Sequence record: ON113172.1
Direction: 5' to 3' (one strand)
Length of the DNA: 57,457 nucleotides
Source of the DNA: Enterococcus phage vB_OCPT_SDS2
Shown here: positions 1 through 57,457 of the stretch, piece by piece
How the letters are laid out: every line of letters starts with the position of its first letter
Numbering within the stretch: the first letter of the stretch is position 1
Notes under the pieces: generated by a model
Database searches by the model: none
What the model was told of the DNA's origin: nothing
What the model saw: the letters and a program-made list of their open reading frames with translations, nothing else
Translations under genes and position numbers: made by a program

Positions 1-148
1 CTGTCTTTAAGAAACTAGATACTGCGTCTTTCGTTAAGACGTGAGGTTGGATAGCTTGTGCTAATTCTGGATTAGATTCAATAGCTCCAACGATAACCTC
101 TGGTGTCAAATCAACTTGTTGTCCTTGTCCTTGTTCTTCTGGATTCAT
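1..148 (-). CDS. N-terminal segment of the scaffolding-like protein gene. ATG at 146-148 (minus) with AAGGAG RBS. It reads through nt 1, which equals 57385, and continues at 57384 into the ORF annotated 56864..57358.
   Basis: Minus-strand reading frame is open from 148 to 1 and in frame with 57457 down to 56864. RBS GAAGGAG lies 8-10 nt upstream. No stop separates this from the MIDQSVSK... ORF. Confidence 0.55.
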   Translation of the reverse strand, partial: MNPEEQGQGQQVDLTPEVIVGAIESNPELAQAIQPHVLTKDAVSSFLKT

Positions 149-258
149 AATATAAGATTCTCCTTCTGCCCTCCACAGTTCAATTAAGCCCTGTGCGTGC
201 GTTTAGATTAGTTTGTGTAAAGTTCTTTTCCTCTTGAGCGCCCTTTAACATTACCGCT

Positions 259-1014
259 CTATAAGACGTATGGAATTAGGATGCAAACACAGTGTGGATG
301 TCTAGGTAGCAAAGGCATGGCGGCTAGGGTATATAGACCCTCATTACCAATACCTCCTTCAGCAAGCTCTCGGCAATCTGCGCAAGTACCGCTTTCAGTA
401 AGCTCTGGACGGATGCACCATTTCCATAATTCAATCTCATACTGTTTAGAAGCTTCGATAACAGCGAGGTTAATTACTGCCGACATTTGAGCCTCAATGT
501 GTCGACGTAGTGTGTAGGACAATCTATCTCGAAGCTTTTGGATAGTGGTTACGATGTCCTCTGTTGATGGAATAGTTCCAACAGCGATGGCCTCAATCTC
601 TACTAATAATTGCAAGAAGATTTCTTCAAAGTAGTCGTAAGCCTCTGCAATAACTTGTTCGATGTAGGCATTATCTGTCGCTGAAGGTATAGCCTTATTT
701 GGAAAAAGCTGTCCCAAAGTCTCTTCTAAGGTGTCTGACATGCTCTCTAAAAGCATCTCCCTGAACTCTTCTTGATAGTCTATCAATGCTGCTTGAAGCT
801 TTCTGATAGCCTCATACTGACTCACCTGAAGGATTGCAAAAGCATCCAACTTAGGGTCAGCTAGGTTTACTATAAGCTCATTAAAAAAGCCATCAAGAAG
901 GACAGTGAAGCGGTCAGTGAATCTATGGTACTTGTGGTTCTGAGCGGTCATGAGAGCAACTAAGGCGTCTTCAATTTCCTGTTGATGTTTCTCTTTATCC
1001 TTCTTGCGTGCCAT
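259..1014 (-). CDS. MuF/SPP1 gp7-like minor head morphogenesis protein
   Basis: 251-aa ORF immediately downstream of portal. C-terminal C-x2-C...HPHCVC motif is typical of the MuF-like family. GGAGG RBS. Confidence 0.55.
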   Translation of the reverse strand: MARKKDKEKHQQEIEDALVALMTAQNHKYHRFTDRFTVLLDGFFNELIVNLADPKLDAFAILQVSQYEAIRKLQAALIDYQEEFREMLLESMSDTLEETLGQLFPNKAIPSATDNAYIEQVIAEAYDYFEEIFLQLLVEIEAIAVGTIPSTEDIVTTIQKLRDRLSYTLRRHIEAQMSAVINLAVIEASKQYEIELWKWCIRPELTESGTCADCRELAEGGIGNEGLYTLAAMPLLPRHPHCVCILIPYVL

Positions 1015-1025
1015 TGTTATTCCTC

Positions 1026-2561
1026 CTAGTCAGTCTTAGGTTTCTTTTGGATAGCTTTCTCTTGTTCCTTCGCAGCCACTGGGTCAGTAGTTGTGATGGT
1101 AGATGTGTTAGCAGGGTTCTTATCTAACTTGTTAGCAGCTGCCGTTGAGGCTCCTTGTACAGCGCTAGTCTGTTTGAAGTTCTGCAAGGCGATGTCTGCT
1201 CGTTTCTGACGTTGTTCATCCGCTTTCTCTACTTCTAGTCGAGCGTCAGTAATCCATGGGAACTGATTAATGATAGTTTCGTCAGGAAGCATGTCACGAA
1301 GTTTAACGGCCATGTCAGCTAACTCTGCGTAAGATTGTGGTAAGTTACGTACAAAGACAGGTGTTACTTCATTTGGTTTCAAGTCTTTCTCTTTGCTCAT
1401 TAACTCAAGGTAGCTACAGATAAGTTCATAACGCTTAGCTAATACTTTGCGGAACTTAGATTCTTTAACAGCTGATTTATTCTCAAGCGGTTGCGTAGCT
1501 GCTTTCAAAGCTTGTCCTGAAGCTGCGGTAAAGTCTTTAGAAACCAAGTCAGGTGTTTGTGATAGGCTGAAGATGTCTAGCTTAGCACGGTTCTTAATGT
1601 TTTCGATATGCTTGTCGTTAACATCTTTCGTAATGAACTTGACATTACCAGTATCGTCTGTTACAATTACTCTGTCATTCTTCATGTTGCTAATTGAATC
1701 GCTGTCTGCACTAAGGTCAAATCCTTGTAGCCACAAGTAAGCGTCATTCCAATAAGCAATATCATTAACGCTGTCAGAAACAGCTAGGTTGTAAGCGTCG
1801 ATTAAAGATAGTTGAGCTTCAAAGTCACCTAAGCGTTCTTCATTAGCAATGATTTCTAATACAGGGAACTTTTTAAGCAGGTTAGGATGTTCTTCGTAAC
1901 CTTTAATGTCTAACACTTCTGGAATCTCTTTGTAGACGTCTCTCTCGTCGTCGGTAGAGAATTTAAGAATCTTATCCTCAGTGTAAATCTCATAAGTTCT
2001 AATTACGTGTCCTGTAATATCACTGATAACAGTATTGTAGTAGATGGCTGCTAATGGCTCTTCGTCAAGGTCTGCTGAGTAAGCAATTAAACAGTTCATT
2101 GGAGAAACGGCTTTGAAGCGATGCTTGTTGTTACGGTCAATCCAATGGATTTCGAAACAGTGACCGAAGATTCCTGAGAGCTTAATCTCCTCTGAGTTAA
2201 CGTCTGTTACATAGTTCTCTTTCATAACTGGTTGCATGGCTTTGATAGTTTTCTCATCGCCTGATTCCGTAATTGGTTCACCAGCTAAGTAAGCTGTGGA
2301 AGTGTCTACCAATAGTTTAGGGAAGTTATGAACGATTTTAGAGTTTGGTTTGTTAGCGTCGTCGAAAGTACGTGATTGGATAGCAATGTGATTGCCTTTG
2401 TAGTAGTCGTACAATATTCCATAGGCGCTTGAAGAACGAGAGTGCATTTCGGCAAGGGTTACTAATTCTCGAATATCATAGTTGCGTCTAATGAAATGTT
2501 TACGTCGGATGTTAGTAGTGATTATATCACCAGCGTTAATTTGTCCGTTTGGGATTGCCAT
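1026..2561 (-). CDS. portal protein
   Basis: 511 aa, located between terminase and the head morphogenesis gene. SPP1-type portal size and acidic C-terminus. AAGGAGG RBS. Confidence 0.8.
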   Translation of the reverse strand: MAIPNGQINAGDIITTNIRRKHFIRRNYDIRELVTLAEMHSRSSSAYGILYDYYKGNHIAIQSRTFDDANKPNSKIVHNFPKLLVDTSTAYLAGEPITESGDEKTIKAMQPVMKENYVTDVNSEEIKLSGIFGHCFEIHWIDRNNKHRFKAVSPMNCLIAYSADLDEEPLAAIYYNTVISDITGHVIRTYEIYTEDKILKFSTDDERDVYKEIPEVLDIKGYEEHPNLLKKFPVLEIIANEERLGDFEAQLSLIDAYNLAVSDSVNDIAYWNDAYLWLQGFDLSADSDSISNMKNDRVIVTDDTGNVKFITKDVNDKHIENIKNRAKLDIFSLSQTPDLVSKDFTAASGQALKAATQPLENKSAVKESKFRKVLAKRYELICSYLELMSKEKDLKPNEVTPVFVRNLPQSYAELADMAVKLRDMLPDETIINQFPWITDARLEVEKADEQRQKRADIALQNFKQTSAVQGASTAAANKLDKNPANTSTITTTDPVAAKEQEKAIQKKPKTD

Positions 2562-2619
2562 ATAGAATCCTCCTTATATTTTTCGCTGATACTTGTACCC
2601 AAGACAGATACTAGACGTC

Positions 2620-3891
2620 TTATAAGCCTAGTACCGACTTGTTGATGGTTCTTATTCTGTTACGTGGAATGAGGTCGTTGACAGCATATCGTAAGGCATC
2701 CATACAGTGGTCAAAGCCATTTTGCTTAGGCTTGTTCTCGTAGTCGTCAGAGCCTTTAGCAGGTTTCCATTCGTAGTTCTCAAGCTCTTTAATCGTGTGA
2801 ACACAGCGGGGATGAACGTAGATTGTATAGCCTTGTAGATACTGGATTCCATGAAGGACTGTGTTACGGCCTTTCTTAACAGGCTTAATCTTGCGTGCCC
2901 CTAAGCGTTTAATCTGCTCGATGGTTTCAAGGTTAGCAGAGTCAGCATAGATAAGCTGGTTGGTAAGCTTCTTATGCTTAATCACATCGAATATCTCAGG
3001 AGCTATCATACCAGTTTTAACAAACTCGTCGAATATATAAATTACACGGTCTGCTTCAGATACCAGTGTAGAAAGGATTACGGTAGGGTCGTTAGTGAAC
3101 CCGAAGTCAAGTCCGAAGCGAGCTTCGTATCCCATGTCCAATAGCTTCTTAGGGTTAAAGGTGGAGTCTATTCTCCAGTTGGTATAGATACGTTTACCTA
3201 ATGAAGCAAACTTACCAAGAGCGTAGATTTCATAATAGACTGGATTAGTGTTCTTCAAGTCTTGTAAATGGTCTAGGTAAGCTTTAGGAAGGAATCTATT
3301 ATCCTTGTATGTCGTACAGATTACCTTAGAGCCTTTAGGACGCTTAGTGGCAGGGTTGTGGAAGTATTGATATACCCAGTTGTCTTTAGAGGCAGGGTTA
3401 TACATTACAAACACTTGTTGATGTCGTGCTGTAGGATGCCGTAAACGTGTTTGAAGTTGGTCGTAATCCTCTCGAGTAAACTCTGTTGCTTCCTCCATAA
3501 TGATGTCTGTAAGACCTTGGATAGACTTGATTCGCTCAGGGTCTTCTAAACCTTTGAAGATGTATTCAGTTTTGTTAGGCAGCTTGATTGTCATGTATGA
3601 AGCTTTTACCTCGCAGAAGTCTAGCAGATTCCATTCCTCTAAGCAGACTAGAAACTCTTGGAAGATGGAGTCACGAATAGTGTTGTCAACCTTCCGAAGA
3701 ACAAGGAACTTACGTCTTTCTGATAGGCCTTTTAGAATAGCGTTTTGTACAACAAACTTAGACTTACCTGACCCAGCTCCTCCGTAAAATACCATTGTTC
3801 TATGTTGTCCTTCAGGCTGGTTGTACATGTATGGTAAATAGGCTTCGTTAAATGTTCTTTTGGTTATGGTTAATTTTATTGGTTCAGCCAT
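2620..3891 (-). CDS. terL: terminase large subunit
   Basis: 423 aa. N-terminal Walker A GGAGSGKS. C-terminal RNaseH-like nuclease with D..D motifs. GGAGG RBS. Confidence 0.85.
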   Translation of the reverse strand: MAEPIKLTITKRTFNEAYLPYMYNQPEGQHRTMVFYGGAGSGKSKFVVQNAILKGLSERRKFLVLRKVDNTIRDSIFQEFLVCLEEWNLLDFCEVKASYMTIKLPNKTEYIFKGLEDPERIKSIQGLTDIIMEEATEFTREDYDQLQTRLRHPTARHQQVFVMYNPASKDNWVYQYFHNPATKRPKGSKVICTTYKDNRFLPKAYLDHLQDLKNTNPVYYEIYALGKFASLGKRIYTNWRIDSTFNPKKLLDMGYEARFGLDFGFTNDPTVILSTLVSEADRVIYIFDEFVKTGMIAPEIFDVIKHKKLTNQLIYADSANLETIEQIKRLGARKIKPVKKGRNTVLHGIQYLQGYTIYVHPRCVHTIKELENYEWKPAKGSDDYENKPKQNGFDHCMDALRYAVNDLIPRNRIRTINKSVLGL

Positions 3892-3953
3892 TGTGTGTCC
3901 TCCTTAAAATTATGTAAAGGCCTCAAGGAAACTCCCTCAAGGCCGTGTGAAGG

Positions 3954-4202
3954 TTATTCTGCTGGAGTCTTTGTCAACTCGTAGAATCCCATTGCGGAAA
4001 GCCCTGCTACAAGTCCGCTAATAGCGCCTACATATAATGTGATTCCAAGAAGTGGTGACATAGCTAACCCAAACACCATTCCGATAGCTAGAGAAACTAG
4101 TGGTAAGTATTTAGGAGAGACTACATCCATAGACTTAACTAAGTTAACTAAGCCTGTGGTAACGCCACCTAAAACAACTGCGATAGAAATTACTACGTCC
4201 AT
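3954..4202 (-). CDS. holin-like small membrane protein (2-3 TM). Likely start is MDVVIS with GGAGG RBS; the ORF-track Met at 4220 overlaps the RBS.
   Basis: 82 aa, very hydrophobic with a charged C-terminus. Follows a coiled-coil plus TM partner. Confidence 0.45.
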   Translation of the reverse strand: MDVVISIAVVLGGVTTGLVNLVKSMDVVSPKYLPLVSLAIGMVFGLAMSPLLGITLYVGAISGLVAGLSAMGFYELTKTPAE

Positions 4203-4220
4203 TAATGCACCTCCTTTCAA

Positions 4221-4598
4221 TTAGCTCATGATTAGCTTAACAATGGTCACTAAAGCTGACCCTACTCCTGTGACAAGAGCAGTGGCCACAGCCCACATCT
4301 GCTTTTGACTAAACTCTTTATTCTTGCGGTCTGAAGCTTCGTCAGCAAGGTAGCTTTCCGTTTGTCTACGGCGCTCCTCAGTAAGCAGTTTAAGCATTTC
4401 GTCAGACTGGCCTTTGATGTGGCCGATTAGAACGTCCGAACGCTCAGTGTTTTTGATAAGCAAGTCACGAACGCTTGAAATGTCTGTTGTCATTCTGTTT
4501 AAGTCTGACTGAATAGAAGCAATCTGGTTGGCATGAGTGTTAACGTCTTTAATAAGGTCGTTGACGATAACCTCTAAGTTACTCTCTTCAAATGGCAT
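4221..4598 (-). CDS. XhlA-like lysis-associated protein (N-terminal coiled coil, single C-terminal TM)
   Basis: 125 aa. Charged helical N-terminus and a C-terminal TM (MWAVATALVTGVGSALVTIVKLI). Adjacent to the holin-like ORF. Strong AAGGAAGGAG RBS. Confidence 0.35.
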   Translation of the reverse strand: MPFEESNLEVIVNDLIKDVNTHANQIASIQSDLNRMTTDISSVRDLLIKNTERSDVLIGHIKGQSDEMLKLLTEERRRQTESYLADEASDRKNKEFSQKQMWAVATALVTGVGSALVTIVKLIMS

Positions 4599-4612
4599 TG
4601 GTATCTCCTTCC

Positions 4613-5209
4613 TTAAAATCCAGAAAGGAAGTCATAACTTACGTCACTATCCTCTTCTTCAACTTCGGTAAAGTCTCCTTCTACAAACTCTTCTTCCTCA
4701 ACCTCTTCAGCTTCATTTGGAACGTCGTCAGCAATGTCTACCACGATATTAAGAGACTGTTCTACCTTGACATCAGGGGCTAATAAGTCATGGAATTTAG
4801 CCAAGCTATTTAGTGCGCTTAATTGAACGCTTGTATCAATAGGTTTCTCTACGACATCTCCTTTTACAGTAACCGTGTAATCAGAGCTGTTTCGTAAAGC
4901 GATATTAGTAAGCTCTTCCAATACCTGTGTTGGACTCATAATAGCTGCGTCAGCATTCTCTGAAACAAGCCATTGTAAATAAGCCTTCACATCCTCACGT
5001 TTTAACACACGATAACCTGAGCTTTCATTATAGCCTACGGAACGGCAGCTTTCAGCGATATTCATAGTTTGCATATAATGTCTCGCAAAGCGTTTCATTT
5101 TAGGTTTTAATGTAGTTAAGTCAACTCCCTCGTATTCGTCTGGCTCCTTAGAAGTAGTTAAATACTTGCGTTGACGTTCTTCCAACTCTCTGTTTCCAAT
5201 TCTTACCAT
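4613..5209 (-). CDS. terS: terminase small subunit. Start taken at MVRIGN with AAAGGAGG RBS.
   Basis: HTH-like N-terminus (FARHYMQTMNIAESCRSVGY..) directly upstream of terL. Acidic C-terminal tail. Confidence 0.6.
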   Translation of the reverse strand: MVRIGNRELEERQRKYLTTSKEPDEYEGVDLTTLKPKMKRFARHYMQTMNIAESCRSVGYNESSGYRVLKREDVKAYLQWLVSENADAAIMSPTQVLEELTNIALRNSSDYTVTVKGDVVEKPIDTSVQLSALNSLAKFHDLLAPDVKVEQSLNIVVDIADDVPNEAEEVEEEEFVEGDFTEVEEEDSDVSYDFLSGF

Positions 5210-5319
5210 AAGTGCTTCCTCCTTTCTGGAGTATTTATTCAAGCTCGTTTAAGAGCCTCTTAGATTAGACCTTATCTAGCTATTTTTGTCACATTTTTTA
5301 ATTTATTGTGAAAAAGTGC

Positions 5320-5348
5320 TTGACATTTTAAGGCAACCATGTTATAGT
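5320..5348 (+). promoter_or_regulatory. sigma-A type promoter TTGACA-N17-TATAGT for the plus-strand module
   Basis: Hexamers and spacing read directly. Followed by a roughly 130-nt leader with an 8-bp perfect hairpin (AAGCTCTC/GAGAGCTT, about 5397-5416). Confidence 0.6.
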
Positions 5349-5489
5349 TATTTATGTAAAAGACAAACAGGCGCTAAAGCACACCTTAAAAGCCACATGA
5401 AGCTCTCTGAGAGCTTTTGAGTAGCTTCTAGGGTAATTATCCCTGAACACATTAGAACGCCTTACACAGGCATTTAAGGAGGAATAAAG

Positions 5490-5801
5490 ATGAGAGCAAT
5501 TAAGATGTACTCCATCAAGAGTTATCAGCAGTATTTAGAGAAGCTTGGGACAGTACGAAAAGCGGCCGCAGACTTCGAGCTTAATAATAGCTTTTCAAAG
5601 AAGGCTCATGAATTAATCGCTAACCAGTATGCAGAAGATATTGAGAAGCTTTCCCAAAAGGTTCAAGAGTACCACGAGCTTATTGAGAATATCGTTTCTG
5701 ACGAAGCAGAAGAAGACGAAAAGCAGCTTATGGAATACTTAGGAACCATTAGAAAGCAGCAGAAGATTACTGAAGAGTTAGAGTCTGGAGGTAAGGAATA
5801 A
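5490..5801 (+). CDS. hypothetical protein
   Basis: GGAGG RBS. 103-aa helical protein. Confidence 0.55.
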   Translation: MRAIKMYSIKSYQQYLEKLGTVRKAAADFELNNSFSKKAHELIANQYAEDIEKLSQKVQEYHELIENIVSDEAEEDEKQLMEYLGTIRKQQKITEELESGGKE

Positions 5802-6076
5802 TGGAAGGTATTGAATTGGATTATTACCACGACTTTATTGTAAGCAACTACTTAGGTAATGATAGAGAGTCTATCGAAAACTCATTGGAGGAATTGTTTG
5901 ATATTCTTGACAGCAAGATTGAAGACATTACTGAATCTGAGTTAGAGGCTGCTGTAGATGGAGTTAATGAATCTATTGAGAACCTTACTAATTCTTTAAG
6001 TGAGCTTTCTGATGTCTTTACCAATGCTAAGCGATACTTGGCTAAGGAAGATAAGAAGTGGGAGGAGAATGTCTAA
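5801..6076 (+). CDS. hypothetical acidic protein
   Basis: ATG overlaps the upstream stop (TAATG). 91 aa, rich in D/E. Confidence 0.5.
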   Translation: MEGIELDYYHDFIVSNYLGNDRESIENSLEELFDILDSKIEDITESELEAAVDGVNESIENLTNSLSELSDVFTNAKRYLAKEDKKWEENV

Positions 6077-6462
6077 TGATGATTGCGAGTATTGATAGAG
6101 GAGCATATACTCCAGTGAATGTGAGCATAGGTAATAAGCTTGTGTCATTAGAAAGTTATGCCAATATTATTACATTCAGTAAATCAGAAACAGAAGAACT
6201 CATCCAAGTTCTGCAACAAGCTCTTAAAAAGCTCCCAGAAGAACCTAAATACGTTGTAGTATTTCCCCAGAAATCAGGGGAATTGTTTTGGAAGTATTTC
6301 TATTTAGCCGATACTGGAGCTATTTACAATAGTAATAAACCTCAAGAAGTCTTGGGAGATGGTGCTATGACACTAGGTGAAATTAGAGCTTTTAGTGAGT
6401 ATTACGAACCATTTGCAGTTCCTGTTGAAGAGTTTAAACAAAACGAGATTGGAGAGTTTTAG
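6076..6462 (+). CDS. hypothetical protein (start MMIASIDRG)
   Basis: GGAGGA RBS, then a TAATG overlap with the previous gene. Confidence 0.5.
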   Translation: MMIASIDRGAYTPVNVSIGNKLVSLESYANIITFSKSETEELIQVLQQALKKLPEEPKYVVVFPQKSGELFWKYFYLADTGAIYNSNKPQEVLGDGAMTLGEIRAFSEYYEPFAVPVEEFKQNEIGEF

Positions 6463-6463
6463 T

Positions 6464-6859
6464 ATGAGTAACCTACCTTTTGAGAAAGAATTAAAAGAGG
6501 CTTGTGCAAAGCCTACATTGACACAACGTGAAACAGCTTTAATTGAGCTTGTAGGAAAGCTTCAAGACGCCTTAGTGGATTCCAATTATGATAAACTTTT
6601 GTATGAACAGTGGTATGAAGAGGCTACTGAAGAAGTTAGAGGACTTGACGCTGACTTTGAGGAAGCTTCTTCGGAAATTGACATCCTTGAAAAAGAGATT
6701 CAAGACTTAGAAGAACAGGTATATGACTTAGAGAACGAGCTTGAGAGCTCTGAAGAAACTGTGGCAGAGCTTACAGAAGAAGTTGACACGCTTTCAGAAC
6801 GTGTAGAAGAGCTTGAGGAAACCGTTAACGAGCTTAACAGCGCTTTAGAAATATTATAA
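6464..6859 (+). CDS. acidic coiled-coil protein (start MSNLPFEK)
   Basis: GGAGAG RBS. Heptad repeats (EELEETVNELNSALE). Confidence 0.5.
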   Translation: MSNLPFEKELKEACAKPTLTQRETALIELVGKLQDALVDSNYDKLLYEQWYEEATEEVRGLDADFEEASSEIDILEKEIQDLEEQVYDLENELESSEETVAELTEEVDTLSERVEELEETVNELNSALEIL

Positions 6860-6884
6860 ACAGATACTATTGGAGGAATTTTAA

Positions 6885-7145
6885 ATGAACCGTATTAAAG
6901 TATATACTAAAGACATGTGCCAAGCCTGTAAGATGGCTAAGAGAGTGCTTACAGAAGGCGGAGTAAGCTTTGACGAAGTGTTTGTGGACGTCCGCAATGA
7001 TACAGAGACTGTGGAGATGCTTAGATTAGCGGGTTTCCGAAGCTTTCCAGTAGTGATTTTGGACGAAGACTTCGACACAGCTATTAGTGGATTCCACCCA
7101 CCTCGTTTGAAGGCCTTTATTGAAACTGTTAAGGAGGAAGCTTAA
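6885..7145 (+). CDS. NrdH/glutaredoxin-like redoxin
   Basis: 86 aa. Has a CQAC active-site motif in a thioredoxin-fold context (VYTKDMCQACKMAK...). Confidence 0.55.
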   Translation: MNRIKVYTKDMCQACKMAKRVLTEGGVSFDEVFVDVRNDTETVEMLRLAGFRSFPVVILDEDFDTAISGFHPPRLKAFIETVKEEA

Positions 7146-7516
7146 TGAAACTAATCGATGGAGAAGCTTTATTAACCACTATGAAAAACAAATTGGAATA
7201 CCCAGAAGATGATTACGATGAGGGTTATCAGGACGCTGTAGAAACTTGTATGGACGAAATTAAAGCAGCTTTATCGGTAGCTAAGGAAGAGGCTGCACCA
7301 GAGCCTATTAAATTAGCTATTGATGGAAACATTGTAGCAGAATCCTTTACAGGAAGCTCTGTAACGCCTATTAACACCTTGCCTCATAATTATACCAAAG
7401 ACGTTTTAGAAGCTCTCCTAGAGGCTTCTGAGGACTTCTATGATGCCTCTGAGATTCAAGCCTTGTTAAAAGGAGCTATCCAAGCTATTCCAAAAGGTAA
7501 AGGAGTGATTTTATGA
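7145..7516 (+). CDS. hypothetical protein, MKLID-family paralog
   Basis: N-terminus MKLIDGEALL is shared with 7513..7818 and 15498..15821. Confidence 0.5.
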   Translation: MKLIDGEALLTTMKNKLEYPEDDYDEGYQDAVETCMDEIKAALSVAKEEAAPEPIKLAIDGNIVAESFTGSSVTPINTLPHNYTKDVLEALLEASEDFYDASEIQALLKGAIQAIPKGKGVIL

Positions 7517-7818
7517 AGCTTATTGATGCCGAAGTAGTGTTAAATCACATTGAAAAGACCAAAGAGGAATTAAATACAACCAGCAACGCTGATAATTCAG
7601 CATTCGGAAAAGGTTGGGATGAAGGTTTCCTTGACGGAATCTCCTCTATCAGAGACCTTGTAAAAGACATTATCATAGAGGATGAAATTCCTTTGGCTAA
7701 CCACTCAGACATGATTCCAAAAAGTGAGTTCTTACGCCTTTTAGAAGCTATCCAAAAGCGTACTGAAGGCTGGGACGAATGGCACTTCGTTGCTGGAATT
7801 ATGGAAGCCTATAAATAA
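7513..7818 (+). CDS. hypothetical protein, MKLID-family paralog
   Basis: N-terminus MKLIDAEVVL. Confidence 0.5.
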   Translation: MKLIDAEVVLNHIEKTKEELNTTSNADNSAFGKGWDEGFLDGISSIRDLVKDIIIEDEIPLANHSDMIPKSEFLRLLEAIQKRTEGWDEWHFVAGIMEAYK

Positions 7819-7827
7819 AGCATAAAG

Positions 7828-7862
7828 AAGGCCTTCGGGAAGCTATCCTGAAGGCTTTTCTT
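7828..7862 (+). terminator. intrinsic terminator (9-bp stem with one mismatch, plus T-run)
   Basis: AAGGCCTTC..GAAGGCTTTTCTT directly after the 7818 stop. Confidence 0.5.
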
Positions 7863-8212
7863 ATTACATATTAAAACGAGCCTCTAGGAAGCTTACTAAA
7901 AGTCGCTGCTGGCACTTTGCATTAGGTGAGGCCATACGATTTAATAAGCTTTCTACAAACTCGTCCTTAAAGTAATTAACAACTGACTCCATCCCCGACC
8001 TGTAACCTAGACGTCTCAAAGCTTTAGGAAGGCTTAGGGGAACGTTTCAGGAAGCTTTTAGGAAAGGTCAAGTAATTACTAACTCGCTGGAGACCGCTCG
8101 TTAGTAGCTTCGCTAACTAACTCTTAACTAATACGACAGTATTTCCCACATGCTTTAAATTAGTCTCACTATTTGATGGAATATTTTATAACTGTAAAGT
8201 AAATTTAATGTT

Positions 8213-8234
8213 TGTAACACAAATGTAACATAAA
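8213..8234 (+). repeat. tandem 11-bp direct repeat TGTAACAcAAA / TGTAACAtAAA abutting the -35 of the 8240 promoter
   Basis: Read directly. Candidate operator or activator site. Confidence 0.5.
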
Positions 8235-8239
8235 GGATA

Positions 8240-8268
8240 TTGACAAGGCGCCTGAAAGGTGCTACAAT
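8240..8268 (+). promoter_or_regulatory. promoter TTGACA-N17-TACAAT
   Basis: Hexamers read directly. The annotated ATG at 8269 lies upstream of the expected TSS, so the CDS start was moved to GTG 8302. Confidence 0.55.
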
Positions 8269-8301
8269 ATGCTTATAGAAGAGGACTTAGGAGGGTTTTT
8301 A

Positions 8302-9027
8302 GTGAAGCTTATAAAAGAGGTTAAATCAGTAGACGTTGAGACAGGTTTAGAAACAGTTTACAGAAGCGCCTATGCTGCTTCTAAGGATTTAGGAAAGGAT
8401 TCAACAAGCGTTCGCAACGCCTGTGCTAAAAATAAGGTGTATGCAGGGCATGTGTGGAGTTATACTGGAAGAGAGTTTAAGAAGCATACTTCAATGCAAA
8501 GTAAAAAGCCTATCCAAAAGTATCTGGAAGGGGATTGGAAGCCTATTGAGGGATTTCCTAACTACTCAGTAAGCCGAAAAGGGGAAGTAGTAAATAACCG
8601 TACTGGAAGGATGCTGAAAGCTAGAATAAGCCACAATGGTTACAAGTCACTTTCACTAGGAGCTGGAAACAGTTTCAGAGTCCATCGACTAGTCCTGTCA
8701 ACATTCAGTCCAATAGACGGATGGGAAGAGCTTACAGTAAACCATATTGACGGAGATAAGCTAAACAACTGCTTAGATAACTTGGAGTGGCTCACTTTAG
8801 AGGATAATAAGAAGCACTACTACGACAACAATAAGCGTATATTAGTCTTTGACGATGCTACTGGAGAGGTTTTAGAAGAGGTTACACGAATGGAGAAAGC
8901 TTCCACTAAGTATGGGGTACCTAAAGGGGTTATCCAAGAGCTTTGTGACCTCTATCATGAGGGCATTTACGCTCATGAGAACGGTTATGGATTCTGCCGT
9001 ATGGAAGATTTTGGATTAGATGGTTAA
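8302..9027 (+). CDS. HNH homing endonuclease with NUMOD-type DNA-binding repeats (GTG start after GGAGGG RBS)
   Basis: NUMOD4-like WKPIEGFPNYSVSRKGEV. HNH core HRLV...NHIDGDKLNN. AGG(Y/H)xW(K/S)Y repeats at both ends. Confidence 0.7.
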   Translation: MKLIKEVKSVDVETGLETVYRSAYAASKDLGKDSTSVRNACAKNKVYAGHVWSYTGREFKKHTSMQSKKPIQKYLEGDWKPIEGFPNYSVSRKGEVVNNRTGRMLKARISHNGYKSLSLGAGNSFRVHRLVLSTFSPIDGWEELTVNHIDGDKLNNCLDNLEWLTLEDNKKHYYDNNKRILVFDDATGEVLEEVTRMEKASTKYGVPKGVIQELCDLYHEGIYAHENGYGFCRMEDFGLDG

Positions 9028-9044
9028 AAAGTGTTAGAAAAGGC

Positions 9045-9073
9045 TTGACAACATGCCTCTTTTATGCTATAAT
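9045..9073 (+). promoter_or_regulatory. promoter TTGACA-N17-TATAAT with TGc extended -10
   Basis: Read directly. Confidence 0.6.
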
Positions 9074-9101
9074 AATGGAGTATTAGGAAAGGAATGGTTA
9101 A

Positions 9102-9923
9102 ATGTTTTTCAAGAAGAACGAAAACAAACTGATTAAAGAGCTTGAACAAGAGATTGAATTATTAACTAGTAGAGAAGCCGTCTACCAACTATCCTTGGGG
9201 AGGCTAGAAATTGCTAATGAAGAGCTTCAAAAAGAGGTAGACGCCTTAAAGCTTAAAGAAGCTGGCTACAAAGAGCGTCTTAAATATGCTTCTGATAAGG
9301 AAGTAGAGGCTATTGAAATGGCTAACGAGTCCGCTGAAGAGAGATTGCTTAGACAAGAGGATTATGTTAGACTTGGTAAGAAATTTGAAGAGGTTTGTCA
9401 AAAGCTTTCAGTAGAAGAGGAGCAAAACAAGCGTTGGGAACAGGAAATGGGACGCCTTCAAGAGGATTACAACGGCCTTAAAAGAGAGTATAGAGAGCTT
9501 CAAGAAGCAATTCCTAGTAAGCCCCAACTAACAGCTTCTATTAAAGTTGATACTAAAGAGATTCATGAAATGCTTGATAAAGCCTTGCAAGAGATTAAGG
9601 AAGAGTATTCCCCACGCCTTAAAGAGGAGCCTGAGTATATTTATTGGATTGAAGAAGAAGGGGATTATGGTAGACATTTTGAGAGCGACTCCCCTCAGCA
9701 GTTACTAAGAAAGGTAAACGTATTTTATTCACCTAGTGATGCAGGTATTTTAACAATTTCAGAGGGTCTTCTTGAAATGATTACTCGCAAAAAGCATAAA
9801 GACATAATTATCGAAACTTGTTCAGAGACACCTGTGGAGTTTTATTCAAAAGGTTTTGATAAAATAGTCCAAATTAAGCTTTGCAGAAAGCTTGCTAAAG
9901 GAGTTGGAAACTATATTGTCTGA
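9102..9923 (+). CDS. hypothetical coiled-coil protein
   Basis: 273 aa. N-terminal half is E/K/L-rich heptads. Confidence 0.5.
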   Translation: MFFKKNENKLIKELEQEIELLTSREAVYQLSLGRLEIANEELQKEVDALKLKEAGYKERLKYASDKEVEAIEMANESAEERLLRQEDYVRLGKKFEEVCQKLSVEEEQNKRWEQEMGRLQEDYNGLKREYRELQEAIPSKPQLTASIKVDTKEIHEMLDKALQEIKEEYSPRLKEEPEYIYWIEEEGDYGRHFESDSPQQLLRKVNVFYSPSDAGILTISEGLLEMITRKKHKDIIIETCSETPVEFYSKGFDKIVQIKLCRKLAKGVGNYIV

Positions 9924-10146
9924 GAAATTTACTAAGCGATATATCTTAGCAGCCTTTATCATAGCCTATATGGTAACTGTTGGAGTTATCATTGGAGTAC
10001 TCTGGTTAGTATCCTTAATAACTGGTTGGGAACAGCTTTTCTTCTATCTTGGAATGCTCTTCGTGATAGACCTACTTTGGGAAACTACTAAATACGCATA
10101 TAACCGCTATAACGAAGATAAACATAAGACTTGGGAGGAACTTTAA
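9892..10146 (+). CDS. small 2-TM membrane protein (non-ATG start; the true start may be TTG about 9916 after AAAGGAG)
   Basis: Hydrophobic helices (AAFIIAYMVTVGVIIGVLWLV). Confidence 0.4.
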   Translation: MLKELETILSEKFTKRYILAAFIIAYMVTVGVIIGVLWLVSLITGWEQLFFYLGMLFVIDLLWETTKYAYNRYNEDKHKTWEEL

Positions 10147-10147
10147 T

Positions 10148-10357
10148 ATGAATTGGAAAGCTTTTAGACTAGTATCATTCTCTTATTTAGTAGCATTGGT
10201 GATTGCATTTGGGCTTATTGTAGCCATTACAGCAGTATTTGGAGGAGAGGTTACAATTGCTATTGGACGGATTTTAACAAACTTAATTCTCCTTAAACTA
10301 ATCTGGGATATGCTTCATAAAGAGTACAATAAAGCTAAGCAAGACTTAGAGAAATAA
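10148..10357 (+). CDS. small 2-TM membrane protein
   Basis: GGAGGA RBS. 69 aa, hydrophobic. Confidence 0.5.
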   Translation: MNWKAFRLVSFSYLVALVIAFGLIVAITAVFGGEVTIAIGRILTNLILLKLIWDMLHKEYNKAKQDLEK

Positions 10358-10362
10358 TGTTA

Positions 10363-10399
10363 GAGGCGCCTTGACAAGGCGTCTTTTTTATGCTATAAT
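10363..10399 (+). promoter_or_regulatory. composite unit: terminator hairpin (AGGCGCC / GGCGUCU plus U-run) whose loop is the -35 TTGACA of a TTGACA-N17-TATAAT promoter
   Basis: Read directly: gaGGCGCCttgacaaGGCGtCttttttatgcTATAAT. Confidence 0.6.
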
Positions 10400-10428
10400 A
10401 AGGTATATTAAAAGCGGAGGTAAAGGAT

Positions 10429-10740
10429 ATGAATGGATTTTTAGAAGATGGTTATTACGTTGTTAAGATGAAGTATTGTGGAGTGCCTTATGAATGGGAA
10501 GGTGTAGCAGAAGACGAAGAGGATGCCTTCGACCAAGCTAAGAAAGTCATTTCTGAGGAGCTTCTCCTAAGATATTATAGAGGCTTTGAGCAACACAGGG
10601 TAACAAGACTTAAGATAGTCCATAAGAAGGCTCCAACATATGCTGCCTTAAACTTTTGGAAAGGCGTTGCAGCAGTGTCTGTGGTAGTGTCTATTGCAAT
10701 CTACCTTTTAGAGATGGTTAGAGAATCCATCTACGGCTAA
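10429..10740 (+). CDS. hypothetical protein with C-terminal TM
   Basis: GGAGG RBS. 103 aa. Confidence 0.5.
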   Translation: MNGFLEDGYYVVKMKYCGVPYEWEGVAEDEEDAFDQAKKVISEELLLRYYRGFEQHRVTRLKIVHKKAPTYAALNFWKGVAAVSVVVSIAIYLLEMVRESIYG

Positions 10741-10753
10741 AATAAACCTTCAG

Positions 10754-10788
10754 GAGGCCTTGACACGGCCTCTTTTTTATGGTATACT
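10754..10788 (+). promoter_or_regulatory. composite terminator (GAGGCC/GGCCTC plus T6) and promoter (TTGACA in the loop, N17, TATACT)
   Basis: Read directly. Only a 21-codon ORF (10823..10888) follows. Confidence 0.55.
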
Positions 10789-10899
10789 ATAATAAACGAT
10801 AAGAAAGGTGTGTTGAACAGTATGTTAGAACGCATTAAGGGAATGCTTCGGAAGATTGCCTCTTCCAACGGCCTTGCAACGGCCTGAATAAGCTTCCTA

Positions 10900-11760
10900 C
10901 AACTTAATAAACGCTTGTGTGAATACTCCACTAGAAAGAGGCAAAGCCTCTAGGGCTGCCGACAAGCGGCGCCCTCTCTATATGTGGAATCTATTCTTAA
11001 AGGACACTAAAGAAGAGGTATCAGGAAAGGTAGCTTTAAAGCTTTTGGACGTCTATTGATGGAATGCTTTTCGGATAGCTTGTCGGAATAGCCTCGGAAA
11101 GCTTGTCGGGAAGTGTGTCGGGACGCCTTATAGGGGATTTTTAGCAAAAAATAAATCGGAAGGCCTATAATGTCGCTTTTCCCAAAAACTGTGTGAGATG
11201 GACAGTCGCGCCCCCCCCGCCCACCCTCGGAAAAGCTACCCCCTGCCCTTCCCAAAGACCCCCGCCCGCCGTTGCCACGCCTGCGCCCTGCGCCTTCCTT
11301 CACGCTTCACGACGCCTTGCGAGTGCTTCGCGACGCTCTCACGTCACGCCGTCCGACACGCTCACACAAGCGACTTCACTTAGACTCTGTCTCTTTGCTG
11401 TTAACATTGCATTGAGTCAGGGTCTTTCTACTTTGGATAATGTGTATTATGTAAACTAGCGCCTTGTTAGGGCTGTTCGGATAGCTTTCGGACACCATTA
11501 GCACGCCTCTATAATGCCTGTCGTGTGCCTGTGAGTGTGGTCTTTAGTGTTAACCTGTGGTGAAAGCTATCGGACACCCTCTCGAGCCACCTCTCCCCAA
11601 AGCCCACCACACCAGCATTCCGCAAAGCCTTCTTATTTCCTTTAATAAAAACAAATCCACCACAAAGCTTTCGATTAGGCTTCTTAGATTCGCCTTGAGA
11701 TTACGCCCCTTCACGCCCTCTAGATACCCTTCAGAAAAACCCCCATAACAACGCCCTAGA
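10900..11760. repeat. non-coding GC-rich island carrying iterons and a C8 homopolymer (11211-11218). It lies in the convergence zone between the plus-strand module and the leftward early genes.
   Basis: Repeats found:
- TTCGGATAGCTT at 11060 and 11476.
- GCTTGTCGG at 11068 and 11091, with its reverse complement at 10959.
- AGCT(T/A)TCGGACACC at 11483 and 11565.
The local GC content is far above the genome average. ORFs here are Gly/Arg/Pro-rich artefacts. Confidence 0.6.
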
Positions 11761-12175
11761 AAAAGCTTTAAAATAATATTGTTAGGCGCCCTCTCATTTC
11801 CTTTAAAAATCCCCTAGGATTAAAAGGCTTTTAATAATTGTTTCTCACATTTCCGTTTCTTTCCTTGCTTTTTTGATGGATTAATAATAGCATTTAAGAA
11901 TATTCTTTGCCTATTCCTTTACCTACTACTTTAATACATGTGTGAGAGAGGGCTTCTCGTAACGTTTCAAGAAAGAAGTTGGGTAGTTAATCATTAGAAA
12001 GCTTTATAAACGTTGTAAGAAATGCCTAGGTTAGCTGGATTAGAAAAGCATTCCACAAATTAAGATGGGCAGCCTTGAGTATTACTTTTAAGAAAGCAAA
12101 AAGAAAAGCCTTCGAGAAGTTATCTCAAAAGCTTTACTGATTCCTGTTTATTAAGTTTGAAAAAATGTTTTTAAA

Positions 12176-12478
12176 TTATTTATGTGCTTCTCTATAGTTT
12201 TTAAGAAGCGTTGGCTTGTGTGCTTTATAAGCTTCGGTATATTCCTTTTGTGCTTCTTCCTCATGATTGATTAGATATGCGCCGATTACATTAGACTTAA
12301 CAGCAATATCATATTCTTGCTTGTCGGAAAGTTTTTCCAAAGCTTCCACACGTTCCGTAAGAATAGCTTTTTCATTTGCGTTTTCTACTGCCTTAAATGT
12401 TGCGATTCCTGTTGTGATAGCCAAAGCGATTGCTAAAATTGTTAAGCCTGTGATAATGTTTTTAAATTGTTTTGTCAT
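12176..12478 (-). CDS. hypothetical protein with N-terminal signal-anchor
   Basis: 100 aa. TM is ITGLTILAIALAITTGIATF. Confidence 0.45.
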   Translation of the reverse strand: MTKQFKNIITGLTILAIALAITTGIATFKAVENANEKAILTERVEALEKLSDKQEYDIAVKSNVIGAYLINHEEEAQKEYTEAYKAHKPTLLKNYREAHK

Positions 12479-12574
12479 GGTTGAAAACCTCTTTCATATA
12501 ATTTTTATTCTTGTTTTACTATACCTTTATTATAGCATGTGTATAAGCTTTTGTCAATACTTTTCTAAAACTTT

Positions 12575-12652
12575 TTAACGATTAATTTCGTGAATACTTA
12601 CTGCCAAAGTTGCTGCAAAACTAATTAAAGCGATTGCCAATGCTGTTGTCAT
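12575..12652 (-). CDS. 25-aa hydrophobic micro-protein (MTTALAIALISFAATLAVSIHEINR)
   Basis: AGGAGGTAACAATAAAATG context is identical to that of 14171..14305. It has its own promoter repeat. Confidence 0.4.
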   Translation of the reverse strand: MTTALAIALISFAATLAVSIHEINR

Positions 12653-12734
12653 TTTATTGTTACCTCCTTTCCTTACCTTATGAATTAAGTATAACAGTTT
12701 ATTAATCCTTTGTCAACACTTTATATAAACTTTT

Positions 12735-12944
12735 TTAATATTCTAGGATATAACTTTCTTGTTCCCTTGTGGATTGATTCCAGTAGCTTAATTCTAACGC
12801 TATGTTATCCCATTCAAAAACTTCAATAGTTTTCTTGTCAGTTCCCTTGAGCTTTCTCAAAACATAGTTTTCAGCTTCTTTCACACTGTCAAAAGACTTG
12901 ATAAAAGTGTCCGAGTTGCCTTTTGTAATGTTAACAATAAACAT
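12735..12944 (-). CDS. hypothetical early protein
   Basis: 69 aa. Preceded by a promoter repeat. Confidence 0.45.
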   Translation of the reverse strand: MFIVNITKGNSDTFIKSFDSVKEAENYVLRKLKGTDKKTIEVFEWDNIALELSYWNQSTREQESYILEY

Positions 12945-13365
12945 TTTTAAATTTCTCCTTAAGGCGTTTTACAATGGCTATATTATATTCTTCTTCGGCT
13001 GCCTCGTTCCATAGGTCAGTATTTCCGAAAAAGTCTTCGGATACTTCTTCTAAAATAGTATTAAATTCTAATGTATTGTTCATAAAGTTATCCCCAAGAA
13101 TGTAATAAAGCATGTTAGCAACCTCCGAAGCGTTCCCGAGGTCTGTTAAAACCTCTCCAAAGTTATCTTTTTCATACTCTTGAATTTCTCCTAGAGCATT
13201 GAAAACTCCATACTCTTCGAGGTCTTTCACGTCAGCATTTACACCATAGTTAAAAATTTCGGCATGTAAGTCGCAGTAGTAGCCTGTGAACCCATTTTCC
13301 AAAATTTCTATAATTTCATCAAAAAATCCTTTTTCATTTAAAAATACATTGCTTTCTTTTGTCAT
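12931..13365 (-). CDS. highly acidic early protein. Candidate DNA-mimic or anti-restriction protein, in the style of Ocr/ArdA.
   Basis: 144 aa, about 30% D/E with interspersed aromatics. First-expressed position in the early array. Confidence 0.35.
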   Translation of the reverse strand: MTKESNVFLNEKGFFDEIIEILENGFTGYYCDLHAEIFNYGVNADVKDLEEYGVFNALGEIQEYEKDNFGEVLTDLGNASEVANMLYYILGDNFMNNTLEFNTILEEVSEDFFGNTDLWNEAAEEEYNIAIVKRLKEKFKNVYC

Positions 13366-13465
13366 GTTAAAAACCGCCTTTTCTGTTATTTTATTTTAGG
13401 CTTTTCAAAGCCACTTCCTAACTACAATCATTGTATCATATTAATTGGATTATTGCAATACTTTT

Positions 13466-13690
13466 TTACATTTTTTGTTCTATACTTTTCAAAATGTCAA
13501 TTAGTTCAGCCTTGCTCATGTCTTCGATGCGTTGTTTTTCAGATTCTTTATTAAAAGCCTTTACTAGCGCATATAACCAACCTATAAAAGTCCATCCGAA
13601 AAAGATATTAATAAGAATAACGCTTTTCTTATTTTCAGCCTTTCTAATTAATATTATGATAGAGGGTAAAAGATATAATAGTACAGCCAT
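13466..13690 (-). CDS. small membrane protein
   Basis: 74 aa with 2 TM segments. Confidence 0.45.
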   Translation of the reverse strand: MAVLLYLLPSIIILIRKAENKKSVILINIFFGWTFIGWLYALVKAFNKESEKQRIEDMSKAELIDILKSIEQKM

Positions 13691-13823
13691 TTTATGAAAC
13701 CTCTTTTCAAGTTTTATTTTAGGCTTTTTTAAAGGATTGCCCTAACCTTATCGAATGAGTATTTGTTACTTGTTATCTTATAAATATATTTTATTACTTT
13801 TTTAACCGCTTGTCAATAACTTT

Positions 13824-14102
13824 TTATAAACTTTTTGACCAACTTAAGCCCTTGTACATATCTTTTAAGAAAAAAGGCTGTTTATTGATTAAAATAAAAG
13901 CGTTCCCTGTCTCTTCTTCCTTACGTAGTTTAGTAAAACATACCGAATGCCGTTCCCCACAATTTAAAGCATAGAATACCCGATTTTTATTTAAGTCAAT
14001 TTCTAAAATCTCGTAAATACTAAACTGTTTCTTTTCTTCCCCACTTGTTGAAATGATAGCAACTCCGATTGCTTGTTTTTTGTTTAGTTCTTTTTTTGTC
14101 AT
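13824..14102 (-). CDS. hypothetical early protein
   Basis: 92 aa. Confidence 0.45.
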   Translation of the reverse strand: MTKKELNKKQAIGVAIISTSGEEKKQFSIYEILEIDLNKNRVFYALNCGERHSVCFTKLRKEEETGNAFILINKQPFFLKDMYKGLSWSKSL

Positions 14103-14132
14103 TGTCTTTCTTCCTCTCTTTTAACTGTCTTT

Positions 14133-14161
14133 ATTATAGCATTTGTGAAAACCATTGTCAA
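14133..14161 (-). promoter_or_regulatory. minus-strand promoter TTGACA-N17-TATAAT with an upstream AT-rich UP element
   Basis: The reverse complement reads gcgTTGACAatggttttcacaaatgcTATAAT. Confidence 0.6.
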
Positions 14162-14170
14162 CGCTTTTGA

Positions 14171-14305
14171 CTAATCTTTTGTATAAATTGTTTGGATTGC
14201 AATTGTTAACGCCATTACACAAGCCATTGCATATGCTACCGTGCTATGTCCTGTGAAAAAGCTTGTCAACAATCCGCCTAGCGCCATATAAAAAGCTTTA
14301 CTCAT
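14171..14305 (-). CDS. 44-aa hydrophobic micro-protein (MSKAFYMALGGLLTSFFTGHSTVAYAMACVMALTIAIQTIYTKD)
   Basis: Same RBS context as 12575..12652. Translated by hand. Confidence 0.4.
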   Translation of the reverse strand: MSKAFYMALGGLLTSFFTGHSTVAYAMACVMALTIAIQTIYTKD

Positions 14306-14320
14306 TTTATTGTTACCTCC

Positions 14321-14572
14321 TTACATATAATCTTTTTCAATTTGTTTTTTAGTGTCTGCTTTTAGTCCATTTTGCTTAAGAAATTCCTTAATATGTCGTA
14401 ACGTTGTTTGTGAGTATGTCCCGAAAACCTTTGCTAGTCCATTAGTGTAAATTGTCGCAACTTTTGTATCATATGAATAAAGAGAAATACCATTTTCCTC
14501 TTTTACTAGGTTAGCTTTTCCATAAAAGCTCTTTCTACTGTCGTAAATACATTCTAATTCATTCATGTTCAT
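14321..14572 (-). CDS. hypothetical early protein
   Basis: 83 aa. Confidence 0.45.
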   Translation of the reverse strand: MNMNELECIYDSRKSFYGKANLVKEENGISLYSYDTKVATIYTNGLAKVFGTYSQTTLRHIKEFLKQNGLKADTKKQIEKDYM

Positions 14573-14599
14573 ATCTTCCTTTCTTTATCTTATGAATTA

Positions 14600-14628
14600 A
14601 TAATAACACTTTCAAAAGCCTTTGTCAA
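14600..14628 (-). promoter_or_regulatory. minus-strand promoter TTGACA-N17-TATTAT. The conserved UP element (ttttaaaaaagtttattaaaagtg) lies at 14629-14655.
   Basis: The same roughly 45-bp block recurs at about 12545, 12700, 13795, 14145, 14610, 15885 and 16085. Confidence 0.6.
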
Positions 14629-14646
14629 CACTTTTAATAAACTTTT

Positions 14647-15018
14647 TTAAAAAGGTTGCACGTCCGCTTCTTCGTCACTTTCTAGTTCGTCCAATGGTAT
14701 GCCGTTTTTTACGTCAGGCAATGATGAAAACTTTTCCCGAGCTTTCTCATATGAATGCCCTCCCGCTTCTTCGTAGCCGTATTCTAGCAAAGCTTTATTT
14801 GTGGCTTCGCAAACAGCTTCATCATCTTTTGAAATGGCTTTTAATAATTTTAATGTATATGCTTGTTCTTCCGTCACACGTGCAATAATAAAACGTTTTT
14901 TAGCTTTCTTTCTTGAAAACTTGATAGACTTATTAAGCCTTTTCGAAAGTAGTTTATACGCCCATTCTAATACCTTTAATACCACTACTGTTAAAACTAT
15001 CAAAATAATATTATTCAT
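14647..15018 (-). CDS. hypothetical protein with N-terminal TM and acidic C-terminus
   Basis: 123 aa. Confidence 0.45.
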   Translation of the reverse strand: MNNIILIVLTVVVLKVLEWAYKLLSKRLNKSIKFSRKKAKKRFIIARVTEEQAYTLKLLKAISKDDEAVCEATNKALLEYGYEEAGGHSYEKAREKFSSLPDVKNGIPLDELESDEEADVQPF

Positions 15019-15397
15019 TGTCTTTGTCCTCCGCTTTCATTGTACCATGTTTTAAGAAGTGGTGAATATTTCTAAAATCATTTTCTAGGCTCATAATCTC
15101 CCAAGCGCTTTTTTCTGCTTCTCTTATTGCTGTCTTTGAACAATCTTTATAAGTTTTTGAGCGACCACTTCCCGAATATTCCACACTAGCCACCATGGCG
15201 GATTTACTTAGAACAAGGCTTCTTTTACCTCTATTTAAAGTTTTGAAAATCCTTTGGCAACTATTTAATGCCTTTTGTAATTCTTTTTCGTCAAGTCCTC
15301 CGCCTAGTTTTTGGCTAGCCTTTAAAGTGGCTAGCTCTCTTTTAAGTCGTGCATTTTCTTTTTGTAAACTCTCTTTTTCAAACATTGTTAACGCCAT
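15011..15397 (-). CDS. hypothetical protein
   Basis: 128 aa with a coiled-coil N-terminus. Confidence 0.45.
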   Translation of the reverse strand: MALTMFEKESLQKENARLKRELATLKASQKLGGGLDEKELQKALNSCQRIFKTLNRGKRSLVLSKSAMVASVEYSGSGRSKTYKDCSKTAIREAEKSAWEIMSLENDFRNIHHFLKHGTMKAEDKDNE

Positions 15398-15497
15398 TTT
15401 TTAGTATTCCCCTTTCACATATTGAGTAAATGTTACCATTTCTCGAAACTCTTTGCAAGTGCTCATGTAACTTTTATATAATTTTTCAATAGTTTTC

Positions 15498-15821
15498 TTA
15501 GACATATGCCGAAACCTCCCGATAATCTTTCAATAAAGATTGGTCAAACTCTGGAAAAGTGTTTTTTGCGTTTACCTCGTTAGCAATGTTTTGAATATCT
15601 GCTAAAATGTTATAGCTTTGGATAAGATAGTAAGATTCTTCCCAAGCACCTTTTTCATAATTTCTATAAACGCTTTTTAGACGTTTAAAAGAAAAGTTTA
15701 TCGGATACACTCGATGTAGTGGGTTGCCGTAAATGTCGTTACCTCGTCTTTCAAATTGCATTAAAACATTGTTACAAAAAACTTGCTTCCGTCCGTTGTC
15801 TAAGTCGATTAATTTCATCAT
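15498..15821 (-). CDS. hypothetical protein, MKLID-family paralog (start MMKLIDLDNG with AAGAAAGAGG RBS)
   Basis: The ORF-track extension to 15905 begins at the GTG inside the -35 box (gTGTTGACA). Confidence 0.5.
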   Translation of the reverse strand: MMKLIDLDNGRKQVFCNNVLMQFERRGNDIYGNPLHRVYPINFSFKRLKSVYRNYEKGAWEESYYLIQSYNILADIQNIANEVNAKNTFPEFDQSLLKDYREVSAYV

Positions 15822-16129
15822 TTTTAAAACCTCTTTCTTATAATTTATTTTAGTAGCTCGTTGCCACACTCTTAATATACTACTTTCAAAAACCTTTGTC
15901 AACACTTTTAATAAACTTTTTTAAAATTCCATTGAAAGGCGGTAAATTGTGCTGCCGTTTTCTTTTAATAGTTTCTTTTTATTGCCTGTTAACGCTCCCT
16001 CTAATTTACTATTGGTAAGCTTTCTCTTAATGTTTTTCCCATGTCGTCTCTTCCTCTCTTTTCTTGATGGCTTAATAATAGCATGTTAGAAAATGCCTGT
16101 CAACAATAAAATACAACTTTTTAAAATTA

Positions 16130-16788
16130 TTTTTGGCAGCTTAGACACAAAAACGGCGCTTTATATAGTAGAAACTTTTAAAAACTACTCGAAAAAGCCA
16201 TTATAAAAGCGTTTCTATGGTTTTTAAGAAATAACATACAAAAATACTCGTAAAAAGAGTAAGAAAAGCCCTTAAAAAGGCGTAAAAATGCTTAAAAAGC
16301 CCCTTATAAGGCACTTCTCGTGGAAACTGGGGGGGGGAGTAGTATAGTAAGGTATAGTAACATAACCTAGGATAACCTACAATAAAACTAACTATAAAGC
16401 ATAGGGAATAGACTATAGTAAAGGCATATGTGCAACCTTATGTAACAGCATCCATCAATAATGTTTATTAAATGATATAGAAAAGCTTGTGCAACAGCAT
16501 ATATAAGGCGCCACACAACAAATATGTGGATAGTTGTGCAGAAAGCAATGCGAAATGTGCTCAGAATGCGCCTGTGCGACACGCTATTTCAATAAATATG
16601 TAAAATAAGCGCTAATAATGGAATCCAGTAGCGCTTTTAGGAAAAACTTTTAAGAAAAATTTTTTAAATTTTTTTGAAGTTTGGAAAAAATTTTTTAAAA
16701 ATTTCGCCCCTACCTTTTTGAAAACTAGAAAACAGCCCCTCGGTATTACACTTCCGAAAGGCTGTTGATATTAATTTATTTAGCTGTT
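16130..16788. other. non-coding AT-rich island, a candidate origin or cis-acting region. It contains a G9 tract (16329-16337), A5 tracts phased about 11 bp apart (16275-16305), a DnaA-box-like TGTGGATAG (16526-16534), repeated TGTGC(A/G)AC and TATAGTAA motifs, and the palindromic A/T block 16650-16720.
   Basis: No credible ORF. Repeats were read directly. Confidence 0.45.
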
Positions 16789-17112
16789 CTACAAGTCTTC
16801 GCTTTTAACGAATACTCCGTCAATCATCTTTCCTGTACGCTTAGAAATAACACCATAAGCGGTATCCAAAGCTTCGTGAGGCTCTACTCCAAGCTGTTGA
16901 CAAAGGATAATTAAAGTTACAAAAGTATCTCCAAGGCCATCAACAAGCTCTTCTCGGTCGTTACGAGCCATAGCAGCTGCTACTTCTCCAACCTCTTCAA
17001 TAACTTTTAAAAATTGTTTCTCAGGAGCAGCTTTGTCTAATCCTTTGTTAGCTGACCATTCTTGTACTTGTTCAATAAGTGTATTAAAATCCATTCTACT
17101 TGTCCTCCACAT
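16789..17112 (-). CDS. mazG: MazG-like nucleoside triphosphate pyrophosphohydrolase
   Basis: EEVGEV...E..DGLGD motif typical of the MazG/HisE fold. 107 aa. Confidence 0.65.
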   Translation of the reverse strand: MWRTSRMDFNTLIEQVQEWSANKGLDKAAPEKQFLKVIEEVGEVAAAMARNDREELVDGLGDTFVTLIILCQQLGVEPHEALDTAYGVISKRTGKMIDGVFVKSEDL

Positions 17113-17362
17113 AATTAGTTTTAAATGTTTTTAAAGCCTGCTCCACAGTGCTGTACTCAATTGCTGAAAGTGTTTCAAATACTTTCTTATGATGCTCAGG
17201 AAGCTCGTTTAAATCAGTGATTTCCTTTAAGTGATAAGCTGTTAAAACTTCTTTTGATAATGGCTCATCATAGCCCACAATGTTATGGAAAAAGCTTGTC
17301 CATCCTTTTGGATAGTTTACAGCCATGTCTGGGCTAGTGTTTGCATAGAAATGTTTAGACAT
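17096..17362 (-). CDS. hypothetical protein (start moved to MSKHFY)
   Basis: Trimmed so that it does not overlap the upstream gene. Confidence 0.4.
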   Translation of the reverse strand: MSKHFYANTSPDMAVNYPKGWTSFFHNIVGYDEPLSKEVLTAYHLKEITDLNELPEHHKKVFETLSAIEYSTVEQALKTFKTNYVEDK

Positions 17363-17663
17363 CTTGTCCCCAACTCCATTCATAATACTTTTTATTAAAT
17401 TCTTCAATTTCTTTCTTAGACATTTTAACATCGTTCATGAGAGACTGTTCGTGAAAGTTTTGTTCATACATTTTGTCCAATTCCTTATCCCAAACAACTG
17501 TCTGATAGCCTCTTACTCCTGTTCTAACGCCTACGATGTGGCCTTCGATAAGGTAGTGGTTAAGGCCTGACGAATCTTTTAAATAGGTGCCTTCTGGAAT
17601 AATGATAATTACCTCCCTAACATTTGATAAGTCTATCTTAACACCTCTTGGTGGATTTGTCAA
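17355..17663 (-). CDS. hypothetical protein
   Basis: 102 aa. Confidence 0.45.
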   Translation of the reverse strand: MTNPPRGVKIDLSNVREVIIIIPEGTYLKDSSGLNHYLIEGHIVGVRTGVRGYQTVVWDKELDKMYEQNFHEQSLMNDVKMSKKEIEEFNKKYYEWSWGQDV

Positions 17664-17665
17664 TA

Positions 17666-17839
17666 CTAAATATCAAACTTTTTAACAGTAAATTCTTTAT
17701 GCTTTTTGTAATGCTTTGGATAATGTTTCCGCCAAATATTATAAACGCGTTCCATAGCTACTGAATCTGAGTAAGAGTGGTAGGGATGCAATCCATAAAT
17801 GGTGAATAGGTAGGCTTTCTTTTCCTTTTTAATCATCAT
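17666..17839 (-). CDS. 57-aa basic, His/Tyr-rich protein (MMIKKEKKAYLFTIYGLHPYHSY...)
   Basis: AGGAGG RBS 9 nt upstream. Missed by the 60-aa cutoff. Confidence 0.45.
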   Translation of the reverse strand: MMIKKEKKAYLFTIYGLHPYHSYSDSVAMERVYNIWRKHYPKHYKKHKEFTVKKFDI

Positions 17840-18044
17840 TCGCAAAGTCCTCCTGAATCTTTTCTATCTGTAATGAAAACATTGATTTAAGCTTTAAGTT
17901 AAGCACCTGAAATTCTGTAAGGCATTCTAGTATGCTGTCAGAAGCCCCTATAGCTATGTTGGCATCAAGCATTTCCCCAAGCTCTTCAAAATCTCTTTTA
18001 AGTAGTGCTTGTAAATAATATAATTCCGCCTCATTAAATTCCAC
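17829..18044 (-). CDS. hypothetical protein
   Basis: 71 aa. Confidence 0.45.
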   Translation of the reverse strand: MEFNEAELYYLQALLKRDFEELGEMLDANIAIGASDSILECLTEFQVLNLKLKSMFSLQIEKIQEDFANDD

Positions 18045-18301
18045 TAGTAAAGTCCTCCTTCTAAAAGTCTTTCATAAGTTTCTGCAACGTCCAACTGAAA
18101 GTCCACAATATCTAAGTCAAGCTTGTCCATAAGCTGCAAAGTCTTTTTAATTGATGGATTAGCCGTCCCATTGATTGCTCTAGTGGTGTCCCCATGCTGC
18201 AAATAAGTCCATGTTACGCCTGCTCTATTTCTAGCTCTGTCTATGCAAATCCAAAAAGCTTTCAAATAAATGTCTTGGGTGTCTTGGTAAACCGTGTTCA
18301 C
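18044..18301 (-). CDS. hypothetical protein with a possible HTH segment
   Basis: RAGVTWTYLQHGDTTRAINGTANPSIKKTLQLMDKL resembles an XRE-like HTH. Weak. Confidence 0.35.
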   Translation of the reverse strand: MNTVYQDTQDIYLKAFWICIDRARNRAGVTWTYLQHGDTTRAINGTANPSIKKTLQLMDKLDLDIVDFQLDVAETYERLLEGGLY

Positions 18302-18489
18302 TAGTATTCCCCACCTTTCAACAATACTCTGTAATTAGTGTATACAAGCCATCCTAAAACAATTACAAACGCCCATGTTGGTAAAAAGGTTCCTGCCACT
18401 GCTATAATAACTAATTGAATGGCCACATACCCAGAGATTAGAACAGTCATTAACACAAGCGTGCACGCAAATTTGAATAAGTCTTCCAT
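18301..18489 (-). CDS. small 2-TM membrane protein
   Basis: 62 aa. AGGAGG RBS. Confidence 0.5.
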   Translation of the reverse strand: MEDLFKFACTLVLMTVLISGYVAIQLVIIAVAGTFLPTWAFVIVLGWLVYTNYRVLLKGGEY

Positions 18490-18519
18490 AATGTCCTCCT
18501 ATGTCTTTTCTATAGTCTT

Positions 18520-18548
18520 ACTATAGCATGAAAAAGAGGCCTTGTCAA
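18520..18548 (-). promoter_or_regulatory. minus-strand promoter TTGACA-N17-TATAGT embedded in a hairpin plus T-run unit
   Basis: aaaaaGAGGCCttgtcaaGCCCCttttt read directly. Confidence 0.55.
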
Positions 18549-18567
18549 GCCCCTTTTTGAAAGTTTA

Positions 18568-18978
18568 TTATAAGTTTTCAAGCGCCCATTCTGAAGGTGT
18601 ACTCCACTTGGGCTCATAGAAATAGATTCGCTCCTGTGAGATAACTACTTGAGCATTTGGGTTATGCTTGTTTAATAGGATTTTAGAAATAGCCTCTCCC
18701 AACTCTTCAATTGGGTAGGACTCTAAAGGCTTCTTGGAAACCTTTTTCTCACGCTCTCCTATAGACGTGTTGGCGTACTCTTCCACAAGTGGGATAAGCT
18801 CTAAAAGGCCTCCTACATGAATGTCTGTTCCATTACACCAAGTAAAAGTTTCAGAACAGCCTTTGTTAATACTTACAACAACGCCATCGTGACTTTCTAC
18901 ATAAAGCACTGAAGAGTAGCTATTATCGACCTCTAGCCCAATCTTTTCTACCGCCTTAATAAAATCTGTCGTTAACAT
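18568..18978 (-). CDS. hypothetical protein
   Basis: 136 aa. Confidence 0.45.
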   Translation of the reverse strand: MLTTDFIKAVEKIGLEVDNSYSSVLYVESHDGVVVSINKGCSETFTWCNGTDIHVGGLLELIPLVEEYANTSIGEREKKVSKKPLESYPIEELGEAISKILLNKHNPNAQVVISQERIYFYEPKWSTPSEWALENL

Positions 18979-18991
18979 GTGTAAACTCCTC

Positions 18992-19198
18992 CTAAATGCC
19001 TGTAATAAGGCTACTTTGTTTCTTATCCATTGGAATGATATTTAAAACTGTAATATCAGCAGGTGTTAAGTCTTCGCTAAGCTGTTCTGAAAGCTCTTTT
19101 TTAAGGCTTTCCACAAACTCCATTGTCATGGCTTCTGTAGAAGTAGCAAAGTTAAGCATCTTATTGCCAATCATAACGACTACTAGAAAATCTTTCAT
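18992..19198 (-). CDS. hypothetical protein
   Basis: 68 aa. Confidence 0.4.
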   Translation of the reverse strand: MKDFLVVVMIGNKMLNFATSTEAMTMEFVESLKKELSEQLSEDLTPADITVLNIIPMDKKQSSLITGI

Positions 19199-19209
19199 AA
19201 GACTGCCTC

Positions 19210-19842
19210 CTAAATGTATTTCTCGATGAGTGCTTTAGCCTCTTCTAAACGGCGTGCTTTGCTTCCTAGTTGGATAGCTTGCTTATTGATTCTGTCACGC
19301 TTTTGGAAAAGCTCTTGCTGATGATTGTTAAGCTCTCTAATTTTACTGTCTAAAGCTTTTAAAGAAGCTTTTTCTGAAGGCTCTTCTAAAAGCTCGAAGA
19401 CAAACTGGTCTTCATTAAAGATTGCACAATCCCAGATAAATCCTTCACCATCATTGTCCTCAATACCTAAGTCACCACAGTTACCCATTACAACTTCATA
19501 CTCTTTTCCAACAGTAAAGTACCGCTGTGGCTCATAAGTGCTTTTAACACACACTACTTTCATGCCCTCTTTAATTTTATCTCTAGTTAAGCGTTCCCCA
19601 GTGCTTTTCATGATGCCTTCCTCCACTACTTCCATTTTTACATAGGATTCCCCATTCAAATAATTTAAAATATCACATTCATCTCTTAAAGTTCTTCCAA
19701 GAGTATCGTCACCTTCAATAATAAGTTTTCCATCTCGTTTAATTAATTCATGCACTGAGCCTCTTTCCCATAAAGAGAAGCAGCCATCGTCAATTACACG
19801 TAATTTCATGCCTTCTTTAATGTCTTTCTTAGTGTAATTCAT
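19210..19842 (-). CDS. hypothetical protein with an internally duplicated N-terminal domain
   Basis: KDIKEGMKLRVIDDG.. is repeated as DKIKEGMKVVCVKS... C-terminal coiled coil. Confidence 0.45.
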   Translation of the reverse strand: MNYTKKDIKEGMKLRVIDDGCFSLWERGSVHELIKRDGKLIIEGDDTLGRTLRDECDILNYLNGESYVKMEVVEEGIMKSTGERLTRDKIKEGMKVVCVKSTYEPQRYFTVGKEYEVVMGNCGDLGIEDNDGEGFIWDCAIFNEDQFVFELLEEPSEKASLKALDSKIRELNNHQQELFQKRDRINKQAIQLGSKARRLEEAKALIEKYI

Positions 19843-19897
19843 TTAAAATCTCCTCCTTAATGTCTTCTACAAAACTACTATAACACACTTTAATTAA

Positions 19898-20494
19898 TTA
19901 GTCATCAAGATACTTCAAAAATTCTCCATCAAGTCCTACTCCACAACCTATAAGCTTTTCCATAAGCTTTCCTCTAGTCTTGAAGGTGTAGTTTAAATCC
20001 CATATTTCACGAAGCATAAAATCAATGTCTGGGTCATACTCTGTGGTAAGCGTAAATCCATACTCCACTGGGGAATGCTTCATGATGGCATGGATAACCT
20101 TTTTCCGAAGCTCTTCCGATTCGATATGCTTAATGTCTTCTGGAATAATTCCAACAATTGTCGAGGCTTGTCGGATAACGTCTTCTGGAAGCATATAAAC
20201 AATTTTATGGCTCTGCGTATTGATGCCGTCTTCAGGGTCTTGGATACGGACTCTCAAAGCGTCTTCTCGAAACTCTTTTCTAGCTTCATAATATAGGGCT
20301 GTACATAAAGCTATTAGTCCAGCTGTGGATAGTAAAAGAATTGTTCCAACAGTGTCCCCAAATCTTCCGTAGACGAATGTACCTACACATACAAAAGCTT
20401 TTACTAACAGGAATGTTCCGCCGATAACCACGGCTGCTATGAAAGCATATAATATATACATTGAAATAGCTTTTAGGTAGTATTTCTTAGGCAT
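19898..20494 (-). CDS. membrane protein (2-3 TM at the N-terminus)
   Basis: 198 aa. Confidence 0.45.
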   Translation of the reverse strand: MPKKYYLKAISMYILYAFIAAVVIGGTFLLVKAFVCVGTFVYGRFGDTVGTILLLSTAGLIALCTALYYEARKEFREDALRVRIQDPEDGINTQSHKIVYMLPEDVIRQASTIVGIIPEDIKHIESEELRKKVIHAIMKHSPVEYGFTLTTEYDPDIDFMLREIWDLNYTFKTRGKLMEKLIGCGVGLDGEFLKYLDD

Positions 20495-20702
20495 TTTCGA
20501 CGGCCTCCCTCACAAAGCAGATGTCAATATATTCAGCATCAACGGATTCACAAAGCTCTTCAAGGACTTTGTAACAGGCGTTCTCATAGGCATATACATT
20601 ATCTTCCACTGAAACTGTGGTAGAATTAACAATCCAGTCAGAAGTGTATCTCCAACCAACTTCTAAAAGTATTTCTTTAGGCTGCTCAACTTTAATTTCC
20701 AT
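20487..20702 (-). CDS. hypothetical protein
   Basis: 71 aa. Confidence 0.4.
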   Translation of the reverse strand: MEIKVEQPKEILLEVGWRYTSDWIVNSTTVSVEDNVYAYENACYKVLEELCESVDAEYIDICFVREAVENA

Positions 20703-21099
20703 TGATAAACTCCCCTTCCAAAAGAATACTTAATCCATCTACCACAGTGTCTGTAGAATACCATTTTACCTCTCTGTCAAAATAATCCTTTAGTTCGTCT
20801 TTGTAATAGTTTTCCGAAACAATTTTGGTAGCCTTATCCTCAAAGCTAATCTCAAGGTTTATGCTAGCATCTTCGTTAAGCTTACTTAAAAGCGTTCCCA
20901 AAGTTAGTTCAGAAGGCGTTTCTTCAGATACTCTTATATACTGGAGACTATTTACATAGTAATGCTTATGGCCACTATCAACGTATACGTGAGCCCCTCC
21001 ATCAAATTCATTGACAATCTCGTAAGCCTTCCCTAATTCTAAGAGGTCTTCATCAGGCGTGCAATCCTCAATTCTAGTAATTATAGCAAATCTTTTCAT
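20692..21099 (-). CDS. hypothetical protein
   Basis: 135 aa. Confidence 0.45.
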   Translation of the reverse strand: MKRFAIITRIEDCTPDEDLLELGKAYEIVNEFDGGAHVYVDSGHKHYYVNSLQYIRVSEETPSELTLGTLLSKLNEDASINLEISFEDKATKIVSENYYKDELKDYFDREVKWYSTDTVVDGLSILLEGEFINGN

Positions 21100-21527
21100 A
21101 AAGCATTTCCTCCTTCTCCTTTATTGGATTCTTTAGCAATTTCAACAACCTCTGGGAAATGTTTTTCTAAGAAGCTCATAGGAAACGCTTGAACAAAAAT
21201 ATCTTTAGGTTCTTCTCTACTTCTCCACAAAAAGCATGTCCATTTTCCTTCTTCATAATCGCTTCCGTAATAGCTCAGTAGGCGGCCTCCGATACTTACT
21301 TCATACAGCTTCTCGGCAGCTGGTTCCATATACTTAATAGCTCCTTCTTTAAGCCATTTAATACCTTCTCCATCAATGTCTACTTTTAAAGGTAGTGCAG
21401 GGTCTTCTGCATCAATCAATACAATTGTTCCTGTAACAGAAAACCGTTGTCCTTCCTTTAAAGTACCCTCTTTAAATTGTTCATATAAACTATTCATAAA
21501 AGATTCCTCCCTATTTAGTCTTTCCAA
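21096..21527 (-). CDS. hypothetical protein
   Basis: 143 aa. Confidence 0.45.
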   Translation of the reverse strand: MERLNREESFMNSLYEQFKEGTLKEGQRFSVTGTIVLIDAEDPALPLKVDIDGEGIKWLKEGAIKYMEPAAEKLYEVSIGGRLLSYYGSDYEEGKWTCFLWRSREEPKDIFVQAFPMSFLEKHFPEVVEIAKESNKGEGGNAL

Positions 21528-21702
21528 ATAAATCGTTGTAAGTTTCTACTGTATCTTTTCTAATCCATTTCATTCCCATTAATTGAGACTGACTCATCAT
21601 ACTTTCTGGATGTTCTTCCAAGTACTTTTCTAGCTTCTTAATATCATTATTATACCGTATTACCTTGTTCTGTAAGTATAGTTGAATCTCCTCTACTGTC
21701 AT
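21511..21702 (-). CDS. hypothetical protein
   Basis: 63 aa. Confidence 0.4.
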   Translation of the reverse strand: MTVEEIQLYLQNKVIRYNNDIKKLEKYLEEHPESMMSQSQLMGMKWIRKDTVETYNDLFGKTK

Positions 21703-21777
21703 AAGGCATTTCCTCCCTCTTCTTTATGGATTCATAATAGCATAGAAAAAGAGGTTTGTCAACCCCTTTTTCAAAGT

Positions 21778-22533
21778 TTATTTAAACCAATCTTTTCTAG
21801 CAGTCATTTTACCCCAGTTTTTACCAATCTCAATATCGGTCTTACTAGGAACTACTAGTTTCACAGTGTTAATCATAACGTCTTCGATAGCGTCTACTTC
21901 AGCTTCTGTTACGTCTTCTGGAACCTTAAATAAGATTTCATCATGTACTTGGGCAAGGAATCCAAATGAGTTAGGTTCTCCACGAGCCTCCGACAACTCT
22001 TTCAAACGGATTCTAGCAGCATTCATTACAAGCTTAGTCTGAGAGGCCGCTCCTCCTTGAATTAAAGCGTTAGTAGCTTGTCGCAAGGCTCTTGCTGCTG
22101 CTGAGCGGAGCTTCTTATCGTTTTCATCTAAGGAGTTCCAATTCTTTTTAAGGATGTCAAAGTTTTCATGCTTGAATCTACGACGCATTCCGAACAGCGT
22201 TTCAACATAGCGTTGCTTAATAACTGTCTTCTTATTGCCTTCAATCCAAGTTTCCACTTCTGGGTATACTATGAAGAAGTCGTCAATCATTTTCTGAGCT
22301 TCCTGAGCGTCGATACGAAGGATGTCGGCAAGGCTGTAAGCGCCCATTCCATACATGATAGCAAGGACAATCATCTTGGTGTTCTTACGGTAAATGGAGC
22401 CGTCCAAACACTCTTCGATAGGCTTATTAAAGATTGCTGAAGCCATTTCAGAATACAAGTCACGGCCTTCATTATAGATGTTAATAAGTTCTTGACATCC
22501 ACTTGAATGTGCAAGTAGCCTAGGTTCTTGTTG
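21778..22533 (-). CDS. polA: DNA polymerase I family (family A), exon 2: motif A tail, motif B and motif C
   Basis: In-frame upstream extension reads QQEPRLLAHSSGCQELINIYNEGRDLYSEMASAIF, which matches QIELRILAHLSGDENLIEAF. Motif B is RKNTKMIVLAIMYGMG. Motif C is QVHDEIL. Confidence 0.7.
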   Translation of the reverse strand, partial: QQEPRLLAHSSGCQELINIYNEGRDLYSEMASAIFNKPIEECLDGSIYRKNTKMIVLAIMYGMGAYSLADILRIDAQEAQKMIDDFFIVYPEVETWIEGNKKTVIKQRYVETLFGMRRRFKHENFDILKKNWNSLDENDKKLRSAAARALRQATNALIQGGAASQTKLVMNAARIRLKELSEARGEPNSFGFLAQVHDEILFKVPEDVTEAEVDAIEDVMINTVKLVVPSKTDIEIGKNWGKMTARKDWFK

Positions 22534-23281
22534 CGTTAATTTGAGGGGCGTTACTCCCTTTCCACAATTTCTTGTGTAATTGGACTATATCATATAGCTT
22601 TAAAATAAGCTATCCCACCGCTTCGACTTCACTTGAAGCCTACTCTACTAAGTTCTTGGAGAAGCAGTTAAGCCTCTCCAAGCTTTTCGATAGTCTCTGA
22701 ACTTGCGTACTTCCAGAAGAATCCTCCTGCATGTTTTCGTAAACCTCTACCAACTTTACTAATATTTTGGCGAGCTACACCAGTTTCTTTTTCAGCGTCA
22801 ATAGGACTATCAAAGCGCTTAATGAAGTTACCTTCTAAGTCATATTGGAACACTTCTTTAGCCTTACTACCTCTATTAGTTAAATACATATGTCGGTTAT
22901 TTTCAGAAACGGTTGCCCACTCTAAATTAGATTTACGATTATCATTTCTTACTCCATTTAAATGATTCACTACAGGCTTATCTTCAGGGTTAGGGATGAA
23001 GTTCTCTGCAACTAACCGATGGACTCTGTACATTTTCTTTCTAGGCAGACCTCTTTGAAGAGGTACTCTAGCGTATCCATCATGCGTTAAATGTTGCTTC
23101 ATTTCTAATCCTTCTGAGTTAAATATTCTTCCTTCTTCTGTTACAGAGTAATACTTATTTTCAATACCTTCTATAAGCATTCTGATTCCTTCCTGTAACT
23201 GTACGATTAGCTGCTGATTGGCATAGGATTTCTCCCTTAGCTTTCCAGCAATTCAATGGGTTTTACTTCAGCCAACAGTTA
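22534..23281 (-). ncRNA. group I self-splicing intron interrupting the polymerase gene, with an HNH homing-endonuclease ORF in a loop
   Basis: - The 5' exon ends with U (..GACUUCAGU).
- The intron begins UAA (in-frame stop) followed by CUGUUGGCUGAAG.
- IGS GCUGAAG pairs with exon CUUCAGU and has a terminal U.G, forming P1.
- CUGUUG pairs with the 3' exon CAACAag, forming P10.
- The intron ends in G before CAACAAGAA. Confidence 0.7.
22668..23180 (-). CDS. intron-encoded HNH homing endonuclease
   Basis: HRLV..NHLNGVRNDNRKSNLEW HNH core. C-terminal NUMOD-like ISKVGRGLRKHAGGFFWKY. Confidence 0.7.
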   Translation of the reverse strand: MLIEGIENKYYSVTEEGRIFNSEGLEMKQHLTHDGYARVPLQRGLPRKKMYRVHRLVAENFIPNPEDKPVVNHLNGVRNDNRKSNLEWATVSENNRHMYLTNRGSKAKEVFQYDLEGNFIKRFDSPIDAEKETGVARQNISKVGRGLRKHAGGFFWKYASSETIEKLGEA

Positions 23282-24877
23282 ACTGAAGTCTGCTCCAAGG
23301 ATTAATGAGCCTTCTGGAGCCTCAAACATCTTACGAGCTTTCTTGGGCTGCTGTTGTAAATTAGGGTTAGAAGCACTGAAACGACCTGTAACAGTACCAA
23401 ATTGGTTAAACTGTCCGTGGAGCTTTCCGTCAGGCGCAATGAAGGTGTCAATCTTGTTTACGAAAGCTGTCAAATGCTTTGTCAAGTCTTTATAATCAAG
23501 GATGTCCTGAACCTCGTCAACGGCCTTGGCAATCTTTTTCATAGCCTTAGCATTGGCTTGTAACTTGTTTCGGTCGTTTTTAGGAACAACCTTTCCTTCA
23601 GCGTTTACAATAGGGTCTAGGATAACACTTCCATTAGGCATTAATGCAAACAGTTTGTTATTGCTTATTCCATGCTCGTCATAACCTACGTGGCCTCTTA
23701 GAATGGATTTGTGGTCAGCTGTAACATACTTACTCCAATCATTGTCTACGTAAAGCAGTTTTAACAGCTGTGATGGAGAGCTGAAGTTAATGTCGCCAAA
23801 GCGTGCTTGAAGGCGTGCAGAAATCTCTTCTAACTCTGCCTCGCTTTCCTTACGCTGTACCTCAACCTCTTCCATGTTAATGTGGAAGCCTTCTGATTCC
23901 ATTTCAAAAGTGGCCATAATACAAGGTCGCTCAATCCGTTCATAAACCTTTTTAATCTTAGCGAATGAAGGCTTATTAAGGATGTTCAACTGCCATTCAA
24001 ACAGGAGGAATCCAACATAAGTATCCTTTCCCGCGTACCATCGAGCAATCTCAACAGCAATGTCAGCAAACTTAGCATTCTTTCCAAACATTTCCTCAAA
24101 AGTATCTGATGGAATATTCAAGAAGCGTGTTGCTAAAACTTTCAACTGGTAGCTTGGTAGGTCTTCATCTAATAAGTGCATTAAGATTAAGGTATCGTGG
24201 ACAGGCGTTCTAGGAGCGATTCCTAAAGAAGCTTTAGCAAGCCCCATATCGAAGGTTGCATTATGCCATACAGTTGCCTTATCTGACTCAAAGACTCTCT
24301 TAATTCCTTCCTCAGCCCACTTAACATTAGCAATATTTAAATGGCTTGGAGAACCATCTTCTTCACGGTGTCGCATAGGCACGTAACCATTGATGATATC
24401 ACCTTTATAACGGTATGTTAAAGAGAATCCTGAAATCTCTTCACGATACATGTCTGTTCCACCATTGTCACCGACCGTTTCAAAGTCCATCGCCAAGTAT
24501 TCATTATCACATTCAAGAGCGTTGTCAATCCAACTAGCAAGCTCTACAATATTGTTTATGATAGGGAATTTCTTCCACTCTTTCTTACGGATTTCGTCAA
24601 ACTTAGCTTCTCGTTCCATTTCTTGAACCTTTTGGTAAATACGTAGAGCCTCAGCCTTTGAGAAGTTCTTGTTTAACTTGTCTTCCTCACGGCTTACCTT
24701 ACCTTCTTCAAGGTATTCCTTAACTAATTTAAGGCGCTCCTTATCCTTAGCAGAGTTCTTCATTGAGAAGATTTTTGCCCAAGCTTCTTCCATTGTTAAT
24801 AAAGGCTTCTTGCCCTTAACTTTTTTAATTGCTTCCTTAGCTTTTTTATCATCAGGCAAGTTAACTGAAATCTTCAT
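23282..24877 (-). CDS. polA: DNA polymerase I family, exon 1 (3'-5' exo-like and N-terminal polymerase region). Start taken at MKISVNLP with AAGGAGG RBS. Ends LILGADFS at the splice site.
   Basis: Motif A (L)ILGADFS is truncated by the stop codon at the intron start. 3'-5' exo-like DFETVG. Confidence 0.7.
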
Positions 24878-24908
24878 ACAAACTTCCTCCTTGTTTATTC
24901 GATACCTT

Positions 24909-24937
24909 ATGATAACATAAAAAGAGACCTTTGTCAA
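24909..24937 (-). promoter_or_regulatory. minus-strand promoter TTGACA-N17-TATCAT
   Basis: The reverse complement reads cTTGACAaaggtctctttttatgtTATCAT. The -35 lies in a hairpin (GAGACC/GGCCTC) that is followed by a T-run. Confidence 0.5.
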
Positions 24938-24955
24938 GGCCTCTCATACAACTTT

Positions 24956-25144
24956 CTAAATTAGTCTCCCAGTATTAGCAAGTCTATTCATATCGAATTG
25001 ACCCGCCACTTGGTAAGTCTTTTTAAAGGTGCTCATTTCTTTAGCGTATTTAATAGCTTTATCTAAGCTTCTGTAACATTTTACTTGATGGAGTTTACCT
25101 GAGCCGTCGTCAAGTCTTTCCAGCACGTAATAATTATCCATCAA
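24956..25144 (-). CDS. hypothetical protein
   Basis: 62 aa. Confidence 0.4.
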   Translation of the reverse strand: MMDNYYVLERLDDGSGKLHQVKCYRSLDKAIKYAKEMSTFKKTYQVAGQFDMNRLANTGRLI

Positions 25145-25516
25145 TTATTCCTCCCAATCGTCTTCGTCAAAGCTTCCATCATCTTCCCACATGTAGTCGT
25201 CACAAGTGCATCCACAACACATGCAACAGCCACATGAATAAGTATCGTCAGCCCAGTCCATATCCTCGTCGTAGGATTCATCGTCTACAATAAGGCTTCG
25301 TGCAGCCGCCTCTATTTCAAGTGTTGTTAAGGCGTTAATGAAATCCCACTCCACAAACTTTTCATTAGGGAATGAGTCTCCTTTCTCATAGGCGTTTTCC
25401 ATGTAAGCTGTGTTTAAGATTTCTGCGTGGCGCTCTTTGATTTCAGGGTCTTCTACAACCCATCGTAAAGCGGCTAGAGCTGCTAAAAGTTCTTTGTCAA
25501 ACATCCCCATAGACAT
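25145..25516 (-). CDS. acidic protein with an unusual C-terminal cysteine cluster (CGCCMCCGCTCDD) and a poly-acidic tail
   Basis: Read from the translation. 123 aa. Confidence 0.45.
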   Translation of the reverse strand: MSMGMFDKELLAALAALRWVVEDPEIKERHAEILNTAYMENAYEKGDSFPNEKFVEWDFINALTTLEIEAAARSLIVDDESYDEDMDWADDTYSCGCCMCCGCTCDDYMWEDDGSFDEDDWEE

Positions 25517-25729
25517 TTAGATTTCCCCTTTCTTAAAGCTTTGTAATGCTTTGATAAGCTTGTCAATAGATTCTTCGTCTAAGTAAGCTTCTTTTACACT
25601 AATATAATTATCTGTTTCAGATTCTTCTATATAAAGCTCTAGGTGAACTTTTCCATTATATGTTTCAGAAAGCTCAATATATTCCTTGTATTCCTCATAA
25701 CTGTCTGCTTCGTTTACTCTAATAAGCAT
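25517..25729 (-). CDS. hypothetical protein
   Basis: 70 aa, acidic. Confidence 0.4.
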   Translation of the reverse strand: MLIRVNEADSYEEYKEYIELSETYNGKVHLELYIEESETDNYISVKEAYLDEESIDKLIKALQSFKKGEI

Positions 25730-25731
25730 AC

Positions 25732-25941
25732 CTAAATCGCACCTACCAATTCACCAAGCGTTACGTACGCTCCATACATAACTTTAATGGAGTCCATGTT
25801 ATATCCGTTTTCCTCAAGAATTGCATAAGCTTCTCCAGCTTCCCCATTTTCCCAGCCATATAGAATGCCTTCATTATTCCAACCATACCACATCTCTGAC
25901 ATTTCGTCAGTTGTTAAATTCTCTTCAAATAGTTTACGCAT
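25732..25941 (-). CDS. hypothetical protein
   Basis: 69 aa, rich in W/Y/G/E. Confidence 0.4.
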   Translation of the reverse strand: MRKLFEENLTTDEMSEMWYGWNNEGILYGWENGEAGEAYAILEENGYNMDSIKVMYGAYVTLGELVGAI

Positions 25942-26162
25942 TACTTTTTACCTCCTTTTACAACGACTCCCAAAGTTGTTTCAATACTATCTTCTGCATT
26001 ATACCAAGCTGTGTGGACGTCTACAACTTCCATCTCCAAAGCTTGTTCACGTAATACTGGAATATCTTGTGCATAAATGCCTTCTGGAGCCGTTACCTCA
26101 GCAATCTCCAAAGTAATGTCCTGCATACGGTCTACTACCTTTAATAAGTCTTTCAATTTCAT
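25941..26162 (-). CDS. hypothetical protein
   Basis: 73 aa. Confidence 0.4.
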   Translation of the reverse strand: MKLKDLLKVVDRMQDITLEIAEVTAPEGIYAQDIPVLREQALEMEVVDVHTAWYNAEDSIETTLGVVVKGGKK

Positions 26163-26175
26163 TTAAAATTCCTCC

Positions 26176-26370
26176 TTAATCTAATCCAAGAAACACTGCT
26201 AAAGCTATAAAAACGAACATTACAATACCTACTGCAACGAATATACCAGTGTCTCCTAAGCCGCTAGTCCAAACGGCTATCCAATAAATACCTGCAAAAA
26301 AGGCTCCTACTGCCAAAACTACTATAAAAGCTATAAATAAGCTGAATGCGATTCTTTCTAAAAGTTCCAT
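26176..26370 (-). CDS. small 2-TM membrane protein. It belongs to a cluster of tiny hydrophobic ORFs in 26176-26750.
   Basis: 64 aa. Additional 19-aa and roughly 36-aa hydrophobic ORFs sit at about 26389..26448 and 26650..26750. Confidence 0.45.
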   Translation of the reverse strand: MELLERIAFSLFIAFIVVLAVGAFFAGIYWIAVWTSGLGDTGIFVAVGIVMFVFIALAVFLGLD

Positions 26371-26446
26371 ATTAAAACCTCTCCTTTATAAGGCAAGTAA
26401 GAAGCATCCAAAAACAACGCCTAACAAAATTAAAATCATATTCATT

Positions 26447-26635
26447 CTAAAACCCCTCCAATTTAACTACTTTAACATTCCCATCATCATGGAAATCCTC
26501 TTCAAAAGTCTCCGAAAAGTTAATATATGCAAATGTGATGCTTATTGCTGTGACTAAGAAAACGTCAAGGCAGCCTGTGTTAGTGTTGAGGATTTGTACC
26601 TCATATACGCTTAGTGAATTATCCATGTTCCCCAA
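26447..26635 (-). CDS. hypothetical protein
   Basis: 62 aa. Confidence 0.35.
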   Translation of the reverse strand: MGNMDNSLSVYEVQILNTNTGCLDVFLVTAISITFAYINFSETFEEDFHDDGNVKVVKLEGF

Positions 26636-26751
26636 TCCTTTCTACAGCGCCCATTTTAGTAAAACAAAAGGCAATATAAATTCAATTAACCACACAGCTA
26701 CTCCAATAAGCAAAATCAAAATGGCTGCTCCTATCTTTATATATTGCTTCA

Positions 26752-27315
26752 TTAAGCCCACTCACCTTTCTTAGCTTCGGCAATACGTTGCTTCTTGCCT
26801 TCATACATACGTTTCTTAAATTGTCGCATATCATAAACACCAATTCCTAAAAGCTGTTGAATAACTTGTTCTGATAACTCGTAGTCTTTTAGAAGGTTGA
26901 TGGAATTGTCTAATCCAATTTTTTCAACAAGCCTCTCAATATGATTATTAATATCTTTCATAGAAACTTTCAGAAGCTTTGGCATGTCTGATTTCGCTAC
27001 ATCATTCGCAGCTAGCTTACCAAAGTGCCCTAAAGAAAGTTCCTCGAAAGGCTTAGCTAAAGTCTTGCCTAAAGAGTAAGCAGGGATTCGTTCAGCGTGT
27101 TCTCTAATCTGTTTACAAAGCTTGCACCGAGGATTCTTACAGGTGTCGTATGGATTGCTTGTACGCTCTTTATAAAAGGTTGCTGACTCCACATCGAAAC
27201 CAACTGTCCAAGTATGCTCTTCAATTAGCTCTGAGATAGCCGCTAATGGATTACTCCCTTCTAAATACACTTCTAGCGCTTTCTTACGGCTGATTTTATT
27301 ATTTGTTCTAGGCAT
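26752..27315 (-). CDS. hypothetical protein with a CxxC...CxxC motif (CKNPRCKLCK). Possible zinc-binding regulator.
   Basis: 187 aa. Positioned immediately downstream of the sigma-like gene. Confidence 0.4.
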   Translation of the reverse strand: MPRTNNKISRKKALEVYLEGSNPLAAISELIEEHTWTVGFDVESATFYKERTSNPYDTCKNPRCKLCKQIREHAERIPAYSLGKTLAKPFEELSLGHFGKLAANDVAKSDMPKLLKVSMKDINNHIERLVEKIGLDNSINLLKDYELSEQVIQQLLGIGVYDMRQFKKRMYEGKKQRIAEAKKGEWA

Positions 27316-27412
27316 TTATATATTCCTCCAAGTAGTTTTATTAGTTGTCTTTGTCTATGAATATAATATAGCACAAAAAAGAGGCTTCGTCAAGCCCCTT
27401 TTTGAAAGTATT

Positions 27413-28051
27413 TTAAATTTGTTGCATAATCTTTTTGCGAGCGGAGGTAAGGTGTCTACTCAAGGTGCTTCTTGAAGGCATATCTGGAAGCACTTCAATC
27501 TCACGCATAGTGTAATCGTAGATAAGATTTAGCTCAAGGACTTTCTTCTCCATCTCAGTTAAATCGGCTTTTTCCATTGCCTTTAACAAGTCAGTTCTAA
27601 GAGCTGCTCGCTCCATATCCAATGATGAGGCAATGTTATTTCGTGAATAACCATTTCCTTCCAATACTTCTAGGTTGATTGGAGATTCTTTATATAAGTC
27701 CTCAGTACGGATTCGCTTCTCCTTTTTATCAGAAGCAAAGCTATACTCCATTTTGGAACAGCGAGCGAACTTGTTAGTGCCTTCCAAATCGCCTCTAGTA
27801 TCGTCTTGCATATAATATGTTGAGAGGATGTTTGCTAGGCTATCTGGTAATGCTACGTCTCCAAAGCGTTCGTAATACATCTCTAAAACCTCTTCACAAA
27901 AAAGCTCTCTAACCTCAAGTGGTACTTTAACTTTCATAACAACTCTATTAATCAATCTTATTAAAACCATACGGAACTCATTTGCTGTTTCCGCTTCTAC
28001 TAACTTTTCGTAGTATGATTTCTCAGAGATTAATAGATTAGCCATTAGCAA
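27413..28051 (-). CDS. sigma-70 family (region 4 / ECF-like) transcription factor, a candidate late-gene sigma
   Basis: C-terminal HTH LTEMEKKVLELNLIYDYTMREIEV...STLSRHLTSARKKI resembles sigma region 4. Confidence 0.5.
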   Translation of the reverse strand: MLMANLLISEKSYYEKLVEAETANEFRMVLIRLINRVVMKVKVPLEVRELFCEEVLEMYYERFGDVALPDSLANILSTYYMQDDTRGDLEGTNKFARCSKMEYSFASDKKEKRIRTEDLYKESPINLEVLEGNGYSRNNIASSLDMERAALRTDLLKAMEKADLTEMEKKVLELNLIYDYTMREIEVLPDMPSRSTLSRHLTSARKKIMQQI

Positions 28052-28607
28052 CCTCCTGAGCCATATTAATAATTATTTCAGCGTATTTGTCCATTTGCAT
28101 TAAGTCGCTCTCCCCATTATTTAGGAAGGTCAAGTGAGGCTCAATCATCCCTACCTCAATGTCTCCCTTATTGTTTAAATCAAGTGTTTCACCTAAAGCT
28201 TCAGCACGGCCTAATCTAATAAGAGGGTCGGCATCCACCTTAACCAAGATAAATCCATAATCGTTTATAAGTGTTTTGGCCTCGTTCTCGAAACGAACGT
28301 CCGTAACTAGTGTGGAGAAGCCTTCGTCCCAGTCTTTGGCAGCCTGTATTAAAAGGTTATTAATCCAAACGTTTTCGTCAACCTCTCTCATAGCATTTCC
28401 GATGGTAACATAGGCATCTCTTGGCTTCTCTTTGTCCTCCATATAGAAGAAGTATCTTTTATATAGCTGTTTCAAAGGGTCTGCAAAGGCTATCGGCATA
28501 GCTTCTGCAAAACCCATTTCAACTAACTTTTTCTGGATAGCTTGAGCAAAGGTATCTTTACCTGCTCTGGAGGTTCCTGTTATGGCAATTCTCAACTGCT
28601 GTTTCAT
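28038..28607 (-). CDS. P-loop deoxynucleoside monophosphate kinase
   Basis: Walker A ITGTSRAGKDT at the N-terminus. Size is typical of phage dNMP kinases. Confidence 0.5.
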   Translation of the reverse strand: MKQQLRIAITGTSRAGKDTFAQAIQKKLVEMGFAEAMPIAFADPLKQLYKRYFFYMEDKEKPRDAYVTIGNAMREVDENVWINNLLIQAAKDWDEGFSTLVTDVRFENEAKTLINDYGFILVKVDADPLIRLGRAEALGETLDLNNKGDIEVGMIEPHLTFLNNGESDLMQMDKYAEIIINMAQEVANG

Positions 28608-29173
28608 TCGGTAGCCTCCTCAAGATATTTAGAAGCCTCCGCCTCTACAATCATAGCTTCTTCTTTAGCTTTCTCAACTTCACCTAATGGAACCAATACA
28701 AACTCTTTTCCAATGTGAGTTAGACAGATTGCTACAGCGTCGCTAATGTCGTCAATTACAAGGTCAATTGGCTCGTTCCAATTAATGTATTCTGTAGTGC
28801 CCATAAGGACTGCTTCTTTCGTAGCTCTTCCATGGCCTCCCACAACCTTCTTGACAGTCGTAGGAGAGTATTCGTAAATCTTTGGGAAGCCTTCGTTAGA
28901 GGCTATCATCTCAAGCACTCCAGCAAACTTCAGCAAGATGTGTTGAGTGGCCATCCGAGCAATTGTCTGCTCCTTAACAACATAGTCTGGGCGGAACGTT
29001 TCAAGAAGGATTTGAACAGCTTCTGCAAAGTCTTTTAAGCGTCGCCCTACGTTGTGTTTAGGGTTTGTGCTAATGATGTCTGTATGGACTAAGGTAAGGT
29101 ATCCAGAAGGCTCACGGTCAATCACCGCAACGCCTGTGGAAACACTACTTACATCGAAACTAATAAAGCGCAC
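28604..29173 (-). CDS. RuvC-like Holliday junction resolvase
   Basis: Catalytic residues are in canonical positions: D7 in FDVSS, E in VVKEQ, and D..D in VIDDISDAVAI. Confidence 0.7.
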   Translation of the reverse strand: MRFISFDVSSVSTGVAVIDREPSGYLTLVHTDIISTNPKHNVGRRLKDFAEAVQILLETFRPDYVVKEQTIARMATQHILLKFAGVLEMIASNEGFPKIYEYSPTTVKKVVGGHGRATKEAVLMGTTEYINWNEPIDLVIDDISDAVAICLTHIGKEFVLVPLGEVEKAKEEAMIVEAEASKYLEEATE

Positions 29174-29174
29174 A

Positions 29175-29513
29175 TTAATCTCCTCCTTCAGTCTCTGTGA
29201 AAACGTCTACCCAATCAATAAAGGTACTCCAAGAGAAGTCCATATCCGCTCTGTCAAGCTTTTTAGAGGCGTATGTCACAACATCCTGTAAGTCAAGTGC
29301 TACCCGATAGCCTGACACGTAGTCTTCTAGGATTACGTTGGAATCCTCTGCTAAACGCTCTTGGTAAATTCCATCCAAAGCTACTAAAGATGGTTCGTCC
29401 AAACGCATTACTATAGGTTTCTGACATTTGTTACAATAGAAGTTAATTACAACTCCATATATCTCAGGCTTTAAGTCAAACTCTGGAATGTCACTATAAA
29501 TGCTTTCCTTCAT
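29175..29513 (-). CDS. hypothetical protein with a CxxC motif
   Basis: 112 aa. Contains CNKC. Confidence 0.4.
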   Translation of the reverse strand: MKESIYSDIPEFDLKPEIYGVVINFYCNKCQKPIVMRLDEPSLVALDGIYQERLAEDSNVILEDYVSGYRVALDLQDVVTYASKKLDRADMDFSWSTFIDWVDVFTETEGGD

Positions 29514-30541
29514 TACTTAACATCTCCTCTAATCTTCTTGATTTCTTCCAATGCCTTCTGGTCAAACTTGCTAACAGCTTTCTTCTCAAGCTCCTCTAAC
29601 TCCTTAAATGTAAGGCTGTGAGCTAAGGCGCATTTATAATCACTGAATGTGAATCCGCTTAGGTCAAGTGGTGGAAGTGTTCCTGCATGAGCGTGTTCAA
29701 TAGCTGTGAAGAAACGATTACGAACGTCCTTCTTATCTTGCTCGGAAATGTTTACTCCGAACACTTGTAAGTCAGGGTTCTTAGTATAGTCTTCCTCAGT
29801 CATTTCCCAAGACTTATGAGCGCAGTTTACATAGACAATTAAATACATGTCTAAGTCTTTTAACATGGCGTAGTTCTTAACTTGCCAAACGTGTTTTGAG
29901 TTCGGTTGTCGCATAGAGAATGCACTAGTAGCTGCTGGAGTAGTCTGTTTAGACTTAACCTCAAGGCCTACTCGAAACTCTTCCCCAGTGGCTGGGTCAG
30001 TCCAAATCATAATGCCATCCATAGAGCCTCCTGTAATGAACTCCATACGGCCTGACTTATACTTCTTGAAGGTTGTAGAGAACTCCTCGAAGTGTGGGAA
30101 GCCTTCTTCAGTACGTTCAAAACGGAAGTGGCACTCCTCTCCAGTAAAGCGTCGGTAGTTCTTCTCCATCATCAAGACTTGCTCCTGAATCATGTCACCA
30201 ACCTTTGTGCCAATCTGTACCCAACGGCTTTGGTGAGCCTGCATTTTAGGAGGGTCTTTTCTATCGCTTCCCTCAATCTTATCAATAGCGAATAGAGTCT
30301 GCTCTCTTAAACATTTACCAGTTCCACTTGAACGGAATACTGGAACGTTTTCTGGAAAGTCCTCGAAAGGATTTCGGTCAACTATTTTAAGATAGTCTCT
30401 CATAAGCTGGTGGTGTACGTCGCTATCGTATGTATAGCCTGTTTCTCCCCACTTATTTAATTGTCGTTTAAAGTCCTCTGCGATAGTATCTACCAGAGTC
30501 TTTCCTGCTGCTTTATTAATTGCTGTTAGCCCTTTAGCCAT
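29513..30541 (-). CDS. putative PD-(D/E)XK family nuclease (recombination exonuclease)
   Basis: DGIMI...GLEVKSK matches a D-(x)n-ExK arrangement. The gene sits in the replication/recombination block next to RuvC. Confidence 0.4.
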   Translation of the reverse strand: MAKGLTAINKAAGKTLVDTIAEDFKRQLNKWGETGYTYDSDVHHQLMRDYLKIVDRNPFEDFPENVPVFRSSGTGKCLREQTLFAIDKIEGSDRKDPPKMQAHQSRWVQIGTKVGDMIQEQVLMMEKNYRRFTGEECHFRFERTEEGFPHFEEFSTTFKKYKSGRMEFITGGSMDGIMIWTDPATGEEFRVGLEVKSKQTTPAATSAFSMRQPNSKHVWQVKNYAMLKDLDMYLIVYVNCAHKSWEMTEEDYTKNPDLQVFGVNISEQDKKDVRNRFFTAIEHAHAGTLPPLDLSGFTFSDYKCALAHSLTFKELEELEKKAVSKFDQKALEEIKKIRGDVK

Positions 30542-30978
30542 TCTACATATTCCTCCATGAAATTATATTTTGCTTCAGGTGATGGAATTAGTTTTTCCAG
30601 AAGCATGTCCATTTTCTCTATCATTGAGAGGTGTTTAGATTCCTCTTCACGCAACTTTATTGAGTGGATAACATTGTCTCTTTGGGTAATCCATTCAAGA
30701 TTAGATGCTCGATTATCCTTCTTATTGCCGTTGATATGGTTGACCACATTACAGCCAGCAGGCCTTTCACAAAAGGTTTCTGCTACAATTCGATGGATTC
30801 TTGCATTATAATATTTGCCTTCAAGAGGGATTCTAACATGTAAGTAGCCAGAGTCTTGGGGCTTTAATAACCTATCAGTCAACTTGTTTTTTACTAAACC
30901 TTCAGAACTAACCTCGTAAATATCTGAGTGGATTCCCTTAAACACTAAAGGCTTCCAAAGTTCCTTAGTTGCTGTCAT
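30526..30978 (-). CDS. free-standing HNH homing endonuclease
   Basis: NUMOD4-like WKPLVFKGIHSDIYEVSSEGLV. HNH core HRIV..NHINGNKKDNRASNLEW. Confidence 0.7.
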   Translation of the reverse strand: MTATKELWKPLVFKGIHSDIYEVSSEGLVKNKLTDRLLKPQDSGYLHVRIPLEGKYYNARIHRIVAETFCERPAGCNVVNHINGNKKDNRASNLEWITQRDNVIHSIKLREEESKHLSMIEKMDMLLEKLIPSPEAKYNFMEEYVEWLKG

Positions 30979-31050
30979 TGTTTAGCTCCTTCCTACCAAA
31001 TTAGTATAACACAAAAAAGGGCTTTTGTCAAGCCCTTCTGAACATCTTTG

Positions 31051-31275
31051 TTATTTATTGCGCTCTTTCTCCAAGTCAATTAACTCTTTCTGAGCATCAT
31101 CTAACATCTTCTGGTGGATTAGTAATTCCATCTTCAAAGCGTCAGTGTAGCCTAGAGAATATTCTCCTGTAGGCTTTCCGATACGCTCAATGCTTTCTCG
31201 GATAAGCTTAACAGAAGTCTTCTCATAACGAATCTTTTCTTTAAGGTTGTTCATTTGTGATAAATAAAAGCTCAT
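31051..31275 (-). CDS. hypothetical coiled-coil protein
   Basis: 74 aa. Confidence 0.4.
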   Translation of the reverse strand: MSFYLSQMNNLKEKIRYEKTSVKLIRESIERIGKPTGEYSLGYTDALKMELLIHQKMLDDAQKELIDLEKERNK

Positions 31276-31287
31276 TTAAATTCCTCC

Positions 31288-32667
31288 TTAAAATTCAATG
31301 CCTTCAAAAACATCGGTGACAGCTTCGTCAGAGCTTTCTTCAACGTATCCGATAACTGGTAAGAAGATACCTTCTACCTGCTTACCTTCGTTGCCTGAGC
31401 GGCCTTTAACAACCTCTACAGCGAAGCGGCTATCACAGCTATCGAAAGCTAATACATAAGCGGCATCTTCAAGTAGTGACATAGTCTTTTTAACATTAGA
31501 CCGTTTTGGAATGTTTAGCTCACGCTCGTCTCCACCTTTTTCGTTGGAGTCTTCCTCAGCTTGTGTGATAGCATGGATAACCGTTTTAGTACGTCCTGCT
31601 AAAAGGCGTAATGCCTTAGATGTTTGAGAAGCATCTCCACCTGCTGTCTTAGAAGTGTTCTTCTCATAATGCAAGTAATAGAAAGGGTCGATTACAACTA
31701 CGTCGGCACCGTTTTCTACAATGTCTCGTTCAAGCTGTTTCAATGAGCGATTCATAAAGTCTTCATCATCCACTGCTCGGATTGTGATAGAGCCTTCCAA
31801 CTTGTCGTTTAAGCTGTTGATGAAATCCACAAAGTCTTGTTCTTCTTCGGCTGTATCGAAAGTTGCTTGAGTAAGGTTGGCAATGTTGAATCCTGCCAAG
31901 TAGTCAGAACCGTTGATACGGCTTTTCTTAACTTCGTCACGAGCTGAGATAAAGGAGATAGCACGTGAAGCGAACTCGTACTTAGGCATTTCAAGAACCC
32001 ACATTAAAACGTTGGCGCCTTGCACGGCTGCTTCGATAGCTTCCACTAAAGTGATTGTGGATTTACCACGGCCTGAGCGGCCATACCATGTGTATACGTT
32101 ACCTGATTGATAGCCTCCGCCAATAAGCTCTGTTAAGCTTTCAAAATGGCTATCCCAGAACTTAACTGAAAGGCCTTCTTTACGCTTGTAGAACTCTTCA
32201 AGATACCATTCTGAAGCTTTCTCTAAACGTCTTCCTGAAGCTCCTCCTACGTTGTGCTCTGCCTTAATCTGTTCTAAAGCTGCAATAGTCTGGTTAATAA
32301 ACTCCGTTGGGTCGTCACTCTTAACTGAGTTTTCCCAGAACTCTCCTAAGTCCTTGTTAATGAAAGCTGCTGTATCCACTTGTAAACGAGAGTTCTTCAA
32401 GCTTTTTGTAAGGCTTGTGAAAGACTCTTCTGTGGAACTTTGATAATCTAATTCTGGAACCTTTTGTAAAAGAGTTTGATAAGAAGGTGCATTACCTTCG
32501 TTTTCTCTACTAAATTTAATAATGAAGTTGTAAGCGTCTTTGTGGATAGGAGATTGGAATAGGTCTTCGCTAACTCCGTGACGGTTCAACGCCTGTACAT
32601 CATTTTCATTTATAACTTTTGATAATAACATCTCCGCTGTGATAGAAGCCGTGATGTCCACCTCCAA
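31288..32667 (-). CDS. DnaB-like replicative helicase. The start is uncertain: the track ORF begins at a TTG.
   Basis: Helical DnaB-type N-domain. RecA-like core with Walker A GRSGRGKST and Walker B VVVIDPF. Confidence 0.65.
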   Translation of the reverse strand: MEVDITASITAEMLLSKVINENDVQALNRHGVSEDLFQSPIHKDAYNFIIKFSRENEGNAPSYQTLLQKVPELDYQSSTEESFTSLTKSLKNSRLQVDTAAFINKDLGEFWENSVKSDDPTEFINQTIAALEQIKAEHNVGGASGRRLEKASEWYLEEFYKRKEGLSVKFWDSHFESLTELIGGGYQSGNVYTWYGRSGRGKSTITLVEAIEAAVQGANVLMWVLEMPKYEFASRAISFISARDEVKKSRINGSDYLAGFNIANLTQATFDTAEEEQDFVDFINSLNDKLEGSITIRAVDDEDFMNRSLKQLERDIVENGADVVVIDPFYYLHYEKNTSKTAGGDASQTSKALRLLAGRTKTVIHAITQAEEDSNEKGGDERELNIPKRSNVKKTMSLLEDAAYVLAFDSCDSRFAVEVVKGRSGNEGKQVEGIFLPVIGYVEESSDEAVTDVFEGIEF

Positions 32668-32672
32668 TGTGA

Positions 32673-33206
32673 TTACATACTAATTTCTACTTTGTACTTG
32701 TGGTTCTCTTTAATACCTTTGTATTTAAACACGTTTCTAAAGTAATTACTACTTTGTCCTTCGGCTAGTGAAGCTTCTGTCATTCCATTATAATAATTAA
32801 CTTCACCAGTGCTTTTACGAGTTACTTTAATATTATGTCCATTCGATTCAGCTATCCGTTTATTCCTAGTTCCATGATTGCAGTTTGATTTGAAATCTAC
32901 CCACTCAAGATTGTCAACCGCATTGTTAGTTGTATCCTCGTCTATATGATTTACAACTGGCAGGTTTTTAGGGTTTTCAATAAATGCTTTAGCTACTAAC
33001 CTATGAGCAGCTTTTCGGGATGTTTTTCCAAACATACTTAAATCATACGCTATATATCCCTTCCTGTCAAGCTTTTTTAGAACTCTTCCATTAATAGTCC
33101 TAGTTCCATTTACATTTTTTACTTTTCTAGTTACTGACCTGACGTTTCCTAGATTACTAACCTCATAGAACCTTTCGTATCCAACTACTGGTTTCCATAG
33201 TTCCAT
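32673..33206 (-). CDS. free-standing HNH homing endonuclease inserted between the helicase and loader genes
   Basis: NUMOD4-like WKPVVGYERFYEVSNLGNV. HNH core HRLV..NHIDEDTTNN..NLEW. Confidence 0.7.
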   Translation of the reverse strand: MELWKPVVGYERFYEVSNLGNVRSVTRKVKNVNGTRTINGRVLKKLDRKGYIAYDLSMFGKTSRKAAHRLVAKAFIENPKNLPVVNHIDEDTTNNAVDNLEWVDFKSNCNHGTRNKRIAESNGHNIKVTRKSTGEVNYYNGMTEASLAEGQSSNYFRNVFKYKGIKENHKYKVEISM

Positions 33207-33217
33207 TCAAATTCCTC

Positions 33218-33994
33218 CTAAAGTCCTCTGTGTGATTCACCTTTGAAATTGTAAACCATCGTACGCTCTCTAACACGGTCGGCTAATCGTTCATCAAACA
33301 CCTGTTCAAGATACTCTATTGGATGGTTGCTTGTAAAGATTGATGGAAGCTTATTGACCATTCGTTTATTAATAATGTCGTGAAGGTCTGCTCGGAAAGC
33401 TTCTGTAGCGCTCCGATTACCAATCTCGTCAAATACTACTAGTGGAGCTGTTTCCGCTAACTCCATCATTTCGTAATACTCTCGTGAAGTCTTTTCTGCA
33501 ATGTCTTTTGCGATTCCGTTTCTAGTAAACTTGTTATAAAGTGTTTGGAAACTATTCACATCTAAGAAGTACGCAGGAGGCTGTTTCATATTTGTTTTAA
33601 GGATTACCGAAGCTTGCCAAGACATGAACATATATTCGTTCAGTAAAGCAGCAGCTGTGGAAGTCTTTCCATTACCTTTATTTTCACTCCATAGATAGAT
33701 ATTTTTTATAGGTCGTTCATCTTGGTTAATGTTGCCGTCCTTCTGGAAGTCTCTCTTGAAGCTTTCCACATAAACTTCTAACTGTTTATAAACATCCTTC
33801 TGAGCATCTCTCGCAGGAGAGTTGAATAAGAAGTTGTCTGAATAGTCGTAAGGAACCTTGGCAGCTCCAAATTTACCGCCTGTTCCTGAGCCTCCGCATA
33901 ATTGGATATGTATATGGGAGAGTGTTGGATTAAGCTCTTTTTCTGTCTTTCCTGTAACTTTTTTAAGCTTTTCCAAAAGGGTCTGTTTTCTCAT
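33218..33994 (-). CDS. DnaC/IstB-like AAA+ helicase loader
   Basis: Walker A GNGKTSTAAAL and Walker B LVVFDEIG. Confidence 0.6.
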   Translation of the reverse strand: MRKQTLLEKLKKVTGKTEKELNPTLSHIHIQLCGGSGTGGKFGAAKVPYDYSDNFLFNSPARDAQKDVYKQLEVYVESFKRDFQKDGNINQDERPIKNIYLWSENKGNGKTSTAAALLNEYMFMSWQASVILKTNMKQPPAYFLDVNSFQTLYNKFTRNGIAKDIAEKTSREYYEMMELAETAPLVVFDEIGNRSATEAFRADLHDIINKRMVNKLPSIFTSNHPIEYLEQVFDERLADRVRERTMVYNFKGESHRGL

Positions 33995-34143
33995 TGGGAA
34001 TCCTCCTAAAAATTTCTACCTCACTATTGTAACACACTTGTAACTATTTGTCAAGGCCTTCATTGCCTTTATTTATTTGTTTGCTACTACTCTTATAAAA
34101 TAGCATAAAAAAGAGGCCTTGTCAAGCCCCTTTCAAAAGTTTA

Positions 34144-35088
34144 TTACTGAATATACCAAAGCTTTCTCCTAAGCAATTTAGGTTCACTTATTTTCTTTAA
34201 TGGAGGTGCCTTGTGGAACTCTTGCCAACACTGGTTTAAATCATATCCAGAAGGCATGTCATAACGGAATAGCTTATGGGTTTTCCAGAAAGCATCGTCG
34301 ATTGATTTAGCAGCAAGGTTTCCCTTTTCGTCGTTGTCAGTGCCTATAATAATATTCTTTATGTCGACTTTTTTGATAAGGTCTACTTGACGCTCAATTA
34401 AGTTAGCTGCTCCCAGAGATATTCCCACAAAGCCCATCTCATAAGCCGTCATGGCATCTATCTCCGCCTCACATATTACAAGCGTGTTTGGAAGCTTTTC
34501 GTAAATCACATGATACCCAAATAACATATTCTTCAAGTGGTTGTTACCTGCTTCGTAAAAGAAGTCTTTGTTATCCGTTCGGCGGTATTTTAAAGCCGTT
34601 GCTAATCCCATTCCATTAATGTACGGAAGACATACTTTACTCTCGTCCTCAGAGGTTCTGTAAAGCTTCTGTGTATCCTCGGATATTCCCCGACCTAGAA
34701 GGTACTTAGAAGTGTTGTGAGGAGGAATATCAAAGATTGACTTCTCCTTCTTAACACTTAGCTTAACAGATATTGCAGGAGCTTCGTAAGGCTTAATCCA
34801 AAACTCTTCCTTAAGCATTTCTAAAGCTGTTTCATAATCTGTTTCGTGAAGCTCTGCTACAAGCTGTATGAAGTTACCTGAATCGCCTGTACCAGAGTCT
34901 CCCCAAGTGCCTGCCCAGTCGTTATTATAGTTTACGAAGAACGATGGATGATTGTCGTCACGAAACGGTGAAGCAGCTATCAGACGGTCTTCAGTCCACT
35001 TTGCACGATTCCACTCGAAGCGCTCTAGGTACTCCTGAATGTCTATATGGATTTGTATGTCTTTTGTTAAGTGTATCGTGTCAAGCAT
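34144..35088 (-). CDS. DNA primase (TOPRIM domain)
   Basis: TOPRIM EAEIDAMT...GTDNDEKG. Located upstream of the loader and helicase. Confidence 0.6.
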   Translation of the reverse strand: MLDTIHLTKDIQIHIDIQEYLERFEWNRAKWTEDRLIAASPFRDDNHPSFFVNYNNDWAGTWGDSGTGDSGNFIQLVAELHETDYETALEMLKEEFWIKPYEAPAISVKLSVKKEKSIFDIPPHNTSKYLLGRGISEDTQKLYRTSEDESKVCLPYINGMGLATALKYRRTDNKDFFYEAGNNHLKNMLFGYHVIYEKLPNTLVICEAEIDAMTAYEMGFVGISLGAANLIERQVDLIKKVDIKNIIIGTDNDEKGNLAAKSIDDAFWKTHKLFRYDMPSGYDLNQCWQEFHKAPPLKKISEPKLLRRKLWYIQ

Positions 35089-35109
35089 TTAAAAACCTCC
35101 AGTTAAAAG

Positions 35110-35337
35110 TTAATTGTTGTGTTCCCAAGGCGGTTTAGGGCCAAAGTCGAAAGGAATACGCTCTGTCCAAACCTCTTTAGTAGGGGCTGAAACAGCTGTT
35201 ACAGTGTATCGGTATTCGTCAATGTCGATAGGCATTCCAATAAACAGTGCATTAGGTCTAGGAATCTTGAAGTTGCCTTCTTCACCTGTTTCTTTGTCTG
35301 TCCAATAAAGTGTCCACTGATTCCACACATTTACCAC
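35110..35337 (-). CDS. hypothetical protein
   Basis: 75 aa, W-rich. Confidence 0.4.
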   Translation of the reverse strand: MVNVWNQWTLYWTDKETGEEGNFKIPRPNALFIGMPIDIDEYRYTVTAVSAPTKEVWTERIPFDFGPKPPWEHNN

Positions 35338-35340
35338 TCC

Positions 35341-35529
35341 TTATCTAATTCTAATTGCGTAGATTATCTTCTCTGCTTTGTCTATAAACTCAATATCAAA
35401 GACTCTGGTGCCGAATGTCATAAGCTTTAATCCATCAGTTTTAGGAGCGTCCGTTAAGAAGCTTCCTCTCTCAAGTGCTGGCTCGCTTTCTACAGCGTTA
35501 TTATAAATAACTGTGTACATGGTTTCCAC
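35341..35529 (-). CDS. hypothetical protein (GTG start overlapping the upstream stop, taGTG)
   Basis: 62 aa. Confidence 0.35.
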   Translation of the reverse strand: METMYTVIYNNAVESEPALERGSFLTDAPKTDGLKLMTFGTRVFDIEFIDKAEKIIYAIRIR

Positions 35530-35703
35530 TAATCTTCCTCCAAATATATTGCACGTAGTTTGTTCATTACGTCGGCAATTTCATTCTGTAATTCAATTAT
35601 ATAACTATCCTCATGTTGGACTTTATTTAACTGATAATTTGCCTGAATAAGGTTAACTAGTGCGTTGTTAATATAGCCTTCTGATTCCTTTGTTAATTTC
35701 ATG
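35529..35703 (-). CDS. 58-aa protein MKLTKESEGYINNALVNLIQANYQLNKVQ...
   Basis: GGAGGA RBS 7 nt upstream. Hand-translated. Below the track cutoff. Confidence 0.45.
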
Positions 35704-35869
35704 CCATAATTCCTCCTTTAGCTTGAAGCCCATACAAAAACAAATAAGCATATTAAAAACCATACACATACGAAAACATCTACCATAAATACAGCTAACC
35801 ACGCTATAATAATGATTGCTACTATTGCTATGAGTATTAGAAAAGGCACATAATACTTAGTTTCTTCTA

Positions 35870-36121
35870 TTAGTCTTCCTCTTTATTAAGCATTTGAACT
35901 GCTGTGAAATGAGATGCTGGTAGCTCTTCTTCATAAGTGTATTGATTAGCTTTAAATGCTACTCTATAATAACTATCCATTCCATAAAAACTCATGTCAA
36001 CATACTCAATACTTTTACAAGGCGTTGCCTCTGTTATGCTTCCTTGGAAAAGCCATTCATCAGTGCAATATACAACCTTTCCTGTATGGATGTTGGTAAG
36101 TGCTACATATGGTTTATCCAT
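35870..36121 (-). CDS. hypothetical protein
   Basis: 83 aa. Confidence 0.45.
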   Translation of the reverse strand: MDKPYVALTNIHTGKVVYCTDEWLFQGSITEATPCKSIEYVDMSFYGMDSYYRVAFKANQYTYEEELPASHFTAVQMLNKEED

Positions 36122-36138
36122 CGCTTTACTCCTCCTAA

Positions 36139-36387
36139 TTAAAAATCAAGACTATCCTCAAGCATCTCTACTAAGCTTTGCATAGCACCTGCTGGAAGTT
36201 GCAATTCAACTGCTTCAATTTCTCCTGACAAATGAACGCTAAGTAAATAATCTATACTGGATTGACTGTTTACTCTGCTTGCAGACTTTTTGACTTTCAT
36301 CTTGTAAATACTCCCATCTCCAGTTGCTACAATTCTTTCTCGTATGTTTGTGCTGATGTTGCTATCATGTGTGATTTGAATACTCAT
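36139..36387 (-). CDS. hypothetical protein
   Basis: 82 aa. Confidence 0.45.
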   Translation of the reverse strand: MSIQITHDSNISTNIRERIVATGDGSIYKMKVKKSASRVNSQSSIDYLLSVHLSGEIEAVELQLPAGAMQSLVEMLEDSLDF

Positions 36388-36479
36388 AATAATCTCTCCT
36401 CTATCTCTTTGATGAATTAATCATACCACGTATTGAAAGTTTTGTCAAGGACTTTTTAACAAAAAAAGAACAGCCGTTA

Positions 36480-37200
36480 AGCTGCTCTAATCGAAAGGAG
36501 GTGATTCTTTATGAAAGAGGTTTTTAGAAGAGCTGATAAACAGCCAATGCCACGGAGCGGAATCGAACCGCTTCTCTAAGCTTCTCCATGAGCGTGGCCG
36601 CTGGTAGCCAACTCCAGCTTCCGAAGACTTCACTAGGGAGCTACTCTGGACTTCTTGGCTAATGCGCTGTTGGTGACCTCCCTACAGGCCTTGGTTAACA
36701 GCGTGCATTAATGTTCAACCCTTTCATAAGGTGGCTGGACACCTTGTCGTACGACGCTCTCCTAAGTGGATTACTCCACCATGGGTAATGTTTTGGCCAA
36801 GGCGCTTACCTCGCCTTCCATCACGAGTGTAGCTAGTTTTAGCTGAGGACTGCTACTGCCCTCCTATGAATCACATGTAGCTCCGCTCCTAGTCGTTAAG
36901 CACGCTACGGAATAAGCTTTACAGCAAAGGATTATTGAGCGTTCCCTTTACCAACCCTCCATGGTACACTTCCAGACGCTGTCCGAAGTGCTTTTCGGGA
37001 AGTATGTAAGGCGCCAGTAGAGGATTCGAACCTCTTTCCCAATCAGCCTCCGACAAGCGCTATAGGAAGACTGTTGTGCATTAACCTAAACTATGCTAAC
37101 TGACTGGTTAGGGATGTCGGGCGAGGCTTTGGTGAGTAGCTAGCTCTCCTTTGCAGTCGGGGACTTCCCTTATGTAACAGCAGATAAGAAATCCATCTTA
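36480..37200 (-). other. ORF-free, GC-elevated structured region. It has two tRNA-like T-arm/acceptor modules with minus-strand 3' ends near 36548 and 37010, a D-arm-like hairpin GCTGG-AGTTGGCTA-CCAGC, and many nested hairpins. No complete cloverleaf could be resolved by hand.
   Basis: - Plus-strand GGAATCGAACC at 36561-36571.
- Plus-strand GGATTCGAACC at 37022-37032, which is the reverse complement of GGTTCGA(A/T)TCC.
- Acceptor-like 3' strands follow each T-arm.
- The canonical D-loop sequence AGUUGG is present. Confidence 0.35.
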
Positions 37201-37214
37201 CCTACTTTATGGAA

Positions 37215-37340
37215 TTATTTACGTTTACTTTTGGCACGCATTTTAGCAAGGCGCTCCATCTTCTTCTTAGCAGCTTCCTGCTCAGCTTTCACAATGGCAC
37301 GGTTCCAAGCTTTCTCACTTTTCATACTTTCAGTAGTCAT
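37215..37340 (-). CDS. 41-aa lysine-rich basic protein (MTTESMKSEKAWNRAIVKAEQEAAKKKMERLAKMRAKSKRK)
   Basis: GGAGG RBS 8 nt upstream. The longer track ORF (to 37490) overlaps the tRNA and was rejected. Confidence 0.45.
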   Translation of the reverse strand: MTTESMKSEKAWNRAIVKAEQEAAKKKMERLAKMRAKSKRK

Positions 37341-37369
37341 TCCACAAACCTCCATAAGACTTATTTGAA

Positions 37370-37440
37370 CACGCTGTGAAGGAGTCGAACCCTCTCTAAT
37401 GGTTTTGGAGACCATTGTGCAGCCGTTACACTTACAACGC
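37370..37440 (-). tRNA. trnW: tRNA-Trp (anticodon CCA), 71 nt, CCA not encoded
   Basis: Hand-folded:
- 7-bp acceptor stem (GCGUUGU/ACAGCGU, 2 G.U).
- D-stem GUGU/GCAC with GG in the loop.
- Anticodon stem AUGGU/ACCAU, loop CU-CCA-AA.
- T-stem GAGGG/CCUUC with loop TTCGACT.
- Discriminator G. Confidence 0.65.
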
Positions 37441-37678
37441 ATGAACGAGGCAGTCGTCACCGCCTCTGCTACGCCCTCTCCTGCCCTCAAGGGTGGGTAC
37501 TCCTGCTATTGTTTTTACTGCCTATTACAGCAGCCCACAGGCGGGAGCAATCTGTAGCCCTAGACCGCTATAGCCGAGAAGCATCTCGAACTATGTTACG
37601 ACAAACCGTAGTAATGCCGCCTTACATATAATACTATAGCATATTTTAAAGCCTTTGTCAAGCGTTTTTGAACACTTT

Positions 37679-37879
37679 TTAAGCTTCTTTTATTTTAGCG
37701 AAGTTGAAACCCATTTGGATTAGCTTCTGGTTACCGTGTTCATCTATGATAAAGGCATGGCGAGGCTTTGAGGTAAGCTGTACAACAGTGTATGTATTGC
37801 CGTTGATAACAGTTCCTGCCCCGCAGAGTTGTCCTTGATACATTACTGTGTCGCCTAACTTAAACTTTGAGTAATCCAT
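37679..37879 (-). CDS. hypothetical protein
   Basis: 66 aa. Confidence 0.4.
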   Translation of the reverse strand: MDYSKFKLGDTVMYQGQLCGAGTVINGNTYTVVQLTSKPRHAFIIDEHGNQKLIQMGFNFAKIKEA

Positions 37880-38265
37880 TAGTATCCTTTAAAGAAGTAA
37901 TGAAGGTCGTGTTGGAATACCGACTCACTAGATTCCCACTCAACGTCTTCTACGACTCCTGTGTCAATAGCTACTTGCAAGTCTTCTGGAATAGCTTCAT
38001 ATACAAGCGTTCCTTCCATCAAGGTGTTCGGATTGAAGATTGTAATTAATACTTTTACCGACTTAGCCGTGGCCATTTCATTATGGAGTATTTCGTAAGA
38101 AGCGTTCCACAAAGTTTCTGCAATTGCCTCGTCGTAAAGCTGACTTAATGGAAAGTCGTCTTGGTAAAATGTGTCTGAAAAGGTAATTGCTAAAGGATGT
38201 ATGGGAACCTCTTGCATATCAAAAGGCATTGCAATTACTTTCGTGAAGAACTCTAATCTATCCAT
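37879..38265 (-). CDS. hypothetical protein
   Basis: 128 aa. Confidence 0.45.
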   Translation of the reverse strand: MDRLEFFTKVIAMPFDMQEVPIHPLAITFSDTFYQDDFPLSQLYDEAIAETLWNASYEILHNEMATAKSVKVLITIFNPNTLMEGTLVYEAIPEDLQVAIDTGVVEDVEWESSESVFQHDLHYFFKGY

Positions 38266-38267
38266 GG

Positions 38268-38702
38268 CTACTTGCCTCGTTTCTTCTTGGCCTTTTCAAA
38301 GTCAATTACTTCGGCTTGTGCAACCTTTTCTTCGTAAGCTTCTTTGCGAGCTTTCTCAGCAGATTCCGCAAAGTTCTTAATGGAGTTGTTGATTGACTCT
38401 AACTGAGCTTCTGATAACAAGTGCTTATACTTAGTTACAAGAACTTCTGAATCCGTGTATAAAGAGTCTAGCAACATTTCGTCGCCCCAGTCTTCACCAT
38501 TGCTTTCAGCAGATTCCATCAAGCGGTTAAGAACGAACATATTCTCAGCGATTTTAGTAATCTTCTCTAAGCGTTCTTTACCTTGGAATCCAGCCGATAG
38601 AGAGCCGATGAAAGTGTTTGTCATAACGACTGTCTGTAATAGGCGGAAGTAATCCTCTTCTGTAAACTTAATTGGATTCACTTTTGGTGTGTCTTTCTTC
38701 AT
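38268..38702 (-). CDS. hypothetical protein
   Basis: 144 aa. Confidence 0.45.
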   Translation of the reverse strand: MKKDTPKVNPIKFTEEDYFRLLQTVVMTNTFIGSLSAGFQGKERLEKITKIAENMFVLNRLMESAESNGEDWGDEMLLDSLYTDSEVLVTKYKHLLSEAQLESINNSIKNFAESAEKARKEAYEEKVAQAEVIDFEKAKKKRGK

Positions 38703-38754
38703 GCTTTATGTCCTCCCTATAATAGGAGAGAGGCCGAAGCCCCTCGTATGGTTT

Positions 38755-39615
38755 TTAGAAATCGATTCCTGAAGGGTCTACTGTACAAACTTCATCAGCG
38801 CCATTGTTAGTGGCAGCTGGTGCAGCTGTAGGTAAGTTTGGTAAACGAGTTGTGTCGAAACCAATTTTCTTCAAGTCTTCAATTTGGCGTTCAACAGAGC
38901 TTTCAAAGATTGCGTTCTCGAAATCTTCTTCAGGGACTGTAGCGCCTTCTGTAGCTTTGAACACTTCTAATTCTTCAGGCGTTAAGTCTTCGTCGTCTAA
39001 AGGTGTGAAAGTGTAACGGTTAGCCGCTTCGCAAGTAATCTCGAAGGCTTTCTTAGGGAATTTCTTAGCGTTAGTTTCTTTTGATAAGAAGTTCGTTAAG
39101 GCGTCAATGTTGGCATTGTCACGGCCTAAGTTAGTTTCTAATAAGATTGGCTCGCCAGCAGGGTAAGTGTTAGTTTTCTTAGTTCCTTGCGTGAAGTCTG
39201 CTAAAGGAATTACACCGAATAAGATAAGTGGTTTTGGAGTTAAGATACGAGCTGCTTTATAAGAGTCTTTATCAGCTTGTGAACCACGTTCGATTTCCCC
39301 TGATTCAACTTTAGCACGGTGGTCTGCTAACATGATTTCAGTTGCTTCATGATACAAGTCACGCACGTCTGTACGTCCTTCTGCATGGTATGATAATGTT
39401 GGTAACACTTGCGGTTCAAACACTGAAACGACTTGGTTAACGTGTAAGTTTTCTAAAGTATCTACAGGAATGCGTGCACGAATGCTTTGACCTTTTTTAA
39501 GATAAGTCTTTTTAGACTGCTCTCCTGAACCTTTTGATTGTGCTTGTGCTGCCTGTGCGATTGCTTCTAAACCTTTAGCCATAATTAATTTCCTCCTAAT
39601 AAGTTCTTTATTCAT
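38755..39615 (-). CDS. putative ssDNA-binding / annealing protein (SSB-like acidic C-terminal tip ..DPSGIDF)
   Basis: 286 aa. The C-terminal acidic D-(I/F)-x-F tip resembles SSB interaction tails. It has its own TTGACT-N17-TATACT promoter at about 39645-39673. Confidence 0.3.
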   Translation of the reverse strand: MNKELIRRKLIMAKGLEAIAQAAQAQSKGSGEQSKKTYLKKGQSIRARIPVDTLENLHVNQVVSVFEPQVLPTLSYHAEGRTDVRDLYHEATEIMLADHRAKVESGEIERGSQADKDSYKAARILTPKPLILFGVIPLADFTQGTKKTNTYPAGEPILLETNLGRDNANIDALTNFLSKETNAKKFPKKAFEITCEAANRYTFTPLDDEDLTPEELEVFKATEGATVPEEDFENAIFESSVERQIEDLKKIGFDTTRLPNLPTAAPAATNNGADEVCTVDPSGIDF

Positions 39616-39760
39616 CTTTACTACTTCATTAGTATAGCATATTATAAAGTATAAGTCAAGCCTTTTTGAACATTTGTTAAAGTTTATTATTACAGTTTTG
39701 TTACAATTGTTTCAACAACCTTACAATTAACGACTCCACAAAAGTTCTTGTGTAAAATCG

Positions 39761-39789
39761 CTTGACAAAAAATGGTAATTTTAGTATAC
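39761..39789 (+). promoter_or_regulatory. plus-strand promoter TTGACA-N17-TATACT driving an ORF-less transcript
   Basis: Read directly. Confidence 0.55.
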
Positions 39790-39795
39790 TGGTCT

Positions 39796-40010
39796 TAGGG
39801 GTCTTAAAGAGAGAAATAGAAGTTTACTAAAGAGTTTCACAACCGACTTTAGGAGGTTGTAGCTGAGTGTTAACGAAGCTGCTCTTGAACTTAAAGACCG
39901 TAAGGTCTTATGGTTTAAGGATAGCTATAGCATATAGTATAGGGGAAAGGCGTTCGGAAAGTTCCCTCACAGCCTAAAGACTCCTTTCAGTCGCCTTTGA
40001 AACTTTTTCG
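39796..40010 (+). ncRNA. candidate small RNA of about 210 nt. It runs from the promoter to a long hairpin (AAAGGCG...CGCCTTT) followed by a T-run. It contains a perfect hairpin AAGACC-GUAA-GGUCUU.
   Basis: There is no ATG ORF. The only candidate is a GTG-initiated 36 codons after a GGAGG. Confidence 0.3.
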
Positions 40011-40031
40011 TGAGAGCTGTTAAAAAAGGTA

Positions 40032-40060
40032 TTGACATTCCATCGAATACGTGATATGAT
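40032..40060 (+). promoter_or_regulatory. promoter TTGACA-N17-TATGAT for the 40060-41160 plus-strand module
   Basis: Read directly. Confidence 0.55.
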
Positions 40061-40296
40061 TGGTTCATCAAATAGTTAAGGGAGAGGTTATTATGAAAAC
40101 TTTGTATAAACGACAGGGAAGAGCTGTTGTAGGTTTTAATGAAAGCACAGGGGAAATGGTCAAGTATGAAAAGTCCTCTGACGCAGTGTTAGATGGATTC
40201 CATCAATCAGCAATTAGTGACTGCTGCTTAAAAAGAAGAGGTAAGCATAAGGGATTCGTTTGGAAGTATTTAGACGAGCACGAGGAGGGCATTTAA
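40060..40296 (+). CDS. free-standing NUMOD1/IENR-like DNA-binding protein, i.e. a homing-endonuclease DNA-binding module without a nuclease domain
   Basis: The K(S)SDAVLDGFHQSAISDCCLKRRGKHKGFVWKY pattern matches the C-terminal repeats of the HNH enzymes at 8302 and 22668. Confidence 0.5.
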   Translation: MVHQIVKGEVIMKTLYKRQGRAVVGFNESTGEMVKYEKSSDAVLDGFHQSAISDCCLKRRGKHKGFVWKYLDEHEEGI

Positions 40297-40297
40297 G

Positions 40298-40726
40298 ATG
40301 GCATGGATTAGAACTAAAGAGAACAAGCTTTATAAAGACGCCGAGGGGAACAAGGTTGATACAAAGGATTGGCAAAACGCTCCAGTAGAACTTTGGAATA
40401 CTACTACCTTTATGGAGTATGTTGCATACCTTAATCAACAGAAGTTTGGGAAGGTTCCTGTCAACGCTTCCCTACAGACTTTGAGAGCAATCATGAAGAA
40501 GGATATTGAACGCTTCGGTGCAGAAGCCTTGAAGATATTCTTAGAGATGGCCATTAAAGACTATCATGGAAACTCACGTTACCCAACGCTTTCTTACAGC
40601 CAAGCTAGACTTCTTTACATGGAGCGATTCATGAGCGTAGCTTTAGAAAAAGCTGAGCAGAAAGCAGTATCAGAGGCTACTCCACAAACTGAGTACGCCT
40701 TAGAGGAGGTTGTTGACTTATTTTAA
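40298..40726 (+). CDS. hypothetical protein
   Basis: 142 aa. Confidence 0.45.
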   Translation: MAWIRTKENKLYKDAEGNKVDTKDWQNAPVELWNTTTFMEYVAYLNQQKFGKVPVNASLQTLRAIMKKDIERFGAEALKIFLEMAIKDYHGNSRYPTLSYSQARLLYMERFMSVALEKAEQKAVSEATPQTEYALEEVVDLF

Positions 40727-40884
40727 ACTACCGTAATGATAACTTCATAAAGCTAGACGTACCACATGTCTATCTAAGAGACACTGACAACTGCTCTAAG
40801 ATAACCATTGAAAGTAGCTTACCGAAAGACCCTTTTGAAGTAACTGTTAGCTTACCTAAAGAACCTTCTGGCATAACCGCAGGA

Positions 40885-41160
40885 GTGATTCCAGCATCGC
40901 TTATCGAAGGGGATTTAGACGAGTATTATAAGAACTATGGTAGTGATATTACTAAGCAGTTAAATGCCTTGGCAAAGCTTAAAGAAGCTTCCCATAAGCG
41001 TGCTGTGGAATCCATTAACAAGGAGAAGGTGGCCGAGGTTGTCCTGTTTTTGAATAGCCGTTTGGAATTCTACAAGGATGATGAGTCAGACTTTTGTAAA
41101 GGCATGGCACTAGCTTTTGAAGTAGCTTTAGATAATCTTAAAGAATGCTTTGAGATGTAA
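40885..41160 (+). CDS. hypothetical protein
   Basis: 91 aa. Confidence 0.4.
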   Translation: MIPASLIEGDLDEYYKNYGSDITKQLNALAKLKEASHKRAVESINKEKVAEVVLFLNSRLEFYKDDESDFCKGMALAFEVALDNLKECFEM

Positions 41161-41208
41161 TATAAAAAGCCCTTTGGAGTAACCTTCCAAGGGGCTTTTC
41201 TTATAGGC

Positions 41209-41928
41209 TTATAACTTAACTTGTGGGTAAGCTTTCTCCATCATTGCCAATCCAAAGTTATCGTAGTTATAGGTTGTTACATTAGTGTTTCCACCATAGC
41301 GTTTGATAAGGTCGTTAGCCTCGTTTACATAAGTCATTGTTGGAAGGTAGATACGTTTGCCTCCGATTACGAACCATTGCTCAGTGTTACCTGCTTTAGT
41401 CTTCTTGTAGTAAATAAACATAATGTCATCGTCTCCTTTAAATTGTCCTAGATTTGGTTTACTTTCAGGCTTTGGTTTAGGTGCTGGAGCAGGCTTTTGC
41501 GCCGCTTCATAAGGTGGTCGGATAACTCCCCAGACACCATCCATATTGTGGTGGATAGGAGCTGCTGGACTGCCTACTTCAAGGCTTGGGTTATTCCAAT
41601 TCTGGTCGACACTGACAAAGGTTCCGTCAGCTCTTCCGTCCTCCGTTGCGATAGCTGTGTGGCCGTATTGAGCATAGTATCCTAAGCCCCATACAAGAAC
41701 GTCTCCAGCTTTAATTTGTGTAGAGCTTGTGGTACGGATTCTTTGGAAGCCAGCTGGTAAAGGCTGGTCAACTAAAGCAATCGCATTGCCATACGGACGC
41801 CATCCGAAGAAGCGTTGCATAACGTCTACTGTCAAGTCCATACATTGCGTGCCATACCAACCGTCAGCGTCTACACCTTTGCCGACAAGTCCGTTGACAT
41901 AGCTTACTACATCGTTTACTTTAACCAT
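41209..41928 (-). CDS. endolysin: N-terminal CHAP peptidase domain, Pro/Ala/Lys linker, C-terminal cell-wall-binding domain
   Basis: Catalytic Cys is in GTQCMD and catalytic His is in YGHTAIA. The linker is PAPAPKPKPESKP. Confidence 0.8.
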   Translation of the reverse strand: MVKVNDVVSYVNGLVGKGVDADGWYGTQCMDLTVDVMQRFFGWRPYGNAIALVDQPLPAGFQRIRTTSSTQIKAGDVLVWGLGYYAQYGHTAIATEDGRADGTFVSVDQNWNNPSLEVGSPAAPIHHNMDGVWGVIRPPYEAAQKPAPAPKPKPESKPNLGQFKGDDDIMFIYYKKTKAGNTEQWFVIGGKRIYLPTMTYVNEANDLIKRYGGNTNVTTYNYDNFGLAMMEKAYPQVKL

Positions 41929-41974
41929 GTATGAATCTCCTTTCTAATATTATTCCCACAACCCACCCAAAGCT

Positions 41975-42262
41975 TTATAGCAAGTCTGCTAAAAGTGCTT
42001 CTAACTTAGCAAGTCTTTCTGCCATCTCTTCCTTAGAAGGTTCAGGAGGCTTGTTAGCTTCCTCTTCTAAGAACTTCTGAAAGTCATTGTTAGTGTCTCT
42101 ATATACTTTCTCACCATCATAGTAGTAGTTGTGGAAATCAAGCATTCCACCAAGCATTTCTAAAGACTCTGAAGGGTCAATCTCCACACACTTGTAACCT
42201 TCCATAGGCTCTGTAGTGTAGCCTGTTAAGAATCCTATCTTATCCTCAATCCAAACTCTCAT
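41975..42262 (-). CDS. hypothetical protein (start MRVWIEDK with GGAGG RBS)
   Basis: No TM, so it is not an obvious holin. Confidence 0.4.
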   Translation of the reverse strand: MRVWIEDKIGFLTGYTTEPMEGYKCVEIDPSESLEMLGGMLDFHNYYYDGEKVYRDTNNDFQKFLEEEANKPPEPSKEEMAERLAKLEALLADLL

Positions 42263-42275
42263 AATAATCCCTCCT

Positions 42276-45200
42276 TTAAACTGAAAATACGCTGGTAAGA
42301 ACCCATTTAGCTCCATTACCAGTACCGTTATTGACTGTACCTGTTATAGAGTCATTAGATACGTATACATATTTATACACAGTATCATCTGCTCCTCCAC
42401 CTTTACCTGCGCCTTGTAGCCGCATATTAATACCTTTACCATTGTTAAAGTTAGCATGAGCTTTAGGAACTAAATAGTAAGTATAGTCCCATGTATAAGG
42501 CTTACCACCAGTAGTATCGTAAGGTTGCCATAAGAACAGCCATCCAATAGCGCATTTGTTCATTGTCAATGATGGTACAATTCTATCAGTGTTAGTTACC
42601 CATGAATTTCCGGGGTAAATCTTCTTGCCAGTGTTAGAGAACTGCATTAGCAACTCGGCTGATAAGTAACCACTATTTCCTAAAGAATCTTGAATAGATA
42701 ATCCATCTGAAGCAAGAGATGAAAACGAGTTAATAGTACCGTCTAGGTTAAGTAGCTGATTTTGAATACCTCTTGCATGAAGTATTGACCAACCTTTTTG
42801 ACCAGTTTCTGAAACGCTGTAGTCAATTTTAACCTGCGCTCTTTCCATAACAGTTTGACCAGCTAGTGTATATCCTTCTGAGCCTATTTCAAATGGGTTA
42901 GTAATCTTAGAACCGATTATGTCAATACCTTGGATAGTACCAGCTTTGATTTGGCTTGCGTCAATGTTTGTTACATTGATTTTAGAAGCGTCGATTACTC
43001 CAGCAGTTAGCTTAGTTGCTGACAAGTCGCTAATCATAGCATCTGTAATAACAGCGTCCTCAATGTAAGTCTTACCTGTAATCTGAACCTTCGCACCGTC
43101 GATTATAATGCCTTCTGTGGAAACGTTAATCTGATTGATAACATCGTTTTTCTCAACTCGTAAGTTAATCTGGTCTTGAAGCTGTGTGATTTGACTCTTA
43201 TCAGCTTTGTCACCAACTGTCAACTGGATTTCATCAACCGTCTGTGATATTTGGCTATAGCTTGTTTCCAATCCATCTGTCTTAGTTACTAAGGAAGTGA
43301 TTTCTCCATTGATGTTCGTAATGCTTGCGATAGCGTCTTCGGGAGCTGGTTGCCAGTCTCCTATCTTATCGCCTTCTACAAGGTATACCTCTGAAAAGTC
43401 AAAGTTATCGCCGTTCTTAACTTCTCCTACGACTCCTTGATAGATTAAAAGCGCGTTTCCGACAACTCCTGTAGTAGTGAAGTTTGCGTAGGCTACTCCC
43501 TCTTCCTTACCTTCAGTTTGAACAGTTACTAAATTAGACGCCCAAGCATTGTTAGAAGCGTTACGCACTCCAACTGTAATCCCTCTAGGAAGAGTTCCTG
43601 AAGTAAGCTTATATTTAAAACCTAACTTATAATTGGTAGAAAGTTTAGTTTCAATAGCTAATGGAATATTTTTATGCCGAGAGGTAGTGTTAGGAGCTCT
43701 ATCAGGAGTGGTAATCTTCTGAGAGTTTAGCGCAAGGTTACGGCCACTAATCATAAGGTTGTTGTATCTGTCCAAAGCTTCTTGAGCAGCCGTCTTAGCA
43801 GTGTCAGCATCAGCTACAGCTTGGTTAGCCTTATCAAGAGATTCCTCAGCGTCTTTCTTAGCAGCTTGAGCAGCTTCCTCTGCTTGGAATGCCTTCTCAG
43901 TATCCATTGAAAGCTTCCATACTTTCTCAACACCATCCCAAACTTTAATCTCATGGATTGTTTGACCAGCTTCGTTAACACGTGTAGAGAACCATGTATC
44001 GCCGTCAATAGGATTTGGCTTAGGTGTGTCTCCAATGCTTATGGAGTTCTTTCCTTTAAGGTCTGTTATGATTCCTGCCTGACCTTCTTCAAGCTTACTG
44101 ATTTGTTCTCTAGTGCTTTCAATAATAACTGTGTTAGAGCCTACTTGGTCTTTAAGGTCGTTCAAAGCGTCTCGGATACCTGCAATGTCAGAGGTGTCGT
44201 AAGTGTCTATTTCACGGAAGTTTGTAAAGGTTACTTCATCAAGGCTTGGGTCGTCTTCGTGATAAATGTATTCAATAACACGTGCTTCCAATCCAATTTC
44301 ACGAGAGCCTACACGCTCTTTCATCCAAACGGTATCGCCAAGTGCTAAGGTTTCCCCTTCCCATCCTTGGACACGATTAAGGAGGATTACATTAACAGTG
44401 TAAGTATAGATTGGAGCAATGTGTTTTAAAAGCTCTTCTACACCTTGTCGATATACTTGCTCAGGATTTGTTGATGAAGCTTTGAAAGGCATTGCTTTGA
44501 AGAAGAAAGGTTCGTCATAGTCTGCATGAGCTTGATTGTGGACTACCAAAGGGCTTTCCTTATCTTTGGTAATGCCTTCGATAGGGTTAACAGGAACCAT
44601 TCCTTTAAGCGTCCATACTTTTCCATCAACTCCTGTGTAGTAAGGTAGGATGGCTGTTTTGATTGTATCGTACTGCACGTCACGAGTGATTCCCAAAACG
44701 TCTCTGTCATAGGTGAAGTAACGGCCTGTTTGAAGACCTCTGTTTTTATACACTTTGACAATCCGTTTAGTTTGGTTGAAGGCTGTTCTCTCAGCTGTAA
44801 ATTTAAAGTCTACGTCATACGTCTTCTGAATGTTTCCAAACACTTCTCGCATGTTCGTATACTCAGCTAGTATGAAAGGCTCTTCTCCTTCTTGCCAAGT
44901 GTCTGCGGCATACTCAACTCCCCAGCCAGTTCCTTGCACGGCTTTTGTTAAAGTGTCTCCTAAGTTGTGCCCATTGAAAGGATAGATTACAGTGTCATTC
45001 ATTTCGCTAATTGAGAAGTCTTCACACTCCACTAGAATACGTGAGTCAACTTCTTGGAAAACCTCTTCCGTATGAATGATATTAAACTGTCTTAAATCTC
45101 CGTCCTTATCCTTTACTAATACTTTATTCAAGCCTTTTAGATACTGGCTTTCGTCACAGTCTAAAGGAACAGAGAAAGAGAACGTTGATACCAACGTCTC

Positions 45201-45302
45201 TATATTCTCCGTCAAAGTAGGCTCAAAGTATGGTACTCCTTCGCTAACGTTGTTGACAAAGTGTGCTACTGTTTGTCCGTTTGCGTTTAATACTGTAATC
45301 AT
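42276..45302 (-). CDS. tail-associated protein / tail fibre (Tal-like, 1008 aa), with a central coiled coil and a C-terminal beta-rich region
   Basis: Position after the distal tail protein. Size and composition are consistent. Confidence 0.55.
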   Translation of the reverse strand: MITVLNANGQTVAHFVNNVSEGVPYFEPTLTENIETLVSTFSFSVPLDCDESQYLKGLNKVLVKDKDGDLRQFNIIHTEEVFQEVDSRILVECEDFSISEMNDTVIYPFNGHNLGDTLTKAVQGTGWGVEYAADTWQEGEEPFILAEYTNMREVFGNIQKTYDVDFKFTAERTAFNQTKRIVKVYKNRGLQTGRYFTYDRDVLGITRDVQYDTIKTAILPYYTGVDGKVWTLKGMVPVNPIEGITKDKESPLVVHNQAHADYDEPFFFKAMPFKASSTNPEQVYRQGVEELLKHIAPIYTYTVNVILLNRVQGWEGETLALGDTVWMKERVGSREIGLEARVIEYIYHEDDPSLDEVTFTNFREIDTYDTSDIAGIRDALNDLKDQVGSNTVIIESTREQISKLEEGQAGIITDLKGKNSISIGDTPKPNPIDGDTWFSTRVNEAGQTIHEIKVWDGVEKVWKLSMDTEKAFQAEEAAQAAKKDAEESLDKANQAVADADTAKTAAQEALDRYNNLMISGRNLALNSQKITTPDRAPNTTSRHKNIPLAIETKLSTNYKLGFKYKLTSGTLPRGITVGVRNASNNAWASNLVTVQTEGKEEGVAYANFTTTGVVGNALLIYQGVVGEVKNGDNFDFSEVYLVEGDKIGDWQPAPEDAIASITNINGEITSLVTKTDGLETSYSQISQTVDEIQLTVGDKADKSQITQLQDQINLRVEKNDVINQINVSTEGIIIDGAKVQITGKTYIEDAVITDAMISDLSATKLTAGVIDASKINVTNIDASQIKAGTIQGIDIIGSKITNPFEIGSEGYTLAGQTVMERAQVKIDYSVSETGQKGWSILHARGIQNQLLNLDGTINSFSSLASDGLSIQDSLGNSGYLSAELLMQFSNTGKKIYPGNSWVTNTDRIVPSLTMNKCAIGWLFLWQPYDTTGGKPYTWDYTYYLVPKAHANFNNGKGINMRLQGAGKGGGADDTVYKYVYVSNDSITGTVNNGTGNGAKWVLTSVFSV

Positions 45303-45314
45303 ACTTTTTCCTCC

Positions 45315-48300
45315 TTATTTAAATCGTTCGTTATATATTATGTCAATCTTGCCTTTGAAGTTGTTTACTCCAATGTAGTTATCGCCTTTGGTAATTGGGA
45401 ACCAGTCTGTCATAGGGTCTACAAGTGATGGAGTAAGCTCTCCATTAAGGTATGTTTGAGCTTTGCTTGAGTCAATTACAACTGTGTCACCTTCATGGAA
45501 CATGATTGGAGTTCCTTCTAAAGGAGTTTCTCCATACTCCTCAAGGTTTTCCCACACAATTAGTCTACGTACTGATAAGTGGCCTAGCTTAGGTCGATGT
45601 GAATACTGTCCGAAGAAGATTCCAACCCTTGCAAACTTCTTACCCCAAGTTTCAGGAGGCAAATCGAACCAGCCTGTGTCTCTAGTATCTTTCAACATGT
45701 TTTGACCAAAGTTAAATGAAGCTTCAGGTGAAGGGCTGTATCTACGGTCTTTATACTGGCCTACGATAAGTCTCCAGCGATTGTCTCTACGCTGTACTGA
45801 AACCTTACCCCAGAAGTCTTTCCACTTAGCTCCGTTGTTAACCACTTTACGTTTGCCCCAGTCACCTGCGTAAGCTACGTAGCTGTCTAAGTTACCCTCT
45901 TGAGGACGTGTACCGACTTTAGTGTAAGCATATGGGTTATTGTCTTCGTCGTAGAATATCAAGAAAATAGCGTTAGCAGAAGTTTTAACTGGTTTTCCTG
46001 TAGCTACAATAGAAGCCTCCATATAGAAGTCGTCAAGGTTCTTTTGAAGGTTTGCTACGATACCAGCTCCATGCCATCCTCTGTGGCTAGTGTCTCCGTA
46101 ATTCCACTTGTCTTGATTGGCCATTCCATTAACTCTTTGGACAGTTCCTTGAAGCTTAGTTGAGTACCCTTCAATCTGAGGAAGTTGAGTGTCATTCATG
46201 GCCGTCCATCCAGCTCCATCAGTAGATGTAAACTTACTGTAGAACTTACGAGGACGAAGGTCTACTTTAACCTCGTCTTCAGTATCTTTAGGACGTCTTC
46301 CAATTGACACGTTGGCTGAGGTATCTGTACCAATTAGGTCAACATATCCTACAGGCTCTTCAAAGGTCAGTTGGTAGGTAGGGTAAGCGTCCGCCGTACC
46401 CATGTTCTCAAGCTCAATGAATGGAACTGAACCTGTCGTGCTGTCTATGTCAAAGCTTTCCACAACCTCTTCGCCAATAGCTGTATTCTCAAGCAGTACG
46501 AAAGTCAGTGTCAACGTACCTACGTGAAGTGTTTGGGAAAGGTCTGTTGAACCATCCAGAATCACTTTGTAGTAGCGGTCTTTGTTATCAGAGAATTGGA
46601 TTACCGTTTCTCCAACGTCTAGGAAGTCAGCAAGCTCTTCCATCAACTTAGGCATATCCTCTTCAGCAGGAGCTTTGATAAAGCAGTCCATTGAGATATA
46701 CCGAGCGTCTTCGGTAGCTCCAAAGTTATAGCGTCTAGTACCTCCGTTAATAGGAGTTAGAGTGTTTACTTTAGGGGCAAGAACGCTTCTGTTAATGTTT
46801 CTTACAAACAAGAACCAAGGCTGCTTCTGATAGTTGTATCGGAAGACTCTTGGAAGGCTGTCATACTGTCTGTCCATCATAAAGTCAAAGCTTAATTCAG
46901 ACTCCACTGAGATTCCTGTCTCTCGGTCGCTTCTAGGCATCCTAGCGAATCCTACGTAGATATAACCATTAGGATGGATAAAGTGTCCCTTAGAATTGTT
47001 AATTTGAAGCTCTACTGTTTGATTTATTTCAGAAGTTACATTGTAGTCTCTATCTGGGTTTCTAGCCTCAGCACAAATGTAGATGGTAGGGTCTCCGTCT
47101 TCCCAAGGCTCTTCTGAATAGGTGGTAGCCACAATGTTAAACTGTTTGATTCGTTCGTTTATCTTTCTAATTCTGTCATCGAACGTGTAGCAGTCTCCGT
47201 AAAACTCAGGGTAGTTGCTTTCGATAAATCCGTAAATATCATAGGCATGTGTTACCTGTACCATAGAGTTTATCATGTACTCTTCTGTACGACTTGCAGG
47301 ACGTTCTAGTGACTCTATCCGATAATCTGGTAAGTTAGGATTAAATCCCCACTCGTCCATTTGAGATTGAGTTACGATTACTGACATGTTTGTAACAAGG
47401 TAATCCGCCTCAACAAAGGCACGCTCGTTAAACTCTGCAATGTTTTCTGGAGTGTTTCCCATAAGAACATTAGAGTAAGTGATTGACCACTGGTTGTTAC
47501 GGTTATTCCACCCAGCGATTCTAACCTTGTCCTCTGGTTTTAGGAATCCTTTAAGACCTGTAAATGTAAACACTTCAGAAGTTTTATCTAAAGTGGCCTT
47601 CTTATCGACAAGCTCTCCATTAACTTCCAGCTGAAGCGTTGTTAATTTAGGGTCGTACTTACCACTTAACGTATCTGTTCCCATGTACATTGAGTTAGGA
47701 ATGATTCGATTAGAGCGTAGCGATGTGACAATTCTACCCTGTGGATTAATCCATTCTTGGTAGCTAGATGGATGGGTAACTGAAGTTAATCCCTCTCCTC
47801 TAAACTGCTTCATTGTTTGTTCTTCAATAGAGCCGTCAGGTGCCCACCGATAGAAAATCCAGTCAGCTAGGTTATTGCCTTGTCCACGTCCTCGTGCAAT
47901 CATTGTTGAATCGAATTGATAAGCAATGTCACGAAGTCTTTGTTGTCTTTCAGCATCTGTAGTAAGACCATCAAAGATGTTAGGCAAAGCTTTCTGAACA
48001 GCCTCAGCAAAGTGTAGTTCAAATTCCATTTCAACCATTTCTTTACGGTAGAATGTCTCAGCTCTGGCAGTCTTTCCATCAAGTTTTCCAGCCAAGCCAT
48101 CATACCACTCTTGACTAAACTCTGACCAATCGTTAGCAGAAGATTGTACATAGGCTTCTGTAGTGGCCTTTCCTCTTTCAGAAGTTATGTGAACACGATA
48201 GTGAGTAGCTCCAATAGGAACTTCTACTTCAGCAGCGTATCCACCATATTCTCCAGCCTCGTGGGGGAACTTCTTGTATACGTTCATATAAGAAGATTCA

Positions 48301-49307
48301 TTAGCAGCACTGTAGAATAGGATTTTACCATAGCCGTGCCCAGCATCTGTTGTTTCAGTTAAAGTAGTCTTTTTGTAGAAATGGATTCTCTCAGAGCCTT
48401 TGAAAATAGGAATGAACTCAGGCATTGCCCAGTCTTGTTTGATTCCGTTTGTGTTATACTTACCATCAAATTCATTTAAACGACCTTTAGATACGGCTTT
48501 AGACCAGTCCCATTTGTTGTTAGAGAACATGTCGTCCCCAGACTCAATATAAGCAGTCTTTCCGATAGTTGAAACCGTAGGCCGTGAGAACTCTAGTTGA
48601 ACACTTTCTTGAGCCTGAATAAAACCAACTAACTTATCCTTGTCGTATTGGAACATTGGGTAATCTGTAACAGGAACATTCTCTGCTCCCCAGAACATTC
48701 CAAAGGCTTCGTCCCATTCCCAGTCCTTAGATAGGAAACGAGTTGTGAATGAGATACGAGTAAACTCTTTTGTGATAGGCTGTTCAAGGACTTTATAGTA
48801 TTCCTCAAAGTTAGAAGTCCCTTTGAAGGCCACAGCCCCTGTCGGAATATCTTCCCCAGTGCTTCGTACATCAACTGAGAAGGTTACCATATCTCCTTCT
48901 TTAATTCTTGGGTCAGGATTGATAAAGTCTTCCCAATAGAACATCAAGCCTTGATTAACTTCTTGAGTAGAAGCAACCATAGCTCCATTGTAGACTGTCT
49001 TCTCATTGTATACAGCTCCATTAAAAAGCAAAGAAGGCTTAGAAAGGAATTGGCTACCTCTTAACACGTTCTCACGATAGATTTGACTAGCGTGGCTAAA
49101 TCCTCGTGAAGGGTTAGGTGTATTGCTTCCTTTAACCTTTCCTCTAAAGTCTACTGGAAATGTAATCTTAACTTCGTCCTCTAGCGCATGGAACTCGCTT
49201 GGGTTAAATCGTTCATAACTTGCAGAACGGCCTAATCCCCACTGCTTAGTGGGGGCTAGACCTTGTAATTTAAAAGGTGTATAATTAGGTTTATTAGAAC
49301 AGGTCAT
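45315..49307 (-). CDS. distal tail protein with large insertions (1330 aa), a baseplate/host-recognition component
   Basis: Immediately downstream of the tape measure. AGGAG RBS. Confidence 0.5.
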   Translation of the reverse strand: MTCSNKPNYTPFKLQGLAPTKQWGLGRSASYERFNPSEFHALEDEVKITFPVDFRGKVKGSNTPNPSRGFSHASQIYRENVLRGSQFLSKPSLLFNGAVYNEKTVYNGAMVASTQEVNQGLMFYWEDFINPDPRIKEGDMVTFSVDVRSTGEDIPTGAVAFKGTSNFEEYYKVLEQPITKEFTRISFTTRFLSKDWEWDEAFGMFWGAENVPVTDYPMFQYDKDKLVGFIQAQESVQLEFSRPTVSTIGKTAYIESGDDMFSNNKWDWSKAVSKGRLNEFDGKYNTNGIKQDWAMPEFIPIFKGSERIHFYKKTTLTETTDAGHGYGKILFYSAANESSYMNVYKKFPHEAGEYGGYAAEVEVPIGATHYRVHITSERGKATTEAYVQSSANDWSEFSQEWYDGLAGKLDGKTARAETFYRKEMVEMEFELHFAEAVQKALPNIFDGLTTDAERQQRLRDIAYQFDSTMIARGRGQGNNLADWIFYRWAPDGSIEEQTMKQFRGEGLTSVTHPSSYQEWINPQGRIVTSLRSNRIIPNSMYMGTDTLSGKYDPKLTTLQLEVNGELVDKKATLDKTSEVFTFTGLKGFLKPEDKVRIAGWNNRNNQWSITYSNVLMGNTPENIAEFNERAFVEADYLVTNMSVIVTQSQMDEWGFNPNLPDYRIESLERPASRTEEYMINSMVQVTHAYDIYGFIESNYPEFYGDCYTFDDRIRKINERIKQFNIVATTYSEEPWEDGDPTIYICAEARNPDRDYNVTSEINQTVELQINNSKGHFIHPNGYIYVGFARMPRSDRETGISVESELSFDFMMDRQYDSLPRVFRYNYQKQPWFLFVRNINRSVLAPKVNTLTPINGGTRRYNFGATEDARYISMDCFIKAPAEEDMPKLMEELADFLDVGETVIQFSDNKDRYYKVILDGSTDLSQTLHVGTLTLTFVLLENTAIGEEVVESFDIDSTTGSVPFIELENMGTADAYPTYQLTFEEPVGYVDLIGTDTSANVSIGRRPKDTEDEVKVDLRPRKFYSKFTSTDGAGWTAMNDTQLPQIEGYSTKLQGTVQRVNGMANQDKWNYGDTSHRGWHGAGIVANLQKNLDDFYMEASIVATGKPVKTSANAIFLIFYDEDNNPYAYTKVGTRPQEGNLDSYVAYAGDWGKRKVVNNGAKWKDFWGKVSVQRRDNRWRLIVGQYKDRRYSPSPEASFNFGQNMLKDTRDTGWFDLPPETWGKKFARVGIFFGQYSHRPKLGHLSVRRLIVWENLEEYGETPLEGTPIMFHEGDTVVIDSSKAQTYLNGELTPSLVDPMTDWFPITKGDNYIGVNNFKGKIDIIYNERFK

Positions 49308-49320
49308 TTAAACGTCTCCT

Positions 49321-52206
49321 TTACTTTTTACCGACAGCTCGGTTAGCAATCCGTTTAACACGTTGCTGTTCCTCTGTCATAGCTTTGTTAGTAGCTCTCG
49401 CAAACTCTTTATCGTTGATGTACAATGGCACGATAACTTCAGGAATGCTTCCTCCACCAAGTCCTCCACCCATTGCTTGTAGCTCGTTTGCCACAGCTGC
49501 TGCGAAAGGTCTCATGTAAGTAGCGTTTTGAATAGGCATTGTAACTTCTCTTCCTCGTTCGTTATGGATTACGCCCTGATTAATACCGCCCTGTCCTAGC
49601 TGGGTTCCTACGCCTACTGCGGTAGCCATTGGAGAGTATTGGGCATTGCCTCCGCCGATTCCGTAACCAACGCCTGAAGTAAGTCCTCCACGAGCCTTGA
49701 AGATTCCGCCAACCTTTCCTGCAACCCATTTATCCGCTTGTCTAAGCTTGCTTTCAAAGCCATCAATACCGCCTTGAATCTTTCCAGCTGTTTCTCCAAA
49801 AGCTCTGAATACGTCGTTAATTCTAGCAGCTAATTGACCGAGCTCTTCCATGGCACTTGTAGTATCAGCGTCAGCATTGATTTGAATATGCGTTCCGTCA
49901 ACTTCCTCAGACTTGTCGGCAATCTTTTGAATTTCTCCTACTGTCTGCTCTTTCTGAGTCTTAGCATGGTCTACTGTACCAACCATTTGTTGACGTGCCT
50001 TTTCGATAAGCTCGTCCCTAGTTGTTCCAGCGGCAGCTATAGACTCATCTGACATGTGGTTAATAGAACTAACAGTTTCAACGTACTGTTTAGAGGCTGC
50101 TGCTACAGTTTCAGAATACTGTTGGTTAGCTGCCGCGATAGAGTCATTGGCCATTTGTTGAGTGATTGTCCCAGTGCTACTAGCCTGCGCTCTAAGTGTT
50201 TCAACTATACTGCTTGACTCAGTTGTAGCGATATTTTGCAGGATTTCAGAGTTCTGTTGTTGCAGGGCATTTATAGCGGCGCCAGTTTCTTGACGCTGTG
50301 CATAATCCTGTTGACCCATGCTTTGATACAATTCTAAAATCTTGTTGTTATTAGTTTGAATGGTATCGGAAAGCTGTTGGCCATGAGTTAGCTCACCTTG
50401 CATCATAATAGATTTCTGCTCGTCAGTTAAAGTCTTCTCGTTAGTGAAGAATGTCTGCAAGGCATCTAAACGGCTTTGGTTAGCTGTCCCGAAAACTGCT
50501 ACTTGCTCATTTAAAGCTTCTTGCAAGGCAGGTAGATTCTCTTGGATAGTCTGGTTCATAATACCTGAAATATCAGCTTCTCCGCCATGCTTACCTTTAG
50601 CCGCTGCTGAAGCAAGTTTCAACTCCATTTGACCTACTGAGTCTTTAAGGATTGTTGAAGCCTGTCCCCACTTGCCTTCCCAGTCATCTGGTAGGAAGCT
50701 GAACTCTTGAATGCTTTTGTTAAGCTGATACATAACCTCGTTAGTTTCATAAGCTCTTTTAGAGATTCCGATTCCCCATACTTGAGATTGTGCTAAAGAC
50801 TCTTGGAAAGGAATGTTTGTAAGGTTAGTACCTGCGTCTCGAACAGCTTCTACAAACTTGTTGGCATCCTTAGTACCAGAGATTAATCCATTAGATGTTT
50901 CTAGTAAGTCGCTTGTACGTTTGAATCCTTTACCAAAGTTTGATAATCCTTCATCAACTCCATCAAGAGCCTTGTTGAATCCTTTAACAGCATCTAGTGC
51001 AAACATGTCGGTAAACGCTCTACCAATTTTTAATTTGATGGCGTCAACTGAGTCTCCTAGTTGGTCTAATTGACCTGCCATAGTTTCACGCATAGCGGCA
51101 GCTTGTTTAGCAGCTGTACCAGTAGAGTCCACTAATGCTTTTGATAAGTCTTGTACTTGCTCTTTAGTAGATTTAAGGACGAACGACATACCAGCCGCCC
51201 CAGGCTTTCCGAACAGGATTGTTGAAAGCTCTTGGATTTGAATATCATCCATACCTTTAACAGCATCTTGTAAGTCATAGATAACATCCATTGTAGGACG
51301 AGCCTTACCTTCAGCATCTTTAAATTGTACTCCTAAGCTTTCCATAGCAGCGGCCGCACCGTCTGTTGGATTGATAAGGTTTGTAAATGCTGTACGAAGT
51401 GATGTACCAGCTTTAGAGCCTTTAATACCATTGTCGGCCATGATACCTGCCATAGCTGAAAGGTCTTCCAGAGAAGCTCCTGCTAGGGAAGCTGATGAAC
51501 CAGCGTATTGTAGAACGTATCCCATGTCCTGCATGTCAGCAGCCGTTTCGTTAGCGGTCTTAGCTAAAACATCGGCAACGTGTTCTGCCTTAGAGGCTTC
51601 CAGATTCCATACGTTAAGGGCTGTTGCTACGATTCCAGCAGTTTCTTGTACTCCTGAGCCAGAAGCTTCGGCAGCATATACGATACCTTTCATGGCCTCT
51701 GAAGTTTCCTTAGCTGTAAAACCTAGCTTAGCAAAGTCAACCATGGCTTCGGCAACCTCTTGAGCACCTTTAGAAGTCTTACCTCCGATTTCAATAGCCG
51801 TGTCTCCAAGCATGTCCATGTCAGCCTGTGTACCACCTGCAATAATCTGTACTTGTTTAAGGGTTCCTTCAAAGTTAGCATAGTCCTTGATGGAATCCAT
51901 CGCAAAGCGTCCTGCAACTTTAGTAGCTTCAGCAGCGCCCATTACAGCAGCTGCCATAGGAGTAGCAGCGGCCGTTAGGGTACCGAATCCAACACTGGTT
52001 GATAGAAAGCTTTTACCAAGTCCTAGCATAGAGCTGTTAGCTAAGCTCGCTCCACCAGTTAACTTGTTGAAGAACTTACCGAAGATTCCTGTAGTCTGCT
52101 CAGTGCTTTTACCTAAGCGAGATTGAGTGCCTTCCATATCTTTCATTTTACTTGTGTAGTCAGAGTTGTCTACCCTAACCTTAATTCGCATTTCCTTATC
52201 TGCCAT
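49321..52206 (-). CDS. tape measure protein
   Basis: 961 aa, Ala/Gly/Gln-rich. C-terminal peptidase-like segment. Follows the frameshifted chaperone pair. Confidence 0.85.
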   Translation of the reverse strand: MADKEMRIKVRVDNSDYTSKMKDMEGTQSRLGKSTEQTTGIFGKFFNKLTGGASLANSSMLGLGKSFLSTSVGFGTLTAAATPMAAAVMGAAEATKVAGRFAMDSIKDYANFEGTLKQVQIIAGGTQADMDMLGDTAIEIGGKTSKGAQEVAEAMVDFAKLGFTAKETSEAMKGIVYAAEASGSGVQETAGIVATALNVWNLEASKAEHVADVLAKTANETAADMQDMGYVLQYAGSSASLAGASLEDLSAMAGIMADNGIKGSKAGTSLRTAFTNLINPTDGAAAAMESLGVQFKDAEGKARPTMDVIYDLQDAVKGMDDIQIQELSTILFGKPGAAGMSFVLKSTKEQVQDLSKALVDSTGTAAKQAAAMRETMAGQLDQLGDSVDAIKLKIGRAFTDMFALDAVKGFNKALDGVDEGLSNFGKGFKRTSDLLETSNGLISGTKDANKFVEAVRDAGTNLTNIPFQESLAQSQVWGIGISKRAYETNEVMYQLNKSIQEFSFLPDDWEGKWGQASTILKDSVGQMELKLASAAAKGKHGGEADISGIMNQTIQENLPALQEALNEQVAVFGTANQSRLDALQTFFTNEKTLTDEQKSIMMQGELTHGQQLSDTIQTNNNKILELYQSMGQQDYAQRQETGAAINALQQQNSEILQNIATTESSSIVETLRAQASSTGTITQQMANDSIAAANQQYSETVAAASKQYVETVSSINHMSDESIAAAGTTRDELIEKARQQMVGTVDHAKTQKEQTVGEIQKIADKSEEVDGTHIQINADADTTSAMEELGQLAARINDVFRAFGETAGKIQGGIDGFESKLRQADKWVAGKVGGIFKARGGLTSGVGYGIGGGNAQYSPMATAVGVGTQLGQGGINQGVIHNERGREVTMPIQNATYMRPFAAAVANELQAMGGGLGGGSIPEVIVPLYINDKEFARATNKAMTEEQQRVKRIANRAVGKK

Positions 52207-52218
52207 TTAAATTTCCTC

Positions 52219-52515
52219 CTAGTCAAAGTAGTCGAACAGGTTAGATAGCTCTTCCTCTTTAAAGGCTGCTCTATCAAGTTCATCCATTGTTTCCGCCATG
52301 TCTCTAGTAGTCTTAGGTTTATTTGTTTCGTTAACTAATTCAAAGCCTTGGTACTTCTCTAATTTGACAGGCTTCTTAGATTGCACTAGAGAAAGGAATA
52401 ACGAAGCTTCTCTTGATTGTCTTTGGTAAGCTCCTCGTAACATTCCATTAAACTCATATGGTGTACTTGTCCAAAAGTCGCTGGAAGGTATTCCTAAGTC
52501 TGTACACAATACCAT
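52219..52515 (-). CDS. tail assembly chaperone, frameshift extension (the T part of G/GT). It lies in the +1 frame relative to the upstream ORF.
   Basis: - There is no RBS before its ATG.
- The frame is open for about 40 codons overlapping 52454..52894.
- A Ty1-like CUU-AGG heptamer sits at 52493-52498. Confidence 0.55.
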   Translation of the reverse strand: MVLCTDLGIPSSDFWTSTPYEFNGMLRGAYQRQSREASLFLSLVQSKKPVKLEKYQGFELVNETNKPKTTRDMAETMDELDRAAFKEEELSNLFDYFD

Positions 52516-52894
52516 AAAGTATCTTACGTCTAGCTTCGGAAGCTCGTCCTTGTCTTCCGCCTCCTCTGGGTAATGAGCCAGTATTGTTTTTGAATAACTG
52601 TTTAACTAGAATACTAGAAGCATATGAGCTGTTAACTTTCTCGAAGTATTCTTCTAAGGTAAACTCATAGCTATCCAGAGAGTCTTGAAGAAGCTCTGCC
52701 ACATCTAGTACGGATACTCCTTCGTAATCAGACTCGTTTTGAAGCATTGCCCAGAAGATGTATAAGGACTGGTTGAAAGGCGTTTGCTCAGCAATGAAAG
52801 AAGCGTAGTCTTGGTCAAAGGCTAACTCCAGAAAGTGGATAGACTTGTATGTTAAGCGTAGGTTAAGGTCTTTGCCTTGGAATCTAATAATCAT
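52454..52894 (-). CDS. tail assembly chaperone (G-like)
   Basis: 146 aa. AAAGGAG RBS. Canonical position between the major tail protein and the tape measure. Confidence 0.65.
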   Translation of the reverse strand: MIIRFQGKDLNLRLTYKSIHFLELAFDQDYASFIAEQTPFNQSLYIFWAMLQNESDYEGVSVLDVAELLQDSLDSYEFTLEEYFEKVNSSYASSILVKQLFKNNTGSLPRGGGRQGRASEARRKILYGIVYRLRNTFQRLLDKYTI

Positions 52895-52919
52895 GTTGTA
52901 ATCTCCTTTATATTTGTTA

Positions 52920-52960
52920 TGTAAAAAGAGGGCAAGGGAATTTATCCCAAGCCCCCTCTG
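52920..52960 (-). terminator. hairpin plus U5 terminator after the major tail protein gene
   Basis: The minus strand reads GAGGGGGCUUGGGAUAAAUUCCCUUGCCCUCUUUUU. Confidence 0.5.
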
Positions 52961-53034
52961 TGCAGTCTATTTCCAAGTTAATGTTACTGAGTCTTCGCTA
53001 ACGCTACTTGCCGAAAGCTCGGTCGGGGCTTCTA

Positions 53035-53724
53035 CTACCCCGCGGGCTTTACCTCAATATCAATCAATGCTGAAACAGCTGTGTTGACATTTGAGCGAAC
53101 GTTGAATGATGCAGTACCTTCTTTAACGCCTGTGATTAAACCAGATTCATTAATTGTTGCTAAAGCTGGAGTCAAGGCAGTATAAGTTACTGATTGGTCA
53201 GAAACATTTTCAGGAGTGAATTTAATTGTAGCTTGAAGAGTTTCTCCAACTTTAACTTCCTTAGTTTCGTTTGTGAACTCAACTTTCTTAGGTAAGATTG
53301 TAGGAGCTACTTGTTGCTCTTCTAAAGCGCCTTTACCTTGGAATGTTAATGAGTAAGTCACAGCATCCTCGTAACCAAACTCGTAAGGGAAGTCAGTTAA
53401 GATTGCTTGTCCTACATAAGTTAATCCACTAGGGAATTTAACCCGAACACGTACACAATCTCCGTTAACCCAAGCTGCGTTCAATGCTTGGAAACCAGCG
53501 TTATCCTCTACAAACAATCCGTCACAGTCAATTGACCAAGACTTGTTACCTGCTTCTGCATCGTCCCATCCGAATCCTTCTTTGTTAGATACGTCTAAGG
53601 TTGCTGCTGTACGGTTTAATGTACCGCCTCGTTGTGCTGCTACTTTAATCCATTCGCCAAGGTCATTCTGAACCTCAATTAATACTGCTGTACCACGAAT
53701 GTAGCTAGATTTACATGCTTCCAT
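53035..53724 (-). CDS. major tail protein with C-terminal Ig-like (Big_2-type) domain
   Basis: 229 aa. C-terminal ...ITGVKEGTASFNV. Strong RBS. Followed by a terminator. Confidence 0.55.
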   Translation of the reverse strand: MEACKSSYIRGTAVLIEVQNDLGEWIKVAAQRGGTLNRTAATLDVSNKEGFGWDDAEAGNKSWSIDCDGLFVEDNAGFQALNAAWVNGDCVRVRVKFPSGLTYVGQAILTDFPYEFGYEDAVTYSLTFQGKGALEEQQVAPTILPKKVEFTNETKEVKVGETLQATIKFTPENVSDQSVTYTALTPALATINESGLITGVKEGTASFNVRSNVNTAVSALIDIEVKPAG

Positions 53725-53749
53725 TTGTCAGTCTCCTTTATGTGTGTTA

Positions 53750-54181
53750 TTATGGCTCTATCGTAGAGTCGATTACCTCGAAGTCTAAGAATAGATATGC
53801 ACGCTCGTTTTTATAAGTTCCATTTGCAGCTTCTGTGTAACGAACGTGGTCGAGGGATTTCTCTCCAATACAGAAGCCGTCCTCTAAGTTAAGAGGAGAG
53901 TTGATAAGTAAGTCTACAAGAAAGTCGGTTAGACTCTTAACTTCAAAAGAGCTGTCGTAGTCACTCCATATGTGAAGGGTTAGGTTGTGCATCTTCCCGA
54001 TAGCATCCTTAGAGATTGTTCTACCTGAAGTTAGCTCCTCACCAATCTTAATGAATGGATATTCTGGAAACTTATTAGTTCCGTCCCAGACATTGATTCC
54101 TTGTGCTCTAATTTCCTTTACGATAGCCCTTTGCAAAGCTACAGAGGAACTTCTTGCTCGGAAAGGCGGTCTATTGCTCAT
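53750..54181 (-). CDS. tail terminator / tail completion protein
   Basis: Position and 143-aa size. Confidence 0.4.
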   Translation of the reverse strand: MSNRPPFRARSSSVALQRAIVKEIRAQGINVWDGTNKFPEYPFIKIGEELTSGRTISKDAIGKMHNLTLHIWSDYDSSFEVKSLTDFLVDLLINSPLNLEDGFCIGEKSLDHVRYTEAANGTYKNERAYLFLDFEVIDSTIEP

Positions 54182-54193
54182 TGATAATTCCTC

Positions 54194-54574
54194 CTACACT
54201 TTGATTCTGCTAAGCTGCTCGACAAGAATATCAGAATACTCTTCTAAAGCGTCTGTAAAGTTAGGGAATGCTTGATGTCGGTAAGTTCCTTCCTCTAGGT
54301 AAACAGCGTAACCTCTGTGCCCATAAGGGTTTCCTGAAACGTCTGACTCTACAATTCCTGTAACGCTTTTACCCTTCCCTTCTACTTCCGTCTTAGACTT
54401 TATTCCATCGTAGTAAGTTCCTGTGTCTATATTACCTCTACGGACGATATTAAATCTAACAGCTGTGGCCATCTGTGCGGAGTTCTTTTCGACAACGCCT
54501 TTCACCTCATTAACAAACTCTTTCTCTAAGCCTGCGAAATCGATTCGTTTAGTTATTTCTAAGAACCCTGCCAT
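54194..54574 (-). CDS. HK97 gp10-like neck/tail completion protein
   Basis: Has the YAVYLEEGT motif characteristic of the HK97 gp10 family. Confidence 0.5.
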   Translation of the reverse strand: MAGFLEITKRIDFAGLEKEFVNEVKGVVEKNSAQMATAVRFNIVRRGNIDTGTYYDGIKSKTEVEGKGKSVTGIVESDVSGNPYGHRGYAVYLEEGTYRHQAFPNFTDALEEYSDILVEQLSRIKV

Positions 54575-54936
54575 ATAACTCCGTCCTCCTTGTCTCTTCG
54601 GATGTCTCTGTACTCAACTTTATAAGAGATTGTCTGGTCGGTTCCAGTAGTGTTGTCCCAGTAGACATTTAAAATCTCTCCTGTGGAGTGGCGTCGGACA
54701 GCGTCTACCCGAAGGTTCTTTAACTCAAATACTTTATGCTGTATCAAGTAGCGTTTCTCCCACTGTTGGTCTTGGTTTTGCAATAGCTTTCCTTGAACTC
54801 GTAGGGAGCCTACGCTTACAGGAAGGTCTTTAACAACGATTGTTCCACGAGTCTTATAAGAGATTGTTCCGTAGTCGTCGTCAGGGTCTTCCCAATCATT
54901 GAATTGGATTAAATCCACAATGTCGTTATAACGCAT
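54559..54936 (-). CDS. head closure / head-tail joining protein
   Basis: Position and size. Confidence 0.4.
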   Translation of the reverse strand: MRYNDIVDLIQFNDWEDPDDDYGTISYKTRGTIVVKDLPVSVGSLRVQGKLLQNQDQQWEKRYLIQHKVFELKNLRVDAVRRHSTGEILNVYWDNTTGTDQTISYKVEYRDIRRDKEDGVIWQGS

Positions 54937-54951
54937 TTGTAAGCTCCTTTC

Positions 54952-55356
54952 TTAAAGCATGAAGAATGCCTTGTTGCGATACTCCCCTTGCTGTTTTAGC
55001 CAGCGGTTAAGAATGGCATACCAGTTTGCGTAGATGTCGTCTTTATAGTCGTAACGAGTGATGTCAGTAGACTCTGTTTTCAGGCCTTCTGAGTTAAGCT
55101 GTGACATACGCCCTGCGGTAAGCTCGTCAGCAATGTAGTCCAACTCCATCGGAAAGTCTGTAACTTCCTTGTTAATGAATAAGCAGATATGCTGTCTAGC
55201 ACGCTTCTTCAAAACCTTCAGAACATTGTCTCGGATAGTGCTGTTACCATAACCTAGCATAAGCTTTAAGTCGGTGATGTCAATAGCTTCTGTTTCAGGC
55301 GGTAGGGTAACGTCTTCAAACGACTTGAACAACTCCGTGTTCTCAATTAGTTCCAT
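54952..55356 (-). CDS. head-tail connector (gp6-like adaptor)
   Basis: Position and size. Confidence 0.4.
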   Translation of the reverse strand: MELIENTELFKSFEDVTLPPETEAIDITDLKLMLGYGNSTIRDNVLKVLKKRARQHICLFINKEVTDFPMELDYIADELTAGRMSQLNSEGLKTESTDITRYDYKDDIYANWYAILNRWLKQQGEYRNKAFFML

Positions 55357-55416
55357 TTAGCTTCCTCCTTAAAAGAAGACCAAGGCGATTCGCCTCAGCC
55401 TCCTTGGGATAGTTTA

Positions 55417-55854
55417 TTAAACTGGTGCCTGAACAGTTACAACACAGTTTGCAGTTGCGCCTGAACCATCTTTAGCAGTTGCTGTGATAGTTGTAGTGCC
55501 TTCTGCAACAGCTGTTACTGTACCGTCTGCGTAAGTAGCAAACTCAGGGTTGCTGTTAGTGATTTCTAACTCCTTGTTAGAAGCGTCTTCAGGTGCCACT
55601 GTAAAGGTTAATGCTTTGCTTCCATCAGAAGCTAGTGACATAGTCTTTTGAGAAGCTGTTACTGTAGCTACTAAACGTGGATTAGTCTTAGCTGTAACGG
55701 CAGTTGACTTAGCACTCTCAACGCCTTCCTCAACAGCTGTTACCTCAAACTTGTATGATGTGTTTGGTGTAAGGCCTGTAATGGTTTTAGTTAACTCTGC
55801 AATGCCTTCCTGAACCTTTGCTCCATCTTGGTATATATTATAAGTCTTTGCCAT
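55417..55854 (-). CDS. Ig/FN3-like domain protein, possibly a capsid decoration protein
   Basis: LTPNTSYKFEVTAV is FN3-like. It sits between the capsid and connector genes. Confidence 0.45.
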   Translation of the reverse strand: MAKTYNIYQDGAKVQEGIAELTKTITGLTPNTSYKFEVTAVEEGVESAKSTAVTAKTNPRLVATVTASQKTMSLASDGSKALTFTVAPEDASNKELEITNSNPEFATYADGTVTAVAEGTTTITATAKDGSGATANCVVTVQAPV

Positions 55855-56008
55855 TGCTTTTCCTCCTGTTGTGTGATAAAGTAAAAGAGGCTACGGAACG
55901 TTTCCGCAACCTCTCGTTTAGCTTACTAGAGGCTTGCCCCTCCGTCTTCCCAAGTCAGAGTAACTGAGTCCTCAGTAACCCCGCTAGATTGAAGATTTTC
56001 GGGGGCTG

Positions 56009-56815
56009 CTACTTTCCCGCAGCTACCTTGTTGATGAAGATTGCGCGTTTAGCATCTTTGACGAATGCTACGTAGTGTTGGTCAGCAGTGATGTTAGTTT
56101 GACGTTTCATACCTTCACGTACTTCTTCAACCATGTAGTCACGTTTCATAATTAATGATAAAGCTCCACGTTTTAATACGAACGCTTCGTCTTCACCAAC
56201 CTTGTTAGAAACTACAATGTTCATTCCGTAGATTTCACCTAAGTGGCCTTTGATTACAGACACGCCTTGTTGAATGTGAATGAAGTCTTTAGATTTCAAA
56301 ATCGTTGCACGGCGTTTAGGTGAGATGAATAAGTAAGTTTCTTCATCAAACTCTTCGCCAAATGCTACTTGAGCATCAATAACCCACTCGTAGCTATCAG
56401 TCATTTCAACATCTGACGGAGTTAATGCACGCATAGCTGCAAACAAGTCGTTGTCAATTTTACCTGCGATAGCCATTGCTAATTGACGAACTGTTTCATC
56501 AACAGGACGAACATAAGCATTTAAAACAGCTTCATCAGTTAATGTAACTGATTTAGCAACTTTTTTAACAGTCGCTGTACGTTCAGCAGCAGTTAATTTA
56601 ACTGATTGTAATTCTGCACCTTCAGCTAAGTCTTCCGCTAATCCAATGAAGTTCCATTGTGGTACTGTTAAAGTGTCACCCGGACGTCCTTGTAATGTAC
56701 GGTCAATTTCTGCAAATGGAGCCAATACTAAGTTGTCTAACATTTTCTGGTGAAGGAATGCACCAATTACCTCGGGATTAATTAAGTCTGAAATTTTAGT
56801 TACTTCGTGTGCCAT
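56009..56815 (-). CDS. major capsid protein
   Basis: 268 aa. Follows the scaffold gene. Strong RBS. A structured 3'UTR element follows. Confidence 0.6.
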   Translation of the reverse strand: MAHEVTKISDLINPEVIGAFLHQKMLDNLVLAPFAEIDRTLQGRPGDTLTVPQWNFIGLAEDLAEGAELQSVKLTAAERTATVKKVAKSVTLTDEAVLNAYVRPVDETVRQLAMAIAGKIDNDLFAAMRALTPSDVEMTDSYEWVIDAQVAFGEEFDEETYLFISPKRRATILKSKDFIHIQQGVSVIKGHLGEIYGMNIVVSNKVGEDEAFVLKRGALSLIMKRDYMVEEVREGMKRQTNITADQHYVAFVKDAKRAIFINKVAAGK

Positions 56816-56863
56816 ATTTAATAGTCTCCTCTATTAGTTTATAGTTTATATGATTATCTGTTG

Positions 56864-57457
56864 TTATCCACGTTGAACCAACTGGCGATATTTAGCAGGG
56901 TTAGTTCGAGCAAGTTCTGTCGCTTCTTCAACAGTTAAATCTGTTAACCGTTCTACAGTTTTAGAACCGCCAATGCTAGACATGTCGTCTGAGTTTGTTG
57001 GAGCTGCTTTAGCTGCGATTCCAGCAACCTTCTGGTCAACTAGTCCTGAAACGATATTCTGGATTTCAATATCTAATTCTGAAACCTTGTGCTTAACGGC
57101 TTCGGGATTGTCTGATAAAACGTACCCAGCTAATGAGGCAGGCAACCCAGCTTTTGCTAAAGCTTCTTGAGCTACTCCACGCATTTCCAACATTTGCTTA
57201 TCTTTTTGAATAGCTGCCATTTGAGCTTGCATTTGTTTCAATTGCTTTTGCTCAGGTGTTTCAGCAGGGTTTAACTCAGCCAATCGCTCTTGAACGATAT
57301 TCTCTAAGTTCTTTTCTTTCCAAGCGTTAATGCCTTTAGAAACGCTTTGGTCAATCATAGGGGCTACTACGCCAAGACCTTCGTCTGTCTTTAAGAAACT
57401 AGATACTGCGTCTTTCGTTAAGACGTGAGGTTGGATAGCTTGTGCTAATTCTGGATT
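56864..57457 (-). CDS. scaffolding-like protein, 3' part. The gene continues past the window end into nt 74..148.
   Basis: Helical Q/A/K-rich protein. The frame is open upstream of the track Met at 57358, with no RBS there. Full gene is about 222 aa. Confidence 0.55.
   Translation of the reverse strand, partial: NPELAQAIQPHVLTKDAVSSFLKTDEGLGVVAPMIDQSVSKGINAWKEKNLENIVQERLAELNPAETPEQKQLKQMQAQMAAIQKDKQMLEMRGVAQEALAKAGLPASLAGYVLSDNPEAVKHKVSELDIEIQNIVSGLVDQKVAGIAAKAAPTNSDDMSSIGGSKTVERLTDLTVEEATELARTNPAKYRQLVQRG

What the first reader, a model, noticed from the sequence alone, without database searches (positions are those of the whole stretch)
10900..11760. GC-rich iteron island with a C8 tract in the convergent intergenic zone
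- About 0.85 kb with no credible ORF, embedded in a compact low-GC genome.
- It contains several exact or near-exact iterons: TTCGGATAGCTT twice, GCTTGTCGG twice plus one inverted copy, and AGCT(T/A)TCGGACACC twice.
- It also has a run of 8 C and a very GC-rich core (11200-11400) full of CACG and CGAC short repeats.
- The location is where rightward and leftward transcription converge.
- It is a candidate replication origin, a packaging or partition-like site, or a non-coding RNA.
- The 10-mer CCGACAAGCG also occurs inside the tRNA-like block (37052).
Basis: seen in the sequence. Interest (0 to 1): 0.7.

Follow-up and report, generated by a model that had tools for sequence, protein, structure and literature searches.

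The report
Phage genome ends: terminal repeat junction
The GC-rich "iteron island" is where this Enterococcus phage's linear DNA begins and ends: a 343-bp sequence repeated at both ends of the packaged genome, plus the conserved non-coding DNA around it. This is a known kind of feature, already annotated in a few relatives.

Summary
The window is a complete, circularly assembled Saphexavirus genome (Enterococcus faecalis siphophage, SAP6/VD13/IME-EF1 group).

The island straddles the direct terminal repeat (DTR) of the virion DNA. In window coordinates the DTR is 11205 (GTCGCGCC...) to 11547 (...GTCTTTAG), 343 bp. Five independent relatives fix the same boundaries:
- TV16 and SE annotate the repeats.
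- BC611 and fHoEfa06 carry the repeat at both record ends.
- Ef2.2 carries a partial copy at both ends.

A published restriction map of SE shows fixed ends with a repeat of about 300 bp. The "convergent intergenic zone" is therefore an artefact of the circular map. Both gene arms are transcribed outward, toward the physical ends.

Other results:
- The roughly 1.2-kb non-coding junction is a conserved island between unalignable accessory genes.
- Its TCGGR units, spaced 11-12 nt, flank and enter the repeat, as the CCTAAAG arrays do around the T7 terminal repeat (checked here).
- A CTATAATG box lies 33 nt before the left boundary and 32 nt before the right boundary in every genome examined. I did not find this described in the papers I searched.
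- The C8 tract is not conserved.
- The genome's only G-quadruplex motifs lie in the first 65 nt of the repeat.

An origin or a non-coding RNA is neither supported nor excluded. This is a known kind of feature, of modest interest.

The parts
10752..10788 (+). Composite terminator hairpin and near-consensus sigma-70 promoter (TTGACA-17-TATACT with TG). It reads rightward into the junction.
   Evidence: 11 of 12 promoter matches, and a hairpin at 10752-10774 followed by a T-run.
10822..10887 (+). 21-aa micro-ORF (MLERIKGMLRKIASSNGLATA), the last gene of the right arm.
   Evidence: intact in 13 of 13 genomes. Variable sites by codon position are 6/5/16, a third-position bias that indicates coding constraint.
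10893..11000 (.). Nearly invariant non-coding block, 205-310 bp before the left repeat boundary. It holds a small hairpin and the inverted GCTTGTCGG copy (10959-10967).
   Evidence: 98-99% identity across 13 genomes, while the genes to its left are 40-60% identical or unalignable. for the motif. The 46-aa ORF at 10919-11059 shows no third-position bias.
11066..11125 (+). Phased array of five TCGG(A/G) units, starting at 11071, 11083, 11094, 11106 and 11118 (period 11-12 nt). It lies 80-135 bp before the left boundary.
   Evidence: Relatives gain or lose whole 11-12-nt units. An HNH gene is inserted just after the array, at 11122/11123, in Entf1, EF-P29 and SSsP-1.
11156..11173 (+). Left boundary module, TCGGAAGGCCTATAATG. 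The TATAAT ends 33 nt before the left repeat boundary.
   Evidence: the 33-nt distance holds in the aligned genomes and in the further loci checked, including Entf1 with its HNH insertion.
11205..11547 (.). Direct terminal repeat (343 bp), present once in this circular assembly and twice in virion DNA. The left physical end starts GTCGCGCC. The right physical end finishes GTCTTTAG.
   Evidence: TV16 annotates 340-bp left and right direct repeats. SE annotates a 343-bp DTR. BC611 has an exact 341-bp end redundancy. Ef2.2 has 319 bp. The fHoEfa06 record starts and ends exactly at these boundaries. Restriction mapping of SE is in PMC11510935.
11205..11375 (.). GC-rich, C-over-G core that forms the left half of the repeat. 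It holds the CACG and CGAC clusters.
   Evidence: 69.6% GC, with 84 C against 35 G on the + strand.
11211..11218 (+). C8 tract, 7-14 nt from the left physical end. It is not conserved.
   Evidence: Relatives read CGCGCC(C/A)CGCCC here. The first 25 nt or so of the repeat are its most variable part.
11211..11267 (-). The only canonical G-quadruplex motifs of the 57-kb genome (for example GGGCGGGGGTCTTTGGGAAGGG).
   Evidence: regex and G4Hunter scan of both strands. The motif is kept in 10 of 11 relatives.
11350..11459 (.). Nearly invariant block inside the repeat.
   Evidence: 95-98% identity.
11476..11497 (+). Two TCGGA units (TTCGGATAGCT TTCGGACACC) inside the repeat, 50-72 nt before the right boundary. 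The other allele group has three units.
   Evidence: The left array against this site scores 32, against a null of 17.3 +/- 2.1.
11504..11517 (+). Right boundary module, CGCCTCTATAATGCC. The TATAAT ends 32 nt before the right repeat boundary.
   Evidence: invariant box and distance in 13 of 13 genomes and in TV16 and BC611 (SE is shifted by 1 nt). The genome holds only 4 CTATAATG copies.
11562..11578 (+). Single unit GAAAGCTATCGGACACC, 15-31 nt beyond the right boundary.
11548..12104 (.). Non-coding leader between the left repeat copy and the first gene. The + strand is C-rich. It holds conserved blocks at 11745-11800 and 11950-12000, and AAAGCTTT palindromes at 11664, 11762 and 11998.
   Evidence: AAAGCTTT has 5 of its 19 genomic sites within 10890-12140, against 0.4 expected. 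ORFs here are broken in relatives.
12105..12135 (-). Intrinsic terminator that closes the leftward gene arm.
   Evidence: a 13-pair stem followed by a T-run on the - strand.

Best explanation
The island is the end-to-end junction of the phage genome.

**Shown.** Virion DNA of this genus is linear, with fixed ends and an exact direct terminal repeat of 340-343 bp. In this window the repeat is 11205-11547. It is collapsed to one copy because the assembly was circularised. The 310 bp before it is the unique right end of the genome. The 560 bp after it is the unique left-end leader. The whole 1.2-kb junction is non-coding. It is as conserved as the structural genes, while the accessory genes on both sides are mosaic.

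**Inferred.** The junction carries the cis-acting signals that let terminase recognise replicated (concatemeric) DNA. Terminase then cuts at 11204/11205 and 11547/11548. Because each junction holds one repeat copy and each virion genome holds two, the repeat would need to be duplicated during maturation, as in T7 (or alternate genomes discarded).

- My preferred candidates for the elements that position the cuts are the two direct CTATAATG boxes. Each has a TCGGR unit 9-11 nt upstream in most genomes. They lie 33 nt and 32 nt (about three helical turns) before the two boundaries.
- The phased TCGGR arrays are candidate binding or wrapping sites for the small terminase subunit. That subunit is an SPP1/SF6-type ring of helix-turn-helix domains.
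- The GC-rich, G-quadruplex-capable first 170 nt would be a terminal structural element. It could stabilise the end or act as a pause or strand-separation signal.

My probabilities: ends and repeat located here, about 0.93; junction holds the packaging signals, about 0.75; the boxes set the cuts, about 0.3; the arrays bind TerS, about 0.35.
For: **Physical ends**
- About 20 GenBank records break inside the island.
- TV16 annotates identical 340-bp left and right direct repeats that align to window 11205-11547.
- SE annotates a 343-bp DTR.
- BC611 has an exact 341-bp terminal redundancy with the same first and last bases.
- fHoEfa06 was organised from PhageTerm ends. Its record begins at ...TTTAG and ends at GTCGCGC....
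- Ef2.2 carries 319 bp at both ends.
- Restriction fragments of SE show equimolar terminal fragments about 300 bp longer than predicted (PMC11510935).
- PhageTerm called 'DTR (short)' for three Kenyan Saphexaviruses (PMC11465766).

**Cis-acting constraint**
- The junction is 100% alignable at 0.8-0.9 identity, between arms that do not align.
- The ORFs within it are broken in relatives.

**Architecture**
- TCGGA occurs 9 times against 1.6 expected, and GCTTGTCGG 6 times against 0.17.
- Array units vary by whole copies among relatives.
- T7, examined directly, has about 12 CCTAAAG heptamers at a 13-nt period right after its 160-bp repeat, plus copies inside the repeat and before the right copy.
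- The two T7 boundaries also share a motif at equal offsets.

**Boxes**
- CTATAATG lies 33 nt and 32 nt before the two boundaries in 13 of 13 aligned genomes, and in TV16, BC611 and Entf1.
- The genome holds only 4 copies.
- Only 0.7% of random position pairs 343 bp apart share an 8-mer in this way.

**Terminase**
- TerS is Pfam Terminase_2 and is homologous to SF6 G1P (3ZQP).
- TerL is Terminase_3/3C, homologous to Sf6 gp2 and SPP1 G2P.
Against: - No reads or virion DNA exist for this particular genome. Its ends are inferred from homology of the boundary sequences.
- PhageTerm called two relatives 'headful', although their record ends fall at or within 19 nt of the same boundaries.
- Nothing here shows protein binding.
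- For the homologous SF6 TerS, the isolated DNA-binding domain showed little specificity for the direct repeats of the pac site (PMC4737164). Repeats near a packaging site are therefore not proof of TerS recognition.
- An HNH gene inserted between the left array and the left boundary in three viable phages shows that array-to-cut spacing is not critical.
- The constant spacing between box and cut is not in itself significant. Given the indel density of the zone, about 0.9 indels would be expected in those 65 nt (my estimate).
- The boxes are perfect -10 hexamers and could instead be promoter elements.
- The terminase belongs to a lineage usually linked to headful packaging. The T7 analogy therefore covers end structure, not enzyme family.
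Confidence: 0.8

Rival explanations
1. The island is, or also contains, a replication origin. An initiator protein would bind the phased TCGGR repeats and melt nearby AT-rich DNA. The GC-rich, strand-asymmetric core could support R-loop or G4-assisted priming.
For: - Phased short repeats with copy-number variation.
- AT-poor and AT-rich contrasts nearby.
- A strong promoter reads into the zone.
- The cumulative GC skew turns here.
- From my own knowledge, T7 has secondary origins near both ends.
Against: - The repeats are 11-12-nt units, not 17-22-bp iterons.
- DnaA boxes do not cluster: there is one 1-mismatch site in the zone.
- No initiator gene is adjacent. The replication genes (helicase, loader, primase, polymerase) lie 8-15 kb away in the relative's map.
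- The skew turn coincides with the switch of gene orientation. It is a cumulative maximum, which is terminus-like rather than origin-like.
- The location of the physical ends already explains the conservation.
Confidence: 0.12
2. The conserved flanks mainly serve transcription. They would hold outward-reading promoters (including the two TATAAT boxes), a non-coding RNA from the leader, or a C-rich Rho-loading zone. Such a zone would stop read-through across the junction on circular or concatemeric templates.
For: - A near-consensus promoter at 10760-10788 reads into the zone.
- Both boxes are perfect TATAAT hexamers. The right one has TTCGGA 17 nt upstream.
- The + strand of 11150-11400 and 11550-11800 is C-rich and G-poor, with skew from -0.3 to -0.49.
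- T7 also has promoters reading toward or through its ends (A0 and phiOR).
Against: - No Rfam family matches.
- No structure is significantly more stable than shuffles.
- The boxes lack a usable -35 or a TG extension, and the promoter scan did not list them.
- CTATAATG is not a recurrent promoter motif in this genome (4 copies).
- This reading would not explain why the repeat boundaries fall at fixed distances from the boxes.
Confidence: 0.15
3. Nothing functional lies here. GC-rich, hard-to-sequence filler merely makes assemblies break at this place, so the clustering of record ends is technical.
For: - Several records break at slightly different points inside the GC-rich core, for example VD13 KJ094032.2 at about 11226-11241.
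- The C8 homopolymer could be a sequencing error.
Against: - Exact repeats of 340-343 bp at both ends occur in four independent records, from different technologies and countries, with identical first and last bases.
- Published restriction mapping shows fixed ends.
- The zone is conserved at 85-99% across 72 records.
Confidence: 0.03

Closest known systems
Direct terminal repeats annotated in Saphexavirus relatives (TV16 MN939408, SE PP583004; restriction mapping in PMC11510935)
   Same: This is the same element. It is 90% identical to the TV16 repeat. It has the same boundary sequences (GTCGCGC... and ...TTTAG), the same length class (340-343 bp) and the same genomic position.
   Different: In this window the repeat is collapsed to one copy by circular assembly, and it has a private C8 tract near the end. 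The records and the paper give only the repeat itself. I found no description of the flanking arrays, the boundary boxes or the G4 motif in the papers I searched.
Bacteriophage T7/T3 concatemer junction (160-bp terminal repeat with flanking SRL/SRR short-repeat arrays; packaging signals near the right end)
   Same: - A short exact terminal repeat.
- Phased arrays of a short motif next to and inside the repeat. T7 has CCTAAAG at a 13-nt period and this phage has TCGGR at 11-12 nt (against 33, 99).
- A motif shared by the two boundaries at equal offsets.
- Promoters reading toward or through the ends.
   Different: - This is a siphovirus of a Gram-positive host.
- The terminase is of the SPP1/Sf6 type (Terminase_3 with Terminase_2), not T7 gp18/gp19.
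- No phage RNA polymerase is annotated in the relative, so T7's polymerase-pause coupling (PMC3276506) cannot apply as such.
- The shared boundary motif lies 32-40 nt upstream of the cuts rather than across them.
- The repeat is GC-rich and strand-asymmetric.
SPP1/SF6 pac site (pacL-pacC-pacR with boxA/B/C direct repeats; TerS G1P, TerL G2P)
   Same: The terminase subunits are homologous. Sets of short direct repeats surround the cleavage site (PMC4737164).
   Different: - SPP1 packages by the headful mechanism from a pac site that overlaps the TerS gene, which gives permuted, redundant genomes.
- Here the site is about 6 kb from terS and the ends are fixed, with an exact short repeat.
Iteron-type replication origins (lambda ori, SPP1 oriL/oriR, plasmid iterons)
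   Same: Clustered, helically phased direct repeats in a conserved non-coding zone. A few copies of the motif also occur in a second non-coding zone at 36.5-37.2 kb.
   Different: - The units are short (11-12 nt).
- There is no adjacent initiator gene and no DnaA-box cluster.
- The second zone consists of tRNA-like remnants.
Herpesvirus terminal 'a' sequence (pac1/pac2 next to GC-rich, G-quadruplex-forming repeats). This comparison is recalled from my own knowledge and was not tested here.
   Same: GC-rich, G4-capable DNA lies right at the terminase cleavage region of a genome with direct terminal repeats.
   Different: The sequences and hosts are unrelated. No G4 formation has been shown here.

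Membership tests
Short exact direct terminal repeat genome ends (PhageTerm class 'DTR short') | The same sequence is present at both ends of the virion DNA. | tested here: met
   Met in relatives: TV16 340 bp, SE 343 bp, BC611 341 bp, fHoEfa06, and Ef2.2 319 bp. The window keeps both boundary sequences. Its own virion ends cannot be read from an assembly.
Short exact direct terminal repeat genome ends (PhageTerm class 'DTR short') | The ends are fixed and non-permuted (equimolar terminal restriction fragments, sharp read-start peaks). | not testable with these tools
   Literature only: restriction mapping of SE (PMC11510935) and PhageTerm 'DTR (short)' for KEN03, KEN05 and KEN17 (PMC11465766). 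Two relatives were called 'headful'.
Short exact direct terminal repeat genome ends (PhageTerm class 'DTR short') | A single copy of the repeat appears when the genome is assembled as a circle or concatemer. | tested here: met
   The window is circularly closed (73-nt end overlap inside head genes) and holds one copy at 11205-11547.
T7-type concatemer junction | Arrays of a short motif, regularly spaced, adjoin the terminal repeat, with copies inside it. | tested here: met
   T7. Window: TCGGR units at 11071-11118, 11477-11488 and 11570.
T7-type concatemer junction | T7-family terminase (gp18/gp19) and packaging coupled to a phage RNA polymerase. | tested here: not met
   TerL is Terminase_3/3C and TerS is Terminase_2. 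No RNA polymerase appears among the annotated genes seen for the relative Pumpjack.
SPP1-type pac (headful) packaging site | Terminase subunits of the SPP1/SF6 families. | tested here: met
   3ZQP, E = 3e-7; 2WBN, 4IFE.
SPP1-type pac (headful) packaging site | The site overlaps or adjoins the terS gene, and the packaged genomes are permuted and terminally redundant. | tested here: not met
   terS is at 4613-5242, about 6 kb from the junction. Relatives have fixed ends with an exact repeat.
Iteron-containing replication origin | Several direct repeats of about 17-22 bp bound by an initiator encoded nearby. | tested here: not met
   The units are 11-12 nt. The neighbouring genes are small hypothetical proteins without Pfam matches, and the replication genes are distant.
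Iteron-containing replication origin | An adjacent AT-rich unwinding element and/or a DnaA-box cluster, and initiation mapped to the site. | tested here: inconclusive
   DnaA boxes do not cluster. AT-rich stretches exist at 11800-11950 and 12100-12250, but they coincide with promoters and terminators. Initiation cannot be mapped with these tools.
Structured non-coding RNA | A match to a known family, or a structure clearly more stable than shuffles or supported by covariation. | tested here: not met
   Rfam gave nothing above threshold. Folding z-scores were -1.67, -1.82 and +0.35. The conserved blocks are too invariant for a covariation test.

The most novel reading that the evidence does not exclude
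Two direct copies of one recognition module define the two ends of the terminal repeat. Each module is a TCGGR unit followed by a CTATAATG box. A terminase of the SPP1/Sf6 (normally headful) lineage would act as a ruler and cut about 32-33 bp downstream of each box. This would produce an exact 343-bp repeat. The unique G-quadruplex-capable, C-over-G terminal segment would assist strand separation, pausing or end protection while the repeat is duplicated. This would be a mechanism of terminal-repeat formation distinct from that of T7.
Probability: 0.25. Interest if true: 0.6.

Novelty: new member of a known kind. Interest (0 to 1): 0.35.

Why it matters
**Practical value.** The result fixes the true start and end of this genome: the left end is at 11205, the right end is at 11547, and the true virion length is the assembly length plus 343 bp. 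It shows that the 'convergent' zone is really two outward-facing arms. It also explains why many Saphexavirus records break or start at this place. These phages are widely proposed for therapy against Enterococcus faecalis.

**Scientific value.** How terminases outside the T7 group make exact short terminal repeats is poorly understood. Here a headful-type terminase is paired with fixed ends. Two invariant boxes sit equidistant from the two cuts, and a natural HNH insertion separates one repeat array from its cut site. Together these give a compact hypothesis that mutagenesis can test directly.

Tried and rejected
- **Known RNA families.** An Rfam gathering scan of the whole window and an E-value scan of 10700-12250 gave only a chance U4 hit below threshold.
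- **Folding.** The invariant left block and both boundary regions gave z-scores of -1.67, -1.82 and +0.35, so no structure stands out.
- **Hidden genes.** All ORFs of 36 aa or more inside 11000-11750 are broken in relatives. The 46-aa ORF at 10919-11059 stays open but shows no third-position bias (6/9/6 variable sites).
- **DnaA boxes.** They do not cluster in the zone.
- **Extended similarity between the two flanks.** The shared 11-mer GGCGCCCTCTC lies 237 bp and 238 bp outside the two boundaries. Its alignment score falls within the range of the shuffles, so I do not build on it.
- **Inverted repeat around the left cut.** An 8-bp inverted repeat is centred on it (GCTTTTCC...GGAAAAGC). It is imperfect in the other allele group and has no counterpart at the right cut.
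- **Window end overlap.** The 73-nt overlap is not the terminal repeat. It lies within the head morphogenesis and scaffold genes.
- **Pumpjack and GiddyUp record ends.** They fall in the zone only because those records were opened at a stop codon. I did not count them as evidence.
- **More distant relatives.** A TerS-based scan of IMG/VR returned only members of the genus, so no deep comparison was possible.
- **Satellites carrying the packaging signal.** A scan of one genome per species for an invariant 30-mer of the repeat found only a 19.8-kb 'Prescottella plasmid'. This is probably phage contamination.
- **Chi-like protection motifs.** The terminus holds clustered GCGTG on the - strand. 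I found no Enterococcus Chi sequence in the papers I searched and have no host genome statistics, so this remains untested.
- **Motif copy at 20.1 kb.** It lies inside a coding gene and is probably chance.
- **Motif copy at 37.05 kb.** It lies inside a degenerate tRNA-like element.
Full report
**What the window is**

The 57,457-base window matches 72 phage records at 83-95% identity across the flagged zone. Almost all are Enterococcus faecalis siphophages of the genus Saphexavirus, such as SAP6, VD13, IME-EF1, BC611 and TV16. The first and last 73 bases of the window are identical. Position 1 lies inside the head morphogenesis and scaffold genes. The window is therefore a complete genome closed into a circle by the assembler.

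The gene map comes from the ORF lists and from the annotated relative Pumpjack:
- A long leftward arm runs from 12176 around the circle to 5242. It holds small early genes, then replication, lysis, tail, head and terminase genes.
- A short rightward arm runs from 5490 to 10887.

**Checking the observation**

- The two 12-mers TTCGGATAGCTT are at 11070 and 11476.
- GCTTGTCGG is at 11078 and 11101, and inverted at 10959. The genome holds 6 copies against 0.17 expected.
- AGCT(T/A)TCGGACACC is at 11483 and 11565.
- A C8 run is at 11211-11218.
- The core reaches 74% GC in a genome of 39.8% GC.
- CACG and CGAC are strongly enriched in 11200-11400.

The zone without genes is larger than stated, 10888-12104. 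ORFs inside it are interrupted in relatives. Careful annotators leave it blank, while Phanotate-based records fill it with inconsistent small ORFs.

Two corrections apply.
- The C8 tract is private to this genome. Relatives read CGCGCC(C/A)CGCCC at that place.
- The 10-mer shared with 37 kb is at 37050. It lies in a degenerate tRNA-like remnant.

**What it is**

A search with the non-coding zone showed that about 20 GenBank records have a record end inside it. The ends cluster at two points about 340 bp apart. One record, TV16, annotates a 'right direct repeat' there. I followed this up in five relatives.
- TV16 carries identical 340-bp repeats at both ends. They align to window 11205-11547 at 90% identity.
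- SE annotates a 343-bp DTR at the same place, shifted by one base at each side.
- BC611 has an exact 341-bp terminal redundancy that starts GTCGCGCG and ends GGTCTTTAG.
- Ef2.2 carries 319 bp at both ends.
- fHoEfa06 was arranged by its authors from PhageTerm ends. Its record starts exactly at ...TTTAG and finishes exactly at GTCGCGC....

The SE paper reports equimolar terminal restriction fragments about 300 bp longer than predicted, and it concludes that the genome has a DTR of about 300 bp. It adds that packaging had not been determined experimentally for related phages (PMC11510935). PhageTerm gave 'DTR (short)' for three Kenyan Saphexaviruses (PMC11465766).

The window keeps both boundary sequences: GGACA|GTCGCGCC and GTCTTTAG|TGTTAACC. 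The island is thus the junction of the genome ends. It consists of:
- the unique right end (10888-11204);
- the terminal repeat (11205-11547), which appears once because of the circular assembly;
- the unique left leader (11548-12104).

The 'convergence' of transcription is a property of the circular drawing. In the virion the two arms point outward. All near-consensus sigma-70 promoters lie in these arms and none lies in the structural block.

**Anatomy**

The junction is an island of conservation. It is fully alignable at 0.8-0.9 identity, while the accessory genes on both sides do not align at all. Blocks at 10893-11000 and 11350-11459 are 95-99% identical.

The repeated unit has the core TCGG(A/G).
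- Five units spaced 11-12 nt lie at 11071-11118, 80-135 bp before the left boundary.
- Two units (three in the other allele group) lie inside the repeat near its right end.
- One unit lies 22 nt beyond the right boundary.

Relatives differ by whole units of the left array. In Entf1, EF-P29 and SSsP-1 an HNH endonuclease gene is inserted at 11122/11123, between the array and the boundary. The array-to-cut distance is therefore not critical.

The left half of the repeat is 69.6% GC, with 84 C against 35 G on the + strand. The only canonical G-quadruplex motifs in the genome lie on the - strand at 11211-11267. They are kept in 10 of 11 relatives.

One element is shared by both boundaries, the 8-mer CTATAATG. 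Its TATAAT ends 33 nt before the left boundary and 32 nt before the right boundary. This holds in all 13 aligned genomes and in TV16, BC611 and Entf1, although the spacers differ at about a third of positions between allele groups. The genome has only four copies of the 8-mer. Only 0.7% of random position pairs 343 bp apart share an 8-mer in this way. The distance between the two boxes (344 bp) matches the repeat length.

**How it most likely works**

Shown: the ends and the repeat are here, and the junction is under strong constraint at the nucleotide level.

Inferred: replicated DNA joined head to tail has one repeat per junction. Terminase must recognise the junction and cut at both boundaries, and the repeat would need to be duplicated (or alternate genomes discarded), as in T7.

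I checked T7 directly. Its 160-bp repeat is followed by about twelve CCTAAAG heptamers at a 13-nt period. Copies also lie inside the repeat and before the right copy. Its two boundaries also share a motif at equal offsets. The end architecture is therefore T7-like.

The enzyme is not T7-like. TerL is Pfam Terminase_3/3C and TerS is Terminase_2. They are homologous to the SPP1, SF6 and Sf6 proteins, which are normally linked to headful packaging. No phage RNA polymerase is annotated in the relative.

My preferred model is that the two box modules position the two cuts, and that the TCGGR arrays help load or wrap the ring-shaped small subunit. There are cautions.
- For the homologous SF6 protein, the isolated DNA-binding domain showed little preference for the pac-site repeats (PMC4737164).
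- The boxes are also perfect -10 hexamers.
- The absence of indels in the two spacers is not in itself significant.

**Rivals**

- An origin is not excluded, but it has no positive support. There is no DnaA-box cluster, no nearby initiator gene, and the skew follows gene orientation.
- A transcriptional role for parts of the flanks is plausible. A promoter at 10760-10788 reads into the junction, and the + strand is C-rich. There is no evidence for a structured RNA.
- A purely technical explanation, in which assemblies break in GC-rich DNA, is contradicted by the exact repeats and the restriction data.

**Novelty and verdict**

The terminal repeat of this genus is already recorded in two GenBank annotations and one paper. 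This is another member of a known kind of feature. The fine structure may be new: I found none of it in the literature I could search. It comprises the phased TCGGR arrays, the two equidistant CTATAATG boxes, the unique G4-capable terminal segment, and the pairing of fixed ends with a headful-lineage terminase. It gives a testable model for how such ends are made. Interest is modest (0.35).

Noticed in passing
window 10362-10399 (+), 10752-10788 (+), 24945-24909 (-), 31039-31003 (-): Recurrent composite module. The -35 hexamer TTGACA sits in the loop of a GC-rich terminator hairpin, and the hairpin's T-run forms the spacer of a TG-extended -10. One 37-nt element would thus end one transcript and start the next.
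   Followed up: partly
window 10822-10887 (+): A 21-aa micro-ORF (MLERIKGMLRKIASSNGLATA) lies just downstream of the promoter at 10760-10788. It is intact in 13 of 13 genomes, and substitutions concentrate at third codon positions (6/5/16). It is probably a real, mostly unannotated gene.
   Followed up: partly
window 36450-37210 (- strand): A second non-coding zone of about 0.75 kb lies next to tRNA-Trp. It contains tRNA-like remnants with T-arm-like GGTTCGAATCC pieces. ARAGORN calls them only at relaxed thresholds (about 36548-36618 and 37010-37105), and Rfam finds nothing. It also holds several TCGGR and GTCGG copies.
   Followed up: partly
L008 (Entf1) 884-1396; window-equivalent 11122/11123: A free-standing HNH homing endonuclease gene is inserted in the conserved non-coding junction of Entf1, EF-P29 and SSsP-1. 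It lies exactly between the TCGGR array and the left boundary module.
   Followed up: yes
window 1-73 and 57385-57457: The two ends of the window are identical over 73 nt. This is an assembly overlap inside the head genes, not the terminal repeat.
   Followed up: yes
whole window (promoter scans): All near-consensus sigma-70 promoters (11-12 of 12 matches, usually with TG) lie in the two arms and point toward the genome ends. The exceptions are two at 39.8-40.0 kb and one isolated match at 1639. The 40-57 kb and 1-5 kb structural block otherwise has none, which suggests that late genes use another promoter type.
   Followed up: no
window 11038, 11664, 11762, 11998, 12128: The palindrome AAAGCTTT has 5 of its 19 genomic sites in the 1.25-kb junction, against 0.4 expected. 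Ten of the 19 lie within 8.0-14.8 kb, near both genome ends. All five junction sites are conserved in relatives. The function is unknown.
   Followed up: partly
L033 (CP121461.1, 'Prescottella defluvii plasmid unnamed3', 19.8 kb): A bacterial 'plasmid' record contains the invariant 30-mer of the Saphexavirus terminal repeat. It is most likely phage contamination or a mislabelled contig.
   Followed up: no
records PV874195.1, PP848412.1, HE962497.1: Records named Enterobacter phage BHUENT5, Escherichia phage vb_EcoB_G21-7 and Streptococcus phage SP-QS1 match the junction (83-87% identical) and head genes of this Saphexavirus genome. The host labels look doubtful.
   Followed up: no
window 11205-11230: The first 25 nt or so of the terminal repeat are its most variable part among relatives (C8 here; CGCCAC, CCCCAC and CCGCCT variants elsewhere), while the next 40 nt are nearly invariant. 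This could reflect error-prone end formation or errors at read ends.
   Followed up: no
L031/L032 (T7 1-700 and 39200-39937): In T7 the two boundaries of the terminal repeat are followed by similar sequences: TCTCACAGTGTACGGACCTAAAGT and ATCTGTTACAGTCTCCTAAAGT. This is a shared context comparable to the paired boxes seen here.
   Followed up: partly

What the first reader, a model, noticed from the sequence alone, without database searches (positions are those of the whole stretch)
16130..16788. Second non-coding island: G9 tract, phased A-tracts, DnaA-box-like site and AT palindromes
- About 650 bp without ORFs between the early array and mazG.
- It contains a run of 9 G, which is complementary in polarity to the C8 run 5 kb away at 11211.
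- A5 tracts are phased at about 11 bp (ttaaaaaggcgtaaaaatgcttaaaaagcc), which predicts intrinsic bending.
- TGTGGATAG is 8 of 9 to the DnaA box TGTGGATAA.
- TGTGC(A/G)AC recurs five times and TATAGTAA three times.
- A 70-bp pure-A/T palindromic block (16650-16720) resembles a DNA-unwinding element.
- This is a strong origin-of-replication candidate. Together with 10900-11760 it brackets the accessory early gene array. The homopolymer tracts are also potential slipped-strand or phase-variable sites.
Basis: seen in the sequence. Interest (0 to 1): 0.6.

Follow-up and report, generated by a model that had tools for sequence, protein, structure and literature searches.

The report
Conserved repeat-rich non-coding island, probable origin
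A 650-base gene-free stretch of an Enterococcus phage genome, holding phased repeats, bent DNA, an easily melted A/T block and a length-variable run of G, is more conserved than the genes around it; it is most likely a replication control site, but that is unproven.

Summary
The window is a circularly assembled Saphexavirus (Enterococcus faecalis siphophage, SAP6/VD13 group). The island at 16130-16788 is real and non-coding, and all 70 related phage records found carry it.

- **Conservation:** two blocks (16250-16369 and 16490-16729) are 91-99% conserved, against 80-90% for the flanking genes.
- **Anatomy:** a covariation-supported terminator; the least stable A/T 60-mer of the genome; two AGCGCT palindromes; three repeat arrays spaced about 10-11 bp apart, two of them tandem; a G-run that is always present but is 8-12 nt long in relatives; and a candidate promoter facing into the island, back to back with the first early promoter.
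- **DnaA box:** the "DnaA box" is a chance match and is not conserved.
- **Genome end:** the island is not the genome end. The experimentally supported 343-bp terminal repeat maps to the other island (11204-11548), about 5 kb away. Records that end at the G-run are assembly breaks.
- **Best reading (about 0.4):** a non-coding replication origin of the kind proven in prolate-headed lactococcal c2-type phages. It shows the same pattern of near-invariance within a type and divergence between types.
- **Rivals:** an early-region regulatory or insulator element, a non-coding RNA gene, or a T5-like injection-stop site.

No initiation evidence exists.

The parts
16720..16766 (-). Intrinsic terminator closing the replication/nucleotide-metabolism operon (mazG, or an inserted ORF in relatives). 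Stem arms are 16754-16766 and 16731-16743, the loop is 10 nt, and the U-rich tail is 16720-16730.
   Evidence: All 13 pairs are formed in 10 distinct sequences. Two pairs show compensatory changes (8 cells). Three U-G pairs fit only the minus-strand RNA. The hairpin is present whatever gene lies upstream.
16640..16720 (.). A/T block made of three AAAAAA(n)TTTTTYC-type units with palindromic arms. It is a candidate DNA-unwinding element.
   Evidence: It holds the least stable 60-mer of the window (16642-16702) and ties for the top A+T content. Inverted arms lie at 16657-16675 and 16686-16704. TRF finds a period of 10-11. The same kind of unit is repeated three times in the IME198/SE and L016 lineages with different sequence.
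16606..16637 (.). Two copies of the palindromic hexamer AGCGCT (16608-16613 and 16630-16635). They could form a hairpin or be two dimer-binding sites.
   Evidence: The sequence is. It is invariant in the core lineage. The arms are kept with a different loop in L016 and are absent in IME198/SE.
16525..16581 (-). Array of five phased GCRCATT-like units about 10.5 bp apart. It includes the core GTCRCACAGGMGCATTCTRAG and the DnaA-box-like CTATCCACA.
   Evidence: On the minus strand the units start at 16571, 16560, 16550, 16539 and 16529 (and by reading). Five of the window's 40 minus-strand GCACA lie within 150 bp. The core is shared by three lineages, but the DnaA-like 9-mer is not.
16422..16490 (.). 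Variable spacer with two sequence variants in the core lineage.
   Evidence: Identity is 68-75% here, against 91-99% on either side.
16343..16421 (-). TACTATAC(CT) repeats of 10 nt (TATAGTA on the + strand). Two tandem copies abut the homopolymer and one more starts at 16414. An ATAACCTA pair lies between them.
   Evidence: Four of the six minus-strand TACTATA in the window lie in the island. TRF finds a period of 10. Two to five copies abut the C-run in all three lineages.
16329..16337 (+). G9 homopolymer (C-run on the transcribed strand). It is always present in relatives but varies in length.
   Evidence: It is the only G run of 7 or more in the window. It is 8-12 nt long in 20 relatives. 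The two overlapping copies differ within IME198 (8 against 11) and within KEN03 (11 against 12). Assemblies break here.
16240..16328 (+). Near-invariant block with six phased A-tracts, predicted to bend the DNA. On the minus strand it holds two small hairpins followed by T-runs.
   Evidence: It is the strongest phased A-tract array in the window. It is 96-97% conserved, including in SE and IME198. The terminator-like hairpins are 16312-16299 and 16281-16268.
16142..16169 (+). Candidate sigma-A promoter P(+)1 (TAGACA, 16 nt, TATAGT). It points into the island, back to back with the early promoter.
   Evidence: Found by the promoter scan. The -10 hexamer TATAGT is the same in 18 of the 19 relatives where the site was found (TATAGA in L016; not found in EFC1). 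The -35 varies but keeps 4-5 of 6 matches (TAGACA, TTTACA, ATGACA, TAGTCA and others). It is displaced by a roughly 10-nt duplication in EF-P29 and PHB08.
16075..16103 (-). First consensus early promoter (TTGACA, 17 nt, TGnTATTAT) of the right-terminal array of small genes.
   Evidence: It is present in all 20 sequences compared.
15906..16044 (-). Remnant of the first early gene, with an internal deletion and a frameshift. It extends the apparent non-coding gap in this genome only.
   Evidence: tblastn with the fHoEfa01_00037 homologue matches its residues 2-28 and 83-97. Conservation here is only 18-51%.

Best explanation
The island is a cis-acting, non-coding replication origin of the kind known in lytic phages of lactic-acid bacteria, with prolate-headed Lactococcus c2-type phages as the best-studied case.

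**Proposed working (inferred, not shown):** phage or host proteins assemble on the three repeat arrays, whose units lie about 10-11 bp apart, and on the intrinsically bent A-tract DNA. The adjacent A/T block, the least stable duplex in the genome, opens so that the phage DnaC-like loader can load the DnaB-type helicase. Transcription entering from the candidate + strand promoter at 16142-16169 may help. The G-rich RNA made across the G-run could form a stable RNA-DNA hybrid.

**Shown here:** the element is non-coding, is under stronger sequence constraint than the neighbouring genes, has this anatomy, and keeps a fixed position between the terminator of the replication operon and the first early promoter.
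For: - **Non-coding:**
- **Widespread and constrained:** all 70 related records found carry it. Blocks 16250-16369 and 16490-16729 are 91-99% conserved, against 80-90% for the flanking genes.
- **Phased arrays and bent DNA:**. The arrays are kept in kind in three lineages.
- **Easily melted:** the least stable 60-mer of the genome lies next to the arrays.
- **Few alternatives:** it is the only repeat-rich non-coding region apart from the genome terminus. The other large gap (36450-37650) is GC-rich, tRNA-like and has almost no repeats.
- **Position:** it lies at the 3' end of the operon that holds polymerase, DnaG-type primase, DnaC-like loader and DnaB, beside the first early promoter.
- **Sequence types:** the upstream half is 98% identical between SE and IME198 but only 67% identical to the core lineage. 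Experimentally proven Ceduovirus origins show a similar pattern: non-coding, next to the first early promoters, more than 90% identical within a type, with no significant similarity between types, and dependent on a non-coding transcript (PMC7150918).
Against: - There are no data on replication initiation.
- No origin-binding protein is recognisable.
- No replication-module protein allele co-varies with island type.
- There is no DnaA-box cluster.
- GC skew shows no inflection here and follows gene orientation only.
- No conserved promoter was found in the same orientation as the early genes, unlike c2 PE1. The candidate P(+)1 points the other way and is displaced in EF-P29 and PHB08.
- The A/T block is only marginally less stable than several promoter regions.
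- High conservation could also come from frequent recombination across a module boundary.
Confidence: 0.4

Rival explanations
1. The island is a boundary and control element for the terminal early array. Back-up terminators stop read-through from the replication operon. Curved A-tract DNA and the repeat arrays bind a regulator of the divergent promoters. The G-run sets the spacer of a second + strand promoter (TGGAAA, G-run, TATAGT at 16321-16348), which would make it phase-variable.
For: - A proven terminator opens the island, and further hairpin-plus-T-run sites follow on the minus strand.
- The strongest phased A-tracts of the genome lie just upstream of the candidate -35.
- The spacer between the TGGAAA and TATAGT hexamers runs from 14 to 19 nt across relatives, mostly 16-17, as the run length changes.
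- Two copies from the same sample differ in run length.
Against: - No gene lies downstream of the + strand promoters.
- The TGGAAA hexamer is a weak match (9 of 12 overall) and is absent in L016.
- Operators are usually short, whereas about 230 nt here are nearly invariant.
- The replication genes upstream use the same consensus sigma-A promoter type as the array, so the island is not a boundary between promoter classes.
Confidence: 0.22
2. The island encodes a non-coding RNA. The candidate is a + strand transcript of about 460 nt running from P(+)1 to the AGCGCT hairpin, acting in trans or as an antisense brake on read-through.
For: - A candidate promoter is largely conserved.
- A hairpin followed by TTTT lies at 16606-16640.
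- The sequence folds better than shuffles: z = -2.8 for the + strand and -3.8 for the minus strand of 16490-16790.
- The sequence is nearly invariant.
Against: - No Rfam family reaches threshold. The best match is SpF22 at 26 bits against a cut-off of 55, mostly over A/T-rich sequence.
- The fold scores are driven by the palindromes and the terminator.
- There is no covariation to test outside the terminator.
- The + strand hairpin has a poor U-tail.
- The promoter is displaced in two relatives.
Confidence: 0.1
3. The island is a DNA-entry pause site like the T5 injection stop signal. The right end, carrying the early array of about 5 kb, would enter first and stall at the island until early proteins act.
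For: - The island starts 4.9-5.1 kb (about 9% of the genome) from the right physical end. T5 first transfers 7.9% of its genome.
- The terminal segment carries seven consensus host-type promoters.
- As in T5, an untranslated region full of repeats and palindromes, with bent DNA, is better conserved than the neighbouring ORFs. In SE it is interrupted by an HNH gene.
Against: - It is not known which end enters first.
- The terminal repeat is 343 bp, not about 10 kb, so the element is not duplicated.
- There are no paired DnaA boxes.
- No early-array protein had a functional PHROGs or Pfam match except one superinfection-immunity homologue, so no A1/A2-like function is evident; homology to A1/A2 itself was not tested.
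- Two-step transfer has never been reported for these phages.
Confidence: 0.08
4. The G-run marks a physical genome end (a terminal repeat or pac site).
For: Several GenBank records and a Logan contig start or stop exactly at the run. IME198 carries a 435-bp repeat spanning it at both record ends. PhageTerm reported 'DTR (short)' for KEN03 and KEN05.
Against: - The KEN03 and PG2 overlaps are exactly 127 nt, an assembler k-mer length.
- The two IME198 copies differ only at the run and at one A-tract, and the record is flagged circular.
- KEN17 is also reported as 'DTR (short)' but its record is not opened here.
- The restriction-supported and annotated DTR of SE maps to window 11548-11204, and LilEfe_55 opens there too.
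Confidence: 0.03
5. The island is a host-DnaA-dependent, oriC-like origin, as the DnaA-box observation implied.
For: One 8-of-9 site lies at 16525, next to TGTGCAGAA.
Against: There are 23 such sites in the window and no exact box. The site reads CTTACCACC in L016 and TTATGCACT in IME198. The phage carries its own loader, helicase and primase.
Confidence: 0.03

Closest known systems
Non-coding origin of replication of Lactococcus Ceduovirus (c2, bIL67 and 923 types)
   Same: The hosts are both Lactobacillales and both phages are prolate-headed lytic siphophages. In both, the region has no ORF or RBS, lies beside the first early promoters, is highly conserved within a type and diverged between types, and transcription into the region is implicated (PMC7150918; here).
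   Different: - The c2 origin lies between two early promoters (PE1, PE2), and PE1 makes the non-coding transcript. Here no promoter in the early-gene orientation was found, and the candidate promoter faces the other way.
- c2 origins replicate plasmids without phage proteins, which is untested here.
- There is no sequence similarity.
- This phage is 57 kb with a short terminal repeat and its own polymerase, primase, loader and helicase.
- The conserved homopolymer and the three phased arrays are not described for c2.
T5 injection stop signal (untranslated Repeat Region 3 of the left terminal repeat)
   Same: Both are untranslated regions crowded with direct repeats, inverted repeats and palindromes, with helical phasing and bent DNA. 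Both are better conserved than the neighbouring early ORFs, lie at the inner edge of a terminal early segment of about 8-9% of the genome, and are interrupted by HNH genes in some relatives (here).
   Different: - It is not inside a long terminal repeat.
- There are no paired DnaA boxes.
- No A1/A2-like function is evident among the early-array proteins.
- The order of DNA entry is unknown.
- The host is Gram-positive.
R-loop-primed origins that depend on a G-run (ColE1 RNA II, mitochondrial CSB II); own knowledge, not checked here
   Same: A G-run lies on the non-template strand downstream of a promoter and near an easily melted region.
   Different: No transcript or hybrid has been shown. 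The run lies about 300 nt from the A/T block. The promoter is only predicted.
Phase-variable promoters with a homopolymer spacer (for example Neisseria porA and opc); own knowledge, not checked here
   Same: A homopolymer lies between -35-like and -10-like hexamers, and its length varies between isolates and probably within populations.
   Different: There is no downstream gene, the -35 is weak and not universal, and the context is a lytic phage.

Membership tests
c2/Ceduovirus-type non-coding phage origin | The region has no ORF of 100 bp or more that is translated, and no RBS | tested here: met
   The ORFs are not conserved. Variable sites are spread evenly over codon positions, unlike in the flanking genes.
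c2/Ceduovirus-type non-coding phage origin | Flanked by the first two early promoters, the first of which makes a non-coding transcript across the origin | tested here: inconclusive
   The early promoter at 16103-16075 flanks one side. No conserved promoter in the same orientation was found at the other side. A candidate promoter in the opposite orientation lies at 16142-16169.
c2/Ceduovirus-type non-coding phage origin | Discrete sequence types: highly conserved within a type, with no significant similarity between types | tested here: inconclusive
   The upstream 330 nt are 98% identical between SE and IME198, 88% identical within the core lineage, and 67% identical between these two lineages. 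The between-type value is raised by shared repeats and a 20-nt core. The downstream half is shared by both.
c2/Ceduovirus-type non-coding phage origin | Supports plasmid replication in the host | not testable with these tools
   This needs cloning in E. faecalis.
Iteron plus DUE origin (lambda, plasmid or oriC type) | Three or more direct repeats that could bind an initiator | tested here: met
   Three arrays with units about 10-11 bp apart were found. Protein binding is untested.
Iteron plus DUE origin (lambda, plasmid or oriC type) | An adjacent A/T-rich region of low duplex stability | tested here: met
   The least stable 60-mer of the window lies at 16642-16702.
Iteron plus DUE origin (lambda, plasmid or oriC type) | An identifiable initiator gene, usually nearby or co-varying with the repeats | tested here: not met
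   No such family was found in Pfam or PHROGs. The only allele that looked type-linked (37879-38265) is also found in phages with the core-type island.
Iteron plus DUE origin (lambda, plasmid or oriC type) | A cluster of DnaA boxes (for the oriC-like version) | tested here: not met
   There is a single one-mismatch site, among 23 in the window, and it is not conserved.
T5 injection stop signal | An untranslated repeat region that is more conserved than the neighbouring early ORFs | tested here: met
   compared.
T5 injection stop signal | Lies at the inner edge of the DNA segment that enters first | tested here: inconclusive
   It lies 4.9-5.1 kb from the right terminus. The order of entry is unknown.
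T5 injection stop signal | Lies within a long terminal repeat and carries paired DnaA boxes | tested here: not met
   The DTR is 343 bp and lies elsewhere. There are no paired boxes.
T5 injection stop signal | Pre-early proteins (A1 and A2) that release the stop | tested here: inconclusive
   The early-array proteins match only families of unknown function, apart from one Imm-type homologue. Direct homology to A1 or A2 was not tested.
Phase-variable homopolymer promoter | Tract length varies between isolates and within populations | tested here: met
   The run is 8-12 nt long in 20 relatives. Two copies from one sample differ (8 against 11, and 11 against 12). Sequencing error is not excluded.
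Phase-variable homopolymer promoter | The tract lies in the spacer or leader of a promoter that drives a gene | tested here: not met
   Candidate hexamers exist, but there is no downstream gene and no -35 in L016.
Physical genome terminus or direct terminal repeat | The sequence is present at both ends of virion DNA | tested here: not met
   The SE DTR and the LilEfe_55 start map to 11204-11548. Overlaps at the island are assembler artefacts.
Intrinsic (rho-independent) terminator, for 16720-16766 only | A GC-rich stem kept by compensatory change, followed by a U-run | tested here: met

The most novel reading that the evidence does not exclude
The island is a DNA-entry stop site. This Gram-positive siphophage would inject its right-terminal segment of about 5 kb (about 9% of the genome, seven host-type promoters, small takeover genes) and pause at the repeat-rich, bent island carrying the homopolymer until early proteins release it. 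That would be a T5-like two-step transfer that arose without a long terminal repeat or DnaA boxes.
Probability: 0.08. Interest if true: 0.8.

Novelty: new member of a known kind. Interest (0 to 1): 0.4.

Why it matters
- **Therapy and engineering.** Saphexaviruses are among the most used candidates for Enterococcus phage therapy and for reporter phages. No papers found in the searches run here describe their replication origin or early control regions, and their packaging was only recently examined.
- **If it is an origin.** A defined origin would help phage engineering and synthetic rebooting. It would explain why this non-coding block is the most constrained DNA in the region. It could also provide a decoy-type resistance tool or a shuttle replicon for E. 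faecalis.
- **Practical point.** The G-run is a systematic assembly breakpoint, and records opened there should not be read as showing physical ends. The true terminal repeat lies about 5 kb away.

Tried and rejected
1. **Genome end at the G-run.** Rejected: the overlaps are k-mer artefacts, and the SE DTR and the LilEfe_55 start map to 11204-11548.
2. **DnaA box.** A chance match, and not conserved.
3. **Protein-coding or leader ORFs, including an ORF read through the C-run.** The start codon is not conserved, the frames break, and variable sites are spread evenly over codon positions.
4. **Known RNA families.** None found; the SpF22 match is weak and A/T-driven.
5. **TACTATA as a phage-sigma or late-promoter motif.** It is absent upstream of terS and from the other minus-strand operons.
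6. **Motifs shared with the terminal island.** None beyond chance.
7. **Co-variation of a replication protein with island type.** The one candidate (37879-38265) failed against 71 genomes.
8. **Copies in bacterial genomes or plasmids (decoys or satellites).** None found. The only plasmid hit is a mislabelled phage contig.
9. **More distant relatives by motif scan.** Only one new Saphexavirus contig and one unrelated hit turned up.
10. **GC skew as an origin marker.** It follows gene orientation only.
11. **A rival origin in the 36450-37650 gap.** That gap is GC-rich, tRNA-like and has almost no repeats.
12. **Literature searches for a Saphexavirus origin, transcriptome or homopolymer.** Nothing relevant was found.
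Full report
**What the window is.** The window is the genome of an Enterococcus faecalis siphophage of the genus Saphexavirus (SAP6, VD13, BC611, IME-EF1 group). Seventy phage records match the region at 82-97% identity. The first 73 nt equal the last 73 nt, so it is a circularly assembled unit genome of about 57.4 kb. Annotation of close relatives gives the gene order on the minus strand: packaging and structural genes, lysis, then a replication and nucleotide-metabolism block. That block holds an SSB-like gene, DnaG-type primase, DnaC/IstB-like loader, DnaB-type helicase, Cas4-like nuclease, RuvC, a dNMP kinase, a sigma-like protein, a glycosyltransferase, DNA polymerase and MazG. After it come the island and an array of small genes of unknown function.

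**Checking the observation.**
- The island is free of real genes. The mechanical ORFs of 37-64 aa are interrupted or change frame in relatives. Their variable sites fall evenly on the three codon positions (10/9/10, 4/6/7, 21/26/31, 10/10/6). The flanking genes show the expected third-position excess (18/18/49, 12/13/45, 36/27/58).
- G9 (16329-16337) and C8 (11211) are the only G or C runs of 7 or more in the window.
Six tracts are spaced 10-12 bp apart, and this is the best-phased A-tract window in the whole 57 kb.
- TATAGTAA occurs three times on the + strand, all in the island.
- TGTGC(A/G)AC occurs three times exactly. Only the TGTGC core occurs five times.
- The A/T block is 81% A+T over 80 bp, not pure A/T. 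It still holds the least stable 60-mer of the genome, though only just ahead of several promoter regions.
- The DnaA-like 9-mer is one of 23 one-mismatch matches, and there is no exact box.

**Where the genome ends are.**
- Many records start or stop inside the island, mostly at the G-run. This first suggested a physical terminus, but the evidence goes the other way.
- The KEN03 and PG2 end overlaps are exactly 127 nt, an assembler k-mer length.
- KEN05 simply carries C11 at both record ends.
- The 435-bp overlap of IME198 differs between its two copies only at the run (C8 against C11) and at one A-tract, and the record is flagged circular.
- For phage SE, restriction mapping showed fixed ends with a repeat of about 300 bp (PMC11510935). 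The GenBank record annotates a 343-bp DTR, which maps at 89% identity to window 11548-11204.
- The linear LilEfe_55 record opens one base inside the same boundary.
- So the other island (10900-11760) holds the physical ends. The present island lies 4.9-5.1 kb inside the right end.
- The C8 run lies in the last 15 nt of the DTR and is not a homopolymer in SE.

**Anatomy, read in the direction of transcription (minus strand).**
1. A terminator hairpin (16766-16731) with a U-rich tail. All 13 pairs form in ten distinct sequences. Two pairs show compensatory changes, and three U-G pairs fit only the minus-strand RNA. It is kept whatever gene lies upstream, since relatives carry extra ORFs or an HNH gene there.
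2. An A/T block of three A6-T6-like units (16720-16640).
3. Two AGCGCT palindromes (16635-16608).
4. Five GCRCATT-like units at 10-11 bp intervals (16581-16525), including a 20-nt core shared by all lineages.
5. A variable spacer (16490-16422).
6. TACTATAC(CT) 10-nt repeats abutting the homopolymer.
7. The C-run (G9 on the + strand).
8. A nearly invariant block with the phased T/A-tracts (16328-16240).
9. A box reading CTACTATATAAAGCGCC. On the + strand this forms a promoter-like TAGACA, 16 nt, TATAGT (16142-16169). The -10 is TATAGT in 18 of the 19 relatives where the site was found (TATAGA in L016; not found in EFC1), and the -35 varies but keeps 4-5 of 6 matches. It is displaced by a short duplication in EF-P29 and PHB08.
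10. The first consensus early promoter (16103-16075), found in all 20 sequences compared.

In this genome only, the first early gene is a deletion remnant, which lengthens the apparent gap.

**Conservation.**
- Against 14 relatives, blocks 16250-16369 and 16490-16729 are 91-99% identical. The flanking genes are 80-90% identical and the spacer 68-75%.
- Two further lineages, SE/IME198 and the metagenomic contig L016, replace much of the upstream half with different sequence. They keep the same kinds of part: the terminator, three A/T units, GCACA-type repeats with the 20-nt core, TACTATAC repeats, the C-run, and the box next to the early promoter.
- The upstream 330 nt are 98% identical between SE and IME198 but only 67% identical to the core lineage.
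- The DnaA-like 9-mer reads CTTACCACC in L016 and TTATGCACT in IME198, so it is not a conserved feature.

**The homopolymer.**
- It is present in every sequence examined. Its length is 8-12 nt.
- Two copies from the same sample differ in IME198 and in KEN03.
- At least eight independent assemblies break at it, including a Logan contig that stops at ...TACTATACTAgg.
- The simplest reading is that it is the one unresolved, length-heterogeneous site of a genome that otherwise assembles as a circle. A nick or a polymerase stop in virion DNA is not excluded and needs raw reads.

**What it most likely is.**
- The combination fits a replication origin best. The element is strictly non-coding and more constrained than the genes around it. 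It has three arrays of short repeats spaced about one helical turn apart, strongly bent DNA, and the most easily melted duplex of the genome next to them.
- It lies at the end of the replication operon, beside the first early promoter. It is the only such region apart from the terminus: the other large gap (36450-37650) is GC-rich and tRNA-like and has almost no repeats.
- The closest documented case is the origin of the prolate-headed lactococcal Ceduovirus phages. That origin is a non-coding stretch at the first early promoters. It falls into three sequence types that are each more than 90% conserved and show no significant similarity to each other. It depends on a non-coding transcript, and it can drive plasmid replication (PMC7150918).
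- I put this reading at about 0.4. The steps from anatomy to mechanism are all inferred: protein assembly on the arrays, opening of the A/T block, loading of DnaB by the phage loader, and a possible helper role for a transcript from P(+)1 whose G-run could anchor an RNA-DNA hybrid, as in ColE1 or mitochondrial CSB II (my own knowledge, not checked here).

**What speaks against it.**
- There are no initiation data of any kind.
- No origin-binding protein is recognisable.
- The only replication-module allele that seemed to follow island type (37879-38265) turned out to be common among phages with the core-type island.
- GC skew follows gene orientation and has no inflection here.
- No conserved promoter was found in the orientation of c2 PE1.
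- The island has no copies in plasmids or in 185,000 bacterial genomes that could hint at decoys or satellites.

**Rivals.**
- *Regulatory or insulator element for the terminal early array (about 0.22).* It would use the terminator-like hairpins, the bent DNA, and a possible promoter whose spacer is the G-run. That spacer ranges from 14 to 19 nt across relatives. Against it: there is no downstream gene, the -35 is weak and not universal, and the invariant block is very long.
- *Non-coding RNA gene (about 0.1).* It has only a predicted promoter and a weak terminator.
- *T5-like injection stop (about 0.08).* This is the most novel reading. The T5 site is likewise an untranslated, repeat- and palindrome-rich, bent region. 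It is better conserved than the neighbouring ORFs and lies at the inner edge of a terminal segment of about 8%. Here there is no long terminal repeat and there are no paired DnaA boxes. No A1/A2-like function is evident, and it is not known which end enters first.
- *Physical terminus, and DnaA-dependent origin (about 0.03 each).* Both are disfavoured by direct tests.

**Verdict.** The DnaA box should be dropped. The partner island is the genome terminus. The G-run is variable, while the C8 run is not a conserved homopolymer. The island is a new and so far undescribed member of a known kind of element. It is of moderate interest, with a small chance of being something more unusual.

Noticed in passing
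window 11204-11548, with flanks 11040-11160 and 11480-11590: The physical genome end lies here. The 343-bp DTR of phage SE maps to this stretch at 89% identity, and the linear LilEfe_55 record opens one base inside the same boundary. Repeated TCCGA(M)AAGC-like motifs flank the repeat on both sides and may be terminase recognition sites.
   Followed up: partly
window 1-73 and 57385-57457: The first 73 nt are identical to the last 73 nt. This is a circular-assembly overlap, so the unit genome is about 57,384 bp.
   Followed up: yes
window 36450-37650: A 1.2-kb GC-rich non-coding stretch in the replication module holds tRNA-Trp (37369-37441). It also holds two more GGTTCGAxTCC T-arm-like boxes (about 37030 and 36570) that neither ARAGORN nor Rfam calls. 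These may be decayed tRNAs or a structured RNA.
   Followed up: partly
window 21778-24937: The DNA polymerase is split into two ORFs (23279-24937 and 21778-22458) by a 170-aa ORF (22668-23180). The gene is intact (about 2.5 kb) in LilEfe_55 and SE. A mislabelled relative annotates an HNH endonuclease at this position.
   Followed up: no
window 32673-33206: An ORF with NUMOD4 and HNH domains (a homing-endonuclease type) is inserted between the DnaB-type helicase and the DnaC-like loader. It is only 34-46% identical in IME198, EfS7 and fHoEfa01 (88% in SE).
   Followed up: partly
window 15906-16044: The first early gene is a remnant here. The N- and C-terminal parts of the fHoEfa01_00037 homologue remain, with an internal deletion and a frameshift. 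A strong RBS and a 13-codon stub follow the early promoter.
   Followed up: yes
L111 (CP121457.2, 'Lactococcus lactis plasmid unnamed3'): This linear 21.8-kb 'plasmid' record is a fragment of a Saphexavirus genome (island, MazG, split polymerase, RuvC). It is probably contamination or mislabelling.
   Followed up: yes
(records HE962497, PV874195, PP848412): Records named Streptococcus phage SP-QS1, Enterobacter phage BHUENT5 and Escherichia phage vb_EcoB_G21-7 are Saphexavirus genomes that closely match the Enterococcus phages. The host labels are doubtful.
   Followed up: no
whole window; sigma-like ORF at 27413-28051: Consensus TTGACA, 17 nt, TGnTATAAT promoters are frequent on the + strand at 5320-10760 and on the minus strand at 12557-39715. 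No gene-oriented one lies in the structural module. This fits late transcription by the phage sigma-like protein.
   Followed up: partly
window 13466-13690: The early array encodes a homologue of the Imm superinfection-immunity protein (Pfam PF14373, E = 8e-14). The other array proteins match only families of unknown function.
   Followed up: partly
L092 522-1019 (phage SE, SE_86) and the equivalent remnant in IME198: In the SE/IME198 lineage a 165-aa ORF, which I judged HNH-like from its sequence without a domain search, or its remnant lies inside the island just after the terminator hairpin. This parallels the HNH insertion that splits the T5 repeat regions.
   Followed up: partly

What the first reader, a model, noticed from the sequence alone, without database searches (positions are those of the whole stretch)
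21778..24937. DNA polymerase gene split by a group I intron carrying an HNH endonuclease
- Exon 1 ends ..LILGADFS in the middle of Pol I motif A, directly at a TAA.
- 748 nt later the same strand resumes in frame with QQEPRLLAHSSG..., the QIELRILAHLSG equivalent.
- The intervening sequence shows canonical group I features. The exon ends in U. The intron starts UAACUGUUGGCUGAAG, where GCUGAAG is the IGS pairing with exon CUUCAGU (terminal U.G), giving P1. CUGUUG pairs with the 3' exon CAACAag, giving P10. The intron ends in G.
- An HNH ORF (22668..23180) sits inside the intron.
- This resembles the intron-interrupted DNA polymerase genes of SPO1-like Bacillus phages, as I recall them, but in a much smaller siphovirus-like genome.
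Basis: partly seen in the sequence, partly recalled or inferred. Interest (0 to 1): 0.6.

Follow-up and report, generated by a model that had tools for sequence, protein, structure and literature searches.

The report
Self-splicing intron in phage DNA polymerase
The DNA polymerase gene of this Enterococcus phage is interrupted, in the middle of its catalytic motif A, by a 748-base self-splicing group I intron that carries its own homing-endonuclease gene; this is a well-known kind of selfish element in phage polymerase genes, here at an insertion site the literature I could search does not describe.

Summary
The window is an Enterococcus faecalis siphophage of genus Saphexavirus. Its family A DNA polymerase gene lies on the minus strand. 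Exon 1 is 24877..23282, a 748-nt insert is 23281..22534, and exon 2 is 22533..21778. Removing the insert gives a 783-aa protein. It is colinear, without gaps, with the uninterrupted polymerase of sister phage HEf13 (98.5% identity).

The insert has a complete group I core of the IA2 type:
- P1 with a U·G pair at the splice site, P10, P3-P9, P7.1/P7.2 and a terminal G.
- The helices keep pairing in a divergent Listeria-phage intron at the same site.
- Rfam scores it below threshold only because the ORF splits the core.

The 170-aa ORF sits in the P6a loop and is a full-length homologue of I-HmuI, the nicking HNH endonuclease of the SPO1 polymerase intron.

The insertion site (ADFS|QQE, after E. 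coli Pol I S707) differs from the SPO1 site. Sister phages carry a second intron exactly at the SPO1 site, 81 nt upstream. Others carry the same ribozyme with a different HNH gene.

GenBank records already label the pieces "DNA polymerase I / HNH homing endonuclease". Verdict: real and correctly interpreted, a new member of a known kind, of modest interest.

The parts
24909..24937 (-). Promoter-like site (TTGACA-17-TATCAT with TG) upstream of the polymerase gene. It contains the TTG that the mechanical ORF call used as a start codon.
   Evidence: 11 of 12 consensus matches. Consensus match only; function is inferred.
23282..24877 (-). DNA polymerase exon 1: 532 codons, from ATG 24877 to AGT 23284..23282. 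It encodes an N-terminal region, the 3'-5' exonuclease domain and the first part of the polymerase domain, up to the motif A aspartate (..LILGADFS).
   Evidence: Pfam DNA_pol_A_exo1 9.2e-11. Colinear with HEf13 Pol I.
22534..23281 (-). Group I intron of IA2 type, 748 nt. It begins with UAA (an in-frame stop) and ends with G at 22534.
   Evidence: It is absent, at exactly these boundaries, from HEf13, Ef7.1, SP-QS1 and PMBT56.
23266..23288 (-). P1 and the internal guide sequence. Exon CUUCAGU (23288..23282) pairs with GCUGAAG (23272..23266). The loop holds UGUUG (23277..23273), which pairs with the first five bases of exon 2 (22533..22529) as P10.
   Evidence: 7/7 and 5/5 pairs. In Listeria phage LP-114, P10 is kept through a U-A to U-G change.
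23201..23260 (-). 5' half of the core. P3 5' strand 23260..23254; P4 23250..23245 with 23217..23212; P5 23241..23235 with 23227..23221; P6 5' strand 23211..23210; P6a 5' strand 23205..23201. It includes the classic P element (AAUUGCUGGAAAGC) and Q element (AAUCAGCAGC).
   Evidence: RF00028 positions 60-145, 21.9 bits. (P4 has four pairs changed on both sides in LP-114)..
22668..23180 (-). Intron ORF, 170 aa: I-HmuI-like HNH homing endonuclease (NUMOD4 / HNH_3 / NUMOD1). It sits in the P6a loop behind a GGAAGGA ribosome-binding site. Its last ~14 codons run through P6a', P6', J6/7 and P7 into P7.1, and its stop codon (22670..22668) lies in the P7.1 loop.
   Evidence: HNH_3 2.2e-10, NUMOD1 2e-06. 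(PDB 1U3E I-HmuI, E = 2.2e-13, residues 4-159 against 7-171).
22534..22710 (-). 3' half of the core. P6a' 22710..22706; P6' 22702..22701; P7 5' strand 22695..22690 (R element GUUCAGAGACUAUC); P7.1 22682..22672 with 22665..22655; P7.2 22640..22635 with 22630..22625; P3' 22620..22614; P8 22613..22607 with 22600..22594; P7 3' strand 22588..22583 (S element AUGAUAUAGUCC); P9 22576..22572 with 22567..22563; P9.1 22559..22556 with 22547..22544; terminal G 22534.
   Evidence: RF00028, 24.5 bits.. Compensatory changes in P7.2 and one-sided pair-preserving changes in P7.1 and P7 between window and EF_RCK. All helices are replaced but still paired in LP-114.
21778..22533 (-). DNA polymerase exon 2: 251 codons plus stop. 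It starts QQEPRLLAHSSG (the second half of motif A, with the glutamate equivalent to E. coli E710) and holds motifs B and C.
   Evidence: No ATG, GTG or TTG lies in frame between the last intron stop and 22458.

Best explanation
The phage's family A DNA polymerase gene is transcribed as one pre-mRNA that contains a 748-nt group I intron of IA2 type.

Splicing. The intron folds into the P1-P10 core. An exogenous guanosine attacks after the U of ..GAC UUC AGU, which is held in P1 by the guide GCUGAAG. P10 (UGUUG with CAACA) then aligns exon 2. The exons are ligated after the terminal G. This restores motif A (GADFS-QQEPR) and gives a 783-aa polymerase.

Before splicing. The UAA that opens the intron stops any ribosome on unspliced RNA, so only a polymerase-dead exonuclease fragment would be made.

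The endonuclease. The intron's P6a loop encodes an I-HmuI-type HNH endonuclease with its own ribosome-binding site. By analogy with I-HmuI, I-HmuII and I-BasI, it nicks the polymerase gene of co-infecting intron-less relatives near the insertion site. Repair then copies the intron and the adjacent exon bases into that genome (homing with co-conversion).

What is shown and what is inferred. Shown here: exact boundaries, the restored reading frame, the conserved and covarying RNA core, the homology of the ORF, and the patchy distribution among sister phages with linked flanking-exon variants. Inferred: self-splicing in vivo or in vitro, nicking activity and its site, and mobility.
For: 1. In-silico splicing gives 2352 nt (783 codons plus stop) with no stop before the terminal one. 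The product has 98.5% amino-acid identity, without gaps, to the uninterrupted Pol I of Enterococcus phage HEf13, whose sequence reads ..LILGADFSQQEPRLLAHSSG... Uninterrupted alleles also occur in Ef7.1, SP-QS1 and PMBT56.

2. The spliced protein matches Pfam DNA_pol_A at 1e-80. It aligns across the junction to Taq Pol I: LILGADFSQQEPRLLAHSSG with LLVALDYSQIELRVLAHLSG, and motifs B and C follow.

3. RF00028 gives two ordered partial hits inside the insert, E = 0.0025 and 0.015. The canonical P, Q, R and S elements can be read directly in the sequence.

4. All 13 helices pair in six introns at this site. The LP-114 and L009 introns have different sequences in P3, P4, P6a, P7.1, P7.2, P8 and P9 that still pair.

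5. Unconstrained folding of the ORF-deleted core recovers P1, P3, P4, P5, P6a, P7.1, P7.2, P8 and P9. z = -5.55, and 0 of 200 shuffles fold as well.

6. A related ORF-less intron in a Felixounavirus polymerase gene passes the Rfam threshold (61.3 bits). So does the second Saphexavirus intron in TV16 (51.2 bits).

7. The ORF is a full-length homologue of I-HmuI (PDB 1U3E, E = 2.2e-13) with HNH_3 and NUMOD domains.

8. There is no in-frame start codon for exon 2.

9. Signs of mobility. The intron is 99.3% identical to that of EFap05-1, while the exons are 94.5-95.5% identical. All intron-plus alleles carry Ser AGT and CAACAAGAA at the junction. Intron-less alleles carry TCG or TCC and CAACAGGAG.

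10. The same architecture (no P2, P7.1/P7.2, ORF from P6a into P7.x, intron starting UAA) was shown experimentally to self-splice in cyanophage Pf-WMP3 (PMC3428280).
Against: There is no RNA evidence for this phage or any Saphexavirus.

Both Rfam hits in the window are below the gathering score (24.5 and 21.9 bits against 50).

The comparative support rests on few independent lineages: essentially one Saphexavirus ribozyme with minor variants, plus one Listeria-phage lineage. The helices were assigned by hand.

The endonuclease's activity, strand preference and target are inferred only from 30-40% identical relatives.

The higher conservation of the intron relative to the exons could partly reflect structural constraint rather than recent transfer.

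Ribosomes finishing the ORF would unfold P6a', P7 and P7.1. How translation and folding are reconciled is unknown.
Confidence: 0.93

Rival explanations
1. The gene is truly split. A free-standing HNH homing-endonuclease cassette separates two polymerase cistrons, which are translated separately and assemble into an active enzyme. Gene 43 or nrdA behaves this way in some T4-like phages. No RNA splicing occurs.
For: GenBank records of relatives annotate two or more separate 'DNA polymerase' CDSs around an HNH gene. The phage also carries three free-standing HNH genes elsewhere. Exon 1 ends at a stop codon.
Against: No ATG, GTG or TTG lies in frame between the last intron stop and codon 26 of exon 2. 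A separate C-terminal fragment would therefore lack QQEPRLLAH, including the glutamate equivalent to E. coli E710. The break falls between the two catalytic carboxylates of motif A. The flanks of the HNH gene form a complete, covarying group I core, with P1 and P10 complementary to both exon edges. A simple cassette insertion does not explain that.
Confidence: 0.03
2. A decayed intron. The ribozyme no longer splices efficiently on its own, so the polymerase gene is a pseudogene or depends on a host or phage factor.
For: The Rfam score is below threshold. The ORF overlaps core helices. One metagenomic relative (L009) appears to end in A instead of G.
Against: At least 14 independently isolated, plaque-forming phages carry this intron with the same ORF, at 93-99% identity, in what is the only polymerase gene detected in this window. 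Every core helix and the terminal G are intact. Differences between variants preserve pairing, which indicates ongoing selection on the RNA structure.
Confidence: 0.04
3. Another kind of intervening element: an intein, a group II intron, or translational bypass.
For: None beyond the presence of an insert in a conserved motif.
Against: The insert opens with an in-frame stop and has many stops in the polymerase frame, so it is not an intein. There is no reverse transcriptase and no group II match in Rfam. A 748-nt gap is far beyond known translational bypassing. Group I elements are present.
Confidence: 0

Closest known systems
Group I intron with I-HmuI in the DNA polymerase gene (gene 31) of Bacillus phage SPO1; likewise SP82 with I-HmuII and Bastille with I-BasI
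   Same: A family A polymerase gene in a phage of Gram-positive bacteria. The intron is of IA2 type. The endonuclease is a full-length homologue of I-HmuI (PDB 1U3E).
   Different: The insertion site differs. SPO1, SP82 and Bastille sit at E. coli Pol I position 674 (DP|NLQ; PMC3428280). This intron lies 27 codons downstream, after S707 in motif A. The host phage is a 57-kb siphovirus, not a 130-160-kb myovirus. A different Saphexavirus intron (TV16, Pumpjack, PEF7b, fHoEfa06) does occupy the SPO1 site.
[quoted passage not shown]
   Same: The RNA architecture is the same as the paper describes: no P2, P7.1/P7.2 joined by GUA, an ORF that starts in P6a and runs through P6, P7 and P7.1, a short P10, and UAA as the first three intron bases. 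Its self-splicing was shown experimentally.
   Different: The site is 674, not 707. The endonuclease has a C-terminal HNH motif and nicks the coding strand. The host is a T7-like podovirus.
Intron in the Pol I gene of Listeria phage LP-114 (Homburgvirus; GenBank KJ094021, CDS annotated as a join)
   Same: The insertion point is identical (..LILSADFS|QQEPRLLAH). The helix plan is the same, with the ORF in the P6a loop. The HNH is 39% identical.
   Different: The ribozyme sequence has diverged in nearly every helix, which is what provides the covariation. The phage genus and host differ.
Same ribozyme with a different endonuclease gene in Enterococcus phages IME-EF1, EFC1, PG11 and Toszka
   Same: Same site. 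The 3' 170 nt of the intron match at 162-170 of 170 positions, and the 5' part up to P6 is identical.
   Different: The P6a helix and the whole ORF are replaced. The HNH is 156 aa, only 40% identical, and ends before P6a'.

Membership tests
Group I intron (Rfam RF00028) | Score at or above the curated gathering threshold of the covariance model | tested here: not met
   24.5 and 21.9 bits against 50. The model is split in two by the 490-nt ORF loop in P6a. Related introns with an undivided core pass: 61.3 bits in L015 and 51.2 bits in TV16. The tool cannot score an ORF-deleted construct.
Group I intron | P1 formed by the 5' exon end and an internal guide sequence, with a U·G pair at the splice site; P10 with the 3' exon; terminal G | tested here: met
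   CUUCAGU/GCUGAAG 7/7 with U·G. UGUUG/CAACA 5/5. G at 22534.
Group I intron | Conserved core helices P3-P9 in canonical order, including the P3/P7 pseudoknot and the P, Q, R, S elements, supported by covariation | tested here: met
   All helices pair in six introns at this site. In LP-114, P3, P4, P6a, P7.1, P7.2, P8 and P9 have different sequences that still pair. The MFE fold recovers the nested helices, z = -5.55. Few independent lineages are available.
Group I intron | Guanosine-dependent self-splicing | not testable with these tools
   This needs in-vitro transcription with GTP and Mg2+, or RT-PCR.
Subgroup IA2 | Extra hairpins P7.1 and P7.2 between P7 and P3', joined by G-U-A | tested here: met
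   P7.1 has 11 bp and P7.2 has 6 bp with an AAGU loop. GUA lies directly before P7.2. P7.2 shows a U-A to C-G change in EF_RCK and is fully replaced in LP-114, which keeps the same AAGU loop. The criterion is taken from PMC3428280.
I-HmuI-like HNH homing endonucleases | HNH (His-Me finger) catalytic motif with NUMOD-type DNA-binding modules; sequence homology to I-HmuI | tested here: met
   HNH_3 2.2e-10 and NUMOD1 2e-06, both above the Pfam cut-off. NUMOD4 and I-HmuI_NUMOD-like are below the cut-off. 1U3E E = 2.2e-13 over residues 4-159, with the catalytic His-Asn positions of the aligned motif (VVNH..NLEW) conserved.
I-HmuI-like HNH homing endonucleases | Site-specific nicking of the polymerase gene near the intron insertion site | not testable with these tools
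   Indirect only: intron presence is strictly linked to flanking-exon variants.
Family A (Pol I-type) DNA polymerase | 3'-5' exonuclease and polymerase domains, with motifs A, B and C intact after splicing | tested here: met
   DNA_pol_A 1e-80 and DNA_pol_A_exo1 9.2e-11. Alignment to Taq and Klenow is contiguous through DYSQIELR, RRxxKxxNFGxxYG and QVHDE.

The most novel reading that the evidence does not exclude
The Saphexavirus polymerase gene may be an arena where mobile elements compete. The evidence here:
- Two unrelated intron/endonuclease pairs sit 81 nt apart, at site 707 and at the SPO1 site 674.
- They are never found together in the 23 intron-bearing records surveyed.
- The site-707 ribozyme exists with two different HNH cassettes that are 40% identical.
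- This window carries the site-674 intron's cognate exon flank (AACCCT|AATTTA) without that intron.

The reading is that the endonucleases exclude each other's flanking markers in mixed infections, as I-HmuI and I-HmuII do. If so, they would shape which therapeutic Enterococcus phages win co-infections. The system would also have caught endonuclease-gene replacement inside a fixed ribozyme in the act.
Probability: 0.3. Interest if true: 0.5.

Novelty: new member of a known kind. Interest (0 to 1): 0.27.

Why it matters
In practical terms, it corrects the annotation. Dozens of deposited Saphexavirus genomes, many from phage-therapy candidates, list two to four "DNA polymerase" fragments plus an HNH gene where there is one spliced 783-aa polymerase.

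Biologically, it adds an insertion site inside motif A (after E. coli S707) to the sites listed for phage Pol A genes in the 2012 paper I read (674, 676 and 881). It extends I-HmuI-type polymerase introns to small siphoviruses of enterococci.

It also offers a compact natural series for studying homing, co-conversion and endonuclease-gene turnover: no intron, intron A with either of two endonucleases, or intron B.

None of this changes how such elements are understood.

Tried and rejected
- Rfam on the window at E-value threshold gave only sub-threshold split hits. I could not submit an ORF-deleted construct to Rfam, so I relied on hand-assigned helices checked by script, an unconstrained fold and related introns that pass the threshold.
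- A MAFFT alignment of ORF-deleted cores (A1) misaligned P6a, P7.1, P7.2 and P9 between the Saphexavirus and Listeria introns. I therefore did not use the count of structure pairs or RNAalifold on it.
- A pattern scan of IMG/VR for the 5' splice site plus guide sequence found only two contigs, IME-EF1 itself and an LP-114-like phage. That collection added almost no diversity.
- Literature searches for a description of this intron in Enterococcus phages or Saphexavirus found only annotation-level mentions such as "HNH homing endonuclease/phage intron". A search for the Listeria P70-like phages found nothing. A 2025 compilation lists the Saphexavirus phage EFC1 as intron-bearing but names the gene as a ribonucleotide reductase operon. 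The cited paper is not held.
- I considered and rejected a split gene with separate translation, an intein, a group II intron and translational bypass (see the rival explanations).
- I checked whether the Felixounavirus polymerase intron, which has a similar ribozyme, shares the insertion site. It does not: its P1 pairs with ..UAUGCGU in another part of the gene.
Full report
**What the window is.** The 3.2-kb region is 92-95% identical to the polymerase region of many Enterococcus faecalis siphophages of genus Saphexavirus, such as EFap05-1, vB_EfKS5, EF653P1 and the EF_TR1 group. The records annotate it as "DNA polymerase I (x2) | HNH homing endonuclease". The window length (57,457 bases) is about that of a whole Saphexavirus genome.

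**Check of the observation.** Everything lies on the minus strand.
- The polymerase ORF ends ..GSLILGADFS, with AGT at 23284..23282, and runs straight into TAA (23281..23279).
- The frame resumes at 22533 with CAA CAA GAA CCT AGG = QQEPR.. The distance is exactly 748 nt (23281..22534).
- The mechanical ORF start at TTG 24937 is not the start codon. It is the -35 hexamer of a promoter-like site, TTGACA-17-TATCAT.
- The start is ATG 24877, behind AAGGAGG. This matches the 1599-nt first CDS annotated in relatives.

**In-silico splicing.** Joining 24877..23282 to 22533..21778 gives 2352 nt, 783 codons plus a stop, with no internal stop.
- The product has 98.5% amino-acid identity, position for position and without gaps, to the uninterrupted Pol I of phage vB_EfaS_HEf13, which reads ..LILGADFSQQEPRLLAHSSG...
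- Three more sister phages (Ef7.1, SP-QS1, PMBT56) also have the uninterrupted gene.
- The spliced protein matches Pfam DNA_pol_A (1e-80) and the 3'-5' exonuclease domain.
- It aligns to Taq Pol I straight across the junction: LILGADFSQQEPRLLAHSSG against LLVALDYSQIELRVLAHLSG. Motifs B (RKNTKMIVLAIMYGMG) and C (QVHDEI) follow.
- The insert therefore lies between the residues equivalent to E. coli Pol I S707 and Q708. It separates the two motif A carboxylates, D705 and E710. This numbering comes from established knowledge of Klenow fragment.
- The intron lies between codons (phase 0).

**The RNA.** Rfam RF00028 gives two ordered partial matches inside the insert. One is 23250..23170 (model positions 60-145, P4-P6; 21.9 bits). 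The other is 22887..22561 (24.5 bits). Both are below the gathering score of 50. A 2025 survey of phage introns describes this behaviour for introns whose core is split by an endonuclease loop (PMC11878797).

Reading the sequence directly gives the classic elements:
- P: AAUUGCUGGAAAGC
- Q: AAUCAGCAGC
- R: GUUCAGAGACUAUC
- S: AUGAUAUAGUCC

I assigned the helices P1, P10, P3, P4, P5, P6, P6a, P7, P7.1, P7.2, P8, P9 and P9.1 by hand and checked them by script in six introns that occupy this same site. All pair, in canonical order.
- Within Saphexavirus, EF_RCK differs from the window by a U-A to C-G exchange in P7.2. It also has three pair-preserving single changes in P7.1 and one in P7.
- The intron at the identical site in Listeria phage LP-114 (..LILSADFS|QQEPR) has different sequences in P3, P4, P6a, P7.1, P7.2, P8 and P9. 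All of them still pair, and the AAGU loop of P7.2 and the GAAA loop of P9 are retained.
- An unconstrained fold of the core with the ORF loop replaced by GAAA recovers P1, P3, P4, P5, P6a, P7.1, P7.2, P8 and P9 (-85.7 kcal/mol, z = -5.55, 0 of 200 shuffles as good). P7 cannot appear in that fold because it forms a pseudoknot with P3.
- P7.1 and P7.2 between P7 and P3', preceded by GUA, together with the absence of P2, are the features used to assign phage polymerase introns to subgroup IA2 (PMC3428280).
- The ribozyme resembles introns in many other phages. One of them, an ORF-less intron in a Felixounavirus polymerase gene, passes the Rfam threshold at 61.3 bits and shares the R-to-P7.2 stretch almost verbatim. 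It sits at a different site.

**The ORF.** 23180..22668 encodes 170 aa with HNH_3 (2.2e-10) and NUMOD1 (2e-06), plus weaker NUMOD4 and I-HmuI_NUMOD-like matches.
- It aligns over nearly its full length to I-HmuI, the nicking endonuclease of the SPO1 polymerase intron (PDB 1U3E, E = 2.2e-13).
- It lies in the P6a loop behind GGAAGGA.
- Homology to I-HmuI ends at ..FFWKYA. The last ~11 codons simply read on through P6', J6/7 and P7 into P7.1, and the stop codon falls in the P7.1 loop.
- No promoter-like site precedes it inside the intron.

**Against separate translation of exon 2.** No ATG, GTG or TTG lies in frame between the last stop inside the intron and TTG 22458, which is 25 codons into exon 2. 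An independent C-terminal fragment would lack the motif A glutamate.

**Mechanism.** The best-supported account has four steps.
1. The gene is transcribed as one pre-mRNA.
2. Guanosine-initiated self-splicing restores the polymerase mRNA.
3. The opening UAA terminates translation on unspliced RNA.
4. The HNH protein nicks intron-less polymerase alleles of co-infecting relatives, and repair copies in the intron with adjacent exon bases.

Only the anatomy is shown here. Catalysis and mobility are inferred. Three population patterns fit mobility.
- Of about 68 Saphexavirus records with this gene, 19 carry this intron, 4 carry another, and the rest carry neither.
- The intron is 99.3% identical between the window and EFap05-1, while the exons are 94.5% and 95.5% identical.
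- Every intron-plus allele examined has GAC TTC AGT|CAA CAA GAA. Intron-less alleles have TTT TCG or TTC TCC, followed by CAA CAG GAG. P1 needs ..CAGU, so the AGT serine codon must travel with the intron.

**Comparison with what is known.** Group I introns with HNH nicking endonucleases in phage Pol A genes have been known since SPO1.
- The 2012 Pf-WMP3 paper lists insertion sites 674 (SPO1, SP82, Bastille, Pf-WMP3), 676 (phiL7) and 881 (PhiI, W31) in E. coli numbering.
- It describes for Pf-WMP3 the same architecture found here: no P2, P7.1/P7.2, an ORF from P6a into P7.x, and an intron starting with UAA.
- The present site, 707|708, is not in that list. However, the LP-114 GenBank record already annotates a joined CDS at exactly this site, and the Saphexavirus records name the pieces.
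- I found no paper in the searchable library that describes the Saphexavirus intron as such.
- I therefore class it as a new member of a known kind.

**Extras found on the way.**
- TV16, Pumpjack, PEF7b and fHoEfa06 lack this intron. They carry a 795-nt intron 81 nt (27 codons) upstream, at SNP|NLQ. This is the SPO1 site. Its own P1 is AACCCU/GGGGUU and its P10 is AAUUUAC/GUAAAUU. Its HNH ORF lies between the R and S elements, and it scores 51.2 bits in Rfam.
- No record has both introns.
- The window, which lacks that intron, nevertheless has its cognate exon flank AACCCT|AATTTA at 23363|23362. Other phages have AATCCA|AACTTA there.
- IME-EF1, EFC1, PG11 and Toszka have the same site-707 ribozyme (3' 170 nt matching at 162-168 of 170) but a different P6a helix and an HNH only 40% identical. 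PG11's exon 2 is 99.6% identical to the window's. This looks like replacement of the endonuclease cassette inside a fixed ribozyme.

**Verdict.** It is an ordinary, textbook-type element in a lineage and at a site the literature I could search does not describe. Interest is modest.

Noticed in passing
L004 (Enterococcus phage TV16) 1338-2132, minus strand; also Pumpjack L013, PEF7b and fHoEfa06: Some sister phages lack the window's intron. They carry a different 795-nt group I intron with its own HNH gene, 81 nt (27 codons) upstream, at SNP|NLQ. This is the same polymerase position as the SPO1, SP82, Bastille and Pf-WMP3 introns. It passes the Rfam threshold (51.2 bits). Its 5' part is 88% identical to a stretch in Bacillus phage Smudge. 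No record in the phage collection carries both introns.
   Followed up: partly
window 23355-23371 (minus strand), junction 23363|23362: The window has no intron at the SPO1-type site. It does carry the exon sequence AACCCT|AATTTA, which matches the P1 and P10 guides of the TV16-type intron. Other Saphexaviruses have AATCCA|AACTTA there. This may be a footprint of precise intron loss or of co-conversion, or it may be the native homing site.
   Followed up: partly
L003 (IME-EF1) 1255-2008, L014 (PG11), L006 (Toszka): These phages have the same ribozyme at the same site (3' 170 nt matching at 162-168 of 170). The P6a helix and the whole endonuclease gene are replaced by a 156-aa HNH that is only 40% identical. 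PG11's exon 2 is 99.6% identical to the window's. This looks like endonuclease-cassette replacement inside a fixed intron.
   Followed up: partly
window 8269-9027 (+), 30526-30978 (-), 32673-33206 (-): Three further HNH endonuclease paralogues, 37-47% identical to the intron ORF over the HNH region. They sit between complete genes, one of them between helicase-like and replication-protein-like ORFs, with no group I signal nearby. They are probably free-standing homing endonucleases.
   Followed up: partly
window 24909-24945 (minus strand): A terminator-like hairpin (24945..24922) overlaps a near-consensus promoter (TTGACA-17-TATCAT) directly upstream of the polymerase start. The TTG that a mechanical ORF call takes as the start codon is the -35 box.
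   Followed up: no
window 37369-37441 (minus strand): A single tRNA-Trp (CCA) gene, as reported for related Saphexaviruses.
   Followed up: no
L009 (IMG/VR UViG 2595698754, LP-114-like), 3' end of the intron: With the reading frame and P10 fixing the 3' junction at |CAACAAGAG, this metagenomic relative's intron would end in A (..GGAACUA) rather than the universal G. This may be a sequencing error, a decayed copy or a shifted splice site.
   Followed up: no
L015 (Escherichia phage tootiki, Felixounavirus) 2435-2718: An ORF-less group I intron (Rfam 61.3 bits) splits the polymerase gene at another site (exon ..UAUGCGU|). The record annotates it as two separate polymerase CDSs. Its R-P7.1-P7.2 stretch is nearly the same as in the Enterococcus intron.
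   Followed up: partly
L003 (IME-EF1) 2008-3605 and L005 (EF_RCK) 1799-3397: Exon 1 of the polymerase is annotated as two or three overlapping CDSs in these records, and the IME-EF1 exon is 1 nt short. These look like frameshifts, probably from sequencing errors, on top of the intron split.
   Followed up: no
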